A DNA stretch of 64,000 bases from Nitrospirales bacterium (lineage in GTDB: Bacteria > Nitrospirota > Nitrospiria > Nitrospirales > UBA8639), in contig CBDCWC010000003.1 of NCBI GenBank assembly GCA_965223295.1, positions 864,001 to 928,000 of the forward strand. Reading direction: 5' to 3'. Below the pieces are notes generated by a model. It ran no database searches. It saw only the letters and a list, made by a program, of their open reading frames with translations, and was not told where the DNA came from. Positions 1 through 64,000 of this stretch are shown here, one piece after another (position 1 is the first letter of the stretch; the number at the start of each line of letters is the position of its first letter). Both the position numbers and the translations under genes were made by a program.

Positions 1-762
1 ACCTTCTGTTTCAATATGGATGGTTCTCCCGCAGTGCTTGCAATGCACGGCATCGGGGTCATGTCGTTTCAGTCCGCAATCGGGACAACCATATTCCACT
101 TTAGCCGGTCGAAAGACGGCCTGGAGGAGATGGAGAAATAATGCAACGCCCAATACCATGATCACGACTGCTAATAATCGCCCGATGTCTCCCGTCAGGG
201 TAATATCGCCAAAGCCAGTGGTCGTCAAGGTTGTCACCGTAAAATACAGGGCGTCCGTATACGTGCTAATTTGCGAATTCACATCATGCTGAAACACATA
301 AACCAGCGCTGTGACCACAAAAATAAACACAAAGAGGTTAATAACGCTGTGTATCACTTCTTCATTTCGGGCAAAAAACCGATACTGACTTCGGAGATCT
401 CTAAGAAGATGATACGACCGCAATAACCGGAGGGACCGAAACACTCGTAAGAATGCAAGGTTTTCAATGAATGCCGCAGCTAGCAACGCAAGGATGACCA
501 CGATATCCAGAAGGGAAATCGGCTGAATAAGGAAATTGAGGCGATTGCCAGAAAGAAACAATCTCGCAAGAAAATCTAAGCTCAGAACAATCGCGATCGT
601 AACGTCAATGGTGATAATCCAGGCAGATAACTCCACCATGGAGGTCACAATAAAAAAACTGATGGTAATGATATCGAACGCAATCAGCCCAAAACGAAAG
701 TAGACCGATGTCTTACTCGTTCCATAGTAGAGGTTATATAAGGAGTCTCTGAACGCAGACAT
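1..762 (-). CDS. Potassium channel family protein with C-terminal Cys-rich (zinc-ribbon-like) tail; 3' end runs off the window
   Basis: Not in ORF track. Manual translation from ATG at 762 (MSAFRDSLYNLYYG...) gives TM segments, the pore signature YFTVTTLTTTGFGDI and CPDCG...HCKHCG; the frame is still open at position 1. Confidence 0.88.
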   Translation of the reverse strand, partial: MSAFRDSLYNLYYGTSKTSVYFRFGLIAFDIITISFFIVTSMVELSAWIITIDVTIAIVLSLDFLARLFLSGNRLNFLIQPISLLDIVVILALLAAAFIENLAFLRVFRSLRLLRSYHLLRDLRSQYRFFARNEEVIHSVINLFVFIFVVTALVYVFQHDVNSQISTYTDALYFTVTTLTTTGFGDITLTGDIGRLLAVVIMVLGVALFLHLLQAVFRPAKVEYGCPDCGLKRHDPDAVHCKHCGRTIHIETEG

Positions 763-894
763 GCTGAAGATATTAAAAATCTAACGACAGGAGAACGCTA
801 AACAGTCAGCTATTGATTCACCAAGGATTAGCTTTCCATGCATAGATCGAGACCAATTTTGACTTGGGCAAAATAACAAGAACGCAAGAGCCTT

Positions 895-1428
895 CTACGA
901 TCTATTGGTATTTTTCAAAGTGATATCAACCATCATCTCGTCGGCGAGGCGCTCCAGAATAGTGCGGACCTGTTCGGAATCAGTCTGGGTAGGGAGGACG
1001 AGCTCTGTCTCGGCTCGAAAAATTCGTTCTCCTGACATAGGAGCACTTTCGACAACAGTCCGAAGATCTTGCATGCTGACGCCAAGAGCCGCCAACTTAC
1101 TCGAGATCTCTCGTACAATCCCAGGGCGGTCTTGTCCAACTAACTCCAGCTGTAACGAATTGTGATGATCGACACTGGCCAATGACCAGTCGCTGTCCAC
1201 CACACTCACGGAAAGCCCGCGGTCAGCCAGCATGGGAAGAGCCGCCATGAAGCTCTCCGTCTGATTTTCAGGTAGATGAATCTGGACGACTCCCGCGAAA
1301 TGTCCGGCCAAGCGCGCCATACGACTTTCGTCCCAACTCCCTTCATATTGCGCGATGACATCCGCCAGAGATTCAACCAGTCCAGGCCGATCTTTACCGA
1401 TGACTGTGAGAACTAATGCCCGAGTCAT
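895..1428 (-). CDS. GcvR-like tandem ACT-domain protein
   Basis: Two ACT repeats, LTVIGKDRPGLV and LELVGQDRPGIV. Confidence 0.85.
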   Translation of the reverse strand: MTRALVLTVIGKDRPGLVESLADVIAQYEGSWDESRMARLAGHFAGVVQIHLPENQTESFMAALPMLADRGLSVSVVDSDWSLASVDHHNSLQLELVGQDRPGIVREISSKLAALGVSMQDLRTVVESAPMSGERIFRAETELVLPTQTDSEQVRTILERLADEMMVDITLKNTNRS

Positions 1429-1677
1429 AGGGGCAGTCTAGACATTCACCCTGTCGCATTACAAGATCTAACCAAAAACCTGGTGCCACATCCGAATGTC
1501 TCTGTATAAGGAAGAACGAGAAGTCAAAGCGGCATGAACTCGACCTTGAAAGTGATGTAGCCCACAAAGAGGCTATTTTGGTGTGAGGATAAAAAGAAAC
1601 CTGTTTTTAGAAGATAGGGAATCGGGAAATGAGGGAATGACAAGAAAGTCACATGATTTTTTCGACCCTTCTTTCTT

Positions 1678-1865
1678 GGTCTGTTGAATAATTCAATTTC
1701 AAGTTACGTAAAGGCCTTCAGAGCATGGTGACTTCAATGCGACGGGAATGGTCAAAAAAGTCCGCCCAGCAAGGCCACAGCCCTTTATGCACGCGGAGCG
1801 TACTGGTTCCACGTGAGCACGGAACAATGGCGAGAACGCCGCTGGCGGCTTTTTTCAACATTCCC
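1678..1865. repeat. MITE-like element, copy 1 (core 1744-1865)
   Basis: Ends GGTCTGTTGAATAA...TTTTTCAACATTCCC; core is the near reverse complement of 23358-23478. Confidence 0.8.
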
Positions 1866-1973
1866 TTTCTCAAACCTGGAATAGCTCACAATTCCTGTCA
1901 CCTGTTGAACGCATAGCCAATTCCACACCTTTGCTTTTCATCTCAGAATGGAGAAAACATCGCTCAACTCTGG

Positions 1974-2720
1974 CTATCGCGTCGGTACGTCAAACACGAG
2001 GAATTCACAGCCATGAGAAATATCCAGGGAGAATTCTCGACTGTCTCGTATCCCAAAACCATCGCCTTTTACCAATTGCTGGCCCAAGACGGTCATTTGC
2101 CCATCGATGATATACACAAAGGCATGGTTTTCCGCTAACTTGGGTTGGTAGCTCAGGCTCTTGGAGTCTTGAAAATTTCCATAACTGATATACGCGTCCT
2201 GCTGGACAACCAAACTTCCGTCAACGCCATCAGGGGAAAGGACGCATACGAGATGGGACTCGTAGTCGCTTGGCTCAAAGTGTTTGCGATTAAAATTTGG
2301 TGGGAGATTTTTCGCTCGCGGTATCAACCATATTTGCAGCGCGCGCATCGTTTCGGTTTCGGAATTATTTTCTTCGTTATGAACAATGCCGCTTCCCGCT
2401 GTAATAATTTGTATACCTTTGGCTTGGAGGCATCCGTTATGAGACGCGTCATTGGGGTCAATGTGGTTAACTTCCCCTGACACCATGAAGGTCACGACCT
2501 CAACATCGTGATGCGGATGAAATCCGAATCCTTTTGCGGCGGGCTGCAAAACGCCATCATCAATGGTGATCAGTGCGCCGAATCTCTGTCGTTCTGGCGC
2601 GAAATTCGGCTTAAAACAGAGGTGTGCCTGCATAAACCCAAAATCTTCAAATTTCCTGGTGTTTGCTGGCAAAAAAATCGTATCGCGTTTCAAGTCAATG
2701 CTCCTGTTAATGGCCACCAC
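1974..2720 (-). CDS. Pirin family protein
   Basis: GFGFHPHHDVEVVT, TAGSGIVHNE and LQIWL motifs. Confidence 0.92.
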   Translation of the reverse strand: MVAINRSIDLKRDTIFLPANTRKFEDFGFMQAHLCFKPNFAPERQRFGALITIDDGVLQPAAKGFGFHPHHDVEVVTFMVSGEVNHIDPNDASHNGCLQAKGIQIITAGSGIVHNEENNSETETMRALQIWLIPRAKNLPPNFNRKHFEPSDYESHLVCVLSPDGVDGSLVVQQDAYISYGNFQDSKSLSYQPKLAENHAFVYIIDGQMTVLGQQLVKGDGFGIRDSREFSLDISHGCEFLVFDVPTR

Positions 2721-3294
2721 CTAATATTTCTTCGCCCAGAATTTTCATGAGCTTGCCACCATCTTCACTCGCCCAATTGACCGCGAGGTCGGCAATGATG
2801 GCACTCGTCGTCGTCAATTCCACGCCAGAACGTTCCATACGACGAAAGGCCATTTCATCGGTCAACGTGGTCGGAGAACCGGAGGCATCAACAACACCGT
2901 AGACTTCAAATCCCTCATCAGCGGCACTGATCGCTGGCGGGTCCAGACAGACGTCGGTGGTCACGCCGGCCATGAGCAATTGCTTACGGCCCGTGTCGCG
3001 GCACGCCCGCGCAAATCGCTCATCATCCCAACAATTGACGACACCGGGTCGTTTAATCCGAGCGCCAAACGCGTCGGGTGCGATCGTTTCAAGAGCAGGC
3101 ATTAACGGCCCCTGCATGTGATCTTCCTGACTGCTGGTGAAAACCAGCGGCATGTTCAGAGCCACCGCCACCTTCGCTAATGCTCGTGTGTTGGCTTCCA
3201 CAATTGATTTTTCGATTGATCCGATCCAGTTCATGGTGCCAATTTGATGATCGATCAGAATCATTGCCGCATCACTCGCTTTGGCCTTTTTCAT
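2707..3294 (-). CDS. Isochorismatase family hydrolase (YcaC-like)
   Basis: LIDHQ and AGVTTDVC (catalytic Cys) motifs. Confidence 0.9.
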   Translation of the reverse strand: MKKAKASDAAMILIDHQIGTMNWIGSIEKSIVEANTRALAKVAVALNMPLVFTSSQEDHMQGPLMPALETIAPDAFGARIKRPGVVNCWDDERFARACRDTGRKQLLMAGVTTDVCLDPPAISAADEGFEVYGVVDASGSPTTLTDEMAFRRMERSGVELTTTSAIIADLAVNWASEDGGKLMKILGEEILGGGH

Positions 3295-3381
3295 AGTCCT
3301 ATCTCCTCAAGAGGTTGATGTGTAAAATAGGATTGTTACATAGGGTTGAACACATTCGTAAGTAGGTACATTATGGGAACC

Positions 3382-3738
3382 ATGAAAAAAACAGCGAGAG
3401 CCCACATCCGATCAAAATTGCCTTCGGCAACAAACTGTCCGGTCGAAACCACTATTGAGGTGATTGGAGGGCGTTGGAAGTGCCCGATCATTGATCAGTT
3501 ACTGAAAGGGACGAAACGTTTTCAAGAGCTGCGGCGAGCGATTCCAGACGCCTCGCAACGAATGCTCACGAAACATCTGCGTGAGCTTGAACACGATGGG
3601 CTCATTTATAGGGAAGTCTATACCGAAGTACCACCACGGACAGAGTACTCGCTCACCCCGATGGGTCGATCGCTAAAACCGGTATTGAGGGCGATGGCAG
3701 AGTGGTCAATGACGAATATGGGCGCAAAGCTGGAGTGA
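3382..3738 (+). CDS. HxlR family winged-helix regulator
   Basis: CPVETTIEVIGGRWK...VPPRTEYSLT; divergent from the hydrolase-pirin pair; start codon uncertain. Confidence 0.92.
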   Translation: MKKTARAHIRSKLPSATNCPVETTIEVIGGRWKCPIIDQLLKGTKRFQELRRAIPDASQRMLTKHLRELEHDGLIYREVYTEVPPRTEYSLTPMGRSLKPVLRAMAEWSMTNMGAKLE

Positions 3739-3980
3739 GCGTCCAGCCAGAGCGCCTGTTGACCGACGGTAATTTTTTCGGCTATTCGTCACAGTTCGGC
3801 CAGAAGCAGCCATTGCTCTTGTTTGATACGAAGGCAAAACAGACAATCATTGTTCACAACAGAAACTGCCGTAAAGCAGTCCCGGTTGCTTGTACTGAGT
3901 ATGAGACATTATTTTCCGCAGAATTGTCGTCATATCTATGTCAGTACTTACTTTGATAAAGTCAGTAACCATCGTTCTTC

Positions 3981-4924
3981 CTACTCGTGTGTCAGATTTT
4001 TGCATACCTGCTCAATATGTCGATAATCGGTTCCACAACAGCCTCCCAATACGGTTATATGTGGGGCGAGGGATTTTAAGTTGGCAAGCTCTGCACCAAA
4101 TTGTGTTGGTTTCCCTCATCAAGGGTTTCTGATTCAATCAATTCCGCATGACTAGGGCAGGAGGCATTGCCCCGCAATCCTTTGACACGATTTAACCAAC
4201 TATCTTGTGCGTTAAAAAGATACGAAAAATGTGTGGGGTGCGCACAGTTAATCATATAGTAAGCCGGACCACGATCAGTAGCCTGGTCGACGGCATGTAT
4301 TGCCTGTTCTAGTGATTCACCTGTTGGAAGCTTGCCGTTGGTTTCGACGGTAAATGAAATGCACACGGGTAAGCCATATTCTTGAGCGGCTAGGGTAATG
4401 CCAATGGCCTCTTCAACGTAATTCAGCGTGAGGGCAGCTATCATGTCCGCATTAGATTTGGCGAACGTAGCGATTTGTGCTGAATGATAGTCTTGTGCTT
4501 TAGCCACCGTCATTTTTTGTGAGGGAATGTAGCCATCACCACGTGGGCCGAGGCAGCCACTGATCACAATCGGTGTATCCCCATTTTCATATCCCTCTCG
4601 AATATCTTCAATCAGTTTGACGGATTGAAGATTAAAGCTCTCGAGGACTTGTGGGGAATCGCCAATTTTATAGCTCCAATCTTTATTTGCCCTCCAGGTT
4701 GGTGTCTCAAGGATAAGCCCTAGTTGATAGCTCTGAGCCATTTCAGCGTAAGTTTTGTAGTAGTTAGATAGGGTTTTATAACCCTGTTGATGGCGCAATA
4801 AATCATAAGCAGCGAGTTCGGGTAAATCTAGTTGGTGGTGAAAAACTAGATCGGTTTTCATTCCGCCATCGGTAATACAGATTTTGTCATCTAGCTGCGG
4901 TAATTGTTGTGTGGTGATTCCCAT
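3981..4924 (-). pseudogene. Homocysteine S-methyltransferase family, frameshifted near the 3' end
   Basis: ITDGG, INCAHP motifs; the Zn-binding VLGGCCGTDYRHI continues in a different frame after ~4110 and ends at TAG 3981. Confidence 0.85.
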
Positions 4925-5143
4925 ATCATTGTCCTTCTTTTGAGTAGATGGTGTGCATAGAGTGAATAATTCAATGTGATCAGATTAGTCTTAGGACTGA
5001 ATTTTTCTAGTGAACTGCCGTTACTTTTTTTCATATTTTTAATAAACTACACTAAAGACGAGGGGATAGAGACTTGATAAGTAGGCACGTAAACCACTAA
5101 GGACCTCGGTGCTGCTAGAAACTTGACTCGGGGTAAAGTAAAT

Positions 5144-5752
5144 ATGGCCACAAAAGGTGAAGCGACCAAAGATCGATTACTGGATATAGCCGAGCGGCAT
5201 ATCCTTCAGAATGGTTTCGCTGCCACTTCAATAGATAATTTGATTAAGGAAGCCGGTATCACAAAGGGAGGGTTCTTCTATCACTTTAATGGGAAAAATG
5301 CCCTGGCCTATGCGTTGATGCAACGATACCGAGAGCGAGACGCGTTTTTATTCAGTGGCCTGTTCAAACGTGCCGAAGAACTGACCGACGATCCACTCCA
5401 GCAAATACTGGTGTTTGTCAAATTACTGGCTGAAATGATGGAGAATCTTGAGGGGCTTCAACCCCGGCTGCCTTGTGGTCTCGTTTACTACGAAAGTCAT
5501 CAAGTGAACGACGAAGTTCACAAGATCACAGCAGACAGTGTGATGGATTGGCGAAGATTATTCAGAGAGCAACTTGATAAAATCAATGCAAGATATACAG
5601 CAAATAGCGACACCACCAGTGATGATCTAGCCGATATGCTTTCAACGATCATCGAAGGTGGTATCGTCGTCTCGAGAGCGCTCAATGATCCTTCGATTTT
5701 GATAAAACAGCTACTGGAATACCGATCATTTGTTAACTTGTTGTATTCCTAA
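5144..5752 (+). CDS. TetR/AcrR family regulator with a local compensated frameshift
   Basis: HTH AGITKGGFFYHF; around 5460-5490 the family-typical PGCLVVSFT is read in an alternative frame. Confidence 0.85.
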   Translation: MATKGEATKDRLLDIAERHILQNGFAATSIDNLIKEAGITKGGFFYHFNGKNALAYALMQRYRERDAFLFSGLFKRAEELTDDPLQQILVFVKLLAEMMENLEGLQPRLPCGLVYYESHQVNDEVHKITADSVMDWRRLFREQLDKINARYTANSDTTSDDLADMLSTIIEGGIVVSRALNDPSILIKQLLEYRSFVNLLYS

Positions 5753-5942
5753 TATCAGCAATGAGGCACGCCGTTGTTCAGCCAGTAATCGCGAATGATC
5801 TACTTGAATGAGCCGTTATGCTTTCAGGTCTTGTTCCCTTATTTCTTTGCACACAGAATTCACCCTGGCCGCTTTGGGTCGAATAGCGAACATCTCCCAG
5901 CTCGATCCTAATCATTCCCCACTTAAAAAGGGGGCTATAATT

Positions 5943-6568
5943 ATGATTAGTTTCTCTCAAGCCGCACCAGCGTCAGCGCCTTGAAATAAAGGCCAACTCA
6001 TTGGGCAAAAACCGACCTTAAAACTCCGGGAGATCAGGGCAATCCGCATCAGACTGCAGCTCAAGAACGATCCACGAGAATTGGCCATGTTTAACTTGGC
6101 CATCGACGGTAAGTTACGCAGTTGTGATCTCGTGCACCTCAGGGTGCGAGATGTCTTTCATGGCCATAGGATTGCTCCGCGAGCCATGGTGCTACAGCAG
6201 AAAACCCACCAGCCGGTTCAATTTGAGATCACGGAACAAACCAGAGAGGCTCTCACCAACTGGTTGGGCTCCCATCATTATCGACCAGACGACTATCTGT
6301 TTCCGAGTCGCATCAATCGTTCGCATCATCTTTTCACCCGACAATAGGCCCGAATCGTTCACAAGTGGGTCGAAATGATGGGCCTTGATTCCGCACTCTA
6401 TGGCACACATTCATTGCGAAGGACAAAAGCCACGCTCATCTACCGGCGAACGAAAAATCTTCGAGCGGTGCAGCTCTTATTAGGCCACACCAAACTAGAA
6501 AGTACCCTTCGTTATCTGGGGATAGAAGTGGAGATGCACCGGAAATGGCGGAACAGACCGAGGTTTGA
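5943..6568 (+). pseudogene. Small (~200 aa) tyrosine recombinase, inactivated
   Basis: P*NKGQLIGQKP...KLRSCDL...TRQ*ARIV...HSLRRTKA...LLGH...LRY; TGA at 5982, TAG at 6345 and a frameshift near 6533 (alternative frame DAPEMAEQTEV*). Confidence 0.9.
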
Positions 6569-6614
6569 ACAAAAGGATGACTAGCGGCCTTGGATACAAG
6601 GTCGCTATCCGGCC

Positions 6615-8279
6615 CAGGCTGTGTAAAAACTTATCTCCCCCTCCCATTGCCACGCGCTAGGAGGCGCGTCAGCCCATCTCCTCTTGAGTGGTGCGTTGAG
6701 ACGAGCGTTTTTGCTTTGTGCCACTACGAGCCACCTGATGCATTACCCGTGGCCCTCATGTGCCAATTTTTGTGTGATAGGAGGGTGGCTCTCACATCTG
6801 GAATGCCTGAAGGAGCGGGGTCACACCGAATATCGCCAGCACCCGTTTGAAGTTGTACGCCAAGACATGCAAGCTCATCTCGGTGCGCACCTGCTTGAGG
6901 GTTTTGGTTTGAAAGTGGGTATATCCTATCCACGCTTTTAAGGTGCCAAATGGATGCTCGACCGTTTGTCGTCGCGTGCGCATCCGCTCCGGTTCTCGAT
7001 CCAGGCGGGCTTCTGGGGCTTCCAGTACGGCTTCATGTTCCCAGCGTGTTATTCGCCGGTACTGACTGGTCGTGCATTGCGACTTGATAGGGCAGGTCGG
7101 ACAGTGGGATGACCAGTATTTGTGGAGCGTTAAGCCTTTCTCCTCTGTCTCGAATCGCCAGACCAAGCGTTTACCAGCCGGGCATGCATATTCATTTTCG
7201 TCTGCGTGGTACATGAAGTCGCGTTTGCTGAACAAGCCTTTTTTGGTGCTTCCCGATGTTTGAGGTTTGGGGAGATACGTCGTGATCTGGGACTGCTCAC
7301 AGGCCAGGAGTTCTTCACTGGTGAGGTATCCTCGATCAGCGACCACCTCAAGCGTTTCCGCTCCGATGGCCTCCTTCGCGTGTTGTGCCATGGGGTGCAA
7401 CTGGTGACGATCGCTGCCGGCATTGGTCACCTCATGCGCCACAATCATATGGTGCTCCACATCCACGGCCGTTTGGACGTTATACCCGACGATGCCGGTG
7501 CCCCGCGCTTTCATTGATCGAGCATCCGGGTCCGTTAATGAAATCTGTTGATCTGGCGCGTGATGTAGCTGGACTTCGAGTTTCTTGAGGCGGGCCATTT
7601 CTGTCTTCAGGGCCGTGATCTTGTCCTCGAGCCGTTGAGTCTTTTCATTGGCCACAGTCGCTTCTTGGCGATCCGCACTGGCGATCTGGCTCAGATACCG
7701 GGCAATGCTTTCATCAATCTGTTGCAACCGACATTTCATCTTGGCGGCGGTGAAGTTCTTGTCTCGGTTATTGACGGCCTTGAACTTACTGCCGTCAATG
7801 GCGACGAAGACGTCGGCAAACAGATTGAGCTTCTTGCACAGCAGAATGAACTCGCGACAGACCAAGCGGATGGCGGCGCCATTGTTCTTACGAAAATCAG
7901 CGATGGTCCTAAAGTCTGGGGCTAAGCGGCCAGTGAGCCACATGAGCTCCACGTTGCGGTGGGCTTCGCGTTCCAGGCAACGACTGGACTGCACTCGGTT
8001 GAGATACCCGTAGACATAGAGCTTGAGCAGGGTCCTTGGATGGTAGCCTGGGCGACCCGTGTCTTTCGAATGGGTTTCGAAGCCCAGCCCGGAGAGATCG
8101 AGGTCGTCAATGAAGACATCGATCACTCGAACGGCGTTGTCTTCAGCAATGTACTCATCCAATCGTTCGGGAAACAAGGTCGCTTGATGCCGATCGGTCC
8201 CTTGAACAAATCCGCTCATTCATGACACCTCCGTAGGAAAACCCTATTATACTCTCCCACCGAGTTTTCACACAGTCTG
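6615..8279 (-). mobile_element. IS1182 family insertion sequence
   Basis: Inverted repeats CAGGCTGTGTAAAAACT / AGTTTTCACACAGTCTG, flanked by a GGCC duplication (6611-6614, 8280-8283). Confidence 0.9.
6792..8219 (-). CDS. IS1182 family DDE transposase
   Basis: GRPGYHP, PDFRTIADFRK, IDGSK, TDPDAR, ADRGY and VEHPFGTLK motifs; single open frame. Confidence 0.95.
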   Translation of the reverse strand: MSGFVQGTDRHQATLFPERLDEYIAEDNAVRVIDVFIDDLDLSGLGFETHSKDTGRPGYHPRTLLKLYVYGYLNRVQSSRCLEREAHRNVELMWLTGRLAPDFRTIADFRKNNGAAIRLVCREFILLCKKLNLFADVFVAIDGSKFKAVNNRDKNFTAAKMKCRLQQIDESIARYLSQIASADRQEATVANEKTQRLEDKITALKTEMARLKKLEVQLHHAPDQQISLTDPDARSMKARGTGIVGYNVQTAVDVEHHMIVAHEVTNAGSDRHQLHPMAQHAKEAIGAETLEVVADRGYLTSEELLACEQSQITTYLPKPQTSGSTKKGLFSKRDFMYHADENEYACPAGKRLVWRFETEEKGLTLHKYWSSHCPTCPIKSQCTTSQYRRITRWEHEAVLEAPEARLDREPERMRTRRQTVEHPFGTLKAWIGYTHFQTKTLKQVRTEMSLHVLAYNFKRVLAIFGVTPLLQAFQM

Positions 8280-8347
8280 GGCCAATAGCGGACATGTTAA
8301 TTTGTGCTTCTTACTGACACTGTCGGTATGGGGGAATTAGTTGTGGC

Positions 8348-9348
8348 TCATTCTGCCCTTGTGCTGGAATGTAGGAGTGGCTTGGAAGATCGATATTCAT
8401 AAGGGGCTTTCCCTGTGTGTCGTCGAATGAGTTGACGAAGTGCCGCTGGATGTGAATAACCAACCTGATTGGAGATTATTTCAAAGTTAAGATTGGTTGT
8501 CTGAAGAAGTTGGATTGCACGTTCCACGCGAATACGTTGGATAAACTTATTGCAAGATATTCCAGTTGCCTCAATCATGCGCCGAGCCAACGTTCTTGGA
8601 CTCACACCAACTCCCCTCGCTATTTGAGCTACCGTTATTGGCTGTTCTACATGCTGTCTTATCCAAATTTCTGCTCTTCGCGTCTCGTCGTTACTTCTGG
8701 CCAAAAAATGAGAAACCCCAAAGCGTGCTTGAGAGTTTCGCCCGTCAAGAAGCAAGAACTTTGCGACCGCATCACTTAGGTTGGGGCCAGATAAAAGTCC
8801 TAATAACGTTAGAGCCAAGTCCATATGGGCCATGGCCGCGCCCCCACAAATAAGCGAGTCTTCCTGTGTCACCATGGTCTCAAGCTGGAGTCGAACATTG
8901 GGGTATTGATCTCGAAAATCTTTTGCCAACCACCAAGACGTGGTTGCTAAGCGATGATCTAGAAGACCAGTTTCGGCCAGAATAAATGTAGAAGTGCAGG
9001 AGGCAGCAATGCTGCTCCCGTTTTCATATTGGTGCAGTAGCCACCTAATAGCAGCGCGCGTATTTTTTCCCCAAGAGAAGCATTCATCGATTGCCCATCA
9101 AATAACTCCAAGCCCGGTATAACAATAACGTCTGCGAGCAATCCGTCCTGAATCGTTATGTCTGCTAAAATCTGTTGGCCACTACCAGTCGTAATGCGTT
9201 TTTTCCCAACACAAATTATTTGTAGAGTAAATGGCAAAAACCCGGAGTCTCCTTTAGCCATTTGGGCACCCATGCGAAGAACATCATGGGTTAAGGAAAA
9301 AGCCGAATCGAACACTTGATCTAAGACTAAAATCCCAACAGTTTTCAC
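8348..9348 (-). pseudogene. GlxA-type (DJ-1 plus AraC) regulator, frameshifted
   Basis: N-terminal half in ORF 8959-9384, C-terminal AraC HTH in ORF 8348-8929; the bridging ASCTSTFILAETGLLD...ATTSWW is in the downstream frame after a shift near 9065. Confidence 0.82.
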
Positions 9349-9607
9349 AAAAAACAAACTACCTAACCTCATGGGAAATAACAATAACTCCTCGAGACTT
9401 TACGGTGCGTTTACTCCAATATTTTGGCTAATTGACAATATTAATCGGATTTTGTCCATTTTGAATTCTTGCAAAAGGAGCCTCGTTTTCTAATAATAAT
9501 TTCAAGAGGTTTACGTAAGATTGGCAACAGAAATTCTGTTCTACCCATGAACATATTTGAAAGAAATTTTAATCGTCTTAGCCATTTTATTTGTCCTGCC
9601 ATTTTGA

Positions 9608-9955
9608 ATGTTTGAAATAAATAAATTCGTTTACAAAGACCTCTCAATTGAACTGTCTCTGATCGGACGTCTTGATCGGAATGCTAAACAAGATTTTCAA
9701 AAGGAGATACAAAAATCTCAATGCATGAGACCCCAGAAAATTTATATCAACCTTGTCGAAGTTTCTTCCATTGATTGCGTGGGCGTGGGTATGTTGGCAT
9801 CAGCGCACACTAGCTCAAGGCAACTTCAGATTGCCATTGTACTTATCGTGACTAAGGGACATGTTCTGCAAACCCTAGAGATAGCTGGAATTAAGAGAAT
9901 ATTGCCTGTGATTTACGGCGATCATCACAATAACTTCCCCTTGAACCTACTTTGA
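9608..9955 (+). CDS. STAS-domain anti-sigma factor antagonist
   Basis: LIGRLD...INLVEVSSIDCVGVGML; Cys occupies the usual phospho-Ser position. Confidence 0.75.
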   Translation: MFEINKFVYKDLSIELSLIGRLDRNAKQDFQKEIQKSQCMRPQKIYINLVEVSSIDCVGVGMLASAHTSSRQLQIAIVLIVTKGHVLQTLEIAGIKRILPVIYGDHHNNFPLNLL

Positions 9956-10079
9956 ATTTTTATCTTAATCCTCTCTCTTTCATATGAACTCAACGAATGG
10001 ACTATCGTTTTGGGACGTATGTCTTTTGAATTTTCTGACCGCATAGATAGCGAATTATGTAATCCCTGTTGATCAATAA

Positions 10080-10304
10080 ATGGCCAATTCGATGGGATTT
10101 GAGCCATGTGTTGGCTTTTTACGGAAACTTTTGATGACTGAAGAGGATGCTGTGAAGTTAAGAGAAAAATGGAAAAAGATCTATAAGGGCAGGACGTGTC
10201 AACATAGGCAATTGGTAAATAGTTTAAAATCAAATGAAGGAAAATCGCTAGATGTTTGGATTTGTATGGAATGTGGAAAAATTCTAGAAAACTCTCAATC
10301 ATGA
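10080..10304 (+). CDS. Small hypothetical protein with CxH...CxxC (possible Zn binding)
   Basis: TCQH...WICMECG; start uncertain. Confidence 0.5.
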   Translation: MANSMGFEPCVGFLRKLLMTEEDAVKLREKWKKIYKGRTCQHRQLVNSLKSNEGKSLDVWICMECGKILENSQS

Positions 10305-10478
10305 ATTTCAGTGATCATAGTCAAAAGCTAAGACGGAGGAATTTGGTGAATAAACTAATTAAGCTGGATCAAGCTTTCCTAATGTCCACTGTGGGTCGAG
10401 AGCCGGCCAAAAGCGAGCACAATAGAATGAACTGTTGAGCGTTTTAAAAGACCTGTTAGATTACTTATTGGGAGTACC

Positions 10479-10511
10479 ATGTAACCGAATCCCATATTCG
10501 GTTACATTTTA
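10479..10511. terminator. Perfect 12-bp hairpin (terminator or REP-like) between convergent genes
   Basis: ATGTAACCGAAT-CCCAT-ATTCGGTTACAT followed by a T run. Confidence 0.55.
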
Positions 10512-10611
10512 TACAAAAAGAACGAGCCTCTTATCCGTGTCGTACAAAAGGCCCGGTTCCAAGAAAATAGTTTAGTGTGTGGGTTGATTCTCTGTCGCCC
10601 TGATGCTCCGG

Positions 10612-11070
10612 TTATTTTTCTACTAAATGGAGATTCTCGATAATTCCCCCATCAAACCGAATAAACTGGTCTTTGGAGCCAAACCTAAAGATGCCGGAGG
10701 AATACATCACGTTATTCGTAAAATTGAAAATTAAGGTGGTATAGTCAGGATGTGACTCTTCTAACCAACTGACCATATACAGCCTTTCACCAATTTTTCG
10801 AGATTGATAGGGCAGATCTTGATTCTTATGCCCTGTTCTTGGTCCCACAATCCATTCATATTTCAGCATTCCATCATAGAGCTCTAGATGAATTCCTCCC
10901 CCATTTTGATAATAATAGTTCATGGAGGTCCCATCTAATAAATGTTCGGCTTGCCTTGCCTCCGCCTCTTGCCTGGCTTCTGCTAACGACGTATCTCCTG
11001 GTGTTTCCTCCGCGAACACGTGACTCGTACATGCAAATGTAATCAAACTGGCGACAATTATTGTTTTCAT
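10612..11070 (-). CDS. Exported MoaF/phenolic-acid-decarboxylase-like beta-barrel protein
   Basis: Signal peptide; YYYQNG...YQSRKIGERLYMVSWLE pattern. Confidence 0.65.
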   Translation of the reverse strand: MKTIIVASLITFACTSHVFAEETPGDTSLAEARQEAEARQAEHLLDGTSMNYYYQNGGGIHLELYDGMLKYEWIVGPRTGHKNQDLPYQSRKIGERLYMVSWLEESHPDYTTLIFNFTNNVMYSSGIFRFGSKDQFIRFDGGIIENLHLVEK

Positions 11071-11282
11071 ACGACACTCCTAGTTGGGCTTGTAGTGAAT
11101 GCAGGAAAAACGGTCTCTCTAAATATTGTAACCTTGGGCAGAAGGCCCGAGTTCTTTGCGGCTAAGCGACGCTCTGAATCATGCATCCGCCGCAAGCCCC
11201 CAACGTTGTCTCAGGAAAAAATCTCTGGATTGCGGATAAATAGTTTACATGATGTGGGATGTAGTAACGCACTGTCGTGAAA

Positions 11283-12059
11283 TCAGAATTTTCCACTGTT
11301 GTTCCAAGTCTCTTTTGGACCGATTTTCTCCTGCACGTCCCAGTGCTCAACAAACCTGCCGTCTTTCAACCGAAAGATATCAAAGAAGGCCCAGTCTTCA
11401 GCACTTACTAGCGTATGGCTCAAGGCCACCACAAAATTGCCCTGGCCGATCAAGTGGTGGACTTTGAGGTATCTCGCACCCTTGTCGCGAACCTCTTGTA
11501 GATGCTTATTAATCCCCTCCAGCCCATCCCCAATTTCGGGGTTGTGTTGGTGGCATTGTTCGCTAGAGATGTAATCCGTCACCTTGTCAAACTTGCCACC
11601 CATCAGCACGTCATCGAAAAAGGCCCGGACGATCGCCTTGTTCCCATCGGTCTTATCGAGGTCTTCAACCTCGGTCGGCCCATCAACCATCGTGCGGCCT
11701 GAAACTGTCTCCTCAACGTAAGGTGCGAGCACATCCCAATGTTCGATCATCCGGTCTTCATCATCAGTATCAAACAGATCGGCGGTGACCCATTTGGTTT
11801 CGCCCTTATTCAAGCTCTGATAGACATGGACGAAAACTTTTCGGCCATCTTCGATGGCACGGACCACCTGAATGTCACGCACGGGGTTGCGCGCGAGAAA
11901 TGGTCGAAAGAATTCCATGAACCCTGCCTTCCCATCAGCGACACCTGTGGAATGTTGGGTGTAGCGGTCGCCTATGTATTTCTCAAGCGCCTCGCGCAGG
12001 TTCCCGTCTCGAATGCCTTCGAGGTACAGGCCGATCGCGTGTTCCTTTTTGCGACTCAT
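11283..12059 (-). CDS. Tandem SnoaL/NTF2-like domain protein
   Basis: YTQHSTGVADG...IEHWD and HQHNPEIGDG...VEHWD repeats. Confidence 0.88.
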   Translation of the reverse strand: MSRKKEHAIGLYLEGIRDGNLREALEKYIGDRYTQHSTGVADGKAGFMEFFRPFLARNPVRDIQVVRAIEDGRKVFVHVYQSLNKGETKWVTADLFDTDDEDRMIEHWDVLAPYVEETVSGRTMVDGPTEVEDLDKTDGNKAIVRAFFDDVLMGGKFDKVTDYISSEQCHQHNPEIGDGLEGINKHLQEVRDKGARYLKVHHLIGQGNFVVALSHTLVSAEDWAFFDIFRLKDGRFVEHWDVQEKIGPKETWNNSGKF

Positions 12060-12134
12060 TGGGTCTCCCTCCTCTCCTTCGTCTGCTAGGTGAACAAGTT
12101 GGGATCTCTCACTCGCAGTGCTAAGATAAAAGGC

Positions 12135-12551
12135 ATGAAAACCAATAGCAATGATAGTTCCGGATCCGGCATTACTCCTTTGGAAATCATTGAGTACGGC
12201 GCTGAATTAACCCGCAGGTTTTCAGAGAAGTATGGCGGACAAACGACCATCAACCAGTTACGAGTCATTCACTCGGTCTTGACCTGCCTTTATCGGAACG
12301 GCCCTGACTACTCGTGTACCGTGAAGTGGATACATGAGGACACCGGCATACCTTTGAGCACCATAAGCCGTGCCCTGGCTGGTCTTGTCGAGACAGGTAG
12401 GATAGCCGAAGAGTCGAATCCAGATGATGGCCGTAGCCGGCTCATAAGACTCGGCCCAAAGTCGAAAAGGACTCCTGCGGACCTCAGATTTCTCGGTGAG
12501 TGGATACTAGATCGGCAGAAAAATATCCCGCCGACAAAACGGCCACCCTAA
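12135..12551 (+). CDS. MarR-like HTH regulator
   Basis: TGIPLSTISRAL...PDDGRSRLIRL. Confidence 0.75.
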   Translation: MKTNSNDSSGSGITPLEIIEYGAELTRRFSEKYGGQTTINQLRVIHSVLTCLYRNGPDYSCTVKWIHEDTGIPLSTISRALAGLVETGRIAEESNPDDGRSRLIRLGPKSKRTPADLRFLGEWILDRQKNIPPTKRPP

Positions 12552-12607
12552 CCTGATAGTCGAGGTGGGCGACGGCTCTGGATCGCAACCTACTGAAATC
12601 GGAGTCT

Positions 12608-13135
12608 TCACGGAATCCACAACGTCGGTTGAAGCCACTGTCGGGGCACAGATAGTCTTCCTGCACACGGCGTGATACTTTTTCCCAAATTTTGTGACTG
12701 CCATGCGCCCTCCCATTCAACTGACAAGGGAAATGGCGGCCTCACTAAAGACTCTGGAAGAAACCCGAGACGGCCGTAAAAAGCAGGATCCCCAAGCACA
12801 TAGACCCAATTTACGTCCTTGTCTTCTAGCCGTCGTAAGCCTGCGCGCACGATCGCACTCCCGATACTCTGCCTTTGCCACGCTGGCGCGACAGCGAGTG
12901 GCCCGAGTAGCGCAGCACTGCCATTAGTCCCATCCACGCCACATTTCGTAAAGATCACGTGCCCTATAATCTGCTTGTCAATCGTTCCGACGAGCGATAA
13001 GGCAACGGCTGCCTCGCTCAAAAGATTTCGCACAAGGGGAAGCAGATTTTCATCAGGAAACGCGTTCGGATAAAGTGACTCAATCGCCACCGAATCGCCC
13101 TGTCTGCTTTCACGGATTTCAAGCTTTTCCGACAT
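12608..13135 (-). CDS. GNAT N-acetyltransferase (YhbS-like)
   Basis: LLGPLAVAPAWQRQSIG, VLGDPAFYGRLGF; start uncertain. Confidence 0.9.
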   Translation of the reverse strand: MSEKLEIRESRQGDSVAIESLYPNAFPDENLLPLVRNLLSEAAVALSLVGTIDKQIIGHVIFTKCGVDGTNGSAALLGPLAVAPAWQRQSIGSAIVRAGLRRLEDKDVNWVYVLGDPAFYGRLGFLPESLVRPPFPLSVEWEGAWQSQNLGKSITPCAGRLSVPRQWLQPTLWIP

Positions 13136-13215
13136 TGCGGTATCCGAATACCGTCGATTGTTCATGCAGAGCACCAACCGTCATAGGGCACTATGGACCA
13201 ATTATCGTCCTTTGC

Positions 13216-13599
13216 TCACTCGTACTTCGAGACTTCGATTAGATTCAGATCCGGATCTCTAAAATAGAGTGATGTTGTTTTCCCAACCGCTCCGGTTCGT
13301 GCTACAGGCCCATCTATAATTGCGACCCCACATAGCTCAAGATGTTTTTTAGCTTCCTCTATAGGCGTTTTTAAAATAAAACATAGATCAGCACTACCCG
13401 CCCCTACCTTCCCAGCTTTTGGCTCAAATTCTTTGCCAAGTTGATGTACGTTAATTTTCTGATTCCCAAATGATAAGGCTATGCGGCCTTCACCAAATGA
13501 AACTCGCTTCATCCCTAAAACCATTTCGTAAAAAGCTACGGTCTTTTCAATATCAGCAACCGTTAGGACTAAATGATCCAAGCGATCAATTTCTATCAT
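13216..13599 (-). CDS. VOC/glyoxalase family protein
   Basis: LDHLVLTV...GSADLCF...YFRDPDLNLIEVS. Confidence 0.93.
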   Translation of the reverse strand: MIEIDRLDHLVLTVADIEKTVAFYEMVLGMKRVSFGEGRIALSFGNQKINVHQLGKEFEPKAGKVGAGSADLCFILKTPIEEAKKHLELCGVAIIDGPVARTGAVGKTTSLYFRDPDLNLIEVSKYE

Positions 13600-13844
13600 G
13601 GATAGATCCTCTGAATAATAAAGTTCATATTATGCTTGAGGTCATGAAGATTCGGGAAGACTATCACAAACCAAAACCATCTTTAGTCCGCTTTTGGATC
13701 AGGTTGGGACCATCGAAGCCCTAGAATTCATTTCCATTGGCGAACAGATATTCTCGGCGAGTTCGCAGTCATTGAGTTGTGCTAAAAATAATGAGAACAT
13801 GCTTAGAAAGTTCGGCCGTCTATCTTAATAAGGAGTATGGTGAA

Positions 13845-14210
13845 ATGATCAAATTTGTGATGTGTTTGCGCCGGCATCCAGGTATGACTCGTGAGCAGTT
13901 TCAAGATTATTGGACGAACAAACATGGCCCTTTCTTCATGAAAAATGCTGACGCGATGCGAGCAAAAAAATATGTGCAATCTCTTACGATCGATACCCCT
14001 ATAAACGAAGGATTGAGAAATTCTAGAGGCATGTTGCCAGAATATGATGGTGTCGCAGAGGTGTGGTTTGAATCAGAAAACGATCTCATGGAGGCAATGA
14101 GTTCACCGGAGGGGCAAAAACTAGGTGCCGCACTACTAGAAGATGAGGGGAATTTTATTGATCACACTCAATCTTCGGCATTCATTGTTAAGGAGCATGA
14201 ACTTAAGTAG
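13845..14210 (+). CDS. EthD-domain protein
   Basis: RRHPGMTREQFQDYW...HGP, YDGVAEVWFES, DEGNFID; AAGGAG upstream. Confidence 0.88.
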   Translation: MIKFVMCLRRHPGMTREQFQDYWTNKHGPFFMKNADAMRAKKYVQSLTIDTPINEGLRNSRGMLPEYDGVAEVWFESENDLMEAMSSPEGQKLGAALLEDEGNFIDHTQSSAFIVKEHELK

Positions 14211-14435
14211 TTGAAGACGGTTCCCAAAGTTTCACTATGAGCACTAGTTGCCATGGAATTGAGCGTCTAGTGGGACGTTAGCAGAAGAATAGGCCAGGCC
14301 GTAGATCCTCACTTTTCTCTCCCTCTAAATTGCTACTAGGAGCTACCCCGCCCCCCAGCAGCATTATCTCTAGATTTCCATGCTCACGTACATAGGGTAG
14401 GCCCCGCGGATAAAACTGTCTGTGGCCTTACTGGA

Positions 14436-14466
14436 CCTGGCTTCGCCGAAGCGGCTTCGCGCAGGC
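14436..14466. repeat. Short GC-rich REP-like hairpin
   Basis: CCTGGCTTCGCCGAAGCGGCTTCGCGCAGGC with nested CTTCG/CGAAG arms. Confidence 0.45.
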
Positions 14467-14590
14467 GAGCCGACCCTTCAATCAACTCAGGGCAGGCTTT
14501 TTCGAACTGACCTGCTACTTCTGACTGCAACTCCCTTCCTGGCCCAATATGTCCTCCTTAACCTCTGATTCAACAACTCCATTATGCATA

Positions 14591-14626
14591 TTGACAGCAT
14601 ACTGTCTTTATGACATATTACTTTCA
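14591..14626 (+). promoter_or_regulatory. Sigma70-type promoter overlapped by a putative MarR operator
   Basis: TTGACA-17 bp-CATATT; palindrome GACAG-CATA-CTGTC (14593-14606) and an imperfect second copy just before the ATG. Confidence 0.65.
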
Positions 14627-14628
14627 TA

Positions 14629-15111
14629 ATGGCACAGACCAAAGGAGTACATTTCGGACGACACCATACACCGGGCGGAGCAGCCTTTACCGAACTTCTC
14701 CTCGAAACCTTCAAACTGAATGGATTACTACTCCTCGAAGGTGATCGCCTGGTTCATCATCTGAATTTGACGAGTGCGCGGTGGCAAGTGATGGGAGCCA
14801 TTGATCTGGCACTGGTTCCGCTGACAGTGGCTCAGATCGCTCGCAACATGGGCTTACAGCGCCAAAGTGTTCAACGGCTTGCCAACGTTCTTGCCTCTGA
14901 AGGGCTTGTTCAGTATGTCGAGAATCCCCATCATCGACGAGCGAAACTTGTGCAACTGACCCAACGTGGCCACACAACCTTGAACAAGGTCAAACAGATA
15001 CAAGTCGAATGGGCAAATCAGATTTCGGCGGGAATACCAAAACGTGACTTGCGGCAAGCCGTAGACGTGCTGCGAACACTCAGCAAGCGGTTGAAAGGAA
15101 AGCGGTCATGA
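14629..15111 (+). CDS. MarR family regulator
   Basis: LTSARWQVMGAI...QRQSVQRLA...NPHHRRAKLVQLT. Confidence 0.92.
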   Translation: MAQTKGVHFGRHHTPGGAAFTELLLETFKLNGLLLLEGDRLVHHLNLTSARWQVMGAIDLALVPLTVAQIARNMGLQRQSVQRLANVLASEGLVQYVENPHHRRAKLVQLTQRGHTTLNKVKQIQVEWANQISAGIPKRDLRQAVDVLRTLSKRLKGKRS

Positions 15112-15557
15112 AAACTGGAATGATCATTCAACGCGTTCACGCCATCGCGGGTATCCTAGGCTTTCTCACTATTCTGACGTTCTGGATCTCCACAGCATGG
15201 TCAGAATTATTTGGGACTCAAGAAATGATTGCTACCGTCAAGCGCAATATCCTGTGGGGCATGCTGATCCTCGTTCCAGCGATGGCGGCCGTGGGGGGAA
15301 GTGGGTTCCGTCTCATGAGAAAGGAAAATGATCCTCTTATTTCGGCAAAAAAACGTCGCATGATGATCATTGGTCCAAACGGGCTATTCGTACTCCTTCC
15401 CGCAGCCATCTACCTCAATGCCCTAGCCTCTCAGGGCATGTTCGGGACTTCTTTCTACGCAGTACAAACCATCGAGTTGATTGCGGGCGCGGGCAATCTC
15501 ACCTTGATAGGACTCAATATGCGTGACGGTCTTCGAGCGACCGGGCGCCTCAATTAG
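15108..15557 (+). CDS. Four-TM hypothetical membrane protein
   Basis: Hydrophobic helices; ATGA overlap with the MarR gene. Confidence 0.8.
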   Translation: MKTGMIIQRVHAIAGILGFLTILTFWISTAWSELFGTQEMIATVKRNILWGMLILVPAMAAVGGSGFRLMRKENDPLISAKKRRMMIIGPNGLFVLLPAAIYLNALASQGMFGTSFYAVQTIELIAGAGNLTLIGLNMRDGLRATGRLN

Positions 15558-15874
15558 GGGTACCAGTATCCTATGCATCTAGCGAGAACATACACATCTC
15601 TCAAACAGAATTGCTATCTACACAGAGGCGCTGGAGCAACTTTGCGGAAATGGATACGGACCTGACAATATTCAATACCAATCAGAGTAAGCCAACTGTC
15701 GAAAATTGAGTTTGAGGCCAGTTGCCTTCCCATGCTGGGCTAGGAGTGCTACTATTTTCTCTCGACTACAAGTCATTGCAACAAGATAAAGAGTGTCTGA
15801 GTATCCTAATTACCCTGATAAGAAAATTCGCTGCTCCATTCCTTTTTCTACCCCTTCGGGAAAACTCAACCAAC

Positions 15875-18343
15875 ATGTCAATCCAGACTAATAACCCTAG
15901 AACACTCAGTTGGCGTCGGGTGAAAAGTCATGAACTTGCCACGTTCGTTCTTGTCTGGACCTTATCTCTGTTCGCGTCGTCCACATCCATTGCTAGCTCG
16001 TTGCCAGTTGTGAGAATTGCCGTGTTGTATGATGGACCACATTCCGATTTAGGGATGGGGAAATTTATTCGGCAGGGCCTTATCCAAAAAGAAATTCTTT
16101 CACTGACCAGGGGAGAATTTGATGTCCAGTTTCCTAAAAAATATCAAATTCATGCCGGATGGTCGGTCAAAAAAGTCGATCAAGCTCTGACAGCGTTGGT
16201 AAAGGAACCCTCTGTCGATATGGTTCTGACCTTAGGCCTCCTTGGCACGAATGCCGCACTCCACCGAAAAGGATTTTCGAAGCCAGTCATTGCCCCTTTT
16301 GTCATCGATGCGGAACTCCAAGGCGTATCTTTGGCCACAGGGAAAAGTCGTATTCCTAATCTCACGTACCTCACTTCATTTAAAAGTTTTGAACGAGACT
16401 TGAAAGCATTTATGGAACTCGTGTCATTCAAGCATCTCGCACTGATTGAAGATGCCGTGATCCCAGAAGCGATTCCGCAGATATTGGAAAAAATTAACCG
16501 CGCGGCCCGCGCCAATGATATCAGGATTTATCCCATTCGAGTGACCAGTTCTACCAAACCTCTTTGGGAACAATTACCACCAGAAACCGATGCCGTATTT
16601 GTCGTCCCCCTCTTTCGACTCCCAAGCAAAGAATTTGATTCCATGGTCCAAGGCTTTATCGAGAGAGGGCTTCCTAGTTTTTCCCTCACCGGACGAAGTG
16701 AAGTGGAGCGTGGAATATTCTCTGGCCTTGCACCCGAAACTGATTCTATCCGTATGGCTCGACGGATTGCGTTGAACGTGCACCGAATTTTACTGGGGGA
16801 ACCAGCTGAGGATCTTCCTGTTACGTTTTCCGATGGCGAACAACTCACCATCAACATGGCCACTGCTCGAGCCATTAACATCTGGCCTAGCTTCCGTATC
16901 CTGACCGAAGCCACTCTGTTGAACGAGGAATCGCAAGGGATTCCGAGGAAACTCTCTCTCTATAGCGTTGTGCGAGAAGCAGCCCATGTGAATTTAGATT
17001 TGGCTGCAGCCGATAGGCAGGTGGCTGCTGGCATTGGAGCGGTGCAGAATGCCCGTTCGGCCTTGCTCCCACAAATTTCCATCGGGAGTTCGGCCAATCT
17101 CATAGACGAGGATCGGGCCACAGGAGGGTTTGGGAATAACCCCGAAAAAGCTGCCTTTGCCCAAGGCTCCTTCGAGCAATTGCTGTATTCAGATACAGCC
17201 TGGACGAATTATACCGTCGAACAACGCAACCAAGATTCTCGAAAGGCGAACCGTCGACAAGTCGAACTGGATGTGACACAAGAAGCCGCCCTCGCCTATT
17301 TAGACGTTCTCAGGACCAAAACCATTGAATCCATTCGAAAAGAAAACCTCAAGTTAACACGATCCAATTTGGAGTTAGCGCGCATTCGAGAACAGGTTGG
17401 AGCAGCCGCACGTGATGAAGTGTTTCGATGGGAAAGTGAAATTGCCAACGGTCGCATTGACGTGCTGAATGCCCAAGCCCAACGTCAACAAGCCGCGATC
17501 AGTCTGAATCGCACCTTGTATCGTCCCCTCGAGGAGCTCTTTGAAACCACGGAGGCCGGTCTCGAAGACCCTATCTTATTTCATGATGTCGAACGAATTT
17601 TTGTCTATGTGAATAATCCGAGAAATTTTCAGATATTTCGAGACTTTCAGGTCCGCGAAGGCCTGCGATTATCTCCTGAACTCCATGGATTAGAAGCCAG
17701 CATCGCCGCACAACAACGGAGACTATTGAATGCCGAACGAGGCTTTTGGGCACCCGACCTGGTGCTGCAGAGTGATGTGAATCAGCGAATTGCTCAAGCT
17801 GGTGCTGGACAGAGCATACCTCCCGGGGTGCCGGCTCAAGATCGAACAACATGGAATCTTCAACTGGGTCTCTCCTTTCCCTTATTTTCCGGAGGGGCGA
17901 AAGATGCGACTCAGAGCCAGGCCCTTGAAACTCTTCGCCAATTGCAACTTGAACGCGAGGCCGCAGTTGGGAGAATTGAAGAACGAATTCGATCCGCCAA
18001 TATAGAAGCCGGAGCGTCTTCGGCCACTATTCGCCTCGCCCGGGAAGCTTCTCATGCTGCCCAACAAAATTTACAACTCGTACGCGATCAATATTCTCGG
18101 GGAGCCGTGGATATCATTAAACTTCTCGATTCTCAGAATGCGGCTCTTACGGCTAACCTTAACGCCGCCAACGCTGTGTACGAATTTCTCATTGATATCA
18201 TTAATATTCATCGTGCGGCAGGTTCTTTCCCATTTTTTGACTCATCAGAAGAACTCGAATCTTGGCACAACCGATTAGAAACCTATTTTCTAGAACAGGG
18301 TATCGACACCAAAACCGAGATAGTCAGGAGTCCTTTTCGATGA
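15875..18343 (+). CDS. TolC family outer-membrane efflux protein with N-terminal substrate-binding-like domain
   Basis: C-terminal half has two OEP repeats; about 350 extra N-terminal residues ending LTINMATARAI, typical of ABC substrate-binding domains. Confidence 0.82.
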   Translation: MSIQTNNPRTLSWRRVKSHELATFVLVWTLSLFASSTSIASSLPVVRIAVLYDGPHSDLGMGKFIRQGLIQKEILSLTRGEFDVQFPKKYQIHAGWSVKKVDQALTALVKEPSVDMVLTLGLLGTNAALHRKGFSKPVIAPFVIDAELQGVSLATGKSRIPNLTYLTSFKSFERDLKAFMELVSFKHLALIEDAVIPEAIPQILEKINRAARANDIRIYPIRVTSSTKPLWEQLPPETDAVFVVPLFRLPSKEFDSMVQGFIERGLPSFSLTGRSEVERGIFSGLAPETDSIRMARRIALNVHRILLGEPAEDLPVTFSDGEQLTINMATARAINIWPSFRILTEATLLNEESQGIPRKLSLYSVVREAAHVNLDLAAADRQVAAGIGAVQNARSALLPQISIGSSANLIDEDRATGGFGNNPEKAAFAQGSFEQLLYSDTAWTNYTVEQRNQDSRKANRRQVELDVTQEAALAYLDVLRTKTIESIRKENLKLTRSNLELARIREQVGAAARDEVFRWESEIANGRIDVLNAQAQRQQAAISLNRTLYRPLEELFETTEAGLEDPILFHDVERIFVYVNNPRNFQIFRDFQVREGLRLSPELHGLEASIAAQQRRLLNAERGFWAPDLVLQSDVNQRIAQAGAGQSIPPGVPAQDRTTWNLQLGLSFPLFSGGAKDATQSQALETLRQLQLEREAAVGRIEERIRSANIEAGASSATIRLAREASHAAQQNLQLVRDQYSRGAVDIIKLLDSQNAALTANLNAANAVYEFLIDIINIHRAAGSFPFFDSSEELESWHNRLETYFLEQGIDTKTEIVRSPFR

Positions 18344-19476
18344 ACACACTACTGAGTCAGTCCTTTAGATGCATTCACGCTTATTATCTGGTGAGCTCAC
18401 TTGGGATTATGCTCAGTGTTGCCTCATGCCAAGGCGAAGATCCAGTCATACCAGACGTTCTCCGCCCAGTTCGCTCCCAAACGGTCTTCTTTTCCAATGC
18501 AGAACAGATCCGAACGTTTTCCGGTGTATCAAAGTCAGGATTAGAGGCTAGCCTAAGCTTTAAAGTTTCCGGAACGATGAAACATTTGCCGGTGAAAGTT
18601 GGCGACAAAGTCAAAAAAAATCAACGTTTGGCCGAAATTGACCCTAAAGATTTTCGCTTGGAGGTTCAGCGGGCGGAAGCTGCGTTAGCGAGTGCCAAGG
18701 CAGCTTCAAGAAATGCCAGAGCCGAATATGCTCGGGTCCGTGCATTGTATGAAAACCGAAACGCTTCTAGAAATGACCTGGATCAAGCTCGTGCGACGGC
18801 AGAATCCTCAAATGCTCAAGTGCAATCAGAACAAAAGAGTCTAGAGTTAGCCAAGCTTCAATTAACCTATACTCGCTTACTGTCTCCCGCAAATTGCTCA
18901 GTTGCCTCTGTTCCCACTGAAGTCAACGAAAACGTACAAGCTGGCCAAACGATTGTGGAAGTCGTCTGTGGCTCTCATCTTGAAGTCGAGGTCGGCGTCC
19001 CAGAAATCTTTATCGCCAAGATTACACCTCAAATGCCTGTCACGGTGGCGTTTGATGCCATCAAGGGCAATCGCTTTCCTGCTGTCGTCACAAAAGTGAG
19101 CGTGAGCGCGGGAAAAAATAGAACGACATTTCCTGTTACGGTTCAGCTGCAAACAGACGTACCTGGCTTTCGATCGGGTCTTGCCTCTGACGTACAATTC
19201 ACCTTTGAAGGGAGAAAGGGGGAGCCTCGAATCTTGGTCCCGTCCGTGGCTGTGGGGGAAGATCAGGAGGGACCATTTGTGTACCTTCTAGAAGACCAAA
19301 AGGATGGAACGGGAATTGTTCGACGTCAGGCAGTTCACGTGGGTGAACTCACACCCGAAGGACTAGAAATTGTTGATGGTCTTCAAAATGGAGCTCACAT
19401 TGTGACAGGTGGAGTACGACGACTTCACGATAGTCAACCCGTTCGAATCATGACGACGTCCCCTCATCAGTCATGA
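18340..19476 (+). CDS. RND efflux periplasmic adaptor (MFP)
   Basis: Lipobox-like ASC, LSFKVSG...VKVGDKVK lipoyl half-motif, coiled hairpin. Confidence 0.92.
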   Translation: MNTLLSQSFRCIHAYYLVSSLGIMLSVASCQGEDPVIPDVLRPVRSQTVFFSNAEQIRTFSGVSKSGLEASLSFKVSGTMKHLPVKVGDKVKKNQRLAEIDPKDFRLEVQRAEAALASAKAASRNARAEYARVRALYENRNASRNDLDQARATAESSNAQVQSEQKSLELAKLQLTYTRLLSPANCSVASVPTEVNENVQAGQTIVEVVCGSHLEVEVGVPEIFIAKITPQMPVTVAFDAIKGNRFPAVVTKVSVSAGKNRTTFPVTVQLQTDVPGFRSGLASDVQFTFEGRKGEPRILVPSVAVGEDQEGPFVYLLEDQKDGTGIVRRQAVHVGELTPEGLEIVDGLQNGAHIVTGGVRRLHDSQPVRIMTTSPHQS

Positions 19477-22400
19477 ACGTCACCCAATCGGCGATCCAAA
19501 ACAGCCGCATTACGGCGGTTGCCCTTCTCATTATTCTGTTCGCAGGCATCTCATCCTACCAAGGCCTGCCTCGCAATGAAGATCCCGGATTCATCATTCG
19601 GACCGCTCTGGTCCTGACCTATTTCCCAGGAGCCAGTCCAGAACGAGTCGAGCAACTCGTCACCGACAAACTCGAAAAGACGATTCAAGAAATTCCGGAA
19701 TTAGATTTTGTGAAGAGTGAATCAAAAACAGGCGTCTCACTTATCTACGTCAATATTTTAGAAAAATTCAAGAAGATGAGGCCCATTTGGGACAATCTCC
19801 GTCGAAAGATTGATAAGGCCACGCCTGATCTTCCCGACGGGACTGTTGGCCCCTTTGTGAATGATGAGTTCGGTGATGTATTTGGCATTATTGTGAACAT
19901 CACGGGTGACGGCTTTACCTACCGTGAGATTAAGGATGTCGCCGATGATGTTCGAGACGAACTTTTACGGCAAAGTGAAATAGCGAAAGTCGAAATTTAT
20001 GGAGATCAGGAAGAACGCGTCTTCATTGAATTTAATAACGCGAGATTATCAGAACTTGGGCTCTCTCCCAGCCAACTCAGCACACTCCTCGAATCACAAA
20101 ATATCGTGATGCCCGGGGGAGACATTCGAACCCAGGATGAAAAAATCGTCTTAGAGCCATCCGGTAATTTTGAGTCAGTTGATGAAGTCCGTAGAACAGT
20201 GGTTCGTGTGCCCGAGACCCAAGAAGTATTATTTTTGGAAGACCTGGTTGATATCACTCGAGGCTATATAGATCCACCTGATGCTCTCTTACGGTCCACC
20301 GGTGAACCAGCCGTAGGTCTCGGCGTTTCCATGCAGACAGGAGGCAACATTATCACGCTAGGAGAACAAGTACGGGGCGTCCTTCATCAGGCTCTTCAAG
20401 AATTTCCCATCGGTATCGATTTTGAGGTGATTCAATTTCAACCGGATGTGGTGGATCGAAAAATCAAAAATTTTACCAATAGTCTGTTTCAAGCTGTCGT
20501 CATTGTCACGGGAGTCATGCTGCTCTTTCTCGGTGTCCGAACAGGTTTAATTGTGGCGAGCCTTATACCCATGGCCATCTTCATGGCCCTCCTTCTCATG
20601 TCCTTACTTCACATTGGATTAGATCAAATGTCCCTGGCTGCCCTCATTATCGCCCTTGGGCTTCTCGTAGATAACGCCATCGTTATGTCCGAGTCGACCA
20701 TGGTTCAAATGAATGCCGGCAAACCAGCCCTCCAAGCCGCGATTCAATCGGCCAATGAACTAAAAATTCCTCTGCTCACATCCTCGCTCACAACGGCGGC
20801 GGCCTTTTTGCCAATCTATCTAGCTGAATCGAGTGTTGGAGAATATACCGCTCCCATTTTTCAAGTCGTGACCATCACGCTCCTCTGTTCATGGCTCTTG
20901 GCCTTAACCATGATTCCCTGGTTTTGCGTACTCTTTTTACGCGTCCTTCCCATGGCCTCTGGTGATCCCTTTCAATCTCATTTCTATACAATCTATCGAG
21001 ATCTCTTAGTGTCCTTAGTCCAGCGGCCATGGCTCACCATGGGAATTGTTGCCATTATGTTCGTGAGTGCGCTCTATGGATTTGGGAAATTGCCTGTGTA
21101 TTTCTTTCCAGCCAACGACAAACCCACATTTACGGCAAAGTTAGAATTCCCGAATGGAACACCTATTGAAAAGACTGACGCCATGGTGACTCATGTCGAA
21201 CGTTTCATTCAGACGAACCTCAAAACTAATCAAACCCGTGATCAAGGCATTGTGAATTGGAGTAGTTTTATTGGAGAAAGTGCACCGCGTTTTGATTTGC
21301 CTTTTTCTCCGGTTCAAGCCAGCCCTAACTTTGCCTATCTCCTGGTCAACACGACTTCTCGAGAAATTTTCTCTGACGTCATACCCCAACTCGAGTCCTT
21401 TTGTTTAGAAAACTTTCCGGACCTCAAGGCCACGATTCGTCCATTGGAAACCGGCCCGCCCACTTATCCCCCCGTTGAAATCCGTGTGACCGGGCGGGAT
21501 ACAGATATCTTATTCGACATTATGGAAAAGGTGAAAGCTAAACTTCGGTCCATACCAGGCACCAAACTCATCGACGATAATTGGGGAGCGAGATCCAAGA
21601 AACTTATGGTAAAAATCAATCAACCACGAGCGCTCCGTGCCGGCGTCTCCAGTCAAGATATTGCCATTTCCCTACAAACATACCTTACAGGTTTAGATAT
21701 CACCCAATACCGGGAAGATGATGAACTCATCCCAGTAATCCTTCGCTCGGTTGGCGCCGAGCGGCAGGATATGAGTAAACTCGAAAGCATCAATGTCTAT
21801 GCTCAGTCTTCCGGACAGTCAGTTCCGCTCAGGCAGGTCGCTGACCTGGAGGTCGTGTGGGAGCCAGCACAAATCCATCGACGCGATCGACTCCCCACCA
21901 TCACAGTGGAAGCCGGCCTCCAAGCTGGCACCACCGCCATGGAAGTCAACGCTCTGCTTGAACCTTGGCTAGAGGAACAAGAGAAAGATTGGAGTCTTGG
22001 CTACTTTTGGGAATTTGGCGGAGAAGCCGAAACGTCTGGAAAAGGCAACAAATCTATTGGGGCCAAACTTCCGGTGGCTGGGCTCATTATCCTGTTTCTG
22101 CTAGTTGCCCAATTTAATTCCCTTCGTAAACCCATCATCATCTTGATGACCATTCCGTTAGGCTTAATTGGCGTGGTGATAGGCCTTCACCTCACTCAAC
22201 TCTACTTTGGTTTCATGCCCATGCTAGGCGTACTCTCATTGGCAGGCATTATCATTAACAACGCCATAGTGCTCATTGATCGGATCAACATTGAAGCCAC
22301 GGAAAATGGTGGAGATTTGGCCAGCGCCATTATCATGTCAGCCCAACATCGTCTCCGTCCCATTCTTCTCACGACCATCACCACAATCGGCGGGCTCATT

Positions 22401-22577
22401 CCTCTCTATACCGGCGGCGGCCCCATGTGGGAACCCATGGCCATTGCCATTATGTTTGGATTACTCTTTGCTACCGTACTCACACTTGGCGTAGTGCCAG
22501 TTCTGTATACCCTCTTGTTCCGAGTGAACTTTCAGAATTTTCACTATGTAGCACAGGTTTCGGCAAATCCTGTATAA
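19473..22577 (+). CDS. RND efflux permease (AcrB/D/F family)
   Basis: 1034 aa; LGLLVDNAIV, GIIINNAIVLID and RLRPILLTT motifs. Confidence 0.95.
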   Translation: MNVTQSAIQNSRITAVALLIILFAGISSYQGLPRNEDPGFIIRTALVLTYFPGASPERVEQLVTDKLEKTIQEIPELDFVKSESKTGVSLIYVNILEKFKKMRPIWDNLRRKIDKATPDLPDGTVGPFVNDEFGDVFGIIVNITGDGFTYREIKDVADDVRDELLRQSEIAKVEIYGDQEERVFIEFNNARLSELGLSPSQLSTLLESQNIVMPGGDIRTQDEKIVLEPSGNFESVDEVRRTVVRVPETQEVLFLEDLVDITRGYIDPPDALLRSTGEPAVGLGVSMQTGGNIITLGEQVRGVLHQALQEFPIGIDFEVIQFQPDVVDRKIKNFTNSLFQAVVIVTGVMLLFLGVRTGLIVASLIPMAIFMALLLMSLLHIGLDQMSLAALIIALGLLVDNAIVMSESTMVQMNAGKPALQAAIQSANELKIPLLTSSLTTAAAFLPIYLAESSVGEYTAPIFQVVTITLLCSWLLALTMIPWFCVLFLRVLPMASGDPFQSHFYTIYRDLLVSLVQRPWLTMGIVAIMFVSALYGFGKLPVYFFPANDKPTFTAKLEFPNGTPIEKTDAMVTHVERFIQTNLKTNQTRDQGIVNWSSFIGESAPRFDLPFSPVQASPNFAYLLVNTTSREIFSDVIPQLESFCLENFPDLKATIRPLETGPPTYPPVEIRVTGRDTDILFDIMEKVKAKLRSIPGTKLIDDNWGARSKKLMVKINQPRALRAGVSSQDIAISLQTYLTGLDITQYREDDELIPVILRSVGAERQDMSKLESINVYAQSSGQSVPLRQVADLEVVWEPAQIHRRDRLPTITVEAGLQAGTTAMEVNALLEPWLEEQEKDWSLGYFWEFGGEAETSGKGNKSIGAKLPVAGLIILFLLVAQFNSLRKPIIILMTIPLGLIGVVIGLHLTQLYFGFMPMLGVLSLAGIIINNAIVLIDRINIEATENGGDLASAIIMSAQHRLRPILLTTITTIGGLIPLYTGGGPMWEPMAIAIMFGLLFATVLTLGVVPVLYTLLFRVNFQNFHYVAQVSANPV

Positions 22578-22748
22578 CTATCCAAGATAGATACACCTCT
22601 TGAGATGTTTTAAAATAAGATCCTAGTAGAACTGGAGCATCAGATACTTCTCTTCATGCATTCCCAATTCTTGAATGGTCTTCTTATGACATTTGATGGT
22701 ACCAAAATAGATTCCAACGAGTGGTGCACAAAACAAGGGTACGCCAAT

Positions 22749-23267
22749 ATGCCTAAACATCCTTTTTCTGCTTGGATAAGAATACTGCCTATTTTCTGTC
22801 TGGTTCTCACAAATTGTGTGAACACCCATCATCAGTTCTCTGGATCCTTGCTGCAGCTTCAGTCTTCCCATACCGCCCCAACACAACAACTGGGTTCAAT
22901 ACAGATAGGTATCACAACAAAACAAGAAATCATCAGAAGATTTGGAAATCCTACGGACCAGCAAATGTCTACTCGAGAAGGAGTTCCAATAGAATCTCTG
23001 AGCTATGCCGACTCTGAAATCGAGATCAGACCTTACCAGTACATTCCTTTTTTCGGAGCATTTGCATTTTGGCGCACTCCAACTCACCAAAACTCGTCGG
23101 CTGCCATCAGTTTTTCTTCTGATGAAAAGGTTTCCGGATTGACGATCTCAACAGTCAATGCCTATAGCGACATCCGTTCTTCAGAAATTTTCTCTAGAGC
23201 AGACTCCACCACTTCTTTTTACGGCATGAACAATCCAGAGGTTTCTCATACCCCGACTAGTGACTAA
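22749..23267 (+). CDS. Putative lipoprotein (BamE/SmpA-like)
   Basis: LVLTNC lipobox-like; IQIGITTKQEIIRRFGNP. Confidence 0.6.
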   Translation: MPKHPFSAWIRILPIFCLVLTNCVNTHHQFSGSLLQLQSSHTAPTQQLGSIQIGITTKQEIIRRFGNPTDQQMSTREGVPIESLSYADSEIEIRPYQYIPFFGAFAFWRTPTHQNSSAAISFSSDEKVSGLTISTVNAYSDIRSSEIFSRADSTTSFYGMNNPEVSHTPTSD

Positions 23268-23357
23268 ATCCGTCCCAATCCTGAGACTCTCTCTACATTT
23301 TTGCTCTTCTCTTTTTTTGGGGACCTATTTCTTTCAAGATAGTTTCAGAAAAATATA

Positions 23358-23547
23358 GGGTCTGTTGAAAAAGCCGTCAGCGGCGTTCTCGCTATTTTTC
23401 CGTGCTCACATACTGCCAGTATGCTCCGCGCACAAAAAGAGCTGCGCCCTTGCTGAACGGACTTTTTTGAACAAACCCGCGGTCTCTGACATGTTATGTC
23501 TCAGACACGAAATGTGGCTATTGATATCAGCATTATTCAACAGTCCT
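23358..23547. repeat. MITE-like element, copy 2 (core 23358-23478), inverted relative to copy 1
   Basis: Ends GGGTCTGTTGAAAAAG...TTATTCAACAGTCCT; TA-rich flanks. Confidence 0.8.
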
Positions 23548-23724
23548 ATATAGAAAGCTGATGCGTTTCAAGCAGTTGAATCAGGCAAAACCCGGAAAGA
23601 AAATTATGCCGTTTGGTTGCAAAACCATGTTCTTTATTCAAAATATCGGGTAAGATATACGATTGTAAGCTGGTAACCTCTTTAAAATTTTCCTCCTATC
23701 CTATTCAGGCGAAAGGGTAACGCA

Positions 23725-25572
23725 TTGAAATCCATCCTTGGCATTTCAGCGTATTATCATGATAGTGCGGCATGTCTGGTGCAAGATGGACAAATTGTGG
23801 CCGCGGCTCAGGAGGAACGGTTTACCCGGAAAAAACATGATGCAGGATTTCCCTACCACGCCGTTGAGTTTTGCTTAAACCATCGAGGATTAACTATTGG
23901 CAATGTGGATTATCTTGTTTTTTATGACAAACCTCTGATCAAATTTGAACGACTCCTCGAGACGTACTTGTCGTATGCCCCTCAAGGCATACGGTCCTTT
24001 CTCACTGCCATTCCTGTCTGGATCAAAGAAAAACTATTTTTGCGCAATTTACTGGATAAAGCTTTTCGCCAGATTGGGGGTCTTGAGAAAACGGACTCGC
24101 TCCCTCCTCTGCTCTTTGGAGAGCACCATGAATCGCATGCGGCATCGGCCTTTTTCCCCTCCCCTTTTCAGGAAGCCGTCGTTCTGTGCATGGATGGCGT
24201 CGGAGAATGGGCAACCACATCTGCTTGGATCGGACGTGATAACAAACTGACTCCTTTGTGGGAGATCCCTTTTCCCCATTCTATAGGACTGCTCTATTCG
24301 GCCTTCACTTATTACACCGGCTTCAAAGTCAATTCAGGGGAATATAAAGTCATGGGCCTGGCGCCCTATGGTGAACCCAAGTATGTCAAAACGATTTTAG
24401 ATAACCTGGTCGATGTCAAACCGGACGGCACGTTCCGCTTAAACATGGAGTATTTTGCCTATTGCACCGGTCTTCGTATGACCAGTGATAAATTTGACGA
24501 ATTGTTTGGCGCCCCTCCTCGTGAAGCGGAAAGTGAATTAACTCAGCGAGAAATGGATTTGGCCCGTTCCGTACAGGAAGTGACCGAGATTGTCATGTTG
24601 CGCTTGGCTAATAGTCTTCACAAAGAAACGGGTATCAAAAACCTATGTTTATCAGGAGGAGTAGCTTTGAATTGCGTCGGCAATGGTCGTGTTCTACGCG
24701 AAGGCCCATTCGACAAGCTGTGGATCCAGCCTGCCGCTGGCGATGCGGGGAGCGCGCTCGGAGCTGCGCTCACTGTTCATTATCACTACCTGGATCAACC
24801 AAGAACTTGTCAAGACACCGAAGATTCGATGCGCGGCAGTTATCTCGGACCTTCGTGGAGCAATGAAGAGATTGAAGCGGTTTTACGGAAGCTGGACGCA
24901 CCCTATGAACGCCTGGAAGATTCGCTCTTTTACGATCGAGTGGCAACTTACTTGGCAGAAGAAAAAGTCATCGGATGGGTCCAAGGGCGAATGGAATTTG
25001 GACCTCGGGCTTTGGGCGGCCGCAGTATTCTAGGTGATCCTCGCAGCGAGAAGATGCAGTCGGTCATGAACTTGAAAATAAAGTATCGGGAATCTTTTCG
25101 GCCCTTTGCGCCATCGGTTTTACGCGAACGTGTCGCAGACTATTTCGAGATGGATACCGATAGCCCCTATATGTTGCTGGTTGCACCGGTAGCCGAACAG
25201 CGGCGGGTTGCCTTAAAAGCCGACGAAGCAAAACTTTGGGGCATTGATCTCTTGAACGTGCCCAAGTCAGATATTCCCGCTGTGACCCACGTGGATTATT
25301 CCGCCAGAGTGCAAACCGTGACGGCCTCCACCAATCCTCGGTATTATCAACTCTTGCAATCATTCGAAAAGAAAACCGGTTGCGGAGTATTGATCAATAC
25401 CTCATTCAATGTTCGAGGCGAACCCATTGTCTGTACTCCGGAAGATGCCTATCGTTGTTTTATGCGTACCGAAATGGACGTGCTCGTCTTAGAAAATTGC
25501 GTATTGGTTAAAGAACAACAAAAACCAGTTCCGAAAGACACGGAATGGATGAAAGAGTTTGAATTGGATTAA
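23725..25572 (+). CDS. Carbamoyltransferase (NodU/CmcH family)
   Basis: ILGISAYYHDSAA, EHHESHAASAF, MEFGPRALGGRS and NTSFNVRGEPIV motifs. Confidence 0.95.
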   Translation: MKSILGISAYYHDSAACLVQDGQIVAAAQEERFTRKKHDAGFPYHAVEFCLNHRGLTIGNVDYLVFYDKPLIKFERLLETYLSYAPQGIRSFLTAIPVWIKEKLFLRNLLDKAFRQIGGLEKTDSLPPLLFGEHHESHAASAFFPSPFQEAVVLCMDGVGEWATTSAWIGRDNKLTPLWEIPFPHSIGLLYSAFTYYTGFKVNSGEYKVMGLAPYGEPKYVKTILDNLVDVKPDGTFRLNMEYFAYCTGLRMTSDKFDELFGAPPREAESELTQREMDLARSVQEVTEIVMLRLANSLHKETGIKNLCLSGGVALNCVGNGRVLREGPFDKLWIQPAAGDAGSALGAALTVHYHYLDQPRTCQDTEDSMRGSYLGPSWSNEEIEAVLRKLDAPYERLEDSLFYDRVATYLAEEKVIGWVQGRMEFGPRALGGRSILGDPRSEKMQSVMNLKIKYRESFRPFAPSVLRERVADYFEMDTDSPYMLLVAPVAEQRRVALKADEAKLWGIDLLNVPKSDIPAVTHVDYSARVQTVTASTNPRYYQLLQSFEKKTGCGVLINTSFNVRGEPIVCTPEDAYRCFMRTEMDVLVLENCVLVKEQQKPVPKDTEWMKEFELD

Positions 25573-25589
25573 CTCAAGAGTTTTTCAAT

Positions 25590-26000
25590 ATGAATACCTC
25601 GACACCACATAAAGATATTCCTGTCAAACAACTCCGCCACTTTGGATGGCTGATGGGTGGGTTCTTTGCCATCATTAGCTTGTGGCCATTAGTGTTTCGC
25701 GGCGAAGGCATCCGTCTGTGGGCTGGTATCATTGCTGGCGCTTTTGCGGTGTTAGGAATGGTGTTCCCCACTGGCCTTACGCCCATCTATCGAGGCTGGA
25801 TGTTCTTCGGAGAAAAAATTGGATGGCTCAATTCACGCATCTTATTGGGTCTGGTATTCTATGCCCTGCTCACCCCCATCTCTTTTCTCATGGTGGTACT
25901 GGGAAAACGCCCTTTACAATTGAAGTTTGATCCCAATGCAGAGACGTATCGAGTGCCTAAAGAAGCGCGTGCGGCCAATCATGTCTTGAAAGCCTTTTAA
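25590..26000 (+). CDS. SxtJ family membrane protein
   Basis: LRHFG...YRGWM...IGWLNSRILLGLVFY..LTP; follows the carbamoyltransferase. Confidence 0.85.
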   Translation: MNTSTPHKDIPVKQLRHFGWLMGGFFAIISLWPLVFRGEGIRLWAGIIAGAFAVLGMVFPTGLTPIYRGWMFFGEKIGWLNSRILLGLVFYALLTPISFLMVVLGKRPLQLKFDPNAETYRVPKEARAANHVLKAF

Positions 26001-26014
26001 AGGAGGAATCGTTG

Positions 26015-26167
26015 ATGTCAGGTTTTCTCGGAGAGCTGTGGGAGTTTATGCGAGAACGAAAAAAGTTCTGGCTAGCCCCAATCATTATTATGCTCTTACT
26101 CTTAGGCGGTCTTATTATTTTGAGCGAAGGCTCTGCCGTGGCTCCCTTTATCTATACGCTGTTTTGA
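26015..26167 (+). CDS. Small SxtK-like (DUF5989-type) membrane protein, 50 aa
   Basis: Not in ORF track. MSGFLGELWEFMRERKKFWLAPIII...SAVAPFIYTLF with AGGAGG RBS. Confidence 0.88.
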   Translation: MSGFLGELWEFMRERKKFWLAPIIIMLLLLGGLIILSEGSAVAPFIYTLF

Positions 26168-26412
26168 GAAGTCATGGGCATTCATGCCTTTAAGGGATGA
26201 TGAGACAAGAAATGAAAGAGTATTTTGGATTCAATCCTCTTGACTCTCAAAATTGGCGAATTACTATGTAATAAGAGGTGGGAAGGTCTTTGTCCTTGAT
26301 ACTTTTCGAGGAACGAGATTGGTACTCCCACCAACTAACCTGTTCGCTTTTAGGAAAACCACTTAATTTTTGACCCGTATCACTCATCGGGTTCATTTCA
26401 AGACCTTGGTAT

Positions 26413-27387
26413 ATGTCTGGATCTGAACACGAACAGATCTCTCAGCTTCGGGCCTACCTGAATCACCAGGTTATCGGCCAAGAAGGTCTCACCCTCAGAC
26501 TCATCATTGCCCTGTTAGCAGATGGGCATCTTCTGGTAGAGGGAGCACCGGGCCTCGCCAAAACCACCGCGATAAAAACACTCGCCACGGGCCTAGAGGC
26601 TGATTTTCACCGAGTTCAATTCACGCCTGATCTGCTGCCAGCTGATATCACCGGTACAGATATTTACCGCCCGCAAGACAGCTCCTTTCGCTTTCAACAT
26701 GGGCCCATTTTTCACAACCTTGTGCTTGCAGACGAAATCAACCGTGCGCCAGCGAAAGTCCAAGCGGCCTTGCTGGAAGCTATGGGCGAACATCAAGTCA
26801 CGATTGGCCGGAGCAGTTATCCTCTTCCAGAATTATTCTTGGTTATGGCCACACAAAATCCCATTGAACAGGAAGGCACCTACCCGCTTCCTGAGGCCCA
26901 ATTGGATCGATTCCTGCTTTATGTCCGCGTTCAATATCCAACTGTGGAAAGCGAACGACGCATTGCCAAACTGGTTCGGAACCAAGCCAAGGCTACTCCA
27001 TTGGATGCAGTTGGTCAGGTCTCGCCCATTCCTCAAAAAGTCTTGTTCGCCGCGCGCCAGGACATTTGGAATGTCCATTTTGCCCCAACCTTAGAAGAAT
27101 ATCTCGTCCAACTGGTGGTCGCGACACGGGATCCAGCTCCCTACAGTAACACCTTGAAACGATGGGTGCGCTTCGGAGCCAGTCCACGAGCCACCATTGG
27201 CTTAGAACGATGTGCGAGAGCTCATGCCTGGCTGGAGGGGCGAGACTATGTATCGCCCGAAGATATTCAAGCCATGGCCCATGATGTGCTCCGCCACAGA
27301 ATTTTATTGACCTTCGAAGCCGAAGCCGAAGGCATCACCCCTGATTATGTGGTGTCTGAAATATTAAACCATGTGGCCGTTCCGTAA
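26413..27387 (+). CDS. MoxR family AAA+ ATPase
   Basis: GAPGLAKT, QFTPDLLPAD, DEINRA and EAQLDRF motifs. Confidence 0.95.
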   Translation: MSGSEHEQISQLRAYLNHQVIGQEGLTLRLIIALLADGHLLVEGAPGLAKTTAIKTLATGLEADFHRVQFTPDLLPADITGTDIYRPQDSSFRFQHGPIFHNLVLADEINRAPAKVQAALLEAMGEHQVTIGRSSYPLPELFLVMATQNPIEQEGTYPLPEAQLDRFLLYVRVQYPTVESERRIAKLVRNQAKATPLDAVGQVSPIPQKVLFAARQDIWNVHFAPTLEEYLVQLVVATRDPAPYSNTLKRWVRFGASPRATIGLERCARAHAWLEGRDYVSPEDIQAMAHDVLRHRILLTFEAEAEGITPDYVVSEILNHVAVP

Positions 27388-28414
27388 CCGCGCACAAGCG
27401 CCTTTCACCGTTGCCAGCCCATCGGATTCAAGCCCCTTCCGAGGAGTTCATGTACACCTCAACGACCTTATTCAGGCGCGCCATCACATTTCTGGGTTAG
27501 CCGTCAAGCGTCAAACCCGGTCTCATGCCCTACTCGCTGGTGGGGAACGGTCGCCATTCAAAGGACGCGGAATCGACTTCGAAGAATCCCGCCGGTACCA
27601 GCCCGGAGATGATGTCCGGTTAATGGATTGGCGTGTCACGGCTCGGACGAATACACCCTATCTGAAAGTTTTTCGAGAAGAACGCGAGCGTCCGGTCTTT
27701 CTGGTGGTGGATGATCGACAGGCTATGCATTTCGGAACCAAAGTGGCTTTTAAATCAGTCGTGGCTGCACAGGCCGCAGCTCTATTGGGATGGGCATCCC
27801 ACGACAGGGGTGATCGAGTTGGCGGCATTGTATTTTCGGAAACGGATCATGTGGAACTCCGTCCTAAAGGTGGAAGATCAGGAATCCTTCAATTGCTGAA
27901 TGTCCTCGCTACTCGTACTGGCCAACCCTCCGGACATCGGCTTGAACCAGATTCTTCAACGACAGCTTTGCGATCAGCGCTCAATAGAGTCCTCAAGGCT
28001 GCTCGCCCAGGAAGTCTTATCTTTATTTTGAGTGATTTCCGCGAATGGGATCAGCAATCCCGAATAGCTTTGCGCCGACTTGGAGCACATCATGAAGTTG
28101 TGTCTCTGTTTATCTATGATCAGATCGAACAAGTGGCGCCACCTCCGGGTTCCTATCCTATTACAGATGGTCAATCCTACGGCCTCCTGCAAACATACTC
28201 GGCACAAACAATTGAAGCGTACAGACAGGCATTTAGTCGGCGGTATGAAGATGTTCGCCATCTGTGCTATTCACGGGGAATTGGGTTTGTTCCTTTAGTT
28301 ACACATCAAGATATTTTCACCCAACTCACAAAAGGATTCCAGACATTAGCAGATGGTCGAAGTGCAAACCGTTCAGGGATAGTAGAATTGCCTGAGAGAG
28401 AGGGAGTCGCCTGA
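27371..28414 (+). CDS. DUF58 domain protein
   Basis: GRGIDFEESRRYQPGDDVRLMDWRVTAR. Confidence 0.92.
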   Translation: MWPFRNRAQAPFTVASPSDSSPFRGVHVHLNDLIQARHHISGLAVKRQTRSHALLAGGERSPFKGRGIDFEESRRYQPGDDVRLMDWRVTARTNTPYLKVFREERERPVFLVVDDRQAMHFGTKVAFKSVVAAQAAALLGWASHDRGDRVGGIVFSETDHVELRPKGGRSGILQLLNVLATRTGQPSGHRLEPDSSTTALRSALNRVLKAARPGSLIFILSDFREWDQQSRIALRRLGAHHEVVSLFIYDQIEQVAPPPGSYPITDGQSYGLLQTYSAQTIEAYRQAFSRRYEDVRHLCYSRGIGFVPLVTHQDIFTQLTKGFQTLADGRSANRSGIVELPEREGVA

Positions 28415-28415
28415 T

Positions 28416-28913
28416 ATGCCTAACGTTCCTGATCCGTTACAAGACCTGCGGGATGTGCATCTGCCAGATCCGATTTCCTGGTGGCCTCCCGCATTTGGAT
28501 GGTGGATGATTCTGGTTCTGATCATCATTGCGGTGAGTTTGCTTCTGTGGGCCAAGGCCTATTACCGACGTACTCGACCTCGACGATTTGCGCTCGCACA
28601 ACTTAAAAGCGTGAAACAACAATATGCGCGAGATTCAGATGACCAATGGACAATCAGAGAAGTCTCCCATCTTCTGAGGCGCTATGCCCTTTCGGTGTTT
28701 TCCCGATCTGATGTGGCTGGGTTATCGGGGAAAGCCTGGCTGAAATTTTTGGATGATACGGGCTGCACGAACCAATTTTCTGAAGGCCCCGGACAATCAT
28801 TGCAGTCTGGCCCCTACCAAGCCCAGGTATCCACCTCAGCATCTGAACTCCTTCCCCTGGTGGAACAATGGATTCAACAGGTTCGCATCGACAAAGGGAA
28901 ACTTGTGTCATGA
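28416..28913 (+). CDS. DUF4381-type membrane-anchored protein
   Basis: LRDVHLPDPISWWPPAFGWW; position in the Bat operon. Confidence 0.85.
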   Translation: MPNVPDPLQDLRDVHLPDPISWWPPAFGWWMILVLIIIAVSLLLWAKAYYRRTRPRRFALAQLKSVKQQYARDSDDQWTIREVSHLLRRYALSVFSRSDVAGLSGKAWLKFLDDTGCTNQFSEGPGQSLQSGPYQAQVSTSASELLPLVEQWIQQVRIDKGKLVS

Positions 28914-29965
28914 TCTCGCTACTCTGGCCATGGATACTTGCAGTCGGTCCATTGCCGTGGCTTGTGAGACGCTGGGCTCCTCCGGCTCCGGAACAAGCCA
29001 AAGCCGCCTTGCGTGTCCCCCATTTTCGAGACTTGATCGGATTTCAATCCGGAAAACCTATTGGAACGAAACAACCTGGACCCTCTACCATGTTTTGGTT
29101 CAGCATTGTGATCTGGCTCCTATTAGTGTTAGCTGCCGCTCGGCCTCAGTGGATTGGAGAACCTGTGGGTTTGCCTACCAGCGGACGGGATTTGATGTTA
29201 GCCGTAGATATTTCTGGCAGCATGGCCATCCCAGATTTTGCCATCAATGGGCAAGAAGTGACGCGTCTAGAAGTGGTGAAACGCGCAGCCAGTGAGTTTA
29301 TTACACGCCGAACAGGCGATCGGATCGGCCTCATTGTGTTTGGGTCCCAAGCTTATGTGCAGACACCCCTCACTTTTGATCGTGAGACGGTTGCCACCAT
29401 GCTACGCGAAATGGAAATTGGTCTGGCCGGAAAAGAAACAGCCCTTGGTGATGCGATTGGGTTAGCTGTCAAGCGACTCAAAGAACAACCAGCCGGCAAT
29501 CGTGTCTTGGTGTTACTTACAGACGGAGCCAACACGGCTGGGGAAGTTTCACCTAAACAGGCAGGTGAGTTAGCCAAAGAGCAAGGCCTTCGGATCTATA
29601 CAATCGGCGTGGGGGCAGACCGCATGGAAGTGGATTCGTTATTCGGGTCTCGAACGGTCAATCCCTCGCGTGATTTAGATGAAAATACGCTCCGAGAGCT
29701 GGCGCAAGCAACTGGAGGGTTGTATCTCCGGGCCAAGAATACCGAGGCGTTGGCCAACGTGTATCGCGAACTGGATCGCCTGGAGCCAGCTTCAACGGAT
29801 GTTGAACTCTTTCGTCCCAGGACAGAACTCTTCATCTGGCCGTTGGGACTGGCTCTGGGATGCTCTGTGTTTATGTCACTGTTCTTTTTGGTGAGGAATA
29901 GTGCGGGCATTGGAGTGAGGCGGCCCACACAACCCATGACGACAGAAACTCTGGTGAGATCATAA
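28910..29965 (+). CDS. VWA domain protein (BatA-like)
   Basis: MIDAS DISGSM, TALGDAIGLA, LLTDG. Confidence 0.9.
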   Translation: MISLLWPWILAVGPLPWLVRRWAPPAPEQAKAALRVPHFRDLIGFQSGKPIGTKQPGPSTMFWFSIVIWLLLVLAAARPQWIGEPVGLPTSGRDLMLAVDISGSMAIPDFAINGQEVTRLEVVKRAASEFITRRTGDRIGLIVFGSQAYVQTPLTFDRETVATMLREMEIGLAGKETALGDAIGLAVKRLKEQPAGNRVLVLLTDGANTAGEVSPKQAGELAKEQGLRIYTIGVGADRMEVDSLFGSRTVNPSRDLDENTLRELAQATGGLYLRAKNTEALANVYRELDRLEPASTDVELFRPRTELFIWPLGLALGCSVFMSLFFLVRNSAGIGVRRPTQPMTTETLVRS

Positions 29966-29967
29966 AG

Positions 29968-31851
29968 ATGGCCACATTCCATTTTCTTCGGCCTGAATGG
30001 TTGTGGGGATTTTTGCCATTAACGGGTCTGTTAATTGTCCTCACGAAACACAAAGCCACGGCCCAGTTGTGGGAGTCGGTGTGTGATGCACATTTATTAC
30101 CACATGTGCTGATGGGCACTCCCGGAAAACAATCCAGCGGTCCTGTCGTTCTTCTCGGACTGGGATGGACGTTGGCCCTCGTGGCATTAGCCGGTCCCGT
30201 ATGGTCGAAGTTGCCGCAGCCCGTGTTTCGTACTGAATCGGCATTGGTCATCATCTTAGATGTCTCACGCTCAATGGACGCACAAGATGTCGCCCCATCA
30301 CGACTCACCCGTGCCAAACATAAGATCTTGGATATTCTGCAAACTCGAAAAGAAGGACAGACGGCACTGGTCGTATTTGCAGGGGACGCATTTGTCGTGT
30401 CCCCACTGACCGATGATGCCCGGACCATGAAAACACTGGTGCAAACCCTCGAAACCAGTCTGATGCCAGTGCAAGGAAGTCGGCCTGACTTAGCTCTCAC
30501 TATCGGTCATGACTTACTGGTACAAGCTGGAATTCCGGGCGGCAACCTCTTGCTCATCACAGATGGGAAAGTAGATTCCGCTGCCATACACATCATGAAA
30601 CAAGTAGCTCAGAAAGATAGAACGATTGCTATTCTGGGCGTGGGCACAGAGGATGGAGCCCCGATCCCCGACCAGGGCGGATTCGTCAAAGATGAAACCG
30701 GAACGATTGTCGTCCCAAAATTAGATCCTGATTCCTTGCATGAGGTGGCTCGGACGGTCGGTGGCCGATATGCCACCGTCACGCTGAATGATGAGGATCT
30801 GGATCATGTTGTCCCCACAACAAATGTTTCAACGCTGTCTACCTCAACAAAGGAGGATCAACGAACCACCGACATCTGGCGGGAGGAGGGGCCTTGGTTG
30901 ATAGGAATTCTCCTCCTAGTCACCCTTCCCGCGTTTCGTCGTGGATGGATTGGCGCCCTGCTGATCTTTGTATTTCTGCCACAAGTGAGTCAGGCATTTT
31001 CATGGGAGAGTATCTGGGAACGTTCTGATCAACGGGCCATGAAGGCTTTAGAACAACACGATGCTCAAAAAGCTGCGGCGCTGTTTGAACAACCTGACTG
31101 GAAGGGCATCGCCCATTATCGTGCCGGTGAGTACGATCAGGCGGAGCAAGTATTTTCGGGTATGGATTCACCAGATGGACACTATAATCGAGGCAATGCT
31201 TTAGCCAAACTGGGAAAGTACCAGGAAGCCATCGCTTCTTATCAAACCGCCTTAAAGCAACAACCTGACCATGCAGATGCACAACATAACTTAGACCTTC
31301 TCAAAAAGATGTTGGAGAATCAACAGTCACAAAATTCTCAAGAAAACAATTCCAAGCCATCTGATTCTTCTTCGGAAGAGCAGCAACAACATGACGAAGG
31401 AGAAGGATCTGCTCAACAGAGTCAGGAAGGGGAATCTGAGAAAAGCGAGCAAGAAAACAAGCAAGAACAGACCGCTTCTCAAAATGATACAAGCCAAGAT
31501 GAGGCAGGAGCATCAGAACCACGTCAAGATTCTTCAGACGACTCCAACAAATCTGAAGAATCTCAAGCACAGTCCCCTGCTCAAGATATGGAAGAGAATA
31601 AGGCCCAATCGGATATCGCTCAAGCCAATCAGGGAGAAAGCACAGAAGATAATGATTTCCAGAAGCAGCAGGCTTCGGCTTCTGAGTCAGAAGAGACGCA
31701 GGAGGATCAGAAATCCCAACAGGCTCTTCAACAATGGCTTCGTCGCATTCCCGATGACCCTGGAGGGTTGTTGCGGCGCAAATTTCTTTTGGAACATCGG
31801 CGACGTATGGAGGCAGGGACGGCAGTGGATAGTATAGGGAGGGCATGGTGA
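29968..31851 (+). CDS. VWA plus TPR protein (BatB/C-like)
   Basis: DVSRSM, TPR YNRGNALAK, Q/E/S-rich linker, WLRRIPDDPGGLLRRKF. Confidence 0.9.
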   Translation: MATFHFLRPEWLWGFLPLTGLLIVLTKHKATAQLWESVCDAHLLPHVLMGTPGKQSSGPVVLLGLGWTLALVALAGPVWSKLPQPVFRTESALVIILDVSRSMDAQDVAPSRLTRAKHKILDILQTRKEGQTALVVFAGDAFVVSPLTDDARTMKTLVQTLETSLMPVQGSRPDLALTIGHDLLVQAGIPGGNLLLITDGKVDSAAIHIMKQVAQKDRTIAILGVGTEDGAPIPDQGGFVKDETGTIVVPKLDPDSLHEVARTVGGRYATVTLNDEDLDHVVPTTNVSTLSTSTKEDQRTTDIWREEGPWLIGILLLVTLPAFRRGWIGALLIFVFLPQVSQAFSWESIWERSDQRAMKALEQHDAQKAAALFEQPDWKGIAHYRAGEYDQAEQVFSGMDSPDGHYNRGNALAKLGKYQEAIASYQTALKQQPDHADAQHNLDLLKKMLENQQSQNSQENNSKPSDSSSEEQQQHDEGEGSAQQSQEGESEKSEQENKQEQTASQNDTSQDEAGASEPRQDSSDDSNKSEESQAQSPAQDMEENKAQSDIAQANQGESTEDNDFQKQQASASESEETQEDQKSQQALQQWLRRIPDDPGGLLRRKFLLEHRRRMEAGTAVDSIGRAW

Positions 31852-31881
31852 AAAAACAAGATTATGCTTTTTCCTCTGCTT

Positions 31882-31913
31882 CCGTCATTCCCGACATTTT
31901 TTATCGGGAATCC
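31882..31913. repeat. REP-like hairpin (GTCATTCCCG...CGGGAATCC type)
   Basis: ATTCCCGA / TCGGGAAT arms. Confidence 0.7.
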
Positions 31914-32000
31914 ATCTTATTTATTGGCAATCAAAGCGTTTGTAGATGAAACACATCAAATGCCTCTACACAACAATAATGTCTACTCGTTTTTCTGTGC

Positions 32001-32194
32001 TGCCGGGTCTCGTCCCGGCAGCCGAGGCCCTTTTGTTCCGGCAAAAGGACCCAAAACCATGTTGGCCGTGGCGTGGCCCTTCGGGTGCCTTGCGCGGTTC
32101 GCCGACACCGGCGGCGCGCAAACTCACTACGCTCAGACAATGCACGCTTTGTCTCCGGTATCGGCTGCACTGCTCAGCGTCGCCACAAGACCAG
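32001..32194. repeat. Structured GC-rich intergenic repeat-like element
   Basis: Hairpins TGCCGGG/CCCGGCA, CCTTTTG/CAAAAGG and GCCGACACCGG/CCGGTATCGGC; single copy in this window. Confidence 0.55.
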
Positions 32195-32206
32195 ATTCTC
32201 TTGCAA

Positions 32207-32242
32207 CCCTCGCCCCCTCGGGGGAGAGGGAAGGGTGACGGG
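32207..32242. repeat. REP-like element (CCCTC...GAGGG..GGGTGA type)
   Basis: Similar to 34153-34186 and 40028-40065. Confidence 0.7.
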
Positions 32243-32327
32243 TGAGACGGTCGATTGTGGATGAATCCAGGATAGAGGTGCAAAAGGTTTCAGCTGAGAA
32301 ATAACCAGAATAATCGGGTAGAAAGAT

Positions 32328-34139
32328 TTGGGAGACTTTTTTAAGATGGCAATTGTGGTTCTGATCTTCGGTCTGTTGAGTGGTCCCTCGTTAGCGTGGG
32401 GACAATCGGTGAAGGCCTATGTGGATCGGAATCCGGTGATGGTGGATGAGACGTTTCGGTTGGTGGTTGAAGGAGAAGGCGTGTCATCCAGTGGTGAACC
32501 AGATTTGCGCATGTTGGAAGAGAACTTTGCGCTACTAGGTACCAGCCATAGTCAGCAGATGAGTATCATCAATGGTCGCACTTCTTCTGTAACGAGATGG
32601 ACGACCACCTTAGCACCTAAGCGAACCGGGATGCTGACTATTCCTGCCATTCAAGTCGGGAATCATTCAACTCTTCCTCTGTCCATCACGGTGAAGGAAC
32701 CGACTCAGGCAACTGGAAATGATACTCAGCGGGATATCTTTCTTGAAGCGGAAGTCGACACACATGTCCCCTACGTACAGGGACAAGTATTGCTAACACT
32801 TCGCTTGGTGTCGGCGGTTTCCCTGCAAGAGGGAAAATTGGATGATCCTGAAATAGAATGGGGCATGGTAGAACGTGTGGGCAAAGATACCTCGTATGAA
32901 ACGACCCGAAATAGTCGGCGTTACCAGGTGACAGAGCGTCGTTATGCCATCACGCCTCAAAAAGTTGGAGCTCAAGTTATTCCACCGGTCTTGTTGTCTG
33001 GATCGATTCCAGATGAACAATCCGGGGGCTCGACGCTCGATCAGTTTTTTGGCAACCGTCGGCGAAATCGTAGCAGTGGTCCTTTCACCTCGTTTTTTCA
33101 AACTTTGCGCCCCATTCATGTCTTAAGCCCAAAAGTTTCTCTGACCGTCAAGGATGTGCCTTCGAATGTACAGGGCAAGGTTTGGCTTCCCGCTAAGGAA
33201 TTCATGATTAGGGAATCCTGGTCTAAGGATACGGCAAAGATCCAAATGGGCGAGCCTCTCACCAGAACAGTCGTGATGGTTGCAAAGGGCGTGCGCGGAG
33301 AACAGTTGCCAGAATTGCCAACACCCAACTATGGATCAATCAAAAACTATCCTGATAAGCCTACAATCAAGACAGATTTTGATGGCTGGTGGGTAGTGGG
33401 AACTCGGGAAGAAAAATATGCCTTGGTTCCCACGCAACCCGGCTCGGTGACCATTCCAGGTATCAGTATTCCCTGGTGGAATATTGAACGTGCACAATGG
33501 GAAACTGCCCAACTACCATCCAGAACATTAACGGTGGTCGGAGATATGCCCCCGCAATCATCTAGAACCAGAGCGTCTGAACCTCTTCACTTAGCTGATT
33601 CCGTAGAACACGATCCAATAGAGATTTCGCTTGCTGGATCAGATCAATCCCCCATCATTCACAGATCGAATCAATGGGCATGGATTGCAAGCGGGTTCAT
33701 GGGAGTGTGGGTTCTTACTCTCTTGGGTTGGTGGTGGGATCGGCGTCGACGAAACCAGGGAAACAACGAAGAAGTGGCGACAAAGGTTGAGAAGATTGTG
33801 GAGTCCGAACGTAAAGCAATCCAAGCTGTACAGGCAGCATGTCTTGAACAATCAGCACCAAGAACACGGGAAGCTCTTATAAAATGGGCGTCGATTAAAC
33901 AACAAGGAAAACCATGTTTAAGTCTGGGAACGGCAGCTCGAATGTTGGCTGAGCCTGTTCCAGATAATACAGGTTTGGAAGAAGCCATTTGGAACTTAGA
34001 TCGAACCCTGTATACTACAACCGAACAGCAGACATGGGATGGCCAACATTTCTGGAAAATCATCCAACCAGCTATCACGGCAAAGCCCCAAAAAGTGAAG
34101 AGCACGGACGAATCATTGCCAGAATTATATTTGCACTAA
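32328..34139 (+). CDS. BatD family protein
   Basis: Signal peptide, IINGR, PYVQGQV, VWLPA, IPWWN, C-terminal LPELY. Confidence 0.9.
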   Translation: MGDFFKMAIVVLIFGLLSGPSLAWGQSVKAYVDRNPVMVDETFRLVVEGEGVSSSGEPDLRMLEENFALLGTSHSQQMSIINGRTSSVTRWTTTLAPKRTGMLTIPAIQVGNHSTLPLSITVKEPTQATGNDTQRDIFLEAEVDTHVPYVQGQVLLTLRLVSAVSLQEGKLDDPEIEWGMVERVGKDTSYETTRNSRRYQVTERRYAITPQKVGAQVIPPVLLSGSIPDEQSGGSTLDQFFGNRRRNRSSGPFTSFFQTLRPIHVLSPKVSLTVKDVPSNVQGKVWLPAKEFMIRESWSKDTAKIQMGEPLTRTVVMVAKGVRGEQLPELPTPNYGSIKNYPDKPTIKTDFDGWWVVGTREEKYALVPTQPGSVTIPGISIPWWNIERAQWETAQLPSRTLTVVGDMPPQSSRTRASEPLHLADSVEHDPIEISLAGSDQSPIIHRSNQWAWIASGFMGVWVLTLLGWWWDRRRRNQGNNEEVATKVEKIVESERKAIQAVQAACLEQSAPRTREALIKWASIKQQGKPCLSLGTAARMLAEPVPDNTGLEEAIWNLDRTLYTTTEQQTWDGQHFWKIIQPAITAKPQKVKSTDESLPELYLH

Positions 34140-34152
34140 CACATTGATAGGA

Positions 34153-34186
34153 TTCCCCTCCTTTGTAAGGAGGGGCTAGGGGAGGT
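34153..34186. repeat. REP-like element
   Basis: CCCCTCCTT-TGT-AAGGAGGGG followed by CTAGGGGAGGT. Confidence 0.7.
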
Positions 34187-34242
34187 AGAGACTGCAAGAT
34201 ACTTTTAGCTTTGAGATACGTGTAGTGCTGTCTTGAGCATAA

Positions 34243-34313
34243 TTCTAGATTGAGATGAAGAGATAGATATGACAAGCATGGTTGAGATTGGCGGTTTACG
34301 GAAATTTTTCGGC
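34243..34313 (+). repeat. Direct duplicate of the RBS and 5' end of the ABC ATPase gene (other copy 35036-35106)
   Basis: 44 of the first 46 nt are identical between the two copies. Confidence 0.9.
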
Positions 34314-34327
34314 TCTCTCATTTTGGA

Positions 34328-34639
34328 GTGAATATGTCGGATACCAGTCTTTCTCCGCAACGGTTACGTATATTGTTAGAACAGTTCAAAAAAGACCATG
34401 GAAAGTATTATCAGTTACGTGCCCTAGGCTATTTTGGTTCGTATGCCCGTGACGTGGCTTCGCCTGAAAGCGATGTTGATATTGTCTTCGATACGGATGC
34501 CCCAAACTTGTACATGACTGTCATGCTGAAACAAGACTTAGAAGAAACAATAGGTCGTCCCGTCGATGTGCTTCAACTACGCGGCTTGACAAACTCAAGA
34601 CTAAAAGCGCGTATCGAGAGGGAAGCAATCTATGTATGA
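34328..34639 (+). CDS. Minimal nucleotidyltransferase antitoxin (MntA-like)
   Basis: FGSYAR...SDVDI motif. Confidence 0.9.
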   Translation: MNMSDTSLSPQRLRILLEQFKKDHGKYYQLRALGYFGSYARDVASPESDVDIVFDTDAPNLYMTVMLKQDLEETIGRPVDVLQLRGLTNSRLKARIEREAIYV

Positions 34640-35006
34640 CTCAGAGTTGCTTGTGGAAAAGCTGCAAACTCTGCTTGAGGCTTTAGAGCGCATCCCACGT
34701 CGCTTTTCTGTTATTGCCAGGCCTGAAGATTTTACTTCTAGTGATGAAGGAATCGACCGTATGGATGCTATTTGTATGATTCTTATTGCAGCAGGAGAAG
34801 AGATTAAGAATATTGATCAAAAAACTGAAGGACAATTATTAAGCCGATACCCTGATATTAAGTGGCGTGGTGTCATGGGAGTGCGTGATGTGTTAGCCCA
34901 CGGGTACTTTCAGGTGAATGCCGATCAACTATTTGATATTTGTCAAAACGATATTCCAGCATTGATCACAACGGTGAACAAAATGATTGATGAGATACAA
35001 AACTGA
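34632..35006 (+). CDS. HEPN (DUF86) ribonuclease toxin (HepT-like)
   Basis: RDVLAHGY (R-x4-H); overlaps the MNT gene. Confidence 0.9.
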   Translation: MYDSELLVEKLQTLLEALERIPRRFSVIARPEDFTSSDEGIDRMDAICMILIAAGEEIKNIDQKTEGQLLSRYPDIKWRGVMGVRDVLAHGYFQVNADQLFDICQNDIPALITTVNKMIDEIQN

Positions 35007-35061
35007 TGGAAAACTTGGAAGGCTCATTGTGTTATTTCTAGATTGAGATGAAGAGGTAGAT

Positions 35062-36018
35062 ATGACAAGTATGGTTGAGATCAGCAATTTACAAAAAACC
35101 TTTGGGCCGATTGTTGCCGTCGATGGTGTCTCCTTCAATGTGAGTAAGGGAGAAGTCCTTGGGTTTTTAGGTCCGAATGGGGCAGGGAAATCCACAACGA
35201 TGAAAATGATTACAGGGTTTCTGACGCCGACTAGTGGTACGGTACGCATTTGCGGCCATGATGTGCAGGATGATGCTCTAGCTGCAAAAACGCGTATTGG
35301 CTATCTACCCGAAGGCGCTCCGGCCTACCAAGATATGACGCCTGCTTCGTTTTTGACTTTTGTAGGAGAGATGCGAGGCCATCGTGGGGAGGCTCTCAAG
35401 CGTACCGTGCATGAAACCGTGGAAAAGGTGAATCTGCAATCGGTTTTGGATCAGCCAATTGAAACACTCTCAAAAGGATTTAAACGCCGCGTTGGTTTGG
35501 CGCAAGCTATACTGCATGATCCGGATGTCCTAGTCTTGGACGAGCCCACCGATGGGTTAGACCCCAACCAAAAGCACGAAGTCCGTACCTTGATTCGCGC
35601 GATGGCTCAAGAGAAAGCCATTATTCTTTCCACGCATATTTTAGAAGAAGTGCATGCCGTTTGTTCTCGGGCCATGATCATAGCGAAAGGGAAAGTCGTG
35701 TCTGACGGCACGCCTGCTGAATTGGAAGGACAAGCACCCACGCATAATACGGTTCTGATTACGGTGAGTGGAGTGGAATCAGCAATAGCCCGCGAACGCT
35801 TCATGACGGTGAAGGGAGTAAAAAAAGTGGAAGATCAGGGCAAAGATGGTGATCTTGTACAGCTGAGAATTTACCCCGAGGATGGACAATGGATTCTACC
35901 CGACGTTGGCCAATATGCGCGGGAGCAAGGGTGGGACGTACGAGAACTCTATCATGATCGAGGACAATTAGATGATGTCTTTCGTCTTTTGACCACGACA
36001 AAACAAGCACTTTCTTAA
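35062..36018 (+). CDS. ABC transporter ATP-binding protein (GldA-like)
   Basis: GPNGAGKST, LSKGF, LVLDEPT motifs. Confidence 0.95.
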   Translation: MTSMVEISNLQKTFGPIVAVDGVSFNVSKGEVLGFLGPNGAGKSTTMKMITGFLTPTSGTVRICGHDVQDDALAAKTRIGYLPEGAPAYQDMTPASFLTFVGEMRGHRGEALKRTVHETVEKVNLQSVLDQPIETLSKGFKRRVGLAQAILHDPDVLVLDEPTDGLDPNQKHEVRTLIRAMAQEKAIILSTHILEEVHAVCSRAMIIAKGKVVSDGTPAELEGQAPTHNTVLITVSGVESAIARERFMTVKGVKKVEDQGKDGDLVQLRIYPEDGQWILPDVGQYAREQGWDVRELYHDRGQLDDVFRLLTTTKQALS

Positions 36019-36055
36019 AACGTGACAGGATAAATGAGACCAGCAAGGAGGTATT

Positions 36056-36790
36056 GTGGAACGCATTCGAGTGATATTTAAGCGGGAATTAGCGGGATAT
36101 TTCGCCACGCCCATTGCAGCAGTCTTTATTGTCATCTTTCTGATGCTCAGTGGGGCCTTTACGTTTTACTTGGGCAACTTCTTTATCCGGGGACAAGCCG
36201 ATTTAGTTCCGTTTTTTGATTTTCATCCATGGCTCTACCTCGTACTCATTCCGGCTCTGGCGATGCGCCTGTGGGCGGAGGAGCGACGATCAGGCACGAT
36301 TGAATTATTGCTCACGTTGCCGGTCACCATGTGGGAAGCGGTCATGGGAAAGTTCTTAGCCGCCTGGTGTTTCACAGGCATCGCGCTAGCATTGACTTTT
36401 CCAATGTGGATTACCGTGAACTTGCTAGGCGAACCTGATAATGGAGTTATCTTTGCCAGCTATATCGGCAGCCTGCTAATGGCTGGTGGATTTCTCGCCA
36501 TTGGTTCCTGCATTTCAGCTCTGACTAAAAATCAAGTGATCGCTTTTGTGGTGAGCGTCGTGATTTGCTTGGGATTTATTTTAAGTGGTTTCCCCCTCGT
36601 TCTAGAACTCTTTAGCGGGTGGGCACCACAATTTCTGCTCAGTGCCATTAGCTCATTTAGCTTCTTGACGCATTTCCAGTCTATCAGCAAAGGGGTTTTG
36701 GATTTGCGGGATATTGTCTACTTCCTCTCACTCATTGCGTTTTGGTTATTTGCAACAGCAACCGTCATTGATATGAAAAAGGCCGAGTAA
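36056..36790 (+). CDS. ABC-2 permease (GldF-like)
   Basis: MRLWAEERRSGTIELLLTLP; six TM segments. Confidence 0.92.
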   Translation: MERIRVIFKRELAGYFATPIAAVFIVIFLMLSGAFTFYLGNFFIRGQADLVPFFDFHPWLYLVLIPALAMRLWAEERRSGTIELLLTLPVTMWEAVMGKFLAAWCFTGIALALTFPMWITVNLLGEPDNGVIFASYIGSLLMAGGFLAIGSCISALTKNQVIAFVVSVVICLGFILSGFPLVLELFSGWAPQFLLSAISSFSFLTHFQSISKGVLDLRDIVYFLSLIAFWLFATATVIDMKKAE

Positions 36791-36843
36791 GGTGTAAGGC
36801 CGCCTATGGCCCAAGAAATGACTAATCAATTTATGAGGGATCT

Positions 36844-38772
36844 ATGAATAAACGATTGTTGACAGGTACCGGAATTGCCCTGGCCGCGGTGTTGTTTGGG
36901 GCATTCAATATGATTAGTAATGCGGCTTTACGTTCGGCCCGCTTTGATTTAACAGAACATCAACTTTATACCTTGTCGGAGGGCACAAAAAACGTGCTTG
37001 GAAATTTGGCCGAACCCATCACGTTGCGTTTTTATCTGTCGAAAAAGTTAGCGACCGGCCTTCCTGGGATTAAGGGATATGCCACGCGGGTTCAAGAAAT
37101 GTTGGAAGAATATGCCCAAGTCGCAGACGGCCAACTTGTGCTGCATGTGCAAGACCCCGAACCATTCTCTGAAGAAGAAGATCGCGCCGTGGCTTATGGT
37201 TTACAAGGGATCCCATTAGATAACGGCAGTACCCAATTTTACTTTGGCTTGGCCGGAAGCAGCTCAACCGATGAGTTAGAAGTCATTCCGTTTTTCCAAC
37301 CAGAACGGGAAGAGTTTTTAGAATATGATCTTACGAAAATGATTCATTCCCTAGCCAACCCCAAGAAAAAGTTTTTGGGGTTAATCAGCTCATTGCCCAT
37401 TGATGGAGCAGGGGCGATGCCTATGATGCAGCAACCTGGGGGCAGCCAGCCCTGGTTGATTGTGACTCATATCGAACAGATGTTTGAGATAAAAAAAATC
37501 GAACCGACTGTGAGCACCATACCGGAAGACGTGAGTGTTCTGATGGTGGTGCATCCTAAAACCCTCAGTGACCCCACGCTCTATGCCATTGATCAGTTTG
37601 TCCTCAATGGTGGACACGCCATGATTTTCGTGGATCCACTCGCCGAATCCGATAGAAGTGGTGGGAACCCCATGAATCCCATGGGCGGTGGAGGTCCTGG
37701 AAAATCGGATCTCCCGAAATTATTCGAGGCATGGGGTTTGGAAATGGTAAAGGGGAAAGTATTGGGCGATTTGCCGTTGGCTAAGAAAGTGCAAATCCCG
37801 CAACAGTCCAGAATGCAGGTCGTCGACTATCCCGTGTGGGTGGATTTTCGGCCCGAACATTTTAGCGCGGATGATATTGTGACCGCACAAGTGCCAACAA
37901 TTACCGTAGCCTCTGCTGGCATCCTGCAAAAAAAGGGAGACGTGGGGACAGAACTCTCGCCATTAATCCAATCTGATGAAGCCGCTATGAAAATTGATGC
38001 TTCACGCTTATCGTTCATGCCAGATCTTGGAGGCATTCTCAGCAGCTATCAACCCGAAGGTGAAAAAATGATCGTGGCAGCCCGGGTGACCGGAAAAGTG
38101 AAAACCGCCTTTCCTGATGGCAAGCCCAAAGAGCCTGAACAGGAAAAATCCCCGAACGCTGCCCCTTCTTCTGATTCAGATGACTCGTCGTTGCCCAAGC
38201 CTCATATGGCTGAATCGAAAGATGCCATTAACGTGATTGTGGTGGCTGATACGGATATTTTACAGGATAAGTTTTGGGCACAAGTACAAAATTTCTTTGG
38301 CCAACGGATCGGCATTCCCACCTCGGGAAATGGGACATTCGTGACGAATGCCCTCGATAATCTGACGGGAAGCAATGATTTGATCAGCGTCAGAAGCCGG
38401 GCCGGCTATTCTCGTCCGTTTACCCTATTGCGTGAATTACAGCAGGATGCTGAACAGCAATTCCGCCAAAAAGAACAAGCTCTGCAAGAACGCTTAAAAG
38501 CCACTGAAGGCAAAATTCAAGAATTGCAAAGTCAAAAGACCGAAGGCAGCGCGATGATCATGAGTGTGGAACAACAGAACGCCATGAACACGTTCAGGCA
38601 AGATTTAGTCCAGGTTCGAAAAGAATTGCGGAGCGTACAGCATGAATTAGGCAAAAATATTGAAAGCGTTGAAAGCTGGGTAAAATTTATCAACATCGGT
38701 CTTGTGCCGCTTGTCATTAGCATTGTCGGAGTATGGATGAGTTCGTCCCGCCTCCGGAAAAAATCTGGGTAG
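36844..38772 (+). CDS. GldG family ABC auxiliary component
   Basis: RFDLTEHQLYTLS, LEYDLT, AIDQFVLNGG. Confidence 0.88.
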   Translation: MNKRLLTGTGIALAAVLFGAFNMISNAALRSARFDLTEHQLYTLSEGTKNVLGNLAEPITLRFYLSKKLATGLPGIKGYATRVQEMLEEYAQVADGQLVLHVQDPEPFSEEEDRAVAYGLQGIPLDNGSTQFYFGLAGSSSTDELEVIPFFQPEREEFLEYDLTKMIHSLANPKKKFLGLISSLPIDGAGAMPMMQQPGGSQPWLIVTHIEQMFEIKKIEPTVSTIPEDVSVLMVVHPKTLSDPTLYAIDQFVLNGGHAMIFVDPLAESDRSGGNPMNPMGGGGPGKSDLPKLFEAWGLEMVKGKVLGDLPLAKKVQIPQQSRMQVVDYPVWVDFRPEHFSADDIVTAQVPTITVASAGILQKKGDVGTELSPLIQSDEAAMKIDASRLSFMPDLGGILSSYQPEGEKMIVAARVTGKVKTAFPDGKPKEPEQEKSPNAAPSSDSDDSSLPKPHMAESKDAINVIVVADTDILQDKFWAQVQNFFGQRIGIPTSGNGTFVTNALDNLTGSNDLISVRSRAGYSRPFTLLRELQQDAEQQFRQKEQALQERLKATEGKIQELQSQKTEGSAMIMSVEQQNAMNTFRQDLVQVRKELRSVQHELGKNIESVESWVKFINIGLVPLVISIVGVWMSSSRLRKKSG

Positions 38773-38854
38773 AACGATTCATTCATCAAGACATATCGAA
38801 TTGACGTAGCTATCTAACAGTCAAACAAATATTTAGAATGCTTAAAGGAACGCT

Positions 38855-40009
38855 ATGAAGTCGAAAACGATAGGCCTCTTGGCCGGCATCACCATCCTGG
38901 GAATACTCTTAGCGATTTTTCTAAACCGTGAGCCTTCGTCCACCATTTCTCAAAGTGGGCAGAAACTGTTTCCTGAACTAACAAACCTTGTGAACGATAT
39001 AGATGAAGTAGTGATTCAGACCAAAGAACAAACCGTCACATTAAAGCGCGACGGTCAGACCTGGGGCGTAAAAGAGAAAGCCCGTTATCGCGCCAATTTT
39101 GAAAAGGTAAAACACGTTATTGTTGGATTAGCAGAGTTACGCATTGTTGAACCCAAAACCAAAACCCCAGAATTATATGAACGACTGGGATTACAAGATA
39201 CGGATCAAGAAGGCTCATTATCTAAGATGGTCACGCTGAAGACTACTGACAATCCCGAAGCAGCCAGAATTGTCGTGGGGAACCAAAAGCCAGCGAAAAG
39301 TAATCCGCGTATGAGTGATATCTATATACGGAAACCAGATGATCCGCAAACATGGTTGGTAACAGGCAATCTGCCGCTAGAGACTGTTTCAGGTGAATGG
39401 CTGGACAAAGAAGTCACAGCATTGACGACCAAACGTGTTCATCAGGTGACCGTGACACACCCAAAAGGAGAAACCCTTCATCTGTCTAAAGCGAAGCCGG
39501 AGGATTTAGATTTTCACCTAGACTCAGTTCCTGACGGCTTTAAGGTTTCTTCGCAGTTTAATGTGAATAATGTCGTGGGTACATTGGTACAGTTGGAACT
39601 AGAAGATGTGAAGCCACAAGCAGAGGTAGATTTTTCTGCTAATCCAGGGGTATCAGCAGTCTTAGAAACCTTTGATGGGTTACGCCTGCATGTGGAGACA
39701 ACCAAGCAAGATGAGAAAGTGTTGGCTAAGGTTTCGGCTGAATTTGATAGCAACATCATTCAACCCACAGAGTCTGATCCCAAACCAGAAGCCAGCGAAA
39801 AAGCTGATGATGCAGAAACCGCGACAAATGAGAACGATACGGCGACGGAAGCTCCTAAGAAAGAATCACTCCTTAAAAAGCCAGAGGACGTGCAAAAAGA
39901 AATTGAATCAATCAATCAACGCGTCAAAAACTGGGCCTATGTGCTCCCCTCCTTCAAAGTCGAAAACTTCTCCAAATTGAAAAAAGACCTCATTTCAAAA
40001 GAAGAATAA
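38855..40009 (+). CDS. DUF4340-type protein
   Basis: N-terminal TM; usual fourth gene of Gld-like ABC operons. Confidence 0.75.
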   Translation: MKSKTIGLLAGITILGILLAIFLNREPSSTISQSGQKLFPELTNLVNDIDEVVIQTKEQTVTLKRDGQTWGVKEKARYRANFEKVKHVIVGLAELRIVEPKTKTPELYERLGLQDTDQEGSLSKMVTLKTTDNPEAARIVVGNQKPAKSNPRMSDIYIRKPDDPQTWLVTGNLPLETVSGEWLDKEVTALTTKRVHQVTVTHPKGETLHLSKAKPEDLDFHLDSVPDGFKVSSQFNVNNVVGTLVQLELEDVKPQAEVDFSANPGVSAVLETFDGLRLHVETTKQDEKVLAKVSAEFDSNIIQPTESDPKPEASEKADDAETATNENDTATEAPKKESLLKKPEDVQKEIESINQRVKNWAYVLPSFKVENFSKLKKDLISKEE

Positions 40010-40027
40010 CAGGCAAATTCTTAAAAA

Positions 40028-40065
40028 CCCCCCTCGCCATTCTAGGGAGAGGGTTGGGGCGAGGG
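40028..40065. repeat. REP-like element
   Basis: CCCTCGCC...GGGAGAGGGTTGGGGCGAGGG. Confidence 0.7.
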
Positions 40066-40113
40066 TAAAAACGCAATTAGGATGTAAAACACCATAAAAC
40101 TATTGTGTGCCAA

Positions 40114-40743
40114 CTAACTATCTTGTTCAGACGAACCTGTTAAAGCGGTCTGCAATTCCTCATACACTTGCATCAAACGCGAATCTTCTAAGCGATAGGC
40201 GAAAGCCAGGAGGATAACGCCACCTACCAACACGAGTAAACCCAAGGCTATCATTCCCATCCCCCAAAATATCCCCCCGACTGTTCCAAATCCTCCATCA
40301 ATCGCATACATGGCTAGAAATCCCAGCGTGCCCCCAATCACAAAAAGAAGCCAAATGGACGTCAGAATTGCAGAAGACCACGGGATTCGTTTGGATAATT
40401 GAAGTTCAAGCTGATCGTCCTGGAAGCGATAGTCCAGCGTTCCTTTCAAGGGCCATGCCGTTCGAAATCGTAAAGAAAACATTTTGTAATAAGGGCGAAT
40501 GACGATGGCTTGCTGATCCGCCACCCATCGAGCCACGCCATGAGGAAGCGGAATGGTACTGCTTGTTTTAAATATTCGAGGAAAGGAATTGTTTGGCTTG
40601 GGAAGTAAATCTTTGCGTCGGGCCAGTGGACATCCATAACGACAGGCCCAGGGCTTCAGCGTGGTGAATTGAAACCAGTCACCAATGACAAGGGCCAAAC
40701 CCATAACCAGAGCAAAAATACTGGGAAGCAACATAGGATTCAA
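40114..40743 (-). CDS. Hypothetical membrane protein
   Basis: About 205 aa ORF with three hydrophobic helices. Confidence 0.7.
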   Translation of the reverse strand: MNPMLLPSIFALVMGLALVIGDWFQFTTLKPWACRYGCPLARRKDLLPKPNNSFPRIFKTSSTIPLPHGVARWVADQQAIVIRPYYKMFSLRFRTAWPLKGTLDYRFQDDQLELQLSKRIPWSSAILTSIWLLFVIGGTLGFLAMYAIDGGFGTVGGIFWGMGMIALGLLVLVGGVILLAFAYRLEDSRLMQVYEELQTALTGSSEQDS

Positions 40744-40795
40744 AACATATCACACGAAACCTTGAGACCACACGCAAGAAATTCATGAACTTTGA

Positions 40796-40825
40796 TTGAC
40801 TTCCATGTGATGCCTCTACTAGTAT
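40796..40825 (+). promoter_or_regulatory. Putative sigma70 promoter of the tRNA gene
   Basis: TTGACT-18 bp-TAGTAT, ending 5 nt before the tRNA. Confidence 0.5.
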
Positions 40826-40864
40826 CGATCCGCGGGGTGGAGCAGTCTGGTAGCTCGTTGGGCT

Positions 40865-41521
40865 CATTCCGTAGGATAATCTTGAGCACAAAGCTCAAAG
40901 GGGACATCGCAGAACAAACAGCCGTACTTCACGCTCTGAAGCATGGCTGGGGCGTTCTAAAACCACTAGGAGACCGATTGCCTTATGATCTGGTCTCTGA
41001 TGTTGGTGGGACGTTGGTGAAGGTCCAAGTCAAAGGAGCATGGTTCGATGAAAGTCGCGGCAACTTTATTGTGGACACTCGTCGAACAAAAACAAACCGT
41101 AGGAACATGGTTCGTGAGCCATATCTTCCATCGGATTTTGATTTTGCCCTTGCCTACCTTCAAGACTTTGACCTGTTCTATATATTCCCCGTTGAAGTGT
41201 TCATCAGTTATGCCAGTGAAATTCACCTGGTAGAAACTGACAAGCGGCAAAGAAAGCCACGGTCCGCTAAATACCGTAACGCTTGGGATCTCATCCTACA
41301 TTGGGCTGTACAGAAGGAAACTTCTGTATGAACACCTGTCAAATTCGGGGAAGCCACTAGCGGGGTAATCCCGAGCCAAGCTCTCTTAGTGCAAACAGCT
41401 GAGAGAGAAGGTGTAGAGACTTGATGGCAGGCACCCTAACGGCAGCGATGGCTGGCCGAGGGTGAAGGGAAAGTCCAGACCACAAACTGATCACTCAGGC
41501 AGCGGAAGCTGTAGTGGTACG
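40865..41521 (+). ncRNA. Group I intron (657 nt) in the anticodon loop, after U33
   Basis: P AAATTCGGGGAA (41341), Q AATCCCGAGC (41367), R GTGTAGAGACT (41411), S AAGGGAAAGTCC (41465), P3 CCTGTC/GGCAGG, terminal G at 41521. Confidence 0.95.
40882..41331 (+). CDS. Intron-encoded PD-(D/E)xK homing endonuclease, I-Ssp6803I-like (149 aa)
   Basis: TTG start after AGGA; MSTKLKGDIAE...LPYDLV...KVQVK...RRTKTNRR...HLVETDKRQRKPRS. Confidence 0.92.
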   Translation: MSTKLKGDIAEQTAVLHALKHGWGVLKPLGDRLPYDLVSDVGGTLVKVQVKGAWFDESRGNFIVDTRRTKTNRRNMVREPYLPSDFDFALAYLQDFDLFYIFPVEVFISYASEIHLVETDKRQRKPRSAKYRNAWDLILHWAVQKETSV

Positions 41522-41584
41522 CATAACCCAAAGGTCGAGGGTTCAAATCCCTCCCCCGCAACCAAGAACATAGAATTGACTCTC

Positions 41585-41622
41585 AAGCCCTTGTCGGGGT
41601 CACCGACAAGGGCTTTTTTTTT
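41585..41622 (+). terminator. Rho-independent terminator of the tRNA gene
   Basis: AAGCCCTTGTCGG-GGTCA-CCGACAAGGGCTT followed by a T run. Confidence 0.92.
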
Positions 41623-41917
41623 GAATAGATCAATACGATATTTCGTCCTCCGAGAAAAAAAGATCCAAGTTTTCGAGGTTCCCAAGGGCATTCATTATCA
41701 GCAGGACGAGATAAGGCTCATGATATAGTATTCTTATATTTTATGAACCGTTCAATCTTACACCAATTTTACATCCCTCTTCGAAGCAACGTTCCTATAA
41801 CGGCAAAGTAGCTCTAAACGGTCCTAAAAATTTATCACCACAATATTTGACGTTAGTCAGAAGCCGAAAATTGTTTAGAATCGGAAGGCTAATTATTCAA
41901 AGAAAGACAGAAGTCAC

Positions 41918-43234
41918 TTGAAACGGATCTTTCGTATTGCCTGTATCTATGTGCCAATCGTGGCAGTGCTTGTGGTTCTAGGAACTGTTTATTTCGGCAT
42001 GGAGAACCAACCGGCAGTCACCTCGGTGAAAACCGTGACCACAGACGATGCCACACGTGCTCGGGCTTTGGCTAAACGGATTATCAAAGAAGTTCTTCAT
42101 GCTACGACTACAACAACCCTCATGTTAAACGAGAAAGATGTGGATGGCATTTTTGCCCTGATGAACCGGGCCGTGCCGAGGTTGGTTGGTGATGCCACCA
42201 TTTCCAGCCAGGGCTTGGACGCGGCCGTGACGTTTCAGTTACCCAGGAATCCACTTCGCAACTATGTGAATCTTCGTTTTGGTCTCAAGCCCTCAGCGAC
42301 CGGCCTTGATCTCGAGACAACGTCTCTTGGCCAAATCCCAGTCCCTGGCCCCCTGATGACATTTCTAATCCAACAGGGCGTCAACCTTACACTCGGCGAC
42401 AGTACCGGGTCGAAACTCATCCAGTCTGTCACGGCAGTGGAGTTTGAACGAGATATGGTGAAGTTTCAGATTGAACCCATGCCAGATTTGCGTGGTCGGT
42501 TAAAAGCCCTCTCAAAGAGCTTGGCCAAGGTGCGCAATGAAGTGGCGCTTCTTGGAAACCAGGAAGTCATTGGCCTCTATTATGCCAAGCTCGTCGAACT
42601 GGACAACATTGGCAGGGAACCTGACACGGCCTCGTTGGCAGATGTGTTGGGACCGCTTTTCCTTTTGGTGAAAGACCGTTCCAAGCTCGACGATCCGGCA
42701 ACTGAAAATCAGGCTGCGCTGTTAGCCTTGGTGCTGTACTTTGGAGACGCGCGCTTCGAGCGGTTAACGGGTCCCGTTCGCCAGGGTGCATTAAGAGGCC
42801 ACATTCCTCGCAATCGAGGGATTCGTTTGGGTGGACGTCGTGACTTGTTATTACATTTCATCATTTCCGCCGGGTTAAAATTGGTTAGCGATCAAGGCGT
42901 TGCCATGGCCATCGGAGAATTCAAAGAGCTGCTTGATTCTGACAGAGGAGGCACGGGGTTTAGTTTTGTTGATCTCGCCGCCGACAGGGCTGGTCTCCGC
43001 TTTGCAGAAATTGCGACTGGTCCAAATAGCGGTGCGCTCCATCTCATAAATGTTCTTGCTGGCAAGACAGATGAAAAAACATTTTTTCCCCATTTTCTCG
43101 ATCTTCCAGAGGGTCTATCCGAGAGTGCTTTCAAAAGCCGTTACGGTGACGTGAATGATCTCCGCTATGCATCGATAGTCGAGGAGATCGACAAGCGCCT
43201 AGCAAGAGCAGAAGCATATGCTGTGAGTTACTGA
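41918..43234 (+). CDS. Hypothetical membrane-anchored protein
   Basis: 438 aa ORF, N-terminal TM, conserved-looking HFIISAG...GEFKELLDS..GGTGFSFVDLAADRAG. Confidence 0.8.
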   Translation: MKRIFRIACIYVPIVAVLVVLGTVYFGMENQPAVTSVKTVTTDDATRARALAKRIIKEVLHATTTTTLMLNEKDVDGIFALMNRAVPRLVGDATISSQGLDAAVTFQLPRNPLRNYVNLRFGLKPSATGLDLETTSLGQIPVPGPLMTFLIQQGVNLTLGDSTGSKLIQSVTAVEFERDMVKFQIEPMPDLRGRLKALSKSLAKVRNEVALLGNQEVIGLYYAKLVELDNIGREPDTASLADVLGPLFLLVKDRSKLDDPATENQAALLALVLYFGDARFERLTGPVRQGALRGHIPRNRGIRLGGRRDLLLHFIISAGLKLVSDQGVAMAIGEFKELLDSDRGGTGFSFVDLAADRAGLRFAEIATGPNSGALHLINVLAGKTDEKTFFPHFLDLPEGLSESAFKSRYGDVNDLRYASIVEEIDKRLARAEAYAVSY

Positions 43235-43573
43235 ACTACGAATATTATTATGCCAAACCAACTTGACAGATTTCATTCACTCATATATCGAATCGGTAAC
43301 GCTGTTCCGCTGCCCACTAACAAACACTACCTACCCTCTTTTCGTGTCGATTATCCTGATCATCCAGTGGAAATGGCCAAATAAGGTCCGTGAAATTTTC
43401 CTCCTTTCACCTCAAGTTCTATTTGATAAATGTAGAGAAGATTTTTCCTTTTCTTTTGTATATAACCTCGTCCGCCCCGGTGAACCTTCCTCGTTAAAAA
43501 CTTTATTGCCTTCGCTTCGATCTGGACTGCCATTTATTACTACCATTTCAAATTGGGCTTTCTGGCAGATTTA

Positions 43574-44407
43574 GTAATTAAGACAAAATGTAACCAAAAT
43601 AGATCTTTACAAATCGTTTGAACAAATTCTCCGTTCGATGATTAAAGCGATATTCGATTTCTTTTAGGTAAATCGGAAAATGATATTTCGAGACGCCCCG
43701 ATAGTGATAGAGAGTGCGTTTAGCGTAACTCCAAGATCCTTCGATCCGGTTAATGTGGTTCTTGACCCGTCGGCGACTGACGAATGTCTTTGAATGGTTG
43801 ATCGTATGATGTTTTCCATAGCGTTTCAAGGATTGGTACCCTCGAAAGGCATCCGTGTAGTAGACCGCCCCCTTCTGTGTCTTGGCTTGAATATGCTGCA
43901 TCAGTTCATCCGCACTGATGGATTCGACGACTTTGGTGTAGACGAGGTTTTCCCGCTCCAGAAGCCCAAACACGACGCTTTTCCCGGCCACAGCTCATCC
44001 ACGTTTGCCCTTCCGTTTTCTTCTAAAGTACGCTTCGTCCAGTTCAATCTCACCTTTGAGCTTACCCCCCTCCAACTCGGTCAGATGAAACAGGGCTTCT
44101 CGCAGTCATTGGTAGACGCCTGTGACGACTTTGACATCCACGCCCAAATCCTGGGCCAACCAAAAGGTGGGTCAGAGTTGATAGAAGCCCTGCAAGATGG
44201 CAATCTCTCGACGCAGACGACTCAGGCTTTTGCTCTTCCCACACTATTGGCATTTCACATACCCGCAACTGGTGTGCAGGACCCTAGGAGCCACAAAAAA
44301 TGCACTTGCGGCCTCGCAAAAAGTTGGCCGCACAACTAAAAACCGTGTTTCGTCCAGTGCTCATGCGCCTGTTCTAGCACACACTGGTTACGAAACGCCC
44401 TAATTAC
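43574..44407 (-). mobile_element. Decayed IS1595-family element; transposase pseudogene ~43578-44364
   Basis: IELDEAYF, YTDAFRGY, NHINRIEGSWS, YLKEIEYRFN; several in-frame stops upstream; degenerate IRs GTAATTA-N9-GTAACCA at both ends (boundaries approximate). Confidence 0.85.
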
Positions 44408-44501
44408 CTACTAATTTACAGGGTTGAATTTTTTAGTCCATTGTGGCCAAATAGGCTCATTCAACGGAACAGATCACCCCTAGCACTCTGTTCACTAAAA
44501 A

Positions 44502-47500
44502 ATGCCTACCATCTACATCTCCTCCACTTACGAAGACCTGAAAGACTATCGGCAGATCGTGTTCGAGACACTGAGAAAAAGCGGGTATGAAGTCAAGGCC
44601 ATGGAAGAGTACGTGGCCTCGGATCGGCGACCCCTGGATCAATGTCTCAGGGACGTCGAGGAAGCCGATCTCTACGTAGGCCTGTTTGCCTTTCGATATG
44701 GTTATGTGCCTCCTGAGGGGCATGGCAACGCGAACAATTTATCAATTACCGAACTGGAACTCCGGCGAGCCGAAGACCTCAACAAACCTTGCTTAACATT
44801 TGTGATGGACAACACCACACCTTGGGCTCGAACATTTGATGACGCACACACAGCTGAGGACAAGGGCGAACGCATTCAAGCCTTGCGCCAGAACTTGCTG
44901 AGAGAGAAGCTGTGTAGCACATTTTCATCACCCAATCAGCTAGCAACCCTTGTGCTGACCGCTGTGACGAATCACTTTAAAGATAGGGAAAAAACTGATC
45001 GTCCTATAGCCCCTTCCATTTCAAAATCTAAAGGATCAGAACTGGAAGACAAACCCGTCGCTCCGATAATAATCAATACCTTTCCAAATGAAGTGCCGAT
45101 TAAATTTTATGGCCGTACCAAGGAAATGGATGTTTTGCAAAGACATTTGGCAGATAATGTAAGCTGTTTGCTAACAGTCTATGGGAGAAAAGGTTGTGGT
45201 AAAACGACGACTGTTTGCAAGGTTTTACAAACGATGATTGAGGATAGCCAAAGTCATAGTAGCAAAGAGAGGACTTCTATAGACGGGATAGTGTTTGTTA
45301 AAAATCGAGAGTCTCAGCCTGTGAGTTGGTTGACGATTTTTTCAGAAATACAAAACCTTTTGCCAGATCAAGAGAAAAGCCAATGGGAAACACTTTTTCA
45401 GATACAGGAAATCCCTCTTCAAAAAAAAATAGAACAATTGTTAAAGATTATTTCGCAAAAACGAATTGTGGTATTTATAGATCCTTTTGGTCCAATGGTC
45501 GATCAGGTTAATGGAAGTATTCGGGATCCCGATTTGTCTGAGGCCCTTCAAACTCTTCTGGAGACCCATGGGCACAGAATTAAAATTATCCTAACTTTGG
45601 AAAGTCCGTTGACGAAACTGTCCATGGTTAAGCCCTCACGGCAAGCATTTATTAATCTAAAAGATGGCCTTGGTGAGATTGAGTCGGAAACCATGCTCAG
45701 AGACTCTGATCACGATGGCTCTATCGGGCTCCAGAAGGCAGATCCACAAGTCATTGGAGAAATCTGCACAAGATTAAGAGGAAATCCAAGAGCTTTGATC
45801 AAATTAACGACTCTACTTCGGGTGAATCAAAGTATGAGGTTGAGTGATGTTAGTAACCACACAAAAGATCTACTTCCTCAAGAAATACTGGATGACTTAG
45901 TTGGGCAGGTATTTAGAAGCTTAGATACGCATAGTCGTATGGTGCTCCAAAGCATAGCAATTTTTGGACAACCTATCCCCAGAGAGGCAGTTGAATGGGT
46001 TCTCCGCTCCCATATCTCCCAAGATGTATTACCCGACCTACTTAATTCTCTGGTGAATCGTCGTTTGGTTAAAATGACCACAAAATGTTTTTCCTTAGAC
46101 TATGATGATCGTCAGTATGTCCTTTCCACTATACCAAATGTTTTTGGACAAACTTCCAAAAATCAGAGCAGTCAGGATTTTACAAGGGAGGGTTTGGGTC
46201 GCCTTGCGCGCAAGTATTATAGGAGCAATCGGGTACCTCCAGAGCAATGGAAATTTTTTAGCGATTTAGACTGTTATTTAGCTGAATTTGAGCTATTGAT
46301 AGAAAGCCGTATCTTCGAAGATGCAGTACAAATCTTATTTGAAATTGAGAATTGGCTTTTAAAAAATGGGCGAGATGACACCGTTGCTAAACTCTATTCA
46401 CAGATAAATGAGGAATGCTTGGAAAGTGAATCCAAACTTCGATATGCCAATAAACTTGGTAACATATACCACCGGTTAGGTAAGTTGGAGAAAGCGATTG
46501 CTTATTATCAAAAGGGGTTGAACTATACGCAGCATTTGAAAGAAAGAGAGAGGAAACGAAATGCTGAATTTAGATATTTAAGTAATTTGGGCATTTGCCA
46601 TAAAGAAAGTGGTGATCTGGATCTTGCAATTGCCTATTGCCGACAGTCTTTACATCTTGCCCAAGAGTTGAAAGATACCTCAAAGCAGGCTCATGTATTA
46701 AATACACTAAGTGACTGCAGAGGAAATATAGGTGAGATTTCTCAGGCTATAGAGGCATGTGAAAAAACTTTAAGTCTGGCACAATCTTGTGGATCGGAGT
46801 GGCAAGCGGCCTTAGCTCTGACAAACCTTGGTTTATATCATGGAGAACTCTGTGCTTTTGAGAAAGCCGTAGGATACTCTCAAGAAGCACTTTCATTATC
46901 ACATCTTATAGAATATCGGTTGGGTGAGGGGGCTGCGTTAATCAATCTAGGAGAAATGAATCTTGTTCAAAAAAAGTTTTCTGAAGCAATGACTTACTTC
47001 AACAAAGCCACTCAACTTTCTGACACGATAAAGAGAGCTGAACTCCAACAGAAATCCAGGGTGGGATTGGCTCTAACGCATCTATACAATGGAACTATCA
47101 AGATAGCCAGTGATTATTTACGGGAAGCCTGTGTGTATGAAATAAGAGGGTTTGATTTTTATGCCCTGAGCATCCAAGGAATTGTTGCGTTTGTTCATGG
47201 GGAAAATGACCTGGCAAAAGACTCATTTCATAAAGCTATTACTTGTGGAGAACAGATGTTGAGACGAGAACCGCGTTTTTATCTTGCATGGCTTGGAAAA
47301 GGAATTGCCCATTCTGGATTGTCTATAATAGAAAGGGATGAGTCTCATGCCGATTTCGCCAAAAAAGCCTTTCAGAAAGGAAAATACATTAACCCCAATA
47401 TTGGGATAATGAAAAAAACACAAATGGTGCTTGGGAAACTTGAAGAAGCTACTCCTATCCAGTTTCGACATGACATACAAGAAATAACCGGAATGGCCAG

Positions 47501-47504
47501 CTAA
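44502..47504 (+). CDS. DUF4062 (TIR-like) plus P-loop NTPase plus TPR protein (NLR/STAND-like)
   Basis: IYISSTYEDLKDYR...RYGYVP...SITELE; FYGR..E, GRKGCGKT, GNPRAL; C-terminal TPR array. Confidence 0.85.
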   Translation: MPTIYISSTYEDLKDYRQIVFETLRKSGYEVKAMEEYVASDRRPLDQCLRDVEEADLYVGLFAFRYGYVPPEGHGNANNLSITELELRRAEDLNKPCLTFVMDNTTPWARTFDDAHTAEDKGERIQALRQNLLREKLCSTFSSPNQLATLVLTAVTNHFKDREKTDRPIAPSISKSKGSELEDKPVAPIIINTFPNEVPIKFYGRTKEMDVLQRHLADNVSCLLTVYGRKGCGKTTTVCKVLQTMIEDSQSHSSKERTSIDGIVFVKNRESQPVSWLTIFSEIQNLLPDQEKSQWETLFQIQEIPLQKKIEQLLKIISQKRIVVFIDPFGPMVDQVNGSIRDPDLSEALQTLLETHGHRIKIILTLESPLTKLSMVKPSRQAFINLKDGLGEIESETMLRDSDHDGSIGLQKADPQVIGEICTRLRGNPRALIKLTTLLRVNQSMRLSDVSNHTKDLLPQEILDDLVGQVFRSLDTHSRMVLQSIAIFGQPIPREAVEWVLRSHISQDVLPDLLNSLVNRRLVKMTTKCFSLDYDDRQYVLSTIPNVFGQTSKNQSSQDFTREGLGRLARKYYRSNRVPPEQWKFFSDLDCYLAEFELLIESRIFEDAVQILFEIENWLLKNGRDDTVAKLYSQINEECLESESKLRYANKLGNIYHRLGKLEKAIAYYQKGLNYTQHLKERERKRNAEFRYLSNLGICHKESGDLDLAIAYCRQSLHLAQELKDTSKQAHVLNTLSDCRGNIGEISQAIEACEKTLSLAQSCGSEWQAALALTNLGLYHGELCAFEKAVGYSQEALSLSHLIEYRLGEGAALINLGEMNLVQKKFSEAMTYFNKATQLSDTIKRAELQQKSRVGLALTHLYNGTIKIASDYLREACVYEIRGFDFYALSIQGIVAFVHGENDLAKDSFHKAITCGEQMLRREPRFYLAWLGKGIAHSGLSIIERDESHADFAKKAFQKGKYINPNIGIMKKTQMVLGKLEEATPIQFRHDIQEITGMAS

Positions 47505-48385
47505 AACCCTAAATAAGCAGTCTTTGGAAAGTGCCCTGTAATCCTGTATTTTTGGATTCTGACATCATCCCAGGTATCGCTAATTTGAATAGCTCGATTT
47601 ACCTCTACTTGGGTGGATGGGATCTTATGATCAGCAAGTGATAATGCTCTAGAATTACGAAAGCTTGATGTGAATTGGACAAGAGAAGGCTTGTTCCACC
47701 CTCCTGATTCATTTAGTGGATTACTCACCCGATCAACAAAATCCAACACCCATTCATAGGCTATCTGAGTATTTTCGTTCGGTAGGTCCGAAAGATCTTG
47801 AACAAGAATGGGTGAAGTATCAGTACGAGTACTGGAGACAGGGGAAAGGGTTGAAATTATATAGGGTCCTCTTCCAGGATTTTTCTTAATTTTAGCTAGA
47901 ATAGCTTGGGCCCGATTATAATTATAATGATCCAGAACCCACTGACTCCACCACCTCAAGTTTTCTTTTGTTGTTCGCTTCGAAGGCGCTTGAGGAATTT
48001 CCTCTGCTATAGGTATATACGTAACATTCAAACTCTCACGAGGGCTCCCCAGCTTCTCCAACCTTTCTACATTGGGAATTTCTCGAAGGCATGCTGCTAA
48101 GACCGACTGAAAGAGTCTAAAATTCTCTTGTGTTGGTGGAGCTTCTAAGAGTAGGTAACTATAAAGTCCGTATCCCTGCCCCTCCGGCTCATTACCCACC
48201 AAGAGGGCCTGACCCGTTTGCAATCCCTTTTCCCCCACCGCCTGTGTCGTGAAAGCCTTTCCAGTACAACCCCATGTTCCTGGCAATGCAAGAATGAGGA
48301 TTAAAGAAGAAAAAATGTATAAAAAGGCCCATCGATTCAAAGCGATAAAAAGAAAAGGGGTTGTTGCTTTATTAAAAGGTGGCAT
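47501..48385 (-). CDS. Hypothetical exported or lipoprotein
   Basis: Hydrophobic N-terminus with WGC; GYGLYSYLLL. Confidence 0.65.
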   Translation of the reverse strand: MPPFNKATTPFLFIALNRWAFLYIFSSLILILALPGTWGCTGKAFTTQAVGEKGLQTGQALLVGNEPEGQGYGLYSYLLLEAPPTQENFRLFQSVLAACLREIPNVERLEKLGSPRESLNVTYIPIAEEIPQAPSKRTTKENLRWWSQWVLDHYNYNRAQAILAKIKKNPGRGPYIISTLSPVSSTRTDTSPILVQDLSDLPNENTQIAYEWVLDFVDRVSNPLNESGGWNKPSLVQFTSSFRNSRALSLADHKIPSTQVEVNRAIQISDTWDDVRIQKYRITGHFPKTAYLGF

Positions 48386-48623
48386 CGATATTAAGCACCT
48401 GATCTATACACAAGAAAAAGACACTCCCGTTCTGCGTGGGAGCAGAACTATCAGTACGTCTCTGGAGCTTCATATTTTTTACCAAGTCACTCTGATTGCT
48501 TCTCCCAGTCAACATACGGGGTTTAAACTCAGGTTTGATCCCTCCTCTTTTTATCCGTTCGAGAGAAAGCCCCCCTCTTTTTAAGAACAGGGCTTTACTC
48601 TCGGAGAAACTAGAATGGGCAAA

Positions 48624-49565
48624 TCAAACTGGACTTTCTTGCCCGGGCAGAGGTCGACTTGCACTCTGGCGCTCAGACTGTTCTAAGTTAAGGTAAATGT
48701 CTTTCGCATTGGATAGACAAACGTCATTAAGATTTTTTAGTCGATCTTCATTAATGGGATGTTCATCCAAAAAGTCAATTTCTTTATTGTTCTTATCAGG
48801 ATCTTTCTGCATACGGCGCCAGATACCTAAGGCTTTTTCAGGGTCATACCCTGCCTCAGCCGCCAGCTCTAACCCAATACAATCTGCATCCAATTCATCC
48901 TGTTTGTCCCAAACCATACGTGATCCCACCACATACCCTACCCCCAATGATCCGGCTAGGGGTAACATGATCTTAGGATCCATTTTTTTAGGGTTGAGGG
49001 CAGACCCAGCCATGATCCCACCTGCTCCCAGAGCTGCGACCGTATCTTTACTAATTCGCTTAAGTTCGTGTCTTTCCAAGGTGTGGGCAATTTCGTGCCC
49101 AAGAATCGCCGCTAGAGCTCCCTCGTTTTCGGCAGTCCTAAATACACCTTCGTAAACAGCAATCCCGCCACCTGAAAAGGCCTTGGCGAGTTTCTTGTTA
49201 TCATCTTTAATAATATTGAGTCGCCAATCAAAATCTTTGGCAACCTTTGCATACTTCGAATTGCGCTTAGCAACCTTTTTCAGCTGATCAAAAATGTTCT
49301 TGATCTGCTCCACAATCTTCTTATCCTCTTCAATTTGTTTCGCCTTTTTGCGATCAGAAATTTCCATATCATAGAAAGCATTTCCCAATTTGTACAATAA
49401 AGACGGAGGCATCTGGCTACCAGCTTTCCCCAATAGTTCTGATCCCAACTCAGAGGAACTGGATGTTCCTCCAACTGGAAGTCCAGGAAGATTTTCGCAT
49501 CCAAGAAAAAAAGAGGAAAAGAATAAGACTGCAGAAAAACCTAGCAGAAAGAAAAGATTTCGCAT
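48624..49565 (-). CDS. M48 family metallopeptidase lipoprotein
   Basis: FLGC lipobox, LGHEIAH, ELDADCIG...AGYDP, FLDEHP. Confidence 0.88.
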   Translation of the reverse strand: MRNLFFLLGFSAVLFFSSFFLGCENLPGLPVGGTSSSSELGSELLGKAGSQMPPSLLYKLGNAFYDMEISDRKKAKQIEEDKKIVEQIKNIFDQLKKVAKRNSKYAKVAKDFDWRLNIIKDDNKKLAKAFSGGGIAVYEGVFRTAENEGALAAILGHEIAHTLERHELKRISKDTVAALGAGGIMAGSALNPKKMDPKIMLPLAGSLGVGYVVGSRMVWDKQDELDADCIGLELAAEAGYDPEKALGIWRRMQKDPDKNNKEIDFLDEHPINEDRLKNLNDVCLSNAKDIYLNLEQSERQSASRPLPGQESPV

Positions 49566-49903
49566 GGGATGACCTCCGTGTCTTGAGGGTGAAGAAACTT
49601 CTTGAAGTAGAATCACTTCATTATCATTTCTATGGAGAAATCTTAGGAAAGTCGGCGAATAATAGCAATGTTGCTTTTATTCTGTTAGTTCAAGAAGAAA
49701 ATCCGTTGATTTGAGAAAAGCAAGGAGTTCATAAATTGGGAAATTCGACCGCCGCTCCCTTTCTTGTCTATATTTAAACAAAATGCTACCATTTTTCTCG
49801 TTTAGTTCATTTTTAAGGTATGCAACTCACCTCAATGATAACTCTGTGGCCTTAAATATCCCGATATACTTTGTAGTAGAAACCCCGTTGAGGAGTTCTG
49901 CCA

Positions 49904-50512
49904 ATGAAAAATCCTACTTCATCTTTTCAATCAGGCTCGCAGTCTAGAAGTGCCAATTCCCCCGATTCGAAAGACGCCTCAAAAGGAATTAATGTGCAGT
50001 ATGAACAAGTTGAAAGTCTAGATAAGGTCAGAGAGATCCTTTTTGGAACTCAGGCCAAGAATTTCGAAAACCAATTCCAACGGTTAGAAGACAGAATAAA
50101 TCGTGAAGCAGAAGAAATTAAAGATGATCTGAAGGTTCGTCTTGATGCATTGGAGAGTTTTGTGAAGAAGGAATTGGAAATGGTCTCACAACAGGCGAAG
50201 GCGGAACAAGCACAGCGATTAAACTTAGAGACTAAATTCTCGAAGGAAATAAAGGAATTGCAGAAACTTGTAGGAAGTAAATTTACCTATGTTGAGGAAC
50301 AGTCATTGAAAGGACACAAGGAACTTCGGCAACAAATCCTTGATCAAAATAAAACATTGTCCAACGAAATTCAAAGCAGAAACAATTCCTTGAAGGAGTC
50401 GCTTGCTCAGGACAATCAGGAGCTAAAAGACGTCAAAGTAAGTCGAGTATTGTTGGCTGAATTGCTCATGAATTTGGCGGCAGACTTAAATGACAAGGTT
50501 AAAGTTTCTTAA
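49904..50512 (+). CDS. Coiled-coil protein, first gene of the GTPase module
   Basis: LDKVREILFG followed by long heptad helices; GAGGAG RBS. Confidence 0.75.
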   Translation: MKNPTSSFQSGSQSRSANSPDSKDASKGINVQYEQVESLDKVREILFGTQAKNFENQFQRLEDRINREAEEIKDDLKVRLDALESFVKKELEMVSQQAKAEQAQRLNLETKFSKEIKELQKLVGSKFTYVEEQSLKGHKELRQQILDQNKTLSNEIQSRNNSLKESLAQDNQELKDVKVSRVLLAELLMNLAADLNDKVKVS

Positions 50513-50630
50513 AGCATACCCATGCCTCCTTGATATGGCTGAGTTGGGATTCTCTTTGCTTTCCTAAAACCTGAATCTTTTTAATTTGGCCAATGTTGCC
50601 CCCTCCTGAAAATAGATAGGGCGTTTGTTC

Positions 50631-52619
50631 ATGGCCAAGACCCCAGAAAAAGAAATAGGCCAAGATAGGGCTTCTGCCAGAATTTCTCCTTCCGCCATGG
50701 CCCTCGAAGAACTTCGGCAGCTGCTTCTGGCTCCGGAGCAAGCACAACTTGGAAAGATGAAAGAGCGGCTTGATGCGCTCAACATAGGGCCTACCGAAGT
50801 TGGTGATGTCTTATCAGAGGCTATCCGCTACCAGTCTCAAAAGAATAATGACCTAAAAGACTCTCTGACGCCTATCATACAAGATGAGTTTAGCGAAACA
50901 TTTCCCGGAGCCTTTAAGCGCTCTGTTAGAGAAACGCCTGGCATCATATCGGACGCTGTCTCCCCAATACTCGTACCCACTCTGAATAAAGAATTTCAAA
51001 GAGAATTTCCTCAAACATTCCTGCGGGCAGTAAAAGAGAATCCAAACGCTTTGGCTGAAGCTGTCAGCCCCATCATCATGTCAGCATTGGGAAAATGGAT
51101 ACAGAAACAAATCGAAGAAAAGGTTCAAGTAGTGTCCCAATCGAAAATTGGTGAACTGGTCCAAACCGTGAACCAAGCCCTGGAAAAGGAGTCCCCTATT
51201 CAACGGTTGAAATGGCGATGGCAAGCTTTCTGCACAGGAATGCCTTATGAGGATATTCGTCAGGCCTACTTATTTGCACATTTCAAAGTGATGCATGTGT
51301 TCCTCATCCATGCAAAAACTGGGATTTTATTAAATAGAATATCAGGGCGTGATGAGACAGATCTACGTGAAGACATTGTTGCAAGCATGTTAGGGGCCGT
51401 AAAAAAAGTCCTTGAAGACATTGGAGAGAAAACAGATCCAAATGAGAATGATCGACTCCAAGTGTTAGAATTCCAAAAGAAAAGATTTTATATCGAAATG
51501 GGGCAAGATGCTCTTATAGCTGTGGTGATCAAACAAGATCCTCCTCCAAAATGGAGAGAAACAATACGGGAGACCCTTAGAGTTATTCACCAGAAATTTG
51601 GTTCTAAGCTTGAAAAGTTTAACGGAAACATGGATGGGTATGAACAAACTACTCCTTTCCTCGAACAAATATTAGATAGTCCACGAAACTCTGAAAATGA
51701 AACTTTCAAGAATAAGAAAATTTCAAAAAGCTGGCTAGCTGTGGCAGGAGTCATTCTACTGTTGGGGTATTGGATTGGAGTAGGAATTTATAACAACTAT
51801 ATTTGGAACAAGTTCGTAGGACTTGTCCAGGATTTTGATGAAAATGAGGTAGGTTTATTTATTACCACCGTGGGAAAAGATGCAGAAGACAAACTCTCAA
51901 TCAAAGGATTTTTGGCTCCATCATTTGAAAGAGAAGAATTGGAAACAGGTATTAGAAAAATTGGGGAATCCGTCGGAATAAATCCCCATTCCCTTGATTT
52001 TAATTTCACACCATTTTTCCCTCTTTCACCTGAATATGTTCTGCGATTGGCTAAAGCACTTCTTGCCCCACCTGATTCCGTCAAACTTTTGGTGATAAAC
52101 GATGGGGTTTTACAAGCATCTGGAGTGGCAAGTGTGGCTTGGATAAACGATTTTCGCACCCGGGCAAAGTACTTGCCTGGAATTTCCACGATAAAAGAAG
52201 AAAAGCTCCATTATCGAGGGCAAAGAAAAATGCTTGAACTTAAGAAGACTATTGAGAGTTTTGAATTATATTTTCCTCGGGGAGAGAGCATTGTCAATCG
52301 AGATTCAGACCAACAGATTGAAACCTTATCAAAAAATATCGTGCACCTTGATAGGATCGCTGATGAGATTAAGGGGAAAATAGTATTAGAGATTCATGGG
52401 CATGCGAGCCAAGATGGCTCCTCAGAACTTAACGAGCGAATCAGTTTGCAAAGAGCCAAGAATTTGAAGAATGCGCTCAACCTTTTTGAACTACAAAATA
52501 TTGAAATTCGGACAAAAGCAAAAGGTACTCAATTCCTAGAAAAGTTTAGGGAGAAAGGTGAGGAAAAGAATTTTATGACAAACCGAAGAATTTCACTTCA
52601 CGTTCTCACTCAAGAATGA
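50631..52619 (+). CDS. Helical-repeat / longin-like / TM / OmpA_C protein
   Basis: VFLIHAKTGILL...IVASMLGAV segment, single TM, IHGHASQDGSSELNERISLQRAK...NRRI OmpA-like motif. Confidence 0.8.
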   Translation: MAKTPEKEIGQDRASARISPSAMALEELRQLLLAPEQAQLGKMKERLDALNIGPTEVGDVLSEAIRYQSQKNNDLKDSLTPIIQDEFSETFPGAFKRSVRETPGIISDAVSPILVPTLNKEFQREFPQTFLRAVKENPNALAEAVSPIIMSALGKWIQKQIEEKVQVVSQSKIGELVQTVNQALEKESPIQRLKWRWQAFCTGMPYEDIRQAYLFAHFKVMHVFLIHAKTGILLNRISGRDETDLREDIVASMLGAVKKVLEDIGEKTDPNENDRLQVLEFQKKRFYIEMGQDALIAVVIKQDPPPKWRETIRETLRVIHQKFGSKLEKFNGNMDGYEQTTPFLEQILDSPRNSENETFKNKKISKSWLAVAGVILLLGYWIGVGIYNNYIWNKFVGLVQDFDENEVGLFITTVGKDAEDKLSIKGFLAPSFEREELETGIRKIGESVGINPHSLDFNFTPFFPLSPEYVLRLAKALLAPPDSVKLLVINDGVLQASGVASVAWINDFRTRAKYLPGISTIKEEKLHYRGQRKMLELKKTIESFELYFPRGESIVNRDSDQQIETLSKNIVHLDRIADEIKGKIVLEIHGHASQDGSSELNERISLQRAKNLKNALNLFELQNIEIRTKAKGTQFLEKFREKGEEKNFMTNRRISLHVLTQE

Positions 52620-52644
52620 GAACAGAATTAGGGTACTTACTTCT

Positions 52645-53226
52645 ATGATTAAATATAGGGTATGCCTTATTGGTGCAACTGCGGTAGGAAAAACAGCTAT
52701 TTTTCATAGGCTATTAACAGGATACTTTGATCCGAATTATGTTACGACTATTGGAGTAGCTACAGATGAGTACATCTATAAAGATGAGGAAACGGAAGTC
52801 CATTTAAATTTAATTGATACAGAAGGTCACGATGGTTTTCAGGCGCTTAGGTTAGACCACCTTAAAGATTCACATGGGTATTTTTTAGTTATCGATGGAA
52901 CTCGTATTGAGACGCTCGAGATTGCAACCCTACTCCTCGAAAAGGCAAAAAACTTACTTGGAAATGCAGTGCCTTTTGTGTGTTTGATGAATAAGTATGA
53001 TCTAAGAAATCTTTGGAAGATAGATGAAAAGACGGTGAATATCCTGAAGAAAGAAGGATGGGATATATTTGAAACCAGTGCGAAATCTGGGGAAGGATTA
53101 GTAAAAGCCATGAGAGCTTTGGTGAAAGAAATTATACACAGCATGGCATTGGCAAAAAACCATGGTGAGGTGGTGGACCCTGTCAAGGCTTCAATGGAAA
53201 AAATGATTAGAGAGCTGGATTCATAA
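52645..53226 (+). CDS. Rab/Ras-like small GTPase
   Basis: G1 GATAVGKT, G2 TTIG, G3 DTEG, G4 NKYD, G5 TSAK. Confidence 0.92.
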   Translation: MIKYRVCLIGATAVGKTAIFHRLLTGYFDPNYVTTIGVATDEYIYKDEETEVHLNLIDTEGHDGFQALRLDHLKDSHGYFLVIDGTRIETLEIATLLLEKAKNLLGNAVPFVCLMNKYDLRNLWKIDEKTVNILKKEGWDIFETSAKSGEGLVKAMRALVKEIIHSMALAKNHGEVVDPVKASMEKMIRELDS

Positions 53227-53457
53227 ACTACAAGACAGTACTAGCTTTTCAAAGCAAGTGGGGTGGGAACTTCGGGAAAGCACAGAAGTGGAACACAAAA
53301 AAGCAATGCAGCGCGTTTTCTCCCTTATATGAAAATTTCCAATATTCTAAAGAACGTCGCATGTTCGAGAAAGGACAGAGTAGCCTGTCGGATAAAATTG
53401 AAAACAGAAGATTTCGAACACCAATAGTCACTTTCTTGGTAAAGAGTGATTCACTGT

Positions 53458-54687
53458 ATGGAAGAATCTGATACAAAATCTCACATCATATTTAATCTGT
53501 CAGACGACATCTTCCCAGACTTAGACCTTCTCTCCCTCAAGTGGGTTGATCCCCCCGGCATTCTGCAGGTTGTTGGGAAAGTTCCTCAATGGCTATCTTC
53601 GTTTCAAATAGATCCTCATCATAATTTTTCACCCCTACAATTTATACAGCAATCGCATCTCCTTAAACATGCTTTCGCGAGGGCGCAAGAGTTCTGGAAT
53701 CGGCAAGAAGATGGCCAATGGAGGTCCGGTCCGCTGCAGGAACCCAAATTCATGGGAAGTAATATGCGCCTAGAAGCTACTGCCTTTCTCATTGGGCAAG
53801 AAAAATTTCTCCATATCAAAAAGTTGGGTTGGGAGTTTGACGAACTTCGGCGTGGAAGACAACAGCAGAGGGAAGCACTTCTCTTAAAGAGAAGTGAACC
53901 CGAGAAAGTTGAATTAAAATATTACGATGGACCTGATTTAATCGGGAAAAGTCCATCGATGCAAAATATCTATTCTCAAATCAAGGAAATTGCTTTTGGA
54001 GGGAAAACGATTTTGATTGAGGGTGAGCCTGGCACTGAGAAAGAATTGGTAGCGCGGGCCATTCATTCCGCAGGTCCTCGCAAAAAAGCTCCCTTTATCC
54101 TGTCAAAACCTGAAGATTTTTTAAAGAGAGGCTTAAAAGCCAGACAGTCAGACTCTACAGAAATGTTACAAGAGAAGTGGTCGCTTCACGATTTAATATG
54201 CGTCAAAAAAGCTAAAGAAGGGACTCTTTTCGTAAAATCCTTTGAAAAAATTTTGGAGAATGATGATAAAATTTTTTCTCGAGAAATTTTTCCGGGGATG
54301 AAAGCAAAACGATCAGAGAGTATTGCCGAAACTCCACATGTTCTGCAATGGGTTTTGGCGGTCAACTGCCCTCTCAAAAAGTTAGTGGCTAAAAACTTTC
54401 TTGATCTCGATATTCTCTGTCAAACAAGTATTAACTGGCTCCAAATCCCCGCCCTAAGATACCGGAAGGAAGATATCCCTCTCCTCTGTACACAATTTTT
54501 AGCCCACCGTCGTGTCAGGACCGGAAAGTGGAGGATTCAAGAAATAGAAGAAAATGCTTTAGATCGACTCTGTGCCTACGAATGGCCTGGCAATGTGGAT
54601 GAACTGAAACAAGCGCTTTACCAAGCATTCGATCAATGTAGAGGGGAGAAAATTCAAGTAGACGATCTTCCCTCCACTGTCATCTGA
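53458..54687 (+). CDS. Degenerate sigma54-activator-type AAA+ protein with N-terminal sensor-like domain
   Basis: LIGKSPSM, GEPGTEKELVARAIH, PALRYRKEDIP, YEWPGNV; no GAFTGA and no HTH. Confidence 0.8.
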   Translation: MEESDTKSHIIFNLSDDIFPDLDLLSLKWVDPPGILQVVGKVPQWLSSFQIDPHHNFSPLQFIQQSHLLKHAFARAQEFWNRQEDGQWRSGPLQEPKFMGSNMRLEATAFLIGQEKFLHIKKLGWEFDELRRGRQQQREALLLKRSEPEKVELKYYDGPDLIGKSPSMQNIYSQIKEIAFGGKTILIEGEPGTEKELVARAIHSAGPRKKAPFILSKPEDFLKRGLKARQSDSTEMLQEKWSLHDLICVKKAKEGTLFVKSFEKILENDDKIFSREIFPGMKAKRSESIAETPHVLQWVLAVNCPLKKLVAKNFLDLDILCQTSINWLQIPALRYRKEDIPLLCTQFLAHRRVRTGKWRIQEIEENALDRLCAYEWPGNVDELKQALYQAFDQCRGEKIQVDDLPSTVI

Positions 54688-54722
54688 ACCGGTTCAACGA
54701 ACGCTAAAAATATTTCGAAATT

Positions 54723-54758
54723 AAAAAAGTGCGAGGCCCCAAAAACCTCGCCCTTTTA
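54723..54758. terminator. Probable bidirectional terminator
   Basis: A run, GCGAGG...CCTCGC stem, then T run, between convergent genes. Confidence 0.55.
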
Positions 54759-54779
54759 ATACAAACCTTGGCGCTTTGG

Positions 54780-55091
54780 TTAGAACCGGTTGCCCCGGCC
54801 ACCTCTATCTCCACCACCATAGCCACCACCGCCTGTCCGGGGAGCTTGGGGCCTGGCTTCATTCACCGTTAATGTTCGGCCACCAAACTCCGTTGAGTTG
54901 AGGGCGGAAATGGCCGCTTGCGCTTCTTCGTTAGACGACATTTCGACAAATCCAAATCCGCGTGATTGGCCTGTGAATTTGTCACTAATGACGTTGGCCG
55001 ATTGGACCGTTCCGTGTGACGAAAACAGATCCGTTAATTCAACTTGTGTTGCCGAGTATGGCAATCCACCGACATACAATTTTGAACCCAT
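54780..55091 (-). CDS. RRM RNA-binding protein with Gly-rich tail
   Basis: RNP2 LYVGGL and RNP1 RGFGFVEM. Confidence 0.95.
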   Translation of the reverse strand: MGSKLYVGGLPYSATQVELTDLFSSHGTVQSANVISDKFTGQSRGFGFVEMSSNEEAQAAISALNSTEFGGRTLTVNEARPQAPRTGGGGYGGGDRGGRGNRF

Positions 55092-55450
55092 GGGGCTCCT
55101 CCTTGTGAAAAAATGATAGTGTCTAAGGCTCGAGAAGAGTAAACCATTAGGAAGGAGTAGTCCGCGGAAGCAAGATTCAGGCGACTGAGGTTAAATACTT
55201 CCGAGTATTTTCTCGGGCAAAACAACACCGATGATGGGCTTTGAACAGTTCATGGCGTATCACCAAAGCCCCATATGATAAGCTGGGTGAGCCTAGCATA
55301 CGAAAAGAATAATAGATAGCAGATTTCACGAGAAGCCAAAGAATTCATTCACCCGGTCAATATCCTTGCCCTCGATATAGAGACCTTGAATAGCGGGACC
55401 AACCAGTACGCAAATCTATGTTCTTGATGGTATAAATGAAAGAATGAGGA

Positions 55451-57094
55451 TTAGCTGTGATTGTGCCACTTTCGCCCATCTTTGGCTAACAAGGCATCGG
55501 CTTCAGATGGGCCCCAAGACCCTGCGGCGTAATTATGGATGGCATGAGTTCCCAAGCTATCCCAGACTTTGAGAATGGGATCCACGACGCTCCAGCCTAA
55601 CTCGACATTATCGCTGCGTTGAAAGAGCGTGGCATCTCCTGCCATCACATCGTGCAACAGTGTTTCATAGCCAGTACTCGGAGCATCACCAAAGTATTTG
55701 GCATATTGAAAATCCATGTCCACATTTCCCACTTGCACTTGCGGACCAGGAATCTTCGCACCGAAACTTAATGAAATGCCTTCATCGGGTTGGACACGAA
55801 TGACTAGAACATTCGGCGTCAACCGATCGACTGGGGTATTGCGAAACAACATGAGTGGGGCTGACTTGAATTGAATGACAATTTCTGTGACCCGTTTATT
55901 CATTCGTTTTCCTGTCCTGAGATAAAACGGGACCCCTTCCCAGCGCCAACTTTCGATAAATAACGTCATGGCGGTGTAGGTTTCTCTAAGAGAATTTGGG
56001 GAGACATTCTCTTCAGACCGATATGGAGGAACGTGGTGCCCATTGCACAAGCCTTCCACGTATTGGCCAGCGACCGTAGAATGTAAGACATTCACAGGAT
56101 TCATGGGTTGAATGGCACGAAGCAGTTTGGCCTTTTCATTACGCACCGCTTCAGCATCAAACTCATTCGGAGGTTCCATTGCCACGTAAGCCAAAAGCTG
56201 CAGTAAATGATTGGGCACCATGTCCCGCAAGGCACCTGATTTATCGTAATAAGCCCCACGATGTTCAACCCCTAACGTTTCAGCCACGGTAATTTGCACA
56301 TGGTCAATATATTGTCGATTCCAGATTGGCTCAAAAATACCGTTGGCAAATCGAAAGACCAAGATATTCTGGACGGTCTCTTTTCCTAAATAGTGATCGA
56401 TGCGATAAATCTGACTTTCGTCTAAGACGGCTCGTAACGTCTGGTTCAAGGATTGAGACGACGCCAAATCATGTCCAAAAGGTTTTTCGATCACAATGCG
56501 TCGAGAATATTCTTTCTCATGCTTGACTAATCCTTTAGCGCTCAGTTGTTCGGAAATTTCTCCAAAAAATGCGGGAGCGGTGGCCAGATAGTAGAGAAAA
56601 TTCCCACAGGTACCATATCGCCCGTTTAACTCTGTGAGCGTGTCATGTAGCAGCTGGTAAGTTTGGGGGTCCCGAAAATCTCCCGATAGGTAATACAACC
56701 GGTCAAGCAGCCATTCTTTGATTGTGGGATCAATAGACCGAATTGAAAGCTCCTGAATATCGCGACTTATTTTTATCCGAAAGTCTTCGGTATTCATCGC
56801 AATACCATCGACTCCCAAAACAGCAAATTCTTGTGGAAGATGCCCGCTAGCGGCCAAATTATAAAGGGCCGGAATCAACTTACGTTTCGTCAAGTCTCCT
56901 TGCGCACCAAAAATAACAAACAACGTGGGCGGTCTTGTCTTCCCGTTGTTATGTTGTTGAAAAAGGAAGTTGTGCTTTTGATGAATGTCTGACCCTGTAT
57001 CTCCAAAGAACTCGTCTGCCGATGAAGGAAGCTCCATAGAAAACCCAGGTTGATTTGATGATTCTAAGGAAATTTTTTTTTGCGGTATATCCAT
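55451..57094 (-). CDS. zwf: Glucose-6-phosphate 1-dehydrogenase
   Basis: [36 protein letters not shown]. Confidence 0.96.
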
Positions 57095-57128
57095 CAGCTC
57101 CCCAATTTTTCTTAGTTAGAAATGAAGA

Positions 57129-57154
57129 GGGCCTCAGCCGGGAACCTGAGGCCC
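57129..57154. terminator. Stem-loop downstream of the cupredoxin-like gene
   Basis: GGGCCTCAG-N8-CTGAGGCCC; weak U tract. Confidence 0.5.
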
Positions 57155-57179
57155 AACACAGCAAACCAGCTTGAAGGTA

Positions 57180-57629
57180 TTATACCACTTGCATCACTAA
57201 ATTGTTTAAATGTTCCATTCCAATACAGTCGAGAATGCAATAAGCACGATATTGAGAACCTTCTTTACCAATTTGAAAGGCGATGCTGGTTTTTTGACTA
57301 AACATCCAGATCTTTTCTGACTCCTTGGTCCATCCATCTCCCGTTATGGCCACTTGATGAGTATCGCCATAAGCCAGGCTAGCCATTTTTTCATCAAACA
57401 CAAAATTGATGCGGACAACTTTGCCTTGAGGTAACTGAAGCACATGTTTTGGACCATAAACTTTGCCGTTTTTATCCAGGAATCCCTGCTGATTGACTCG
57501 AACAGTTAATTCGAGATCAATTTGTTGAGATGTTGATGATGAGGCTAACGCCATTGGAAGCGAGACAAGACTCGTTGAAAATGTCAGGACCGTAGCCAAT
57601 GCGAAGATCTTACAGAAGTCTTTAATCAT
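57180..57629 (-). CDS. Exported cupredoxin-like protein (putative)
   Basis: AAGGAG RBS, signal peptide, DTHQ...YCILDCIGMEHL resembling a CuA ligand loop. Confidence 0.55.
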   Translation of the reverse strand: MIKDFCKIFALATVLTFSTSLVSLPMALASSSTSQQIDLELTVRVNQQGFLDKNGKVYGPKHVLQLPQGKVVRINFVFDEKMASLAYGDTHQVAITGDGWTKESEKIWMFSQKTSIAFQIGKEGSQYRAYCILDCIGMEHLNNLVMQVV

Positions 57630-57699
57630 GTGAAATTCTCCTTTAGAAAAGTGTCTAATGTTTATTCGTGATTGATAGACCTGTTCTCCTAGGATGGTC

Positions 57700-57972
57700 T
57701 TACCCAATCACATTTGGGCCGATGGCGCTGAGTTCATCTTGATGCTGACGAATGGTTTGCTTGTGAATCTGCTGTGCCTCTTGCGTATGAATACATTTTT
57801 GTTCGCAGGTTTCAACAGGAGTGTTTGGGGAGCAGTCGGAGCACCTCGTTGCTTCAAGGCCGCCATGCTCGGCGCCACGAAATACGTTAACTTCAAAAGT
57901 GACCTCACAGTTTTTCTGTGACACTGGACATTCCAGTAAGGTCTTGCTCTGTGGAACATGCTGTTTCATCAT
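57700..57972 (-). CDS. Small Cys-rich hypothetical protein
   Basis: ECPVS...RCSDCS...TCEQKCIH; AAGGAA RBS. Confidence 0.65.
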   Translation of the reverse strand: MMKQHVPQSKTLLECPVSQKNCEVTFEVNVFRGAEHGGLEATRCSDCSPNTPVETCEQKCIHTQEAQQIHKQTIRQHQDELSAIGPNVIG

Positions 57973-58003
57973 TGTTTCCTTTCTTTTATGATTAATGGGA
58001 GAT

Positions 58004-58020
58004 AAGCAATGTTCGTGCCT
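58004..58020 (-). promoter_or_regulatory. Sigma54 (-24/-12) promoter
   Basis: Minus strand AGGCACGAACATTGCTT (GG-N10-GC), about 30 bp before the ATG at 57972. Confidence 0.75.
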
Positions 58021-58165
58021 ATGACATTCACTATTTCGTCACCGCAAGATCTAAAAACCTTATAAAAAGATCAGGAAGCGAGCAGAAGGGCGGCGAAGAA
58101 GGTCCTCAGAGGATAGTAGGGATTTTCATTTCGAAAAACCCTATTGAAATAGGAGCTTCATCTCT

Positions 58166-58250
58166 CCTTCGGCAACCCGGCTGTCAGGAATTATTCAGGC
58201 CTGATCCGTGGTTTTGCGTCCCGTCTTTCAACGGTTAGCCTTTTCGGGAA
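58166..58250 (-). ncRNA. c-di-GMP-I (GEMM) riboswitch aptamer
   Basis: Minus strand CGAAAAGGCTAACCGTTGAAAGACGGGACGCAAAACCACGGATC...GACAGCCGGGTTGCCGAA, matching the GEMM-I consensus. Confidence 0.88.
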
Positions 58251-58715
58251 AGAAGGTTCGTTGTCGGTGTTAGACTAAACGAATATCGTATAGAGACAGG
58301 GATATATCGGAAATTACCCGAAAAACTTGATACACCTGTAAAAAAGAACAAGTCGAAGGAATTGAGCATTTCTAGTATTGTCATTCATTTCTATATAGAC
58401 ATTGCTATTCATGCCTTTCCCATAACGTGGAGTACTGTACTTTTAAAGGCCAACTACCGATCAAGTCAGCATTGTTCCAAGAGAAAGCCTACATACTGAA
58501 AGCTCACAAAACCTTCCTGATTTTCTCTTCAAGGGCTAAAGCTTCTATCAAATACATTCCCACAAGAACTACCTTCAATCTTTCGAACATACTCTCCTGC
58601 CCTCATTTTACCCAAGACAGAAATCTGCCCTAAGGCATACCCTAGATTTCCTTTAAGGTTTAGTCGCAATCCCGTACAATACTTTGGCTAGAGATTCTTT
58701 AAGAGAACCACAATC

Positions 58716-59636
58716 ATGAAGAAATTAGTGAGTTTATCTAAACGAACTAGGGTCCTTGTCCATGGTGGGGCTGGAGGAAGGCAGTCAACTACCGCTCAAA
58801 GAAAATGTATCTCTGACACACTCACGTTAGGGATGAAATTATTGCAAAAGGGGCAGTCGGCTTTAGATGCTGTAGAGATGATGATTCAGTACCTTGAAGT
58901 GTCTGGGCGCTTTAACGCCGGGATCGGTTCAAAGCAACAACTTGACGGATGCCAAAGAATGGATGCAGCCTTGATGGAAGGAGCCCTTCTACAAGCTGGC
59001 GCTGTTGCTGGATTGGAAGGTATCTGTCATCCAATTTCAGCGGCGCGCGTGGTATTGGAAAAAACCGACCATGTACTAGTCATCAGCTCACATGCTTCGA
59101 TGCTTGCCCAACACTTCGGTCTTGAACGAGTAGAAAATTCAAGAAAACCCCAAAGGCAACATCGAGCAAGTGTCATTCAAACGAAAAATGCTAAAACACT
59201 CGCCCTCTATAGAAGAATGGCTACATATGATACCGTTGGCGCTGTCGCACTTGATGAATGCGGAACACTCGCAGCAGGCGCATCGACAGGTGGAGTGTCG
59301 ATAATGCTACCGGGACGAGTCGGAGATTCCCCATTAATTGGGGCGGGAGTGTACGCAGATAATGAAGCCGGGGCTGTTTCCATGACTGGACTAGGTGAAG
59401 GCATCATACGACTAGCCATGGCCAAGCATATAGTGTTGGAGATGAAGAATGGTCAGACACCTTTAGTAGCCTCACGCAATGCGTTGAAATCGTTGGTGAA
59501 AAGAGTCCAAGGAGAAGCAGGTTGCCTCGTGCTTGGACCTAATGGACAGTTTGCCATACGTCATGTCACGCCCTATATGATCGCAGGACATTGGAATGGA
59601 AGAGGGAACCCATTTGTCGCAGACCGATTCGGATAA
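58716..59636 (+). CDS. iaaA: Isoaspartyl peptidase / plant-type L-asparaginase (Ntn hydrolase)
   Basis: VHGGAG, FNAGIG, D-TVGAVA cleavage site, STGG, PGRVGDSP. Confidence 0.92.
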   Translation: MKKLVSLSKRTRVLVHGGAGGRQSTTAQRKCISDTLTLGMKLLQKGQSALDAVEMMIQYLEVSGRFNAGIGSKQQLDGCQRMDAALMEGALLQAGAVAGLEGICHPISAARVVLEKTDHVLVISSHASMLAQHFGLERVENSRKPQRQHRASVIQTKNAKTLALYRRMATYDTVGAVALDECGTLAAGASTGGVSIMLPGRVGDSPLIGAGVYADNEAGAVSMTGLGEGIIRLAMAKHIVLEMKNGQTPLVASRNALKSLVKRVQGEAGCLVLGPNGQFAIRHVTPYMIAGHWNGRGNPFVADRFG

Positions 59637-59751
59637 GGACAGCCTTATAAAGAAAGAGGGCCCAAGATACATGATGCAAAACGCTTAAAAAACTTAGTAC
59701 AGTGCTTTTACCCTCGATTTCTGAGTTATTCAGGATTTATCATTAGATACG

Positions 59752-61215
59752 ATGGAATCGTATCCCGCTTTTATCATTCTGATCTGCGGACTTCTTCCTC
59801 TCTTTATGGGAGGGTTCGTTATCGTTGGGTGGTATATCCGTAATCCTTATTTAGTTCAGCTGCATCCGAAATTCGTTCCCATGCAATTTAACACTGCCCT
59901 GGGATTTCTGGTCTGCGGAATTGGGCTGTTGCTCTTGAGTTTCTCGGAGATCCAGGGGGTCAAAATCGCCAGTGCCTTTATTCTGATCGTCGGAGGGCTG
60001 ACCCTTTTTCAATATTTAACGCAGTTCGATTGTGGAATAGACCAGTTATTCATAAAACACCACATCACGGTTGGCACATCTCATCCAGGACGAATGGCTC
60101 CCAATACGGCGTTATGTTTTATCTTAACGGCCATGGCCTTTCTGGTGAGTGCCAGCCCACAACATTCAATCCACCAAATTCTGACTTCTGGAATATTAGG
60201 AGCGAGCATCTTTGCCTTCGGTGCTATTGCTTTAATGGGATACCTTTTACAGCTTCAACCAGCCTACGGATGGGGCTATCTCACCAAAATGGCCATTCCT
60301 ACGGCTCTTGGGTTTGGATGTGTCGGCATCGGCCTGCTGGTCTTCTCTTGTTGTGTTTGGCCACTCGATACCACGGTACAAGCAGAGATCACAGCGGTGG
60401 TGTTCTCCGTTGGGATTATGTTGGCTTCTCTTTTGACCTTAGCTGTCTACTACCTTCAACGAGACCGGCAACTGATGACGCAACTTGAGACCTCTCATCA
60501 ACGCCTTCAACAAGAAGTCACTGATCGACGAGAAGCCGAACAAACAGCCCAACGCTCCCGAGAAGAACTACGGAATTTGAGCAATCGGCTCCAATCAGTA
60601 CGAGAGGAAGAAAAAACCCATATTGCCCGTGAACTTCATGATGAGTTGGGACAAGCCCTCACTGTCCTCAAAATGGATCTCACATTCCTTGAAAAAGAAT
60701 TGGAAAACGATTCGAAGAAATGTCATGAGAAAATTCAAACTATGTCACATTTAGTCGATCAGACAGTTCACTCAGTACAGAGGATTTGTTTTCAACTACG
60801 CCCAAAAATCCTGGACCTTTTAGGACTCCAGGAGGCCATGGAGTGGCAGGCACAAGATTTTGAAAAACGCACAGGTATTCATTGTGCGAGGTCTTTTGAT
60901 CTTCAGCCGATCAAATTAGGGCTATCTCAAACAGTTGCCATTTTTCGCGTCTTTCAAGAAATCCTCTCTAACGTTGCACGGCATGCAAAAGCGACAGCTA
61001 TCCAAATACGGTTAGCTCATGAGCAAGCATTCATCGACTTAGTCGTGAAGGATAATGGAATCGGTATCACACCTCATCAGATTGAAGATTCTCAATCACT
61101 AGGACTGATTGGAATGCGAGAGCGGATCCTTAATTTGAGTGGCACCATGACCATCAAAGGTTGGACGAACCAGGGAACGGAAATTCACGTCAGAATACCT
61201 CGAAGAAACTCATGA
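59752..61215 (+). CDS. Membrane sensor histidine kinase (HisKA_3 type)
   Basis: Multi-TM N-terminus, IARELHDELGQ, QEILSNVARHA, DNGIG, GLIGMRER. Confidence 0.93.
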   Translation: MESYPAFIILICGLLPLFMGGFVIVGWYIRNPYLVQLHPKFVPMQFNTALGFLVCGIGLLLLSFSEIQGVKIASAFILIVGGLTLFQYLTQFDCGIDQLFIKHHITVGTSHPGRMAPNTALCFILTAMAFLVSASPQHSIHQILTSGILGASIFAFGAIALMGYLLQLQPAYGWGYLTKMAIPTALGFGCVGIGLLVFSCCVWPLDTTVQAEITAVVFSVGIMLASLLTLAVYYLQRDRQLMTQLETSHQRLQQEVTDRREAEQTAQRSREELRNLSNRLQSVREEEKTHIARELHDELGQALTVLKMDLTFLEKELENDSKKCHEKIQTMSHLVDQTVHSVQRICFQLRPKILDLLGLQEAMEWQAQDFEKRTGIHCARSFDLQPIKLGLSQTVAIFRVFQEILSNVARHAKATAIQIRLAHEQAFIDLVVKDNGIGITPHQIEDSQSLGLIGMRERILNLSGTMTIKGWTNQGTEIHVRIPRRNS

Positions 61216-61865
61216 ATACCATTGCTCGACAATCGATTCGAATTCTCATCGGCGATGACCATGCTGTCGTTCGCCAAGGGCTTAACGAAATCGTTTCTAA
61301 AACGTAGGACATAGTTGTTGCAGAAGAAGCAGCGACAGGGAAAGAAGTCCTAAGGAAATTGCGTACGACTGCCGTTGATGTTCTGGTGATGGATATGGAA
61401 ATGCCACAAAAAACCGGATGGGATGTCTTGCTTGAGCTCAAATGCACACATCCCAAATTGCCAGTTGTTATATTGAGCATTTATCCAGAGGAGCAGTTCG
61501 GCCTGCGATTTTTAAAAGCCGGCGCTTCAGGATATCTGTCAAAAACGAGCGCTCCTGAACAGATCGTAGAGACCATCCGCACGGTCGCACAGGGAGGGAA
61601 ATACGTCAGCCCTAGCCTAGCCAAACAGCTGATCATGAATTTAGATAACGATCCTTGCCCACTCGTCCATGAACGGCTTTCAGATCGAGAATTTCAAGTG
61701 TTTCGCATGATCGCTTCTGGCAAACCCACAAAAAATATCGCCGATGAGCTCTGTATAAGCGTCACTACCGTGAGTACTCACCGATCCCGCATTCTCGAAA
61801 AAATGCAAGTCCAAACGAATGCTGACTTAACACTCTATGCCAGCAAGCATGGGTTAATCAGCTAA
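61212..61865 (+). pseudogene. NarL/LuxR response regulator with in-frame TAG at codon 32
   Basis: MNT...ILIGDDHAVVRQGL...SKT*DIVV...VMDMEMP...LSDREFQV; TAG at 61305-61307; ATG overlaps the kinase stop. Confidence 0.88.
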
Positions 61866-62108
61866 GTCATTTTTCCACAGTTTTCAAAGCCAAAAAATCC
61901 TTGATACTCCTTCCAGTATCACATACTTAATCTTTTTGGTCTCTATTTGTCGAAGATATTCGACTCCCGATTCAACATGATTCTATAGGTAAGTTCCAAG
62001 TTCCATTAATATAAATTCCAGCCCAATACCTGTAATTTGAGTAATCGTGAGCAAGGGTAGTTTGTCATGCGATTATGACTCATGCCATTCATCAACACGG
62101 AGGACATC

Positions 62109-62612
62109 ATGAAACAACATCGATTTTCTACAAAAATGCTGTTGGGAATAGTTGGCGTAGGAATGTTTATTCAAGGATTACCATTATTAGCCTTCGCGGA
62201 CCCCTCTGATGCGGATATCAAAGAACAGTTTGGACCGGTCTTACGGTTAGAGGGAAAAGCTCGAAAAGAAATCAACGCCATCGCCAACATCCTTGGCCCT
62301 GGTTCGAAGATGATTCCGGTGGACGCAACCAAGGCCAGCGGTGAAATGTGCATGTTGGAGACTGTAAGTAAGCACAATATGGTCCATTTTTCACAGAATC
62401 CCCAACAAACTAAGGAAGACGTGGTATATTTCCTGAATCCTGCGACTTTTATCGAAAACGGACTTGATGTCACCAAGATGCCTCGCCATCCCCAGGAATT
62501 GGGAAAAATGGAGCCGTTGCAATGGTATTACTATGATGGAACTTATTATGAACCTCATCAAGGCAGCCAGTTAAACAAGGAATTTGTCATCATGGCTGTG
62601 GATGTCAAATAG
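62109..62612 (+). CDS. Exported hypothetical protein
   Basis: GGAGG RBS, signal peptide ending AFA. Confidence 0.75.
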   Translation: MKQHRFSTKMLLGIVGVGMFIQGLPLLAFADPSDADIKEQFGPVLRLEGKARKEINAIANILGPGSKMIPVDATKASGEMCMLETVSKHNMVHFSQNPQQTKEDVVYFLNPATFIENGLDVTKMPRHPQELGKMEPLQWYYYDGTYYEPHQGSQLNKEFVIMAVDVK

Positions 62613-62678
62613 GCCGTGAGCAAAGAGGGTCTGGGGAATTACAATGCGGATAGGTTAACTAATAATAAAGGAGAACGA

Positions 62679-63155
62679 ATGAAAACACATCGCATTATAC
62701 ATTTCTTCAAGGCCCTACCTTTGATGATGTTTTTTGTTCTTATTAGCACGACTTCCAATTTGAGTCAGGCAGAAACTGAGCGTTCATTATATGAACGTCT
62801 CGGTGGATATGATGCGATCTCAGCCGTTGTCGACGTCTTTCTCACGAAGGTATGGGAGGACCCAATCGTCGGTCGTTTTTTTGTGGGCATGGGCACAGAT
62901 ACCCGCAACCAATTGCGGCAAAAGAATAAGAACTTGATATGCGCGAATACCGGAGGCCCTTGCAAAAAAATTAATCGCCCATTAGAAATCACACATGCAG
63001 GCTTGGGTATTACTGATAAAGAATTTGATATCGTCGTAGGCTATATAGGTGAGACGTTAAAAGAATTCAAAGTTCCTCACAAGGAATACGATGAACTCAT
63101 GACCAAAGTCGGCAACCTTCGCAACTATGTGGTAGAAGCAAGAATTAAAAAATAA
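62679..63155 (+). CDS. Group I truncated haemoglobin with signal peptide
   Basis: SLYERLGG, TGGP, proximal His in THAGLGIT; AAGGAG RBS. Confidence 0.9.
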   Translation: MKTHRIIHFFKALPLMMFFVLISTTSNLSQAETERSLYERLGGYDAISAVVDVFLTKVWEDPIVGRFFVGMGTDTRNQLRQKNKNLICANTGGPCKKINRPLEITHAGLGITDKEFDIVVGYIGETLKEFKVPHKEYDELMTKVGNLRNYVVEARIKK

Positions 63156-63164
63156 GCTGATAAC

Positions 63165-64000
63165 CTATTTTCGGCGAATAGCCACCAGACGGCCAATCAT
63201 TTCTTGGGGAAGATTAGGGGGAGGCGCACTCAGGTCAATGCGAGGACCCACGCCTTGCACAAGCTTGAGACCTTCGGATGTATTGATGATACCTTTGATA
63301 CGAAGAGCCTGAAGAGGTTGAAGCTCTTCAAGCAGCAGTTCTGGTGTGATACTAGAGGGGAAGGAGAGTTCTTGTGCTTCAAAGGCTTCATGCGTATGAG
63401 GAACATGTTCAGGTTTACGCGTACGCTTTGAAGCATTCAATGATAGAGGAGTTGGTGGAAAAACCACGGCTGTATCAATCTTTCCCTGAATGCTTCGAAT
63501 GAACGGAGCATCAGGAGCCATACCTTGAAGCAGACCTTCTACTTGTCCCAAAGAATTTTCTGCGACTAAATCGACTTTATTCAGCACCAGAATATCTGCT
63601 GAAGACACCTGCTGTTCGAATGTCCCTTCCAGATCCCGGTCTTCTGCGACTTGTTCAGCATTCGCCACTACCACCGCCAGACTTTCGCCAACCCATTCTG
63701 TAATTGGCTCTCTCCAAAACGTCATCAGCGTTTCGAAAGGCAATGCGACACCCGAGGTTTCGACGACGACCCGGTCTGGACGAACCGTCTCCCATAAGTT
63801 CTGGAGTGTCTCTAGTAACTCATTAGATAGCTGACAACAGACACAACCGCCCTCAAGCTCCACATATCCCGGACCGCCTTCTTCCTGAAGCAGCGCCCGA
63901 TCAATACCTAGTTCACCAAATTCATTGGAAACGACGGCGAGTTTGAGTCCCTGTTGTTGGGCATCCATGATGAGATGTTTGACGAGTGTGGTCTTCCCAG
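63165..64000 (-). CDS. CobW/COG0523 G3E GTPase metallochaperone; 5' end beyond the window
   Basis: GKTTL at the window edge, NEFGE, GCVCC, ETSG, NKVD. Confidence 0.92.
   Translation of the reverse strand, partial: GKTTLVKHLIMDAQQQGLKLAVVSNEFGELGIDRALLQEEGGPGYVELEGGCVCCQLSNELLETLQNLWETVRPDRVVVETSGVALPFETLMTFWREPITEWVGESLAVVVANAEQVAEDRDLEGTFEQQVSSADILVLNKVDLVAENSLGQVEGLLQGMAPDAPFIRSIQGKIDTAVVFPPTPLSLNASKRTRKPEHVPHTHEAFEAQELSFPSSITPELLLEELQPLQALRIKGIINTSEGLKLVQGVGPRIDLSAPPPNLPQEMIGRLVAIRRK

Follow-up and report, generated by a model that had tools for sequence, protein, structure and literature searches.

A 64,000-nucleotide stretch of a Nitrospirales genome (the window) contains, between positions 3775 and 13211, what is probably a worn-out island of an element family that shuffles gene modules by site-specific recombination. 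The original prediction had called this DNA a fossil, non-integron cassette system, and that reading is supported by conserved sites that appear cognate to the recombinase, by arrays of such sites in relatives, by unit junctions that fall at the sites, and by a dead copy of the enzyme gene in the window itself. In the mechanism we propose, the enzyme would bind arms of about 11 bp (left arm ATGTCCGCTTT, with the right arm as its inverted copy) and strand exchange would take place immediately 3' of the left arm, in a short spacer containing GGTCG. When two sites of the same orientation recombine, the intervening block would be released as a circle with one rebuilt site. The circle could then re-enter at any other site, and blocks, the recombinase gene included, would therefore be gained, lost and reordered. 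The system in the window is dead because the recombinase carries two stops and a frameshift and its right site is split by an insertion sequence (IS); the other sites vary from an intact one (10382) to one that can barely be recognised (13185).

The recombinase pseudogene (5943-6568, + strand, by three-frame translation) corresponds to a tyrosine recombinase of about 208 aa that consists of the catalytic domain only, and it is the single copy in this 3.78-Mb genome. It had been predicted to be broken, and it is: a TGA lies at 5982-5984, a TAG at 6345-6347, and a 1-nt deletion near 6527 shifts the frame. Alignment with an intact homologue (81% identity) likewise gives one TGA and one TAG. Our criterion for a tyrosine recombinase was a catalytic domain with the R-K-H-R-H pentad and the tyrosine nucleophile. 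Homologues carry PF00589, which places them in the tyrosine recombinase superfamily, and they align to the catalytic domain of XerD alone (residues 130-281). In alignments to XerD and to an XerC-like structure, the positions LR, K, HxLR, GH and Y are all covered, the catalytic residues line up with those of XerD, and the pseudogene retains all of these motifs despite its TGA, TAG and frameshift. The nearest solved relatives are Xer proteins. We rejected an identity as IntI, in agreement with the original view of the ~200-aa enzyme, since the integron-integrase models scored 20.3 bits (TIGR02249, cut-off 265) and 17.6 bits (NF011946, cut-off 435), both on the C-terminal piece of the recombinase only; an IntI-type integrase has about 320 aa. 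A recombinase that has no core-binding domain may need a partner.

Together with its two flanking sites, the recombinase gene forms a module of about 750 bp that recurs at 79-87% identity in unrelated contexts. The left site (5865-5893, + strand) comprises an 11-bp arm, a 7-bp spacer with GGTCG and an 11-bp inverted arm. All site models were trained solely on sites from relatives' genomes; the left-site PWM gave this site 40.9 bits, versus 18.7 for the second match in the genome, and the 18-mer PWM gave it 22.9 bits (3 genome positions as high, none in the reversed control). It coincides in part with the probable promoter region of the recombinase gene, and in all 8 close homologues the distance to the downstream start codon is about 50 bp. 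The left part of the right site lies with a stem-loop just after the recombinase stop codon (6584-6614, + strand), a segment kept in L001-L005 and L007, and its inner arm is the best match in the genome (25.6 bits by the inner-arm PWM). The outer, right arm follows at 8284-8295 (+ strand; outer-arm PWM 18.9 bits, 5 as high in the genome), and the outer half scores 26.8 bits by the 18-mer PWM (2 as high, control 0). Module homology begins and ends in the sites, starting at 5866-5871 in the comparisons with L001-L006, and the flanks are unrelated among homologues. As had been predicted, two sites bracket the recombinase gene, and both are kept around 8 of 8 close homologues (at least 74% identity), one of the right sites being cut by an IS. 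A paralogue of 39% identity has its own module of about 735 bp with co-varying palindrome arms. The bracketing of the small enzyme gene and the co-varying arms of the paralogue fit a cognate pair, and these comparisons support the sites as the probable substrates of the small recombinase. The spacer of the right site differs from that of the left, so a classical identical-spacer exchange between the module's own two sites is not obvious.

Every string listed in the original prediction was found where it had been placed, and part of its site list stood. The sites at 5865, 6598/8284 and 10382 rank among the best 2-3 matches in the 3.78-Mb genome, far above its background, and the motif is not a dispersed repeat of the source genome. 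The site at 10382-10420 (+ strand) is a complete 39-bp composite with no recombinase gene inside; with the covariance model R1 it is the top match of the whole genome at 30.1 bits (E=1.5e-5 when the window is searched, 8.3e-4 for the genome), and it gives 23.2 bits with the left-type 18-mer PWM (2 as high in the genome). The site noted at 3787 also stood. This degenerate 39-bp composite (site A, 3775-3813, + strand) forms the left border of the variable region, as judged by score, orthology and a synteny break: its right half has 18.9 bits by the right-type 18-mer PWM (6 as high in the genome, control 3), it is the second-best R1 match in the window (11.9 bits, E=1), and it is orthologous in the relative G022, where homology stops at 3807. 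The sites at 3775, 5865, 6598/8284 and 10382 share one strand. Between 3500 and 14600, 4 arms reach at least 12 bits where 0.70 are expected, 2 of the 4 being the module's own sites.

The sites had also been thought to separate single genes, which is not the case in the window, where units hold one to four genes. Unit 1 (3788-5830) carries a homocysteine S-methyltransferase-family gene (4076-4924, - strand, Pfam PF02574) and a TetR regulator (5123-5752, + strand, Pfam PF00440). It is 81-82% identical in G012, G030 and L007, where it begins directly after a site's right arm and stands in another context each time. Unit 3 (8296-10381, mixed strands) contains, by Pfam, an AraC-type regulator split into two ORFs (8348-9384, - strand) and a STAS protein (9608-9955, + strand), together with a small ORF (10080-10304, + strand); no DNA match to it is among the matches listed for 40 relatives. 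Unit 4 (10421-13182, mixed strands) encodes, again by Pfam, MoaF-like (10612-11070, - strand), double SnoaL (11283-12059, - strand), MarR (12090-12551, + strand) and GNAT (12608-13177, - strand) proteins, and among the matches listed only the GNAT gene matches relatives' DNA (71-77%).

Congeneric genomes with an intact enzyme contain arrays of same-orientation sites between units of one or two genes, and the predicted enrichment of the motif near intact homologues is seen in two of them. In G001, 6 arms of at least 13 bits are all intergenic, in one orientation and within 7.5 kb around the enzyme gene, and the remaining 24.5 kb read contains none; in G003, a 5.7-kb stretch has 5 sites, which lie between single small ORFs. 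The left arms of both arrays are all on one strand. Units are present, absent or reordered between congeneric genomes, and the expectation that breakpoints in relatives would map to the sites was supported in several ways, the junction evidence coming from a few genome pairs. G022 is 92% identical on both sides and has a different 28-kb segment between window positions 3807 and 13207, both breaks falling at sites. G012 has a single composite site at the exact place of the window's left site, recombinase and right site. The left half of this composite matches the window's left site and goes with the upstream unit; its right half matches site A of G022 at 18 of 18 nt and goes with the downstream two-gene unit. 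Such alignments reveal hybrid sites in which either half moves together with the unit next to it. Metagenome contigs from four studies diverge from the G001 array inside GGGTCG, at 12354 and 15978, and one 2.2-kb contig has the DUF2726 unit alone between foreign flanks. The sole site-to-site joint (X2, 13158 to 17689) has a short side of just 28 letters, and neither an excision product nor a circle was seen. The cargo-unit junctions lie inside sites, at the GGTCG core adjoining the left arm.

The IS in the right site (6615-8279, - strand, transposase 6792-8219) belongs to the IS1182 family, its transposase scoring 450.6 bits with NCBIfam NF033551 (cut-off 270). A 4-bp duplication, GGCC, was read directly at 6611-6614 and 8280-8283, as were the terminal inverted repeats, and the insertion splits the site at 6598/8284. 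When 20 IS copies in 6 relatives were picked by IS homology alone, 15 of them lay within such sites. Judging from these copies, the IS1182-family element targets the site core.

Rather unlikely, to our mind, is an account in which only the recombinase unit of about 750 bp is mobile, an IS-sized element entering pre-existing REP-like palindromes, and the cargo mosaic stems from island turnover and homologous recombination between palindromes. Indeed, no block except the recombinase unit was met in many contexts across phyla, alphaproteobacterial genomes have 19-75 dispersed palindromes and 0-2 enzyme genes (one has 40 palindromes, enzyme not found), and for 12 of 36 genus genomes the sites persist although no enzyme turned up. 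However, the halves of hybrid sites go with different neighbouring units, cargo junctions from independent samples lie at most a few bases from the GGTCG core, and the arrays are not dispersed but cluster near the enzyme gene with all sites pointing the same way; for homologous recombination, moreover, 13-bp arms are short substrates. In the window's genus, sites are low in number and clustered. Training sites came from 5 of the 21 genus genomes with R1 matches, and once training genomes are removed such matches occur in 3 of 5 genomes with the enzyme versus 11 of 35 without it, which points to a weak association between enzyme and sites among kin.

On the module-shuffling reading, these elements resemble integrons in several respects. 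Both link a tyrosine recombinase to one-orientation arrays of imperfect palindromes between small accessory gene units, place unit borders inside a short conserved site core, have arrays that occur without the enzyme (CALINs when the integrase is missing), and have sites targeted by insertion sequences. In contrast to integrons, the enzyme here has about 208 aa, is a catalytic domain only and falls far below IntI models, and its gene is itself a site-bounded unit within the array, with no attI/Pc platform. Such a platform, with attI and a promoter by a fixed integrase and cassettes on one side, was rejected on the finding of same-family sites and variable units on both sides. The sites here span 28-54 bp with a GGTCG core, read directly, from which the integron core differs, and the units often hold at least two genes in mixed orientation. 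An Rfam scan of 3000-15000 returned nothing relevant.

The pdif (dif) modules of Acinetobacter plasmids offer a second comparison. pdif sites rely on the host's XerC/XerD, and their orientation alternates from one site to the next. In both systems the gene modules are bounded by sites of about 28 bp, built of two 11-bp arms around a short spacer, and are shuffled between replicons. Published studies describe gene modules bounded by ~28-bp sites and a dedicated IS family that targets the sites (PMC6449649, PMC13141974, PMC10132070), so an IS family is aimed at the sites in both systems. The present modules differ in encoding a dedicated mini-recombinase and in being chromosomal in Nitrospirales-type genomes as well as plasmid-borne (444 of 72,556 plasmid records). 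A recombinase of the host, for instance XerC/XerD, might likewise use the sites described here, the small enzyme being a passenger or accessory factor; we consider this improbable. The 11-7-11 geometry, the kinship of the enzyme with Xer proteins, its missing core-binding domain and the sites in genomes lacking it would all suit such use, but the sites always bracket the enzyme gene, the arms of the paralogue co-vary with it, and the left arms in G001 and G003, like the sites in the window, lie on one strand rather than alternating.

FimB/FimE-type recombinases, of about 200 aa, share the small size and the absence of an N-terminal core-binding domain. However, they invert a promoter segment between inverted repeats, whereas here the sites are direct and units are gained, lost and reordered. 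An invertase switch of this type was rejected, the flanking sites being direct and all homologous modules having one orientation relative to their sites. REP/RAYT systems are alike in that an enzyme gene of low copy number has on its flanks members of a short intergenic palindrome family, of which alphaproteobacteria have tens of dispersed copies; they differ from the few, clustered sites of the window's genus. RAYTs are HUH (Y1) transposases, and an IS200/IS605-like enzyme of that kind was rejected since the homologues here carry PF00589 and have only Xer-like catalytic-domain matches.

Integrons and Xer/pdif modules are the two accepted routes by which single genes are filed and reshuffled through site-specific recombination. 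More tentatively, at somewhat less than even confidence, we suggest that catalytic-domain-only recombinases of about 200 aa may operate a gene-cassette platform of a third, very widespread class, in which the enzyme gene is a 0.75-kb cassette, the palindromic sites are lineage-specific and co-evolve with the enzyme, exchange takes place in a short core next to one arm, and the alphaproteobacterial 'REP-like' palindromes are footprints or docking sites. We found no published description of a mini-recombinase shuffling system in the literature searched, and it appears to be undescribed. If true, a third system would change the reading of accessory islands because its enzyme would be minimal, without the DNA-binding domain thought necessary for site recognition, because the enzyme gene would travel as a cassette, and because its range would be wide, taking in Nitrospirota, Nitrospinota, Bacteroidota and Proteobacteria and reaching environmental nitrifier-type chromosomes and hundreds of plasmids. 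It would also account for intergenic palindromes of a kind that is so far unexplained and, for study, provide a very small recombinase paired with its site. The window provides a dated, decayed example which, with its relatives, gives a map of the GGTCG junction core and a core-homing IS.

Finally, the remaining candidate sites fared unevenly. The site at 13185 (13183-13211, + strand), a degenerate short-type site that bounds the variable region on the right, stays under 7 bits in the PWM scan, and its sole support is junction comparisons. Homology with G022 picks up again at 13207, in three contexts of the VOC gene homology starts directly after a short site-like palindrome, and in G022 and the paralogous VOC copy on C2 this palindrome ends at the equivalent point. 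A possible old site at 13685 (13684-13722, + strand) is marginal (12.1-13.5 bits, 70-109 as high in the genome; 12.1 bits by the 18-mer PWM, with 70 as high and a control of 33) and is kept in G022 at background identity. The candidate at 12570 (12569-12606, + strand; 8.4 bits, 2021 genome positions as good) is not supported and is absent from the 18-mer PWM and R1 match lists; both it and that at 14228 are at chance level. The proposed chain of single genes, site-GNAT-site-VOC-site-EthD-site, is not established. Such weak members, the overlap of the left site with a likely promoter region, and the lack of covariation beyond shuffles in the composite site would agree with likenesses outside the recombinase gene that arise by chance or as operator or terminator palindromes with no part in recombination. 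We regard that explanation as very improbable, and it is largely refuted for 3775, 5865, 6598/8284 and 10382, since a model trained on other genomes finds its best genome-wide match at 10382, arms are enriched in relatives' arrays, the IS targets sites specifically and junctions map to them. Beyond the right border, the VOC/glyoxalase-family gene (13216-13599, - strand, Pfam PF00903) is conserved in G022 and has an 86% paralogue elsewhere in the source genome, and the EthD-family gene (13779-14210, + strand, NCBIfam TIGR02118) is backbone common to G022, where it is 90% identical.

The small tyrosine recombinase of the window is a catalytic-domain-only enzyme of about 208 amino acids, and its gene (5943-6568), present as a single copy in the 3.78-Mb genome (47% G+C), was originally predicted to be broken. 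This is indeed the case: two stop codons, TGA at 5982-5984 and TAG at 6345-6347, interrupt the frame, which also has a deletion of 1 nt near 6527. Upstream are genes for an HxlR regulator (3346-3738), a homocysteine S-methyltransferase-family protein (4076-4924, minus strand) and a TetR regulator (5123-5752). An insertion sequence (IS) of the IS1182 family follows the recombinase at 6615-8279, and beyond it lie an AraC-type regulator split into two ORFs (8348-9384, minus strand), a STAS protein (9608-9955), a small ORF (10080-10304), a MoaF-like protein (10612-11070, minus strand), a double SnoaL protein (11283-12059, minus strand), MarR (12090-12551), GNAT (12608-13177, minus strand), a VOC/glyoxalase-family protein (13216-13599, minus strand) and EthD (13779-14210). 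The window contains a dead, IS-damaged example of a system composed of a recombinase and its sites. Separately, a dispersed repeat of approximately 110-190 bp occurs at 1678-1868 and 23352-23555; the window genome has at least 6 copies of it, and genomes throughout the genus carry many copies each.

A search of public genomes with the gene piece 5985-6344 recovered 43 loci. In all eight loci with at least 74% identity, the same left site precedes the start codon by about 50 bp and the same right site follows a stem-loop; the spacers of the left and right sites differ. DNA homology between the window and loci L001-L006 (79-87%) starts at 5866-5871 and ends at 6610-6623, with both boundaries inside the sites, and beyond them these loci are unrelated to the window. 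The neighboring genes vary from locus to locus (CopB, Rieske oxygenase, HDOD, PRA isomerase, TonB receptor and others), and in L006 an IS interrupts the right site at the GGCC where that of the window is also cut. The alignment of the enzyme with Xer proteins is confined to their catalytic domain; the enzyme is without a core-binding domain and falls far short of the cut-offs of the integron-integrase models. Its family is very large, with at least 8000 members at E<=1e-10 in a protein search, and many of the members among the matches listed reside on contigs of about 0.8-1.1 kb. Work by Nilsson et al. in 2004 reportedly may bear on E. coli/P2 members of the family. Of 72,556 plasmid records, 444 carry a member of the family; one of these is pMOL30 of Cupriavidus metallidurans, a well-studied plasmid on which the right site is recognizable. 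The pMOL30 member of strain CH34 (RMET_RS30660; locus L118, 198530-199156) is intact, has 69% identity, lies beside the cop cluster and is annotated merely as a "tyrosine-type recombinase/integrase". Another intact homologue is the G015 gene at L005:5959-6585.

We scanned the window genome using position matrices and a covariance model of the composite site (R1) that were trained only on sites of other genomes. With the left-site matrix, the left site at 5865 scored 40.9 bits compared to 18.7 for the next match in the genome. For the right site, which is split by the IS, the inner arm was the top genome match (25.6 bits) and the outer half was among the top two (26.8 bits). The site at 10382 was the best R1 match in the genome (30.1 bits, E=8.3e-4 genome-wide), and its left-type 18-mer (23.2 bits) also ranked in the genome's top two. 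The right half of the weak site predicted at 3787, which we read as 3775-3813 (site A), scored 18.9 bits, with 6 scores as high in the genome and 3 in the control. The score of site 13685 was marginal, and sites 12570 and 14228 scored at chance level. Therefore, the consensus drawn from the window captures the true core, but the list of sites that accompanied it is partly noise.

Two other identities for the motif were considered and rejected. As a dispersed repeat of the window genome, two 12-mers allowing one mismatch gave 25 and 14 matches (approximately 17 expected), and a palindrome scan gave 5 matches vs. 7 in the reversed control. As a known RNA or structured family, the sole Rfam match was a hammerhead with E=0.61. 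Hairpin covariation in the composite site gave no signal either way (79.1% paired cells vs. 78.1% in shuffles). Additional site arms occur elsewhere in the window genome, at C2:368000-374000, C2:874452-875207 and C3:1787744-1787779, with the recombinase gene absent nearby; those at C2:368000-374000 adjoin a VOC paralogue with 86% identity (C2:370370-370776).

Site arrays were found in three relatives, each with a single enzyme gene. In G001, whose enzyme is intact, 6 arms scoring 13 bits or more lie inside 7.5 kb surrounding the gene, and the remaining 24.5 kb read contains none; all 6 are intergenic, share one orientation and stand between units of one or two genes. A 16-nt pattern placed four of its seven genome-wide matches in G001 at the enzyme locus (control, 1). 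The corresponding figure for G002 was 6 of 20 at the recombinase locus, with the remaining matches mostly in four small enzyme-free clusters. G003 carries 5 sites over 5.7 kb that separate single small ORFs, 2.2 Mb away from a truncated recombinase gene. The sites take three forms: minimal (28-29 bp), composite (37-40 bp) and a third of 53-54 bp.

Over 1-3807 and 13207-14418 the window and the relative G022 are 92% identical, but the 28-kb segment that G022 carries between these flanks is a different one. Of the two breaks, the left one coincides with the end of site A, an orthologous site in the two genomes, and the right one with the end of the site predicted at 13185. Short site-like palindromes ending at the same base as the 13185 break are present in G022 and at the paralogous VOC copy on C2. 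Another relative, G012, has the methyltransferase-TetR unit and then one composite site at exactly the place where the window has left site, recombinase and right site. The left half of this composite site equals the left site of the window, its right half matches the right half of G022 site A at 18 of 18 nt, and the same two-gene unit follows that right half in both G012 and G022. Therefore, the site halves travel with the neighboring units, as would be expected for reciprocal exchange within the site.

For a further comparison with the G001 array, we used contigs of four metagenomes that came from four studies. They diverge from it at 12354 and 15978, both inside GGGTCG, and at two arm ends, and one 2.2-kb contig carries the DUF2726 unit alone in foreign surroundings. 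A joint from one site to another, bypassing 4.5 kb of the array, was observed a single time, and is counted as a hint because its short side has just 28 letters; a second joint, which goes back 1751, has 17 foreign letters and ends off the sites, and is likewise counted as a hint. Of the sequence words searched for, a fraction of at most 0.33 was present in any one sequencing run. As judged from these genome comparisons, the enzyme and the sites are a cognate pair, the units are bounded by sites, and the junctions and hybrid sites map to the GGTCG core. In the mechanism we propose, the enzyme would bind the site arms and exchange strands within the 7-bp spacer, and two direct sites would allow a circular unit to be released and to re-enter at another site. 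Such a system would work like an integron and like a pdif-module platform, but by the tests applied it differs from both.

The IS was assessed in 20 copies from six relatives (G010, G012, G018, G020, G021 and G022; loci L092-L111), chosen by IS homology alone; four copies are truncated and were scored at their single end. A site arm scoring 11 bits or more was found within 40 nt of an end in 15 of the 20, and the site-associated copies immediately follow the left arm and show a 4-bp duplication (GGTC, GGCC or GACC). This IS1182-family element is site-specific and homes to the core to which the unit junctions map. Another IS-like end, unrelated to this IS, follows the left arm immediately as well (L001 10515, L005 9670, L007 8427, L046 6517 and L058 673, and in the window genome C1:36676 and C3:1660251), which suggests a second site-targeting element.

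Our literature search found no description of the enzyme/site system. Passages of two papers, Smyshlyaev et al. 2021 (PMC8138268) and the genome report on CH34 (PMC2864759), make no mention of the subfamily, although the supplementary tables of either might include it. The value of the window lies in the family to which it points; together with its relatives, it provides a map of the junction core (GGTCG) and brings to light an IS homing to that core.

Within the genus, the enzyme type occurs in 8 of 50 genomes (five intact, that of the window with two stops, one truncated and one fragment). A paralogue with 39% identity is found in 7 of the 50 and forms its own module of about 735 bp, which starts at its own, different palindrome, both arms of which change in step between sublineages; such modules lie at L112-L117 (G018, G022, G024, G056 and G057). 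R1 sites at E<=0.05 were detected in 21 of the 50 genomes: in 6 of the 8 that have the enzyme, in 3 of the 6 that have the paralogue only and in 12 of the 36 that have neither. Five of the 21 had supplied training sites. The genus-level link of R1 sites with the enzyme is weak, because removal of the training-site donors left 3 of 5 genomes with the enzyme vs. 11 of 35 with neither enzyme type, among genomes that are kin.

Alphaproteobacterial genomes with an enzyme of 59-63% identity contain 19-75 short palindromes whose arms are the same (control, 0) but just 1-2 enzyme genes each. In a 61-genome sample of the alphaproteobacterial family, 7 genomes were palindrome-rich, and the enzyme was present in 3 of these 7 compared to 2 of the 54 others, or 2 of 6 vs. 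2 of 54 without the center genome, which had been picked for having both palindromes and enzyme. One alphaproteobacterial genome has 40 palindromes with the enzyme undetected. Short same-arm palindromes form clusters, spaced roughly 0.7-5 kb apart and extending across tens of kb, in the alphaproteobacterial genomes G084 (C1:250-374 kb), where no enzyme was found, and G130 (C2:1779-1828 kb), where they surround an enzyme-gene fragment.

Follow-up and report, generated by a model that had tools for sequence, protein, structure and literature searches.

The only initiator tRNA gene found in the genome of a Nitrospirales bacterium is interrupted by what we identify, with high confidence, as a mobile group I intron of the tRNA-fMet/I-Ssp6803I family. 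The gene lies in the window, a stretch of 64,000 nt on contig CBDCWC010000003.1 (positions 864,001 to 928,000; assembly GCA_965223295.1). The element is real and intact; judged from its sequence, it is very probably functional, and it belongs to a known family and is not a new system. Its parts and the signals around it are as follows (window positions).

40796-40825, forward strand: candidate sigma-70-like promoter, TTGACT, 18 nt, TAGTAT, ending 5 nt upstream of the tRNA (consensus match only)
40831-40864, forward strand: 5' exon of tRNA-fMet, tRNA positions 1-33, 34 nt, ending in GGGCU (U33) (sequence reading, ARAGORN)
40862-40866, forward strand: 5' strand of P1, exon GCU plus intron CA; the splice-site U40864 pairs as U.G with G41304 (sequence reading)
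40865-41521, forward strand: group I intron, 657 nt (ends set by matching the exons to uninterrupted relatives; ARAGORN i(35,657))
40871-40877, forward strand: 5' strand of the P1 extension (P1a), GUAGGAU, containing a Shine-Dalgarno-like AGGA at 40873-40876 (duplex with 41293-41299)
40882-41331, forward strand: homing endonuclease gene, 149 aa, TTG start, TGA stop (PDB 2OST and Pfam PF11645 matches)
41282-41491, forward strand: catalytic core, P2 to P9 (Rfam Intron_gpI match)
41293-41299, forward strand: 3' strand of P1a, AUCCUAC, within the endonuclease reading frame (sequence reading, compensatory changes)
41302-41306, forward strand: internal guide sequence UGGGC, pairing with exon GCU plus intron CA (cross-locus conservation)
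41308-41329, forward strand: P2 hairpin, 8 pairs around GGAAAC (RNAalifold columns 42-49/56-63)
41335-41340/41426-41431, forward strand: P3 (reading of the Rfam alignment)
41418-41422/41471-41475, forward strand: P7 (by-eye reading of the Rfam alignment; this pseudoknot is absent from the models)
41521, forward strand: terminal G of the intron (omega-G) (last column an invariant G in 38 of 38 introns)
41522-41564, forward strand: 3' exon of tRNA-fMet, 43 nt, starting with CAUAA and ending with CCA, from the anticodon CAU to the encoded CCA (sequence reading, ARAGORN, relatives)
41585-41615, forward strand: intrinsic-terminator-like hairpin, 13 pairs, followed by a T run (position is the sole argument)

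An earlier note on this DNA had described a perfect initiator tRNA split after U33 by 657 nt that contain a group I core and a 149-aa open reading frame (ORF), and each of these parts was recovered where it had been placed. Bacterial initiator tRNAs are marked by a CAU anticodon, an unpaired 1:72 position, and three G-C pairs that close the anticodon stem. When the exons were joined by script, ARAGORN returned a 77-nt cloverleaf, tRNA-Met(CAT), which carries all of these marks, namely a C1/A72 mismatch, a GGG/CCC anticodon stem, and the CAU anticodon. The 5' exon is 100% identical to the first half of uninterrupted genes in genomes of the same genus. The suspicion that standard tRNA finders may miss the gene was borne out: default ARAGORN reported 0 tRNAs over the whole window, and the Rfam tRNA model at its gathering threshold was silent at 40831-41564. 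With long introns allowed, ARAGORN found the split gene in a 1-kb piece and missed it in a 4.7-kb piece; this mode was erratic across related loci, and the exons were placed by fuzzy matching instead. As for the putative transcription signals, two sites like the promoter candidate occur in the region, versus a mean of 1.3 in shuffled sequences, and one terminator-like hairpin, versus a mean of 1.2.

The covariance-model search that had been proposed as a check gave a match above threshold. Rfam RF00028 (Intron_gpI) matches 41282-41491 over its full length (model positions 1-253) with 62.3 bits (E 2.1e-13), the gathering threshold being 50 bits. Together with a guide-formed P1 that has a U.G pair at the splice site, and a P3-P9 core followed by a terminal G, this match places the insertion among the group I introns. 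The guide sequence UGGGC at 41302-41306 could also form P10 with the first two bases of the 3' exon, CA. Across 42 introns, the guide reads UGGGC in 36 and NGGGC in four more, the remaining two being not aligned there, and its GGGC partner of P1 is invariant in all 38 aligned introns. The pairs of P1 proper never vary and hence cannot covary, but those of the adjoining P1a do: its seven pairs read GUAGGAU/AUCCUAC here, GCGGAAU/AUUCCGC in locus L016, GUGAGAU/AUCUCAC in L051, and GCGAAGUUAA/UUAAUUUCGC in L019. The ORF-bearing loop is bounded by P1a; the structure at the 5' end of the intron was read against ORF-less relatives. RNAalifold, applied to an alignment of 38 related introns (their final 232 nt), predicted 56 pairs, 35 of which are still paired after changes on both sides; all eight pairs of P2 are changed on both sides in some of these sequences.

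The ORF sits in the P1 loop, and its last ~40 nt traverse P1a, the guide sequence, and P2; at its other end, the AGGA motif 5 nt upstream of the TTG start places the presumed ribosome-binding site inside helix P1a. I-Ssp6803I is a tetrameric restriction-fold enzyme that cleaves the intron-less tRNA-fMet gene, and a resemblance of the 149-aa protein to it had been noted. The protein, which starts with MSTKLKGDIA and contains DKRQRKPRS, indeed matches the solved I-Ssp6803I structure (PDB 2OST) over residues 2-148 with E 1.5e-67, and Pfam PF11645 (PDDEXK_5) over profile positions 1-137 of 138 with 174.2 bits (cut-off 26.1), while a search of NCBIfam found no HMM for it. All 20 aligned proteins have E11, D36, Q49, K51, RRTKTNRR (67-74), K121, and Q123-P126; the first four, which we take to be the PD-(D/E)xK catalytic set of I-Ssp6803I, are identical in 2OST, and three of them are lost in a decayed relative (L054). 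The proposal that this is a new endonuclease variant gained no support, as the protein is 59-96% identical to 19 relatives and keeps every family-invariant column; by its sequence, it is an ordinary orthologue of I-Ssp6803I. Compared with the copy at the closest locus (L001), the gene has a dN of 0.018 and a dS of 0.163 (dN/dS about 0.11), a pattern of purifying selection.

Other group I introns of bacterial tRNA genes reside in tRNA-Leu(UAA) of cyanobacteria and plastids, tRNA-Ile of Azoarcus, and tRNA-Arg of Agrobacterium, and belong to subgroup IC3. Like the intron described here, they are short group I ribozymes that interrupt the anticodon loop and build a small P1 on the anticodon arm; unlike it, they occupy different tRNAs and different insertion points, and to our knowledge they carry no endonuclease. 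Closer to the present case are ORF-less tRNA-fMet introns of cyanobacteria, which share the ribozyme, the guide sequence, and the insertion site and may or may not be accompanied by a free-standing gene for a homologous endonuclease; they are 240-282 nt long, and such a gene stands behind the tRNA terminator, a layout seen in 10 of 57 loci compared below, whereas the gene here is inside the intron. The closest counterpart is the intron of Synechocystis sp. PCC 6803, which interrupts the same host gene. In the available text of PMC1995217 it is given as 655 nt with an endonuclease of 150 aa, compared with 657 nt and 149 aa here, and Table 1 of PMC3073962 places its ORF in P1, overlapping P1/P2, as in the window. 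The protein aligns end to end with 2OST, and the insertion point is that of two cyanobacterial loci (L020 and L021), with the 5' exon ending in GGGCU, the intron in G, and the 3' exon opening with CAUAACC. The two systems differ in their hosts (Nitrospirota versus a cyanobacterium), in the TTG start codon, which we count as a difference from the Synechocystis I-Ssp6803I gene, and in the target, whose anticodon stem is UUGGG/CCCAA here and UCGGG/CCCGA in cyanobacterial loci; the ribozyme was compared with cyanobacterial copies other than that of Synechocystis.

A literature search limited to main texts found no description of a tRNA-fMet intron in Nitrospirota. The available text of a 2014 review of bacterial group I introns (PMC3984707) mentions no non-cyanobacterial hosts of the fMet intron, and that of PMC3424549 describes the spread of PF11645 as patchy and transfer-like. 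Introns are unmentioned in PMC5143459 and PMC1635315, PMC2175346 holds nothing on the target sequence or catalytic residues of I-Ssp6803I, and PMC4853749, in its available text, is concerned with other tRNA introns.

Within the genus, the intron is patchily distributed. The two exon halves abut, as an uninterrupted gene, in 15 of 24 sampled genomes, several of them 100% identical to the exons of the window, and intron DNA was detected in 4 of 49 other genomes. One of these (G063, the genome of locus L001) has a full-length intron with 96% nucleotide identity; another (G043) has an intron 87-92% identical that is split over two contigs; a third (G009) has a 344-nt intron in which the ORF is deleted after the third codon and the ribozyme still scores 60.1 bits. 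No second tRNA-fMet copy was found in any of these three genomes. The fourth (G062) carries an uninterrupted gene and, 1.7 kb downstream, a relic that comprises ~120 nt from the 3' end of the intron along with a mutated 3' exon. Two further genomes (G052 and G021) gave 31-nt matches with E values of about 8e-6. Exon-2 "relics" in G012 (L063) and G024 (L060), whose BLAST matches run 3 nt into the intron, were rejected as intron remnants: in both genomes a perfect 43-nt 3' half of the tRNA stands behind unrelated sequence common to the two loci, which looks like the attachment-site duplicate of an inserted segment.

Since the element was first described in cyanobacteria, and since some comparison bins look mislabelled (L002 and L005, see below), one might ask if a cyanobacterial or other foreign fragment was joined into a Nitrospirales contig during assembly or binning. 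We consider this exceedingly improbable, and the contig is neither cyanobacterial nor chimeric at the locus. The host is, as had been supposed, Nitrospira-like and not a cyanobacterium: L001, titled Nitrospirales bacterium, shares the upstream chromosomal gene at 82.4% nucleotide (681 nt) and 86.6% amino acid identity, and the upstream flank of six genomes with an uninterrupted gene aligns at 67-80% identity as far as the exon boundary, so that the empty site is syntenic in relatives. The locus sits on a 1.94 Mb contig whose composition matches the host (GC 0.469 for the ORF versus 0.465 for the window), the exons are those of uninterrupted genes of the genus, the same intron lineage recurs in four other genomes of the genus at 87-96% nucleotide identity, and removal of the gene would leave the genome with no initiator tRNA. 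This last point also bears on the reading that the split gene is a dead pseudogene and that initiation is served by another tRNA, for which nothing speaks beyond the fact that splicing is deduced. The genome (100% complete, 1.07% contaminated, 3 contigs) has 48 tRNAs by ARAGORN, of which only two others have a CAU anticodon; both have a paired G1-C72 end and no GGG/CCC stem, and one looks like an elongator Met tRNA and the other Ile2-like. A second, uninterrupted tRNA-fMet, which the earlier note had asked to be looked for, was found neither by ARAGORN, nor by blastn of the joined exons against the genome, which returned the two halves and no further copy, nor by a scan of the genome for the anticodon arm, which gave neither another GGGCUCAUAACCC arm nor, in a tRNA-like context, a looser form of it. 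Compared with the functional genes of relatives, the exons carry no mutations, the intact ribozyme core has all its conserved elements, and three intron-bearing relatives are likewise devoid of a second copy; a dead gene is thus very unlikely. In a genome that is 100% complete and has no other initiator tRNA gene, splicing would have to work, and from this we infer guanosine-dependent self-splicing. A search for public sequencing data covered 16 runs: 11 recorded as RNA and one guessed to be RNA contain only 0.04-0.06 of the sampled words, and four runs, all contig-stored, contained no exon joint. In these four, loose ends run from either exon into the other tRNA-fMet half, and such ends are indistinguishable from spliced RNA, as the uninterrupted genes of relatives have identical exons.

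A more serious alternative, though still an unlikely one, is that the intron is old, vertically inherited, and now immobile, with the endonuclease a passenger kept open by chance or by its overlap with the ribozyme. Decaying copies do occur in the genus, with the ORF lost in G009 and a mere relic left in G062, and the window and L001, both of which have the intron, are sisters on a tree of the upstream flank (99/100) as well as on the endonuclease tree (100/99), so the topology alone may be compatible with inheritance from their common ancestor. The sequences at the locus nevertheless argue otherwise. On the flank tree (680 nt, nine members of the genus), intron-bearing species are interleaved with empty-site species, and the intron state needs three changes, at least two of them forced by starred branches; the site itself is empty in the 15 of 24 sampled members mentioned above. 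Between the window and L001, the adjacent gene has a dS of 1.239 (200 codons), compared with the 0.163 of the endonuclease gene (0.168 with the 13 codons shared with P1a, the guide, and P2 set aside), a contrast that concerns one flanking gene in one species pair and in which RNA-level constraint could lower the dS of the ORF. It follows from this contrast that the common ancestor of the intron copies would be much younger than the surrounding chromosome. The dN/dS of the gene and the retention of all family-invariant residues also speak against a passenger kept open by chance. The earlier note had named vertical inheritance in this lineage as a reading that would undo its claim; the patchy distribution, the flank tree, and the dS contrast instead point to a recent lateral spread of the intron within this Nitrospirales genus.

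On a wider scale, the element is sporadic in its phylum and broadly scattered among bacteria. The endonuclease was present in 5 of 400 other genomes sampled from the phylum, and two of these five copies contain stop codons. A pattern scan with one genome per species gave a cross-phylum set of 57 loci, which were sorted by an exon matcher. In 30 of these, the endonuclease lies inside an intron of 647-777 nt at the same junctions, under at least nine phylum labels (Nitrospirota, Methylomirabilota, Acidobacteriota, Cyanobacteriota, Pseudomonadota, Actinomycetota, Bacillota, Uhrbacteria, "Patescibacteria group" or "Deltaproteobacteria"). In ten loci, the intron is ORF-less and the endonuclease gene lies downstream; one locus has an uninterrupted tRNA, and 16 were unplaced by the matcher, some being cut at a contig end and some having diverged exons. 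The insertion junctions are identical in the 40 intron-split loci with both exons located, cyanobacterial ones included. At the protein level, 1618 clusters matched at E <= 1e-20, and some, including those of Nitrospiraceae bins, already bear the NCBI name "group I intron-associated PD-(D/E)XK endonuclease"; the caution that the intron might already be known as widespread was therefore justified in part, at the level of databases.

The origin of the copy in the window was approached by endonuclease phylogeny set against host taxonomy. The tree was built from 51 of the 58 proteins, leaving out L018, L046, L049, L052, L053, L055, and L057 as truncated, frameshifted, or too distant. Its backbone is weak, with 20 of 48 inner branches below 80, and the comparison yielded the pairing with L001 and no donor lineage: neither a quick nor a careful tree allowed one to be named. 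Phylum labels are clustered on the tree (18 changes versus 32.0 in shuffles), and the Nitrospirota labels are not (7 changes for nine rows, a value that 56 of 500 shuffles matched or undercut). A separate group (93/88) holds nine cyanobacterial endonucleases and not that of the window. After L001, the proteins most similar to that of the window are from Nitrospirota and Methylomirabilota (about 80% amino acid identity), followed by cyanobacteria at 70-76%, and a cyanobacterial donor for this copy is not indicated by its sequence. The idea of a cyanobacterial-type element that had homed between phyla is accordingly not supported for the copy in the window, whose nearest kin are in its own genus (96% nucleotide identity) and then its own phylum, and whose endonuclease pairs with L001 alone, outside the cyanobacterial clade.

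For the family, the same idea fares better. Locus L004 (Methylomirabilota) and locus L007 (Nitrospirota) are 95% identical over tRNA and intron and have dissimilar flanks; the flank of L007 matches another Nitrospirota locus, and that of L004 matches other Methylomirabilota loci. Transfer between phyla is thus supported for the family, by this pair of sequences and not by the copy of the window. The phylum labels of bins need cautious reading: the flanks of L002 ("Patescibacteria group") and L005 ("Nitrospira sp.") are shared with Methylomirabilota loci, which suggests that both are mislabelled Methylomirabilota contigs.

We propose that the gene would be transcribed from its own promoter into a 734-nt precursor, in which the intron would fold and P1, with its U.G at the splice site, would form between the guide UGGGC and the exon GCU plus intron CA. 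A guanosine cofactor would cut after U33, the terminal G would then replace the guanosine, and ligation of the exons would release a normal 77-nt initiator tRNA. The PD-(D/E)xK endonuclease is predicted to cut intron-less tRNA-fMet genes in the DNA that encodes the uninterrupted anticodon stem-loop, and repair from an intron-bearing copy would copy the intron in; the host's own gene would be immune, because the intron splits the target. A wider reading, towards which we lean by a small measure, is that the tRNA-fMet intron with its I-Ssp6803I-type endonuclease is no cyanobacterial speciality but a pan-bacterial homing element, active today, which exploits an initiator anticodon arm that is nearly universal. 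On this wider reading, the empty site, the endonuclease-bearing intron, the ORF-deleted intron, and the relic would all be on display in one genus, the copy of the window would have moved between species after their divergence, and the lineage would cross phyla, as exemplified by L004 and L007.

With splicing as proposed, translation initiation in this bacterium would depend on a ribozyme. Default finders pass over the split gene, which leaves such genomes seemingly devoid of an initiator tRNA; in the available text of the tRNAscan-SE 2.0 paper (PMC8450103), missing tRNA-fMet or tRNA-Ile2 genes of 36 genomes are ascribed to group I introns, and the fMet examples named in its main text are all cyanobacterial. 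The endonuclease family, placed "generally in cyanobacteria" in the available text of PMC3384342, is in contrast found in many phyla. The genus offers a natural series for study of the homing cycle, and natural variants that face UUGGG/CCCAA versus UCGGG/CCCGA targets could show how far the enzyme tolerates target drift.

Some cyanobacterial loci separate into intron and endonuclease gene what the window carries as one nested unit. In ten cyanobacterial loci (L015, L023, L026, L027, L029, L030, L035, L041, L046, and L049), the tRNA-fMet group I intron is only 240–282 nt long and contains no endonuclease gene; an I-Ssp6803I-like gene lies instead outside the intron, 3′ of the tRNA terminator hairpin, at a distance of 53–107 nt in the seven loci that were measured. 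The layout of these ten loci, and that of an Anabaena locus with a related arrangement (L054), is as follows:

about 1540–1950, tRNA-fMet with ORF-less intron; from 2001, endonuclease gene (ten cyanobacterial loci)
1846–2462, uninterrupted tRNA-fMet, then free-standing endonuclease homologue (L054, Anabaena)

The residues E, D, Q, and K, taken to form the active site, are retained in all seven free-standing endonucleases that were read closely (L015, L023, L026, L027, L029, L035, and L041); two others, those of L046 and L049, lack part of the N-terminus. At two loci, L023 and L054, intron sequence is still recognizable in the 3′ end of the free-standing gene, as far as the P3/P4 region of the ribozyme, which suggests that the gene escaped from the intron. 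In the L054 homologue, next to its uninterrupted tRNA, the four conserved active-site columns read Q, gap, V, K, so that three of them are lost, as would be expected if an active enzyme and an intact target cannot coexist. The free-standing layout may also occur outside cyanobacteria: at 1879–2441 of L022, which comes from a Bacteroidetes bin, a tRNA-fMet 3′ exon is found about 80 nt upstream of the endonuclease gene, with the 5′ exon not located.

The length of the intron-encoded frame also varies. It ends at 149 aa, within P2, in the window, in the locus of its closest relative (L001), and in about 17 other loci, and it extends to 170–193 aa, via P2 into P3/P4, in many relatives (L002, L004, L005, and L007–L012, among others). 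Two of the latter probably come from mis-binned or mislabelled contigs, because their upstream flanks are common to the Methylomirabilota loci L004 and L009: the flank of L002 (labelled "Patescibacteria group") matches at 74–80% identity over about 1.9 kb, and that of L005 (labelled "Nitrospira sp.") at 100% identity, with just 102 nt available.

Within the genus of the window, three genomes carry fragments of the intron or its target:

1480–1645, last ~120 nt of the intron plus 3′ exon (L072, genome G062)
around 1504–1546, minus strand, perfect 43-nt copy of the tRNA-fMet 3′ half (L063, genome G012; L060, genome G024)

The 3′ exon of the L072 relic has eight mismatches and reads CAG at the anticodon; the relic directly adjoins the end of an unrelated gene, and an intact uninterrupted tRNA-fMet lies 1.7 kb upstream of it. 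The 43-nt copies begin exactly at the anticodon CAU and are preceded by a sequence common to both loci, and G012 has a complete tRNA-fMet gene 7.3 kb away. These copies look as if a segment had inserted into tRNA-fMet and duplicated its attachment site.

Elsewhere in the window, a c-di-GMP-I riboswitch aptamer (Rfam RF01051) was detected at 58168–58250 on the minus strand; its score of 57 bits exceeds the gathering score of 35.
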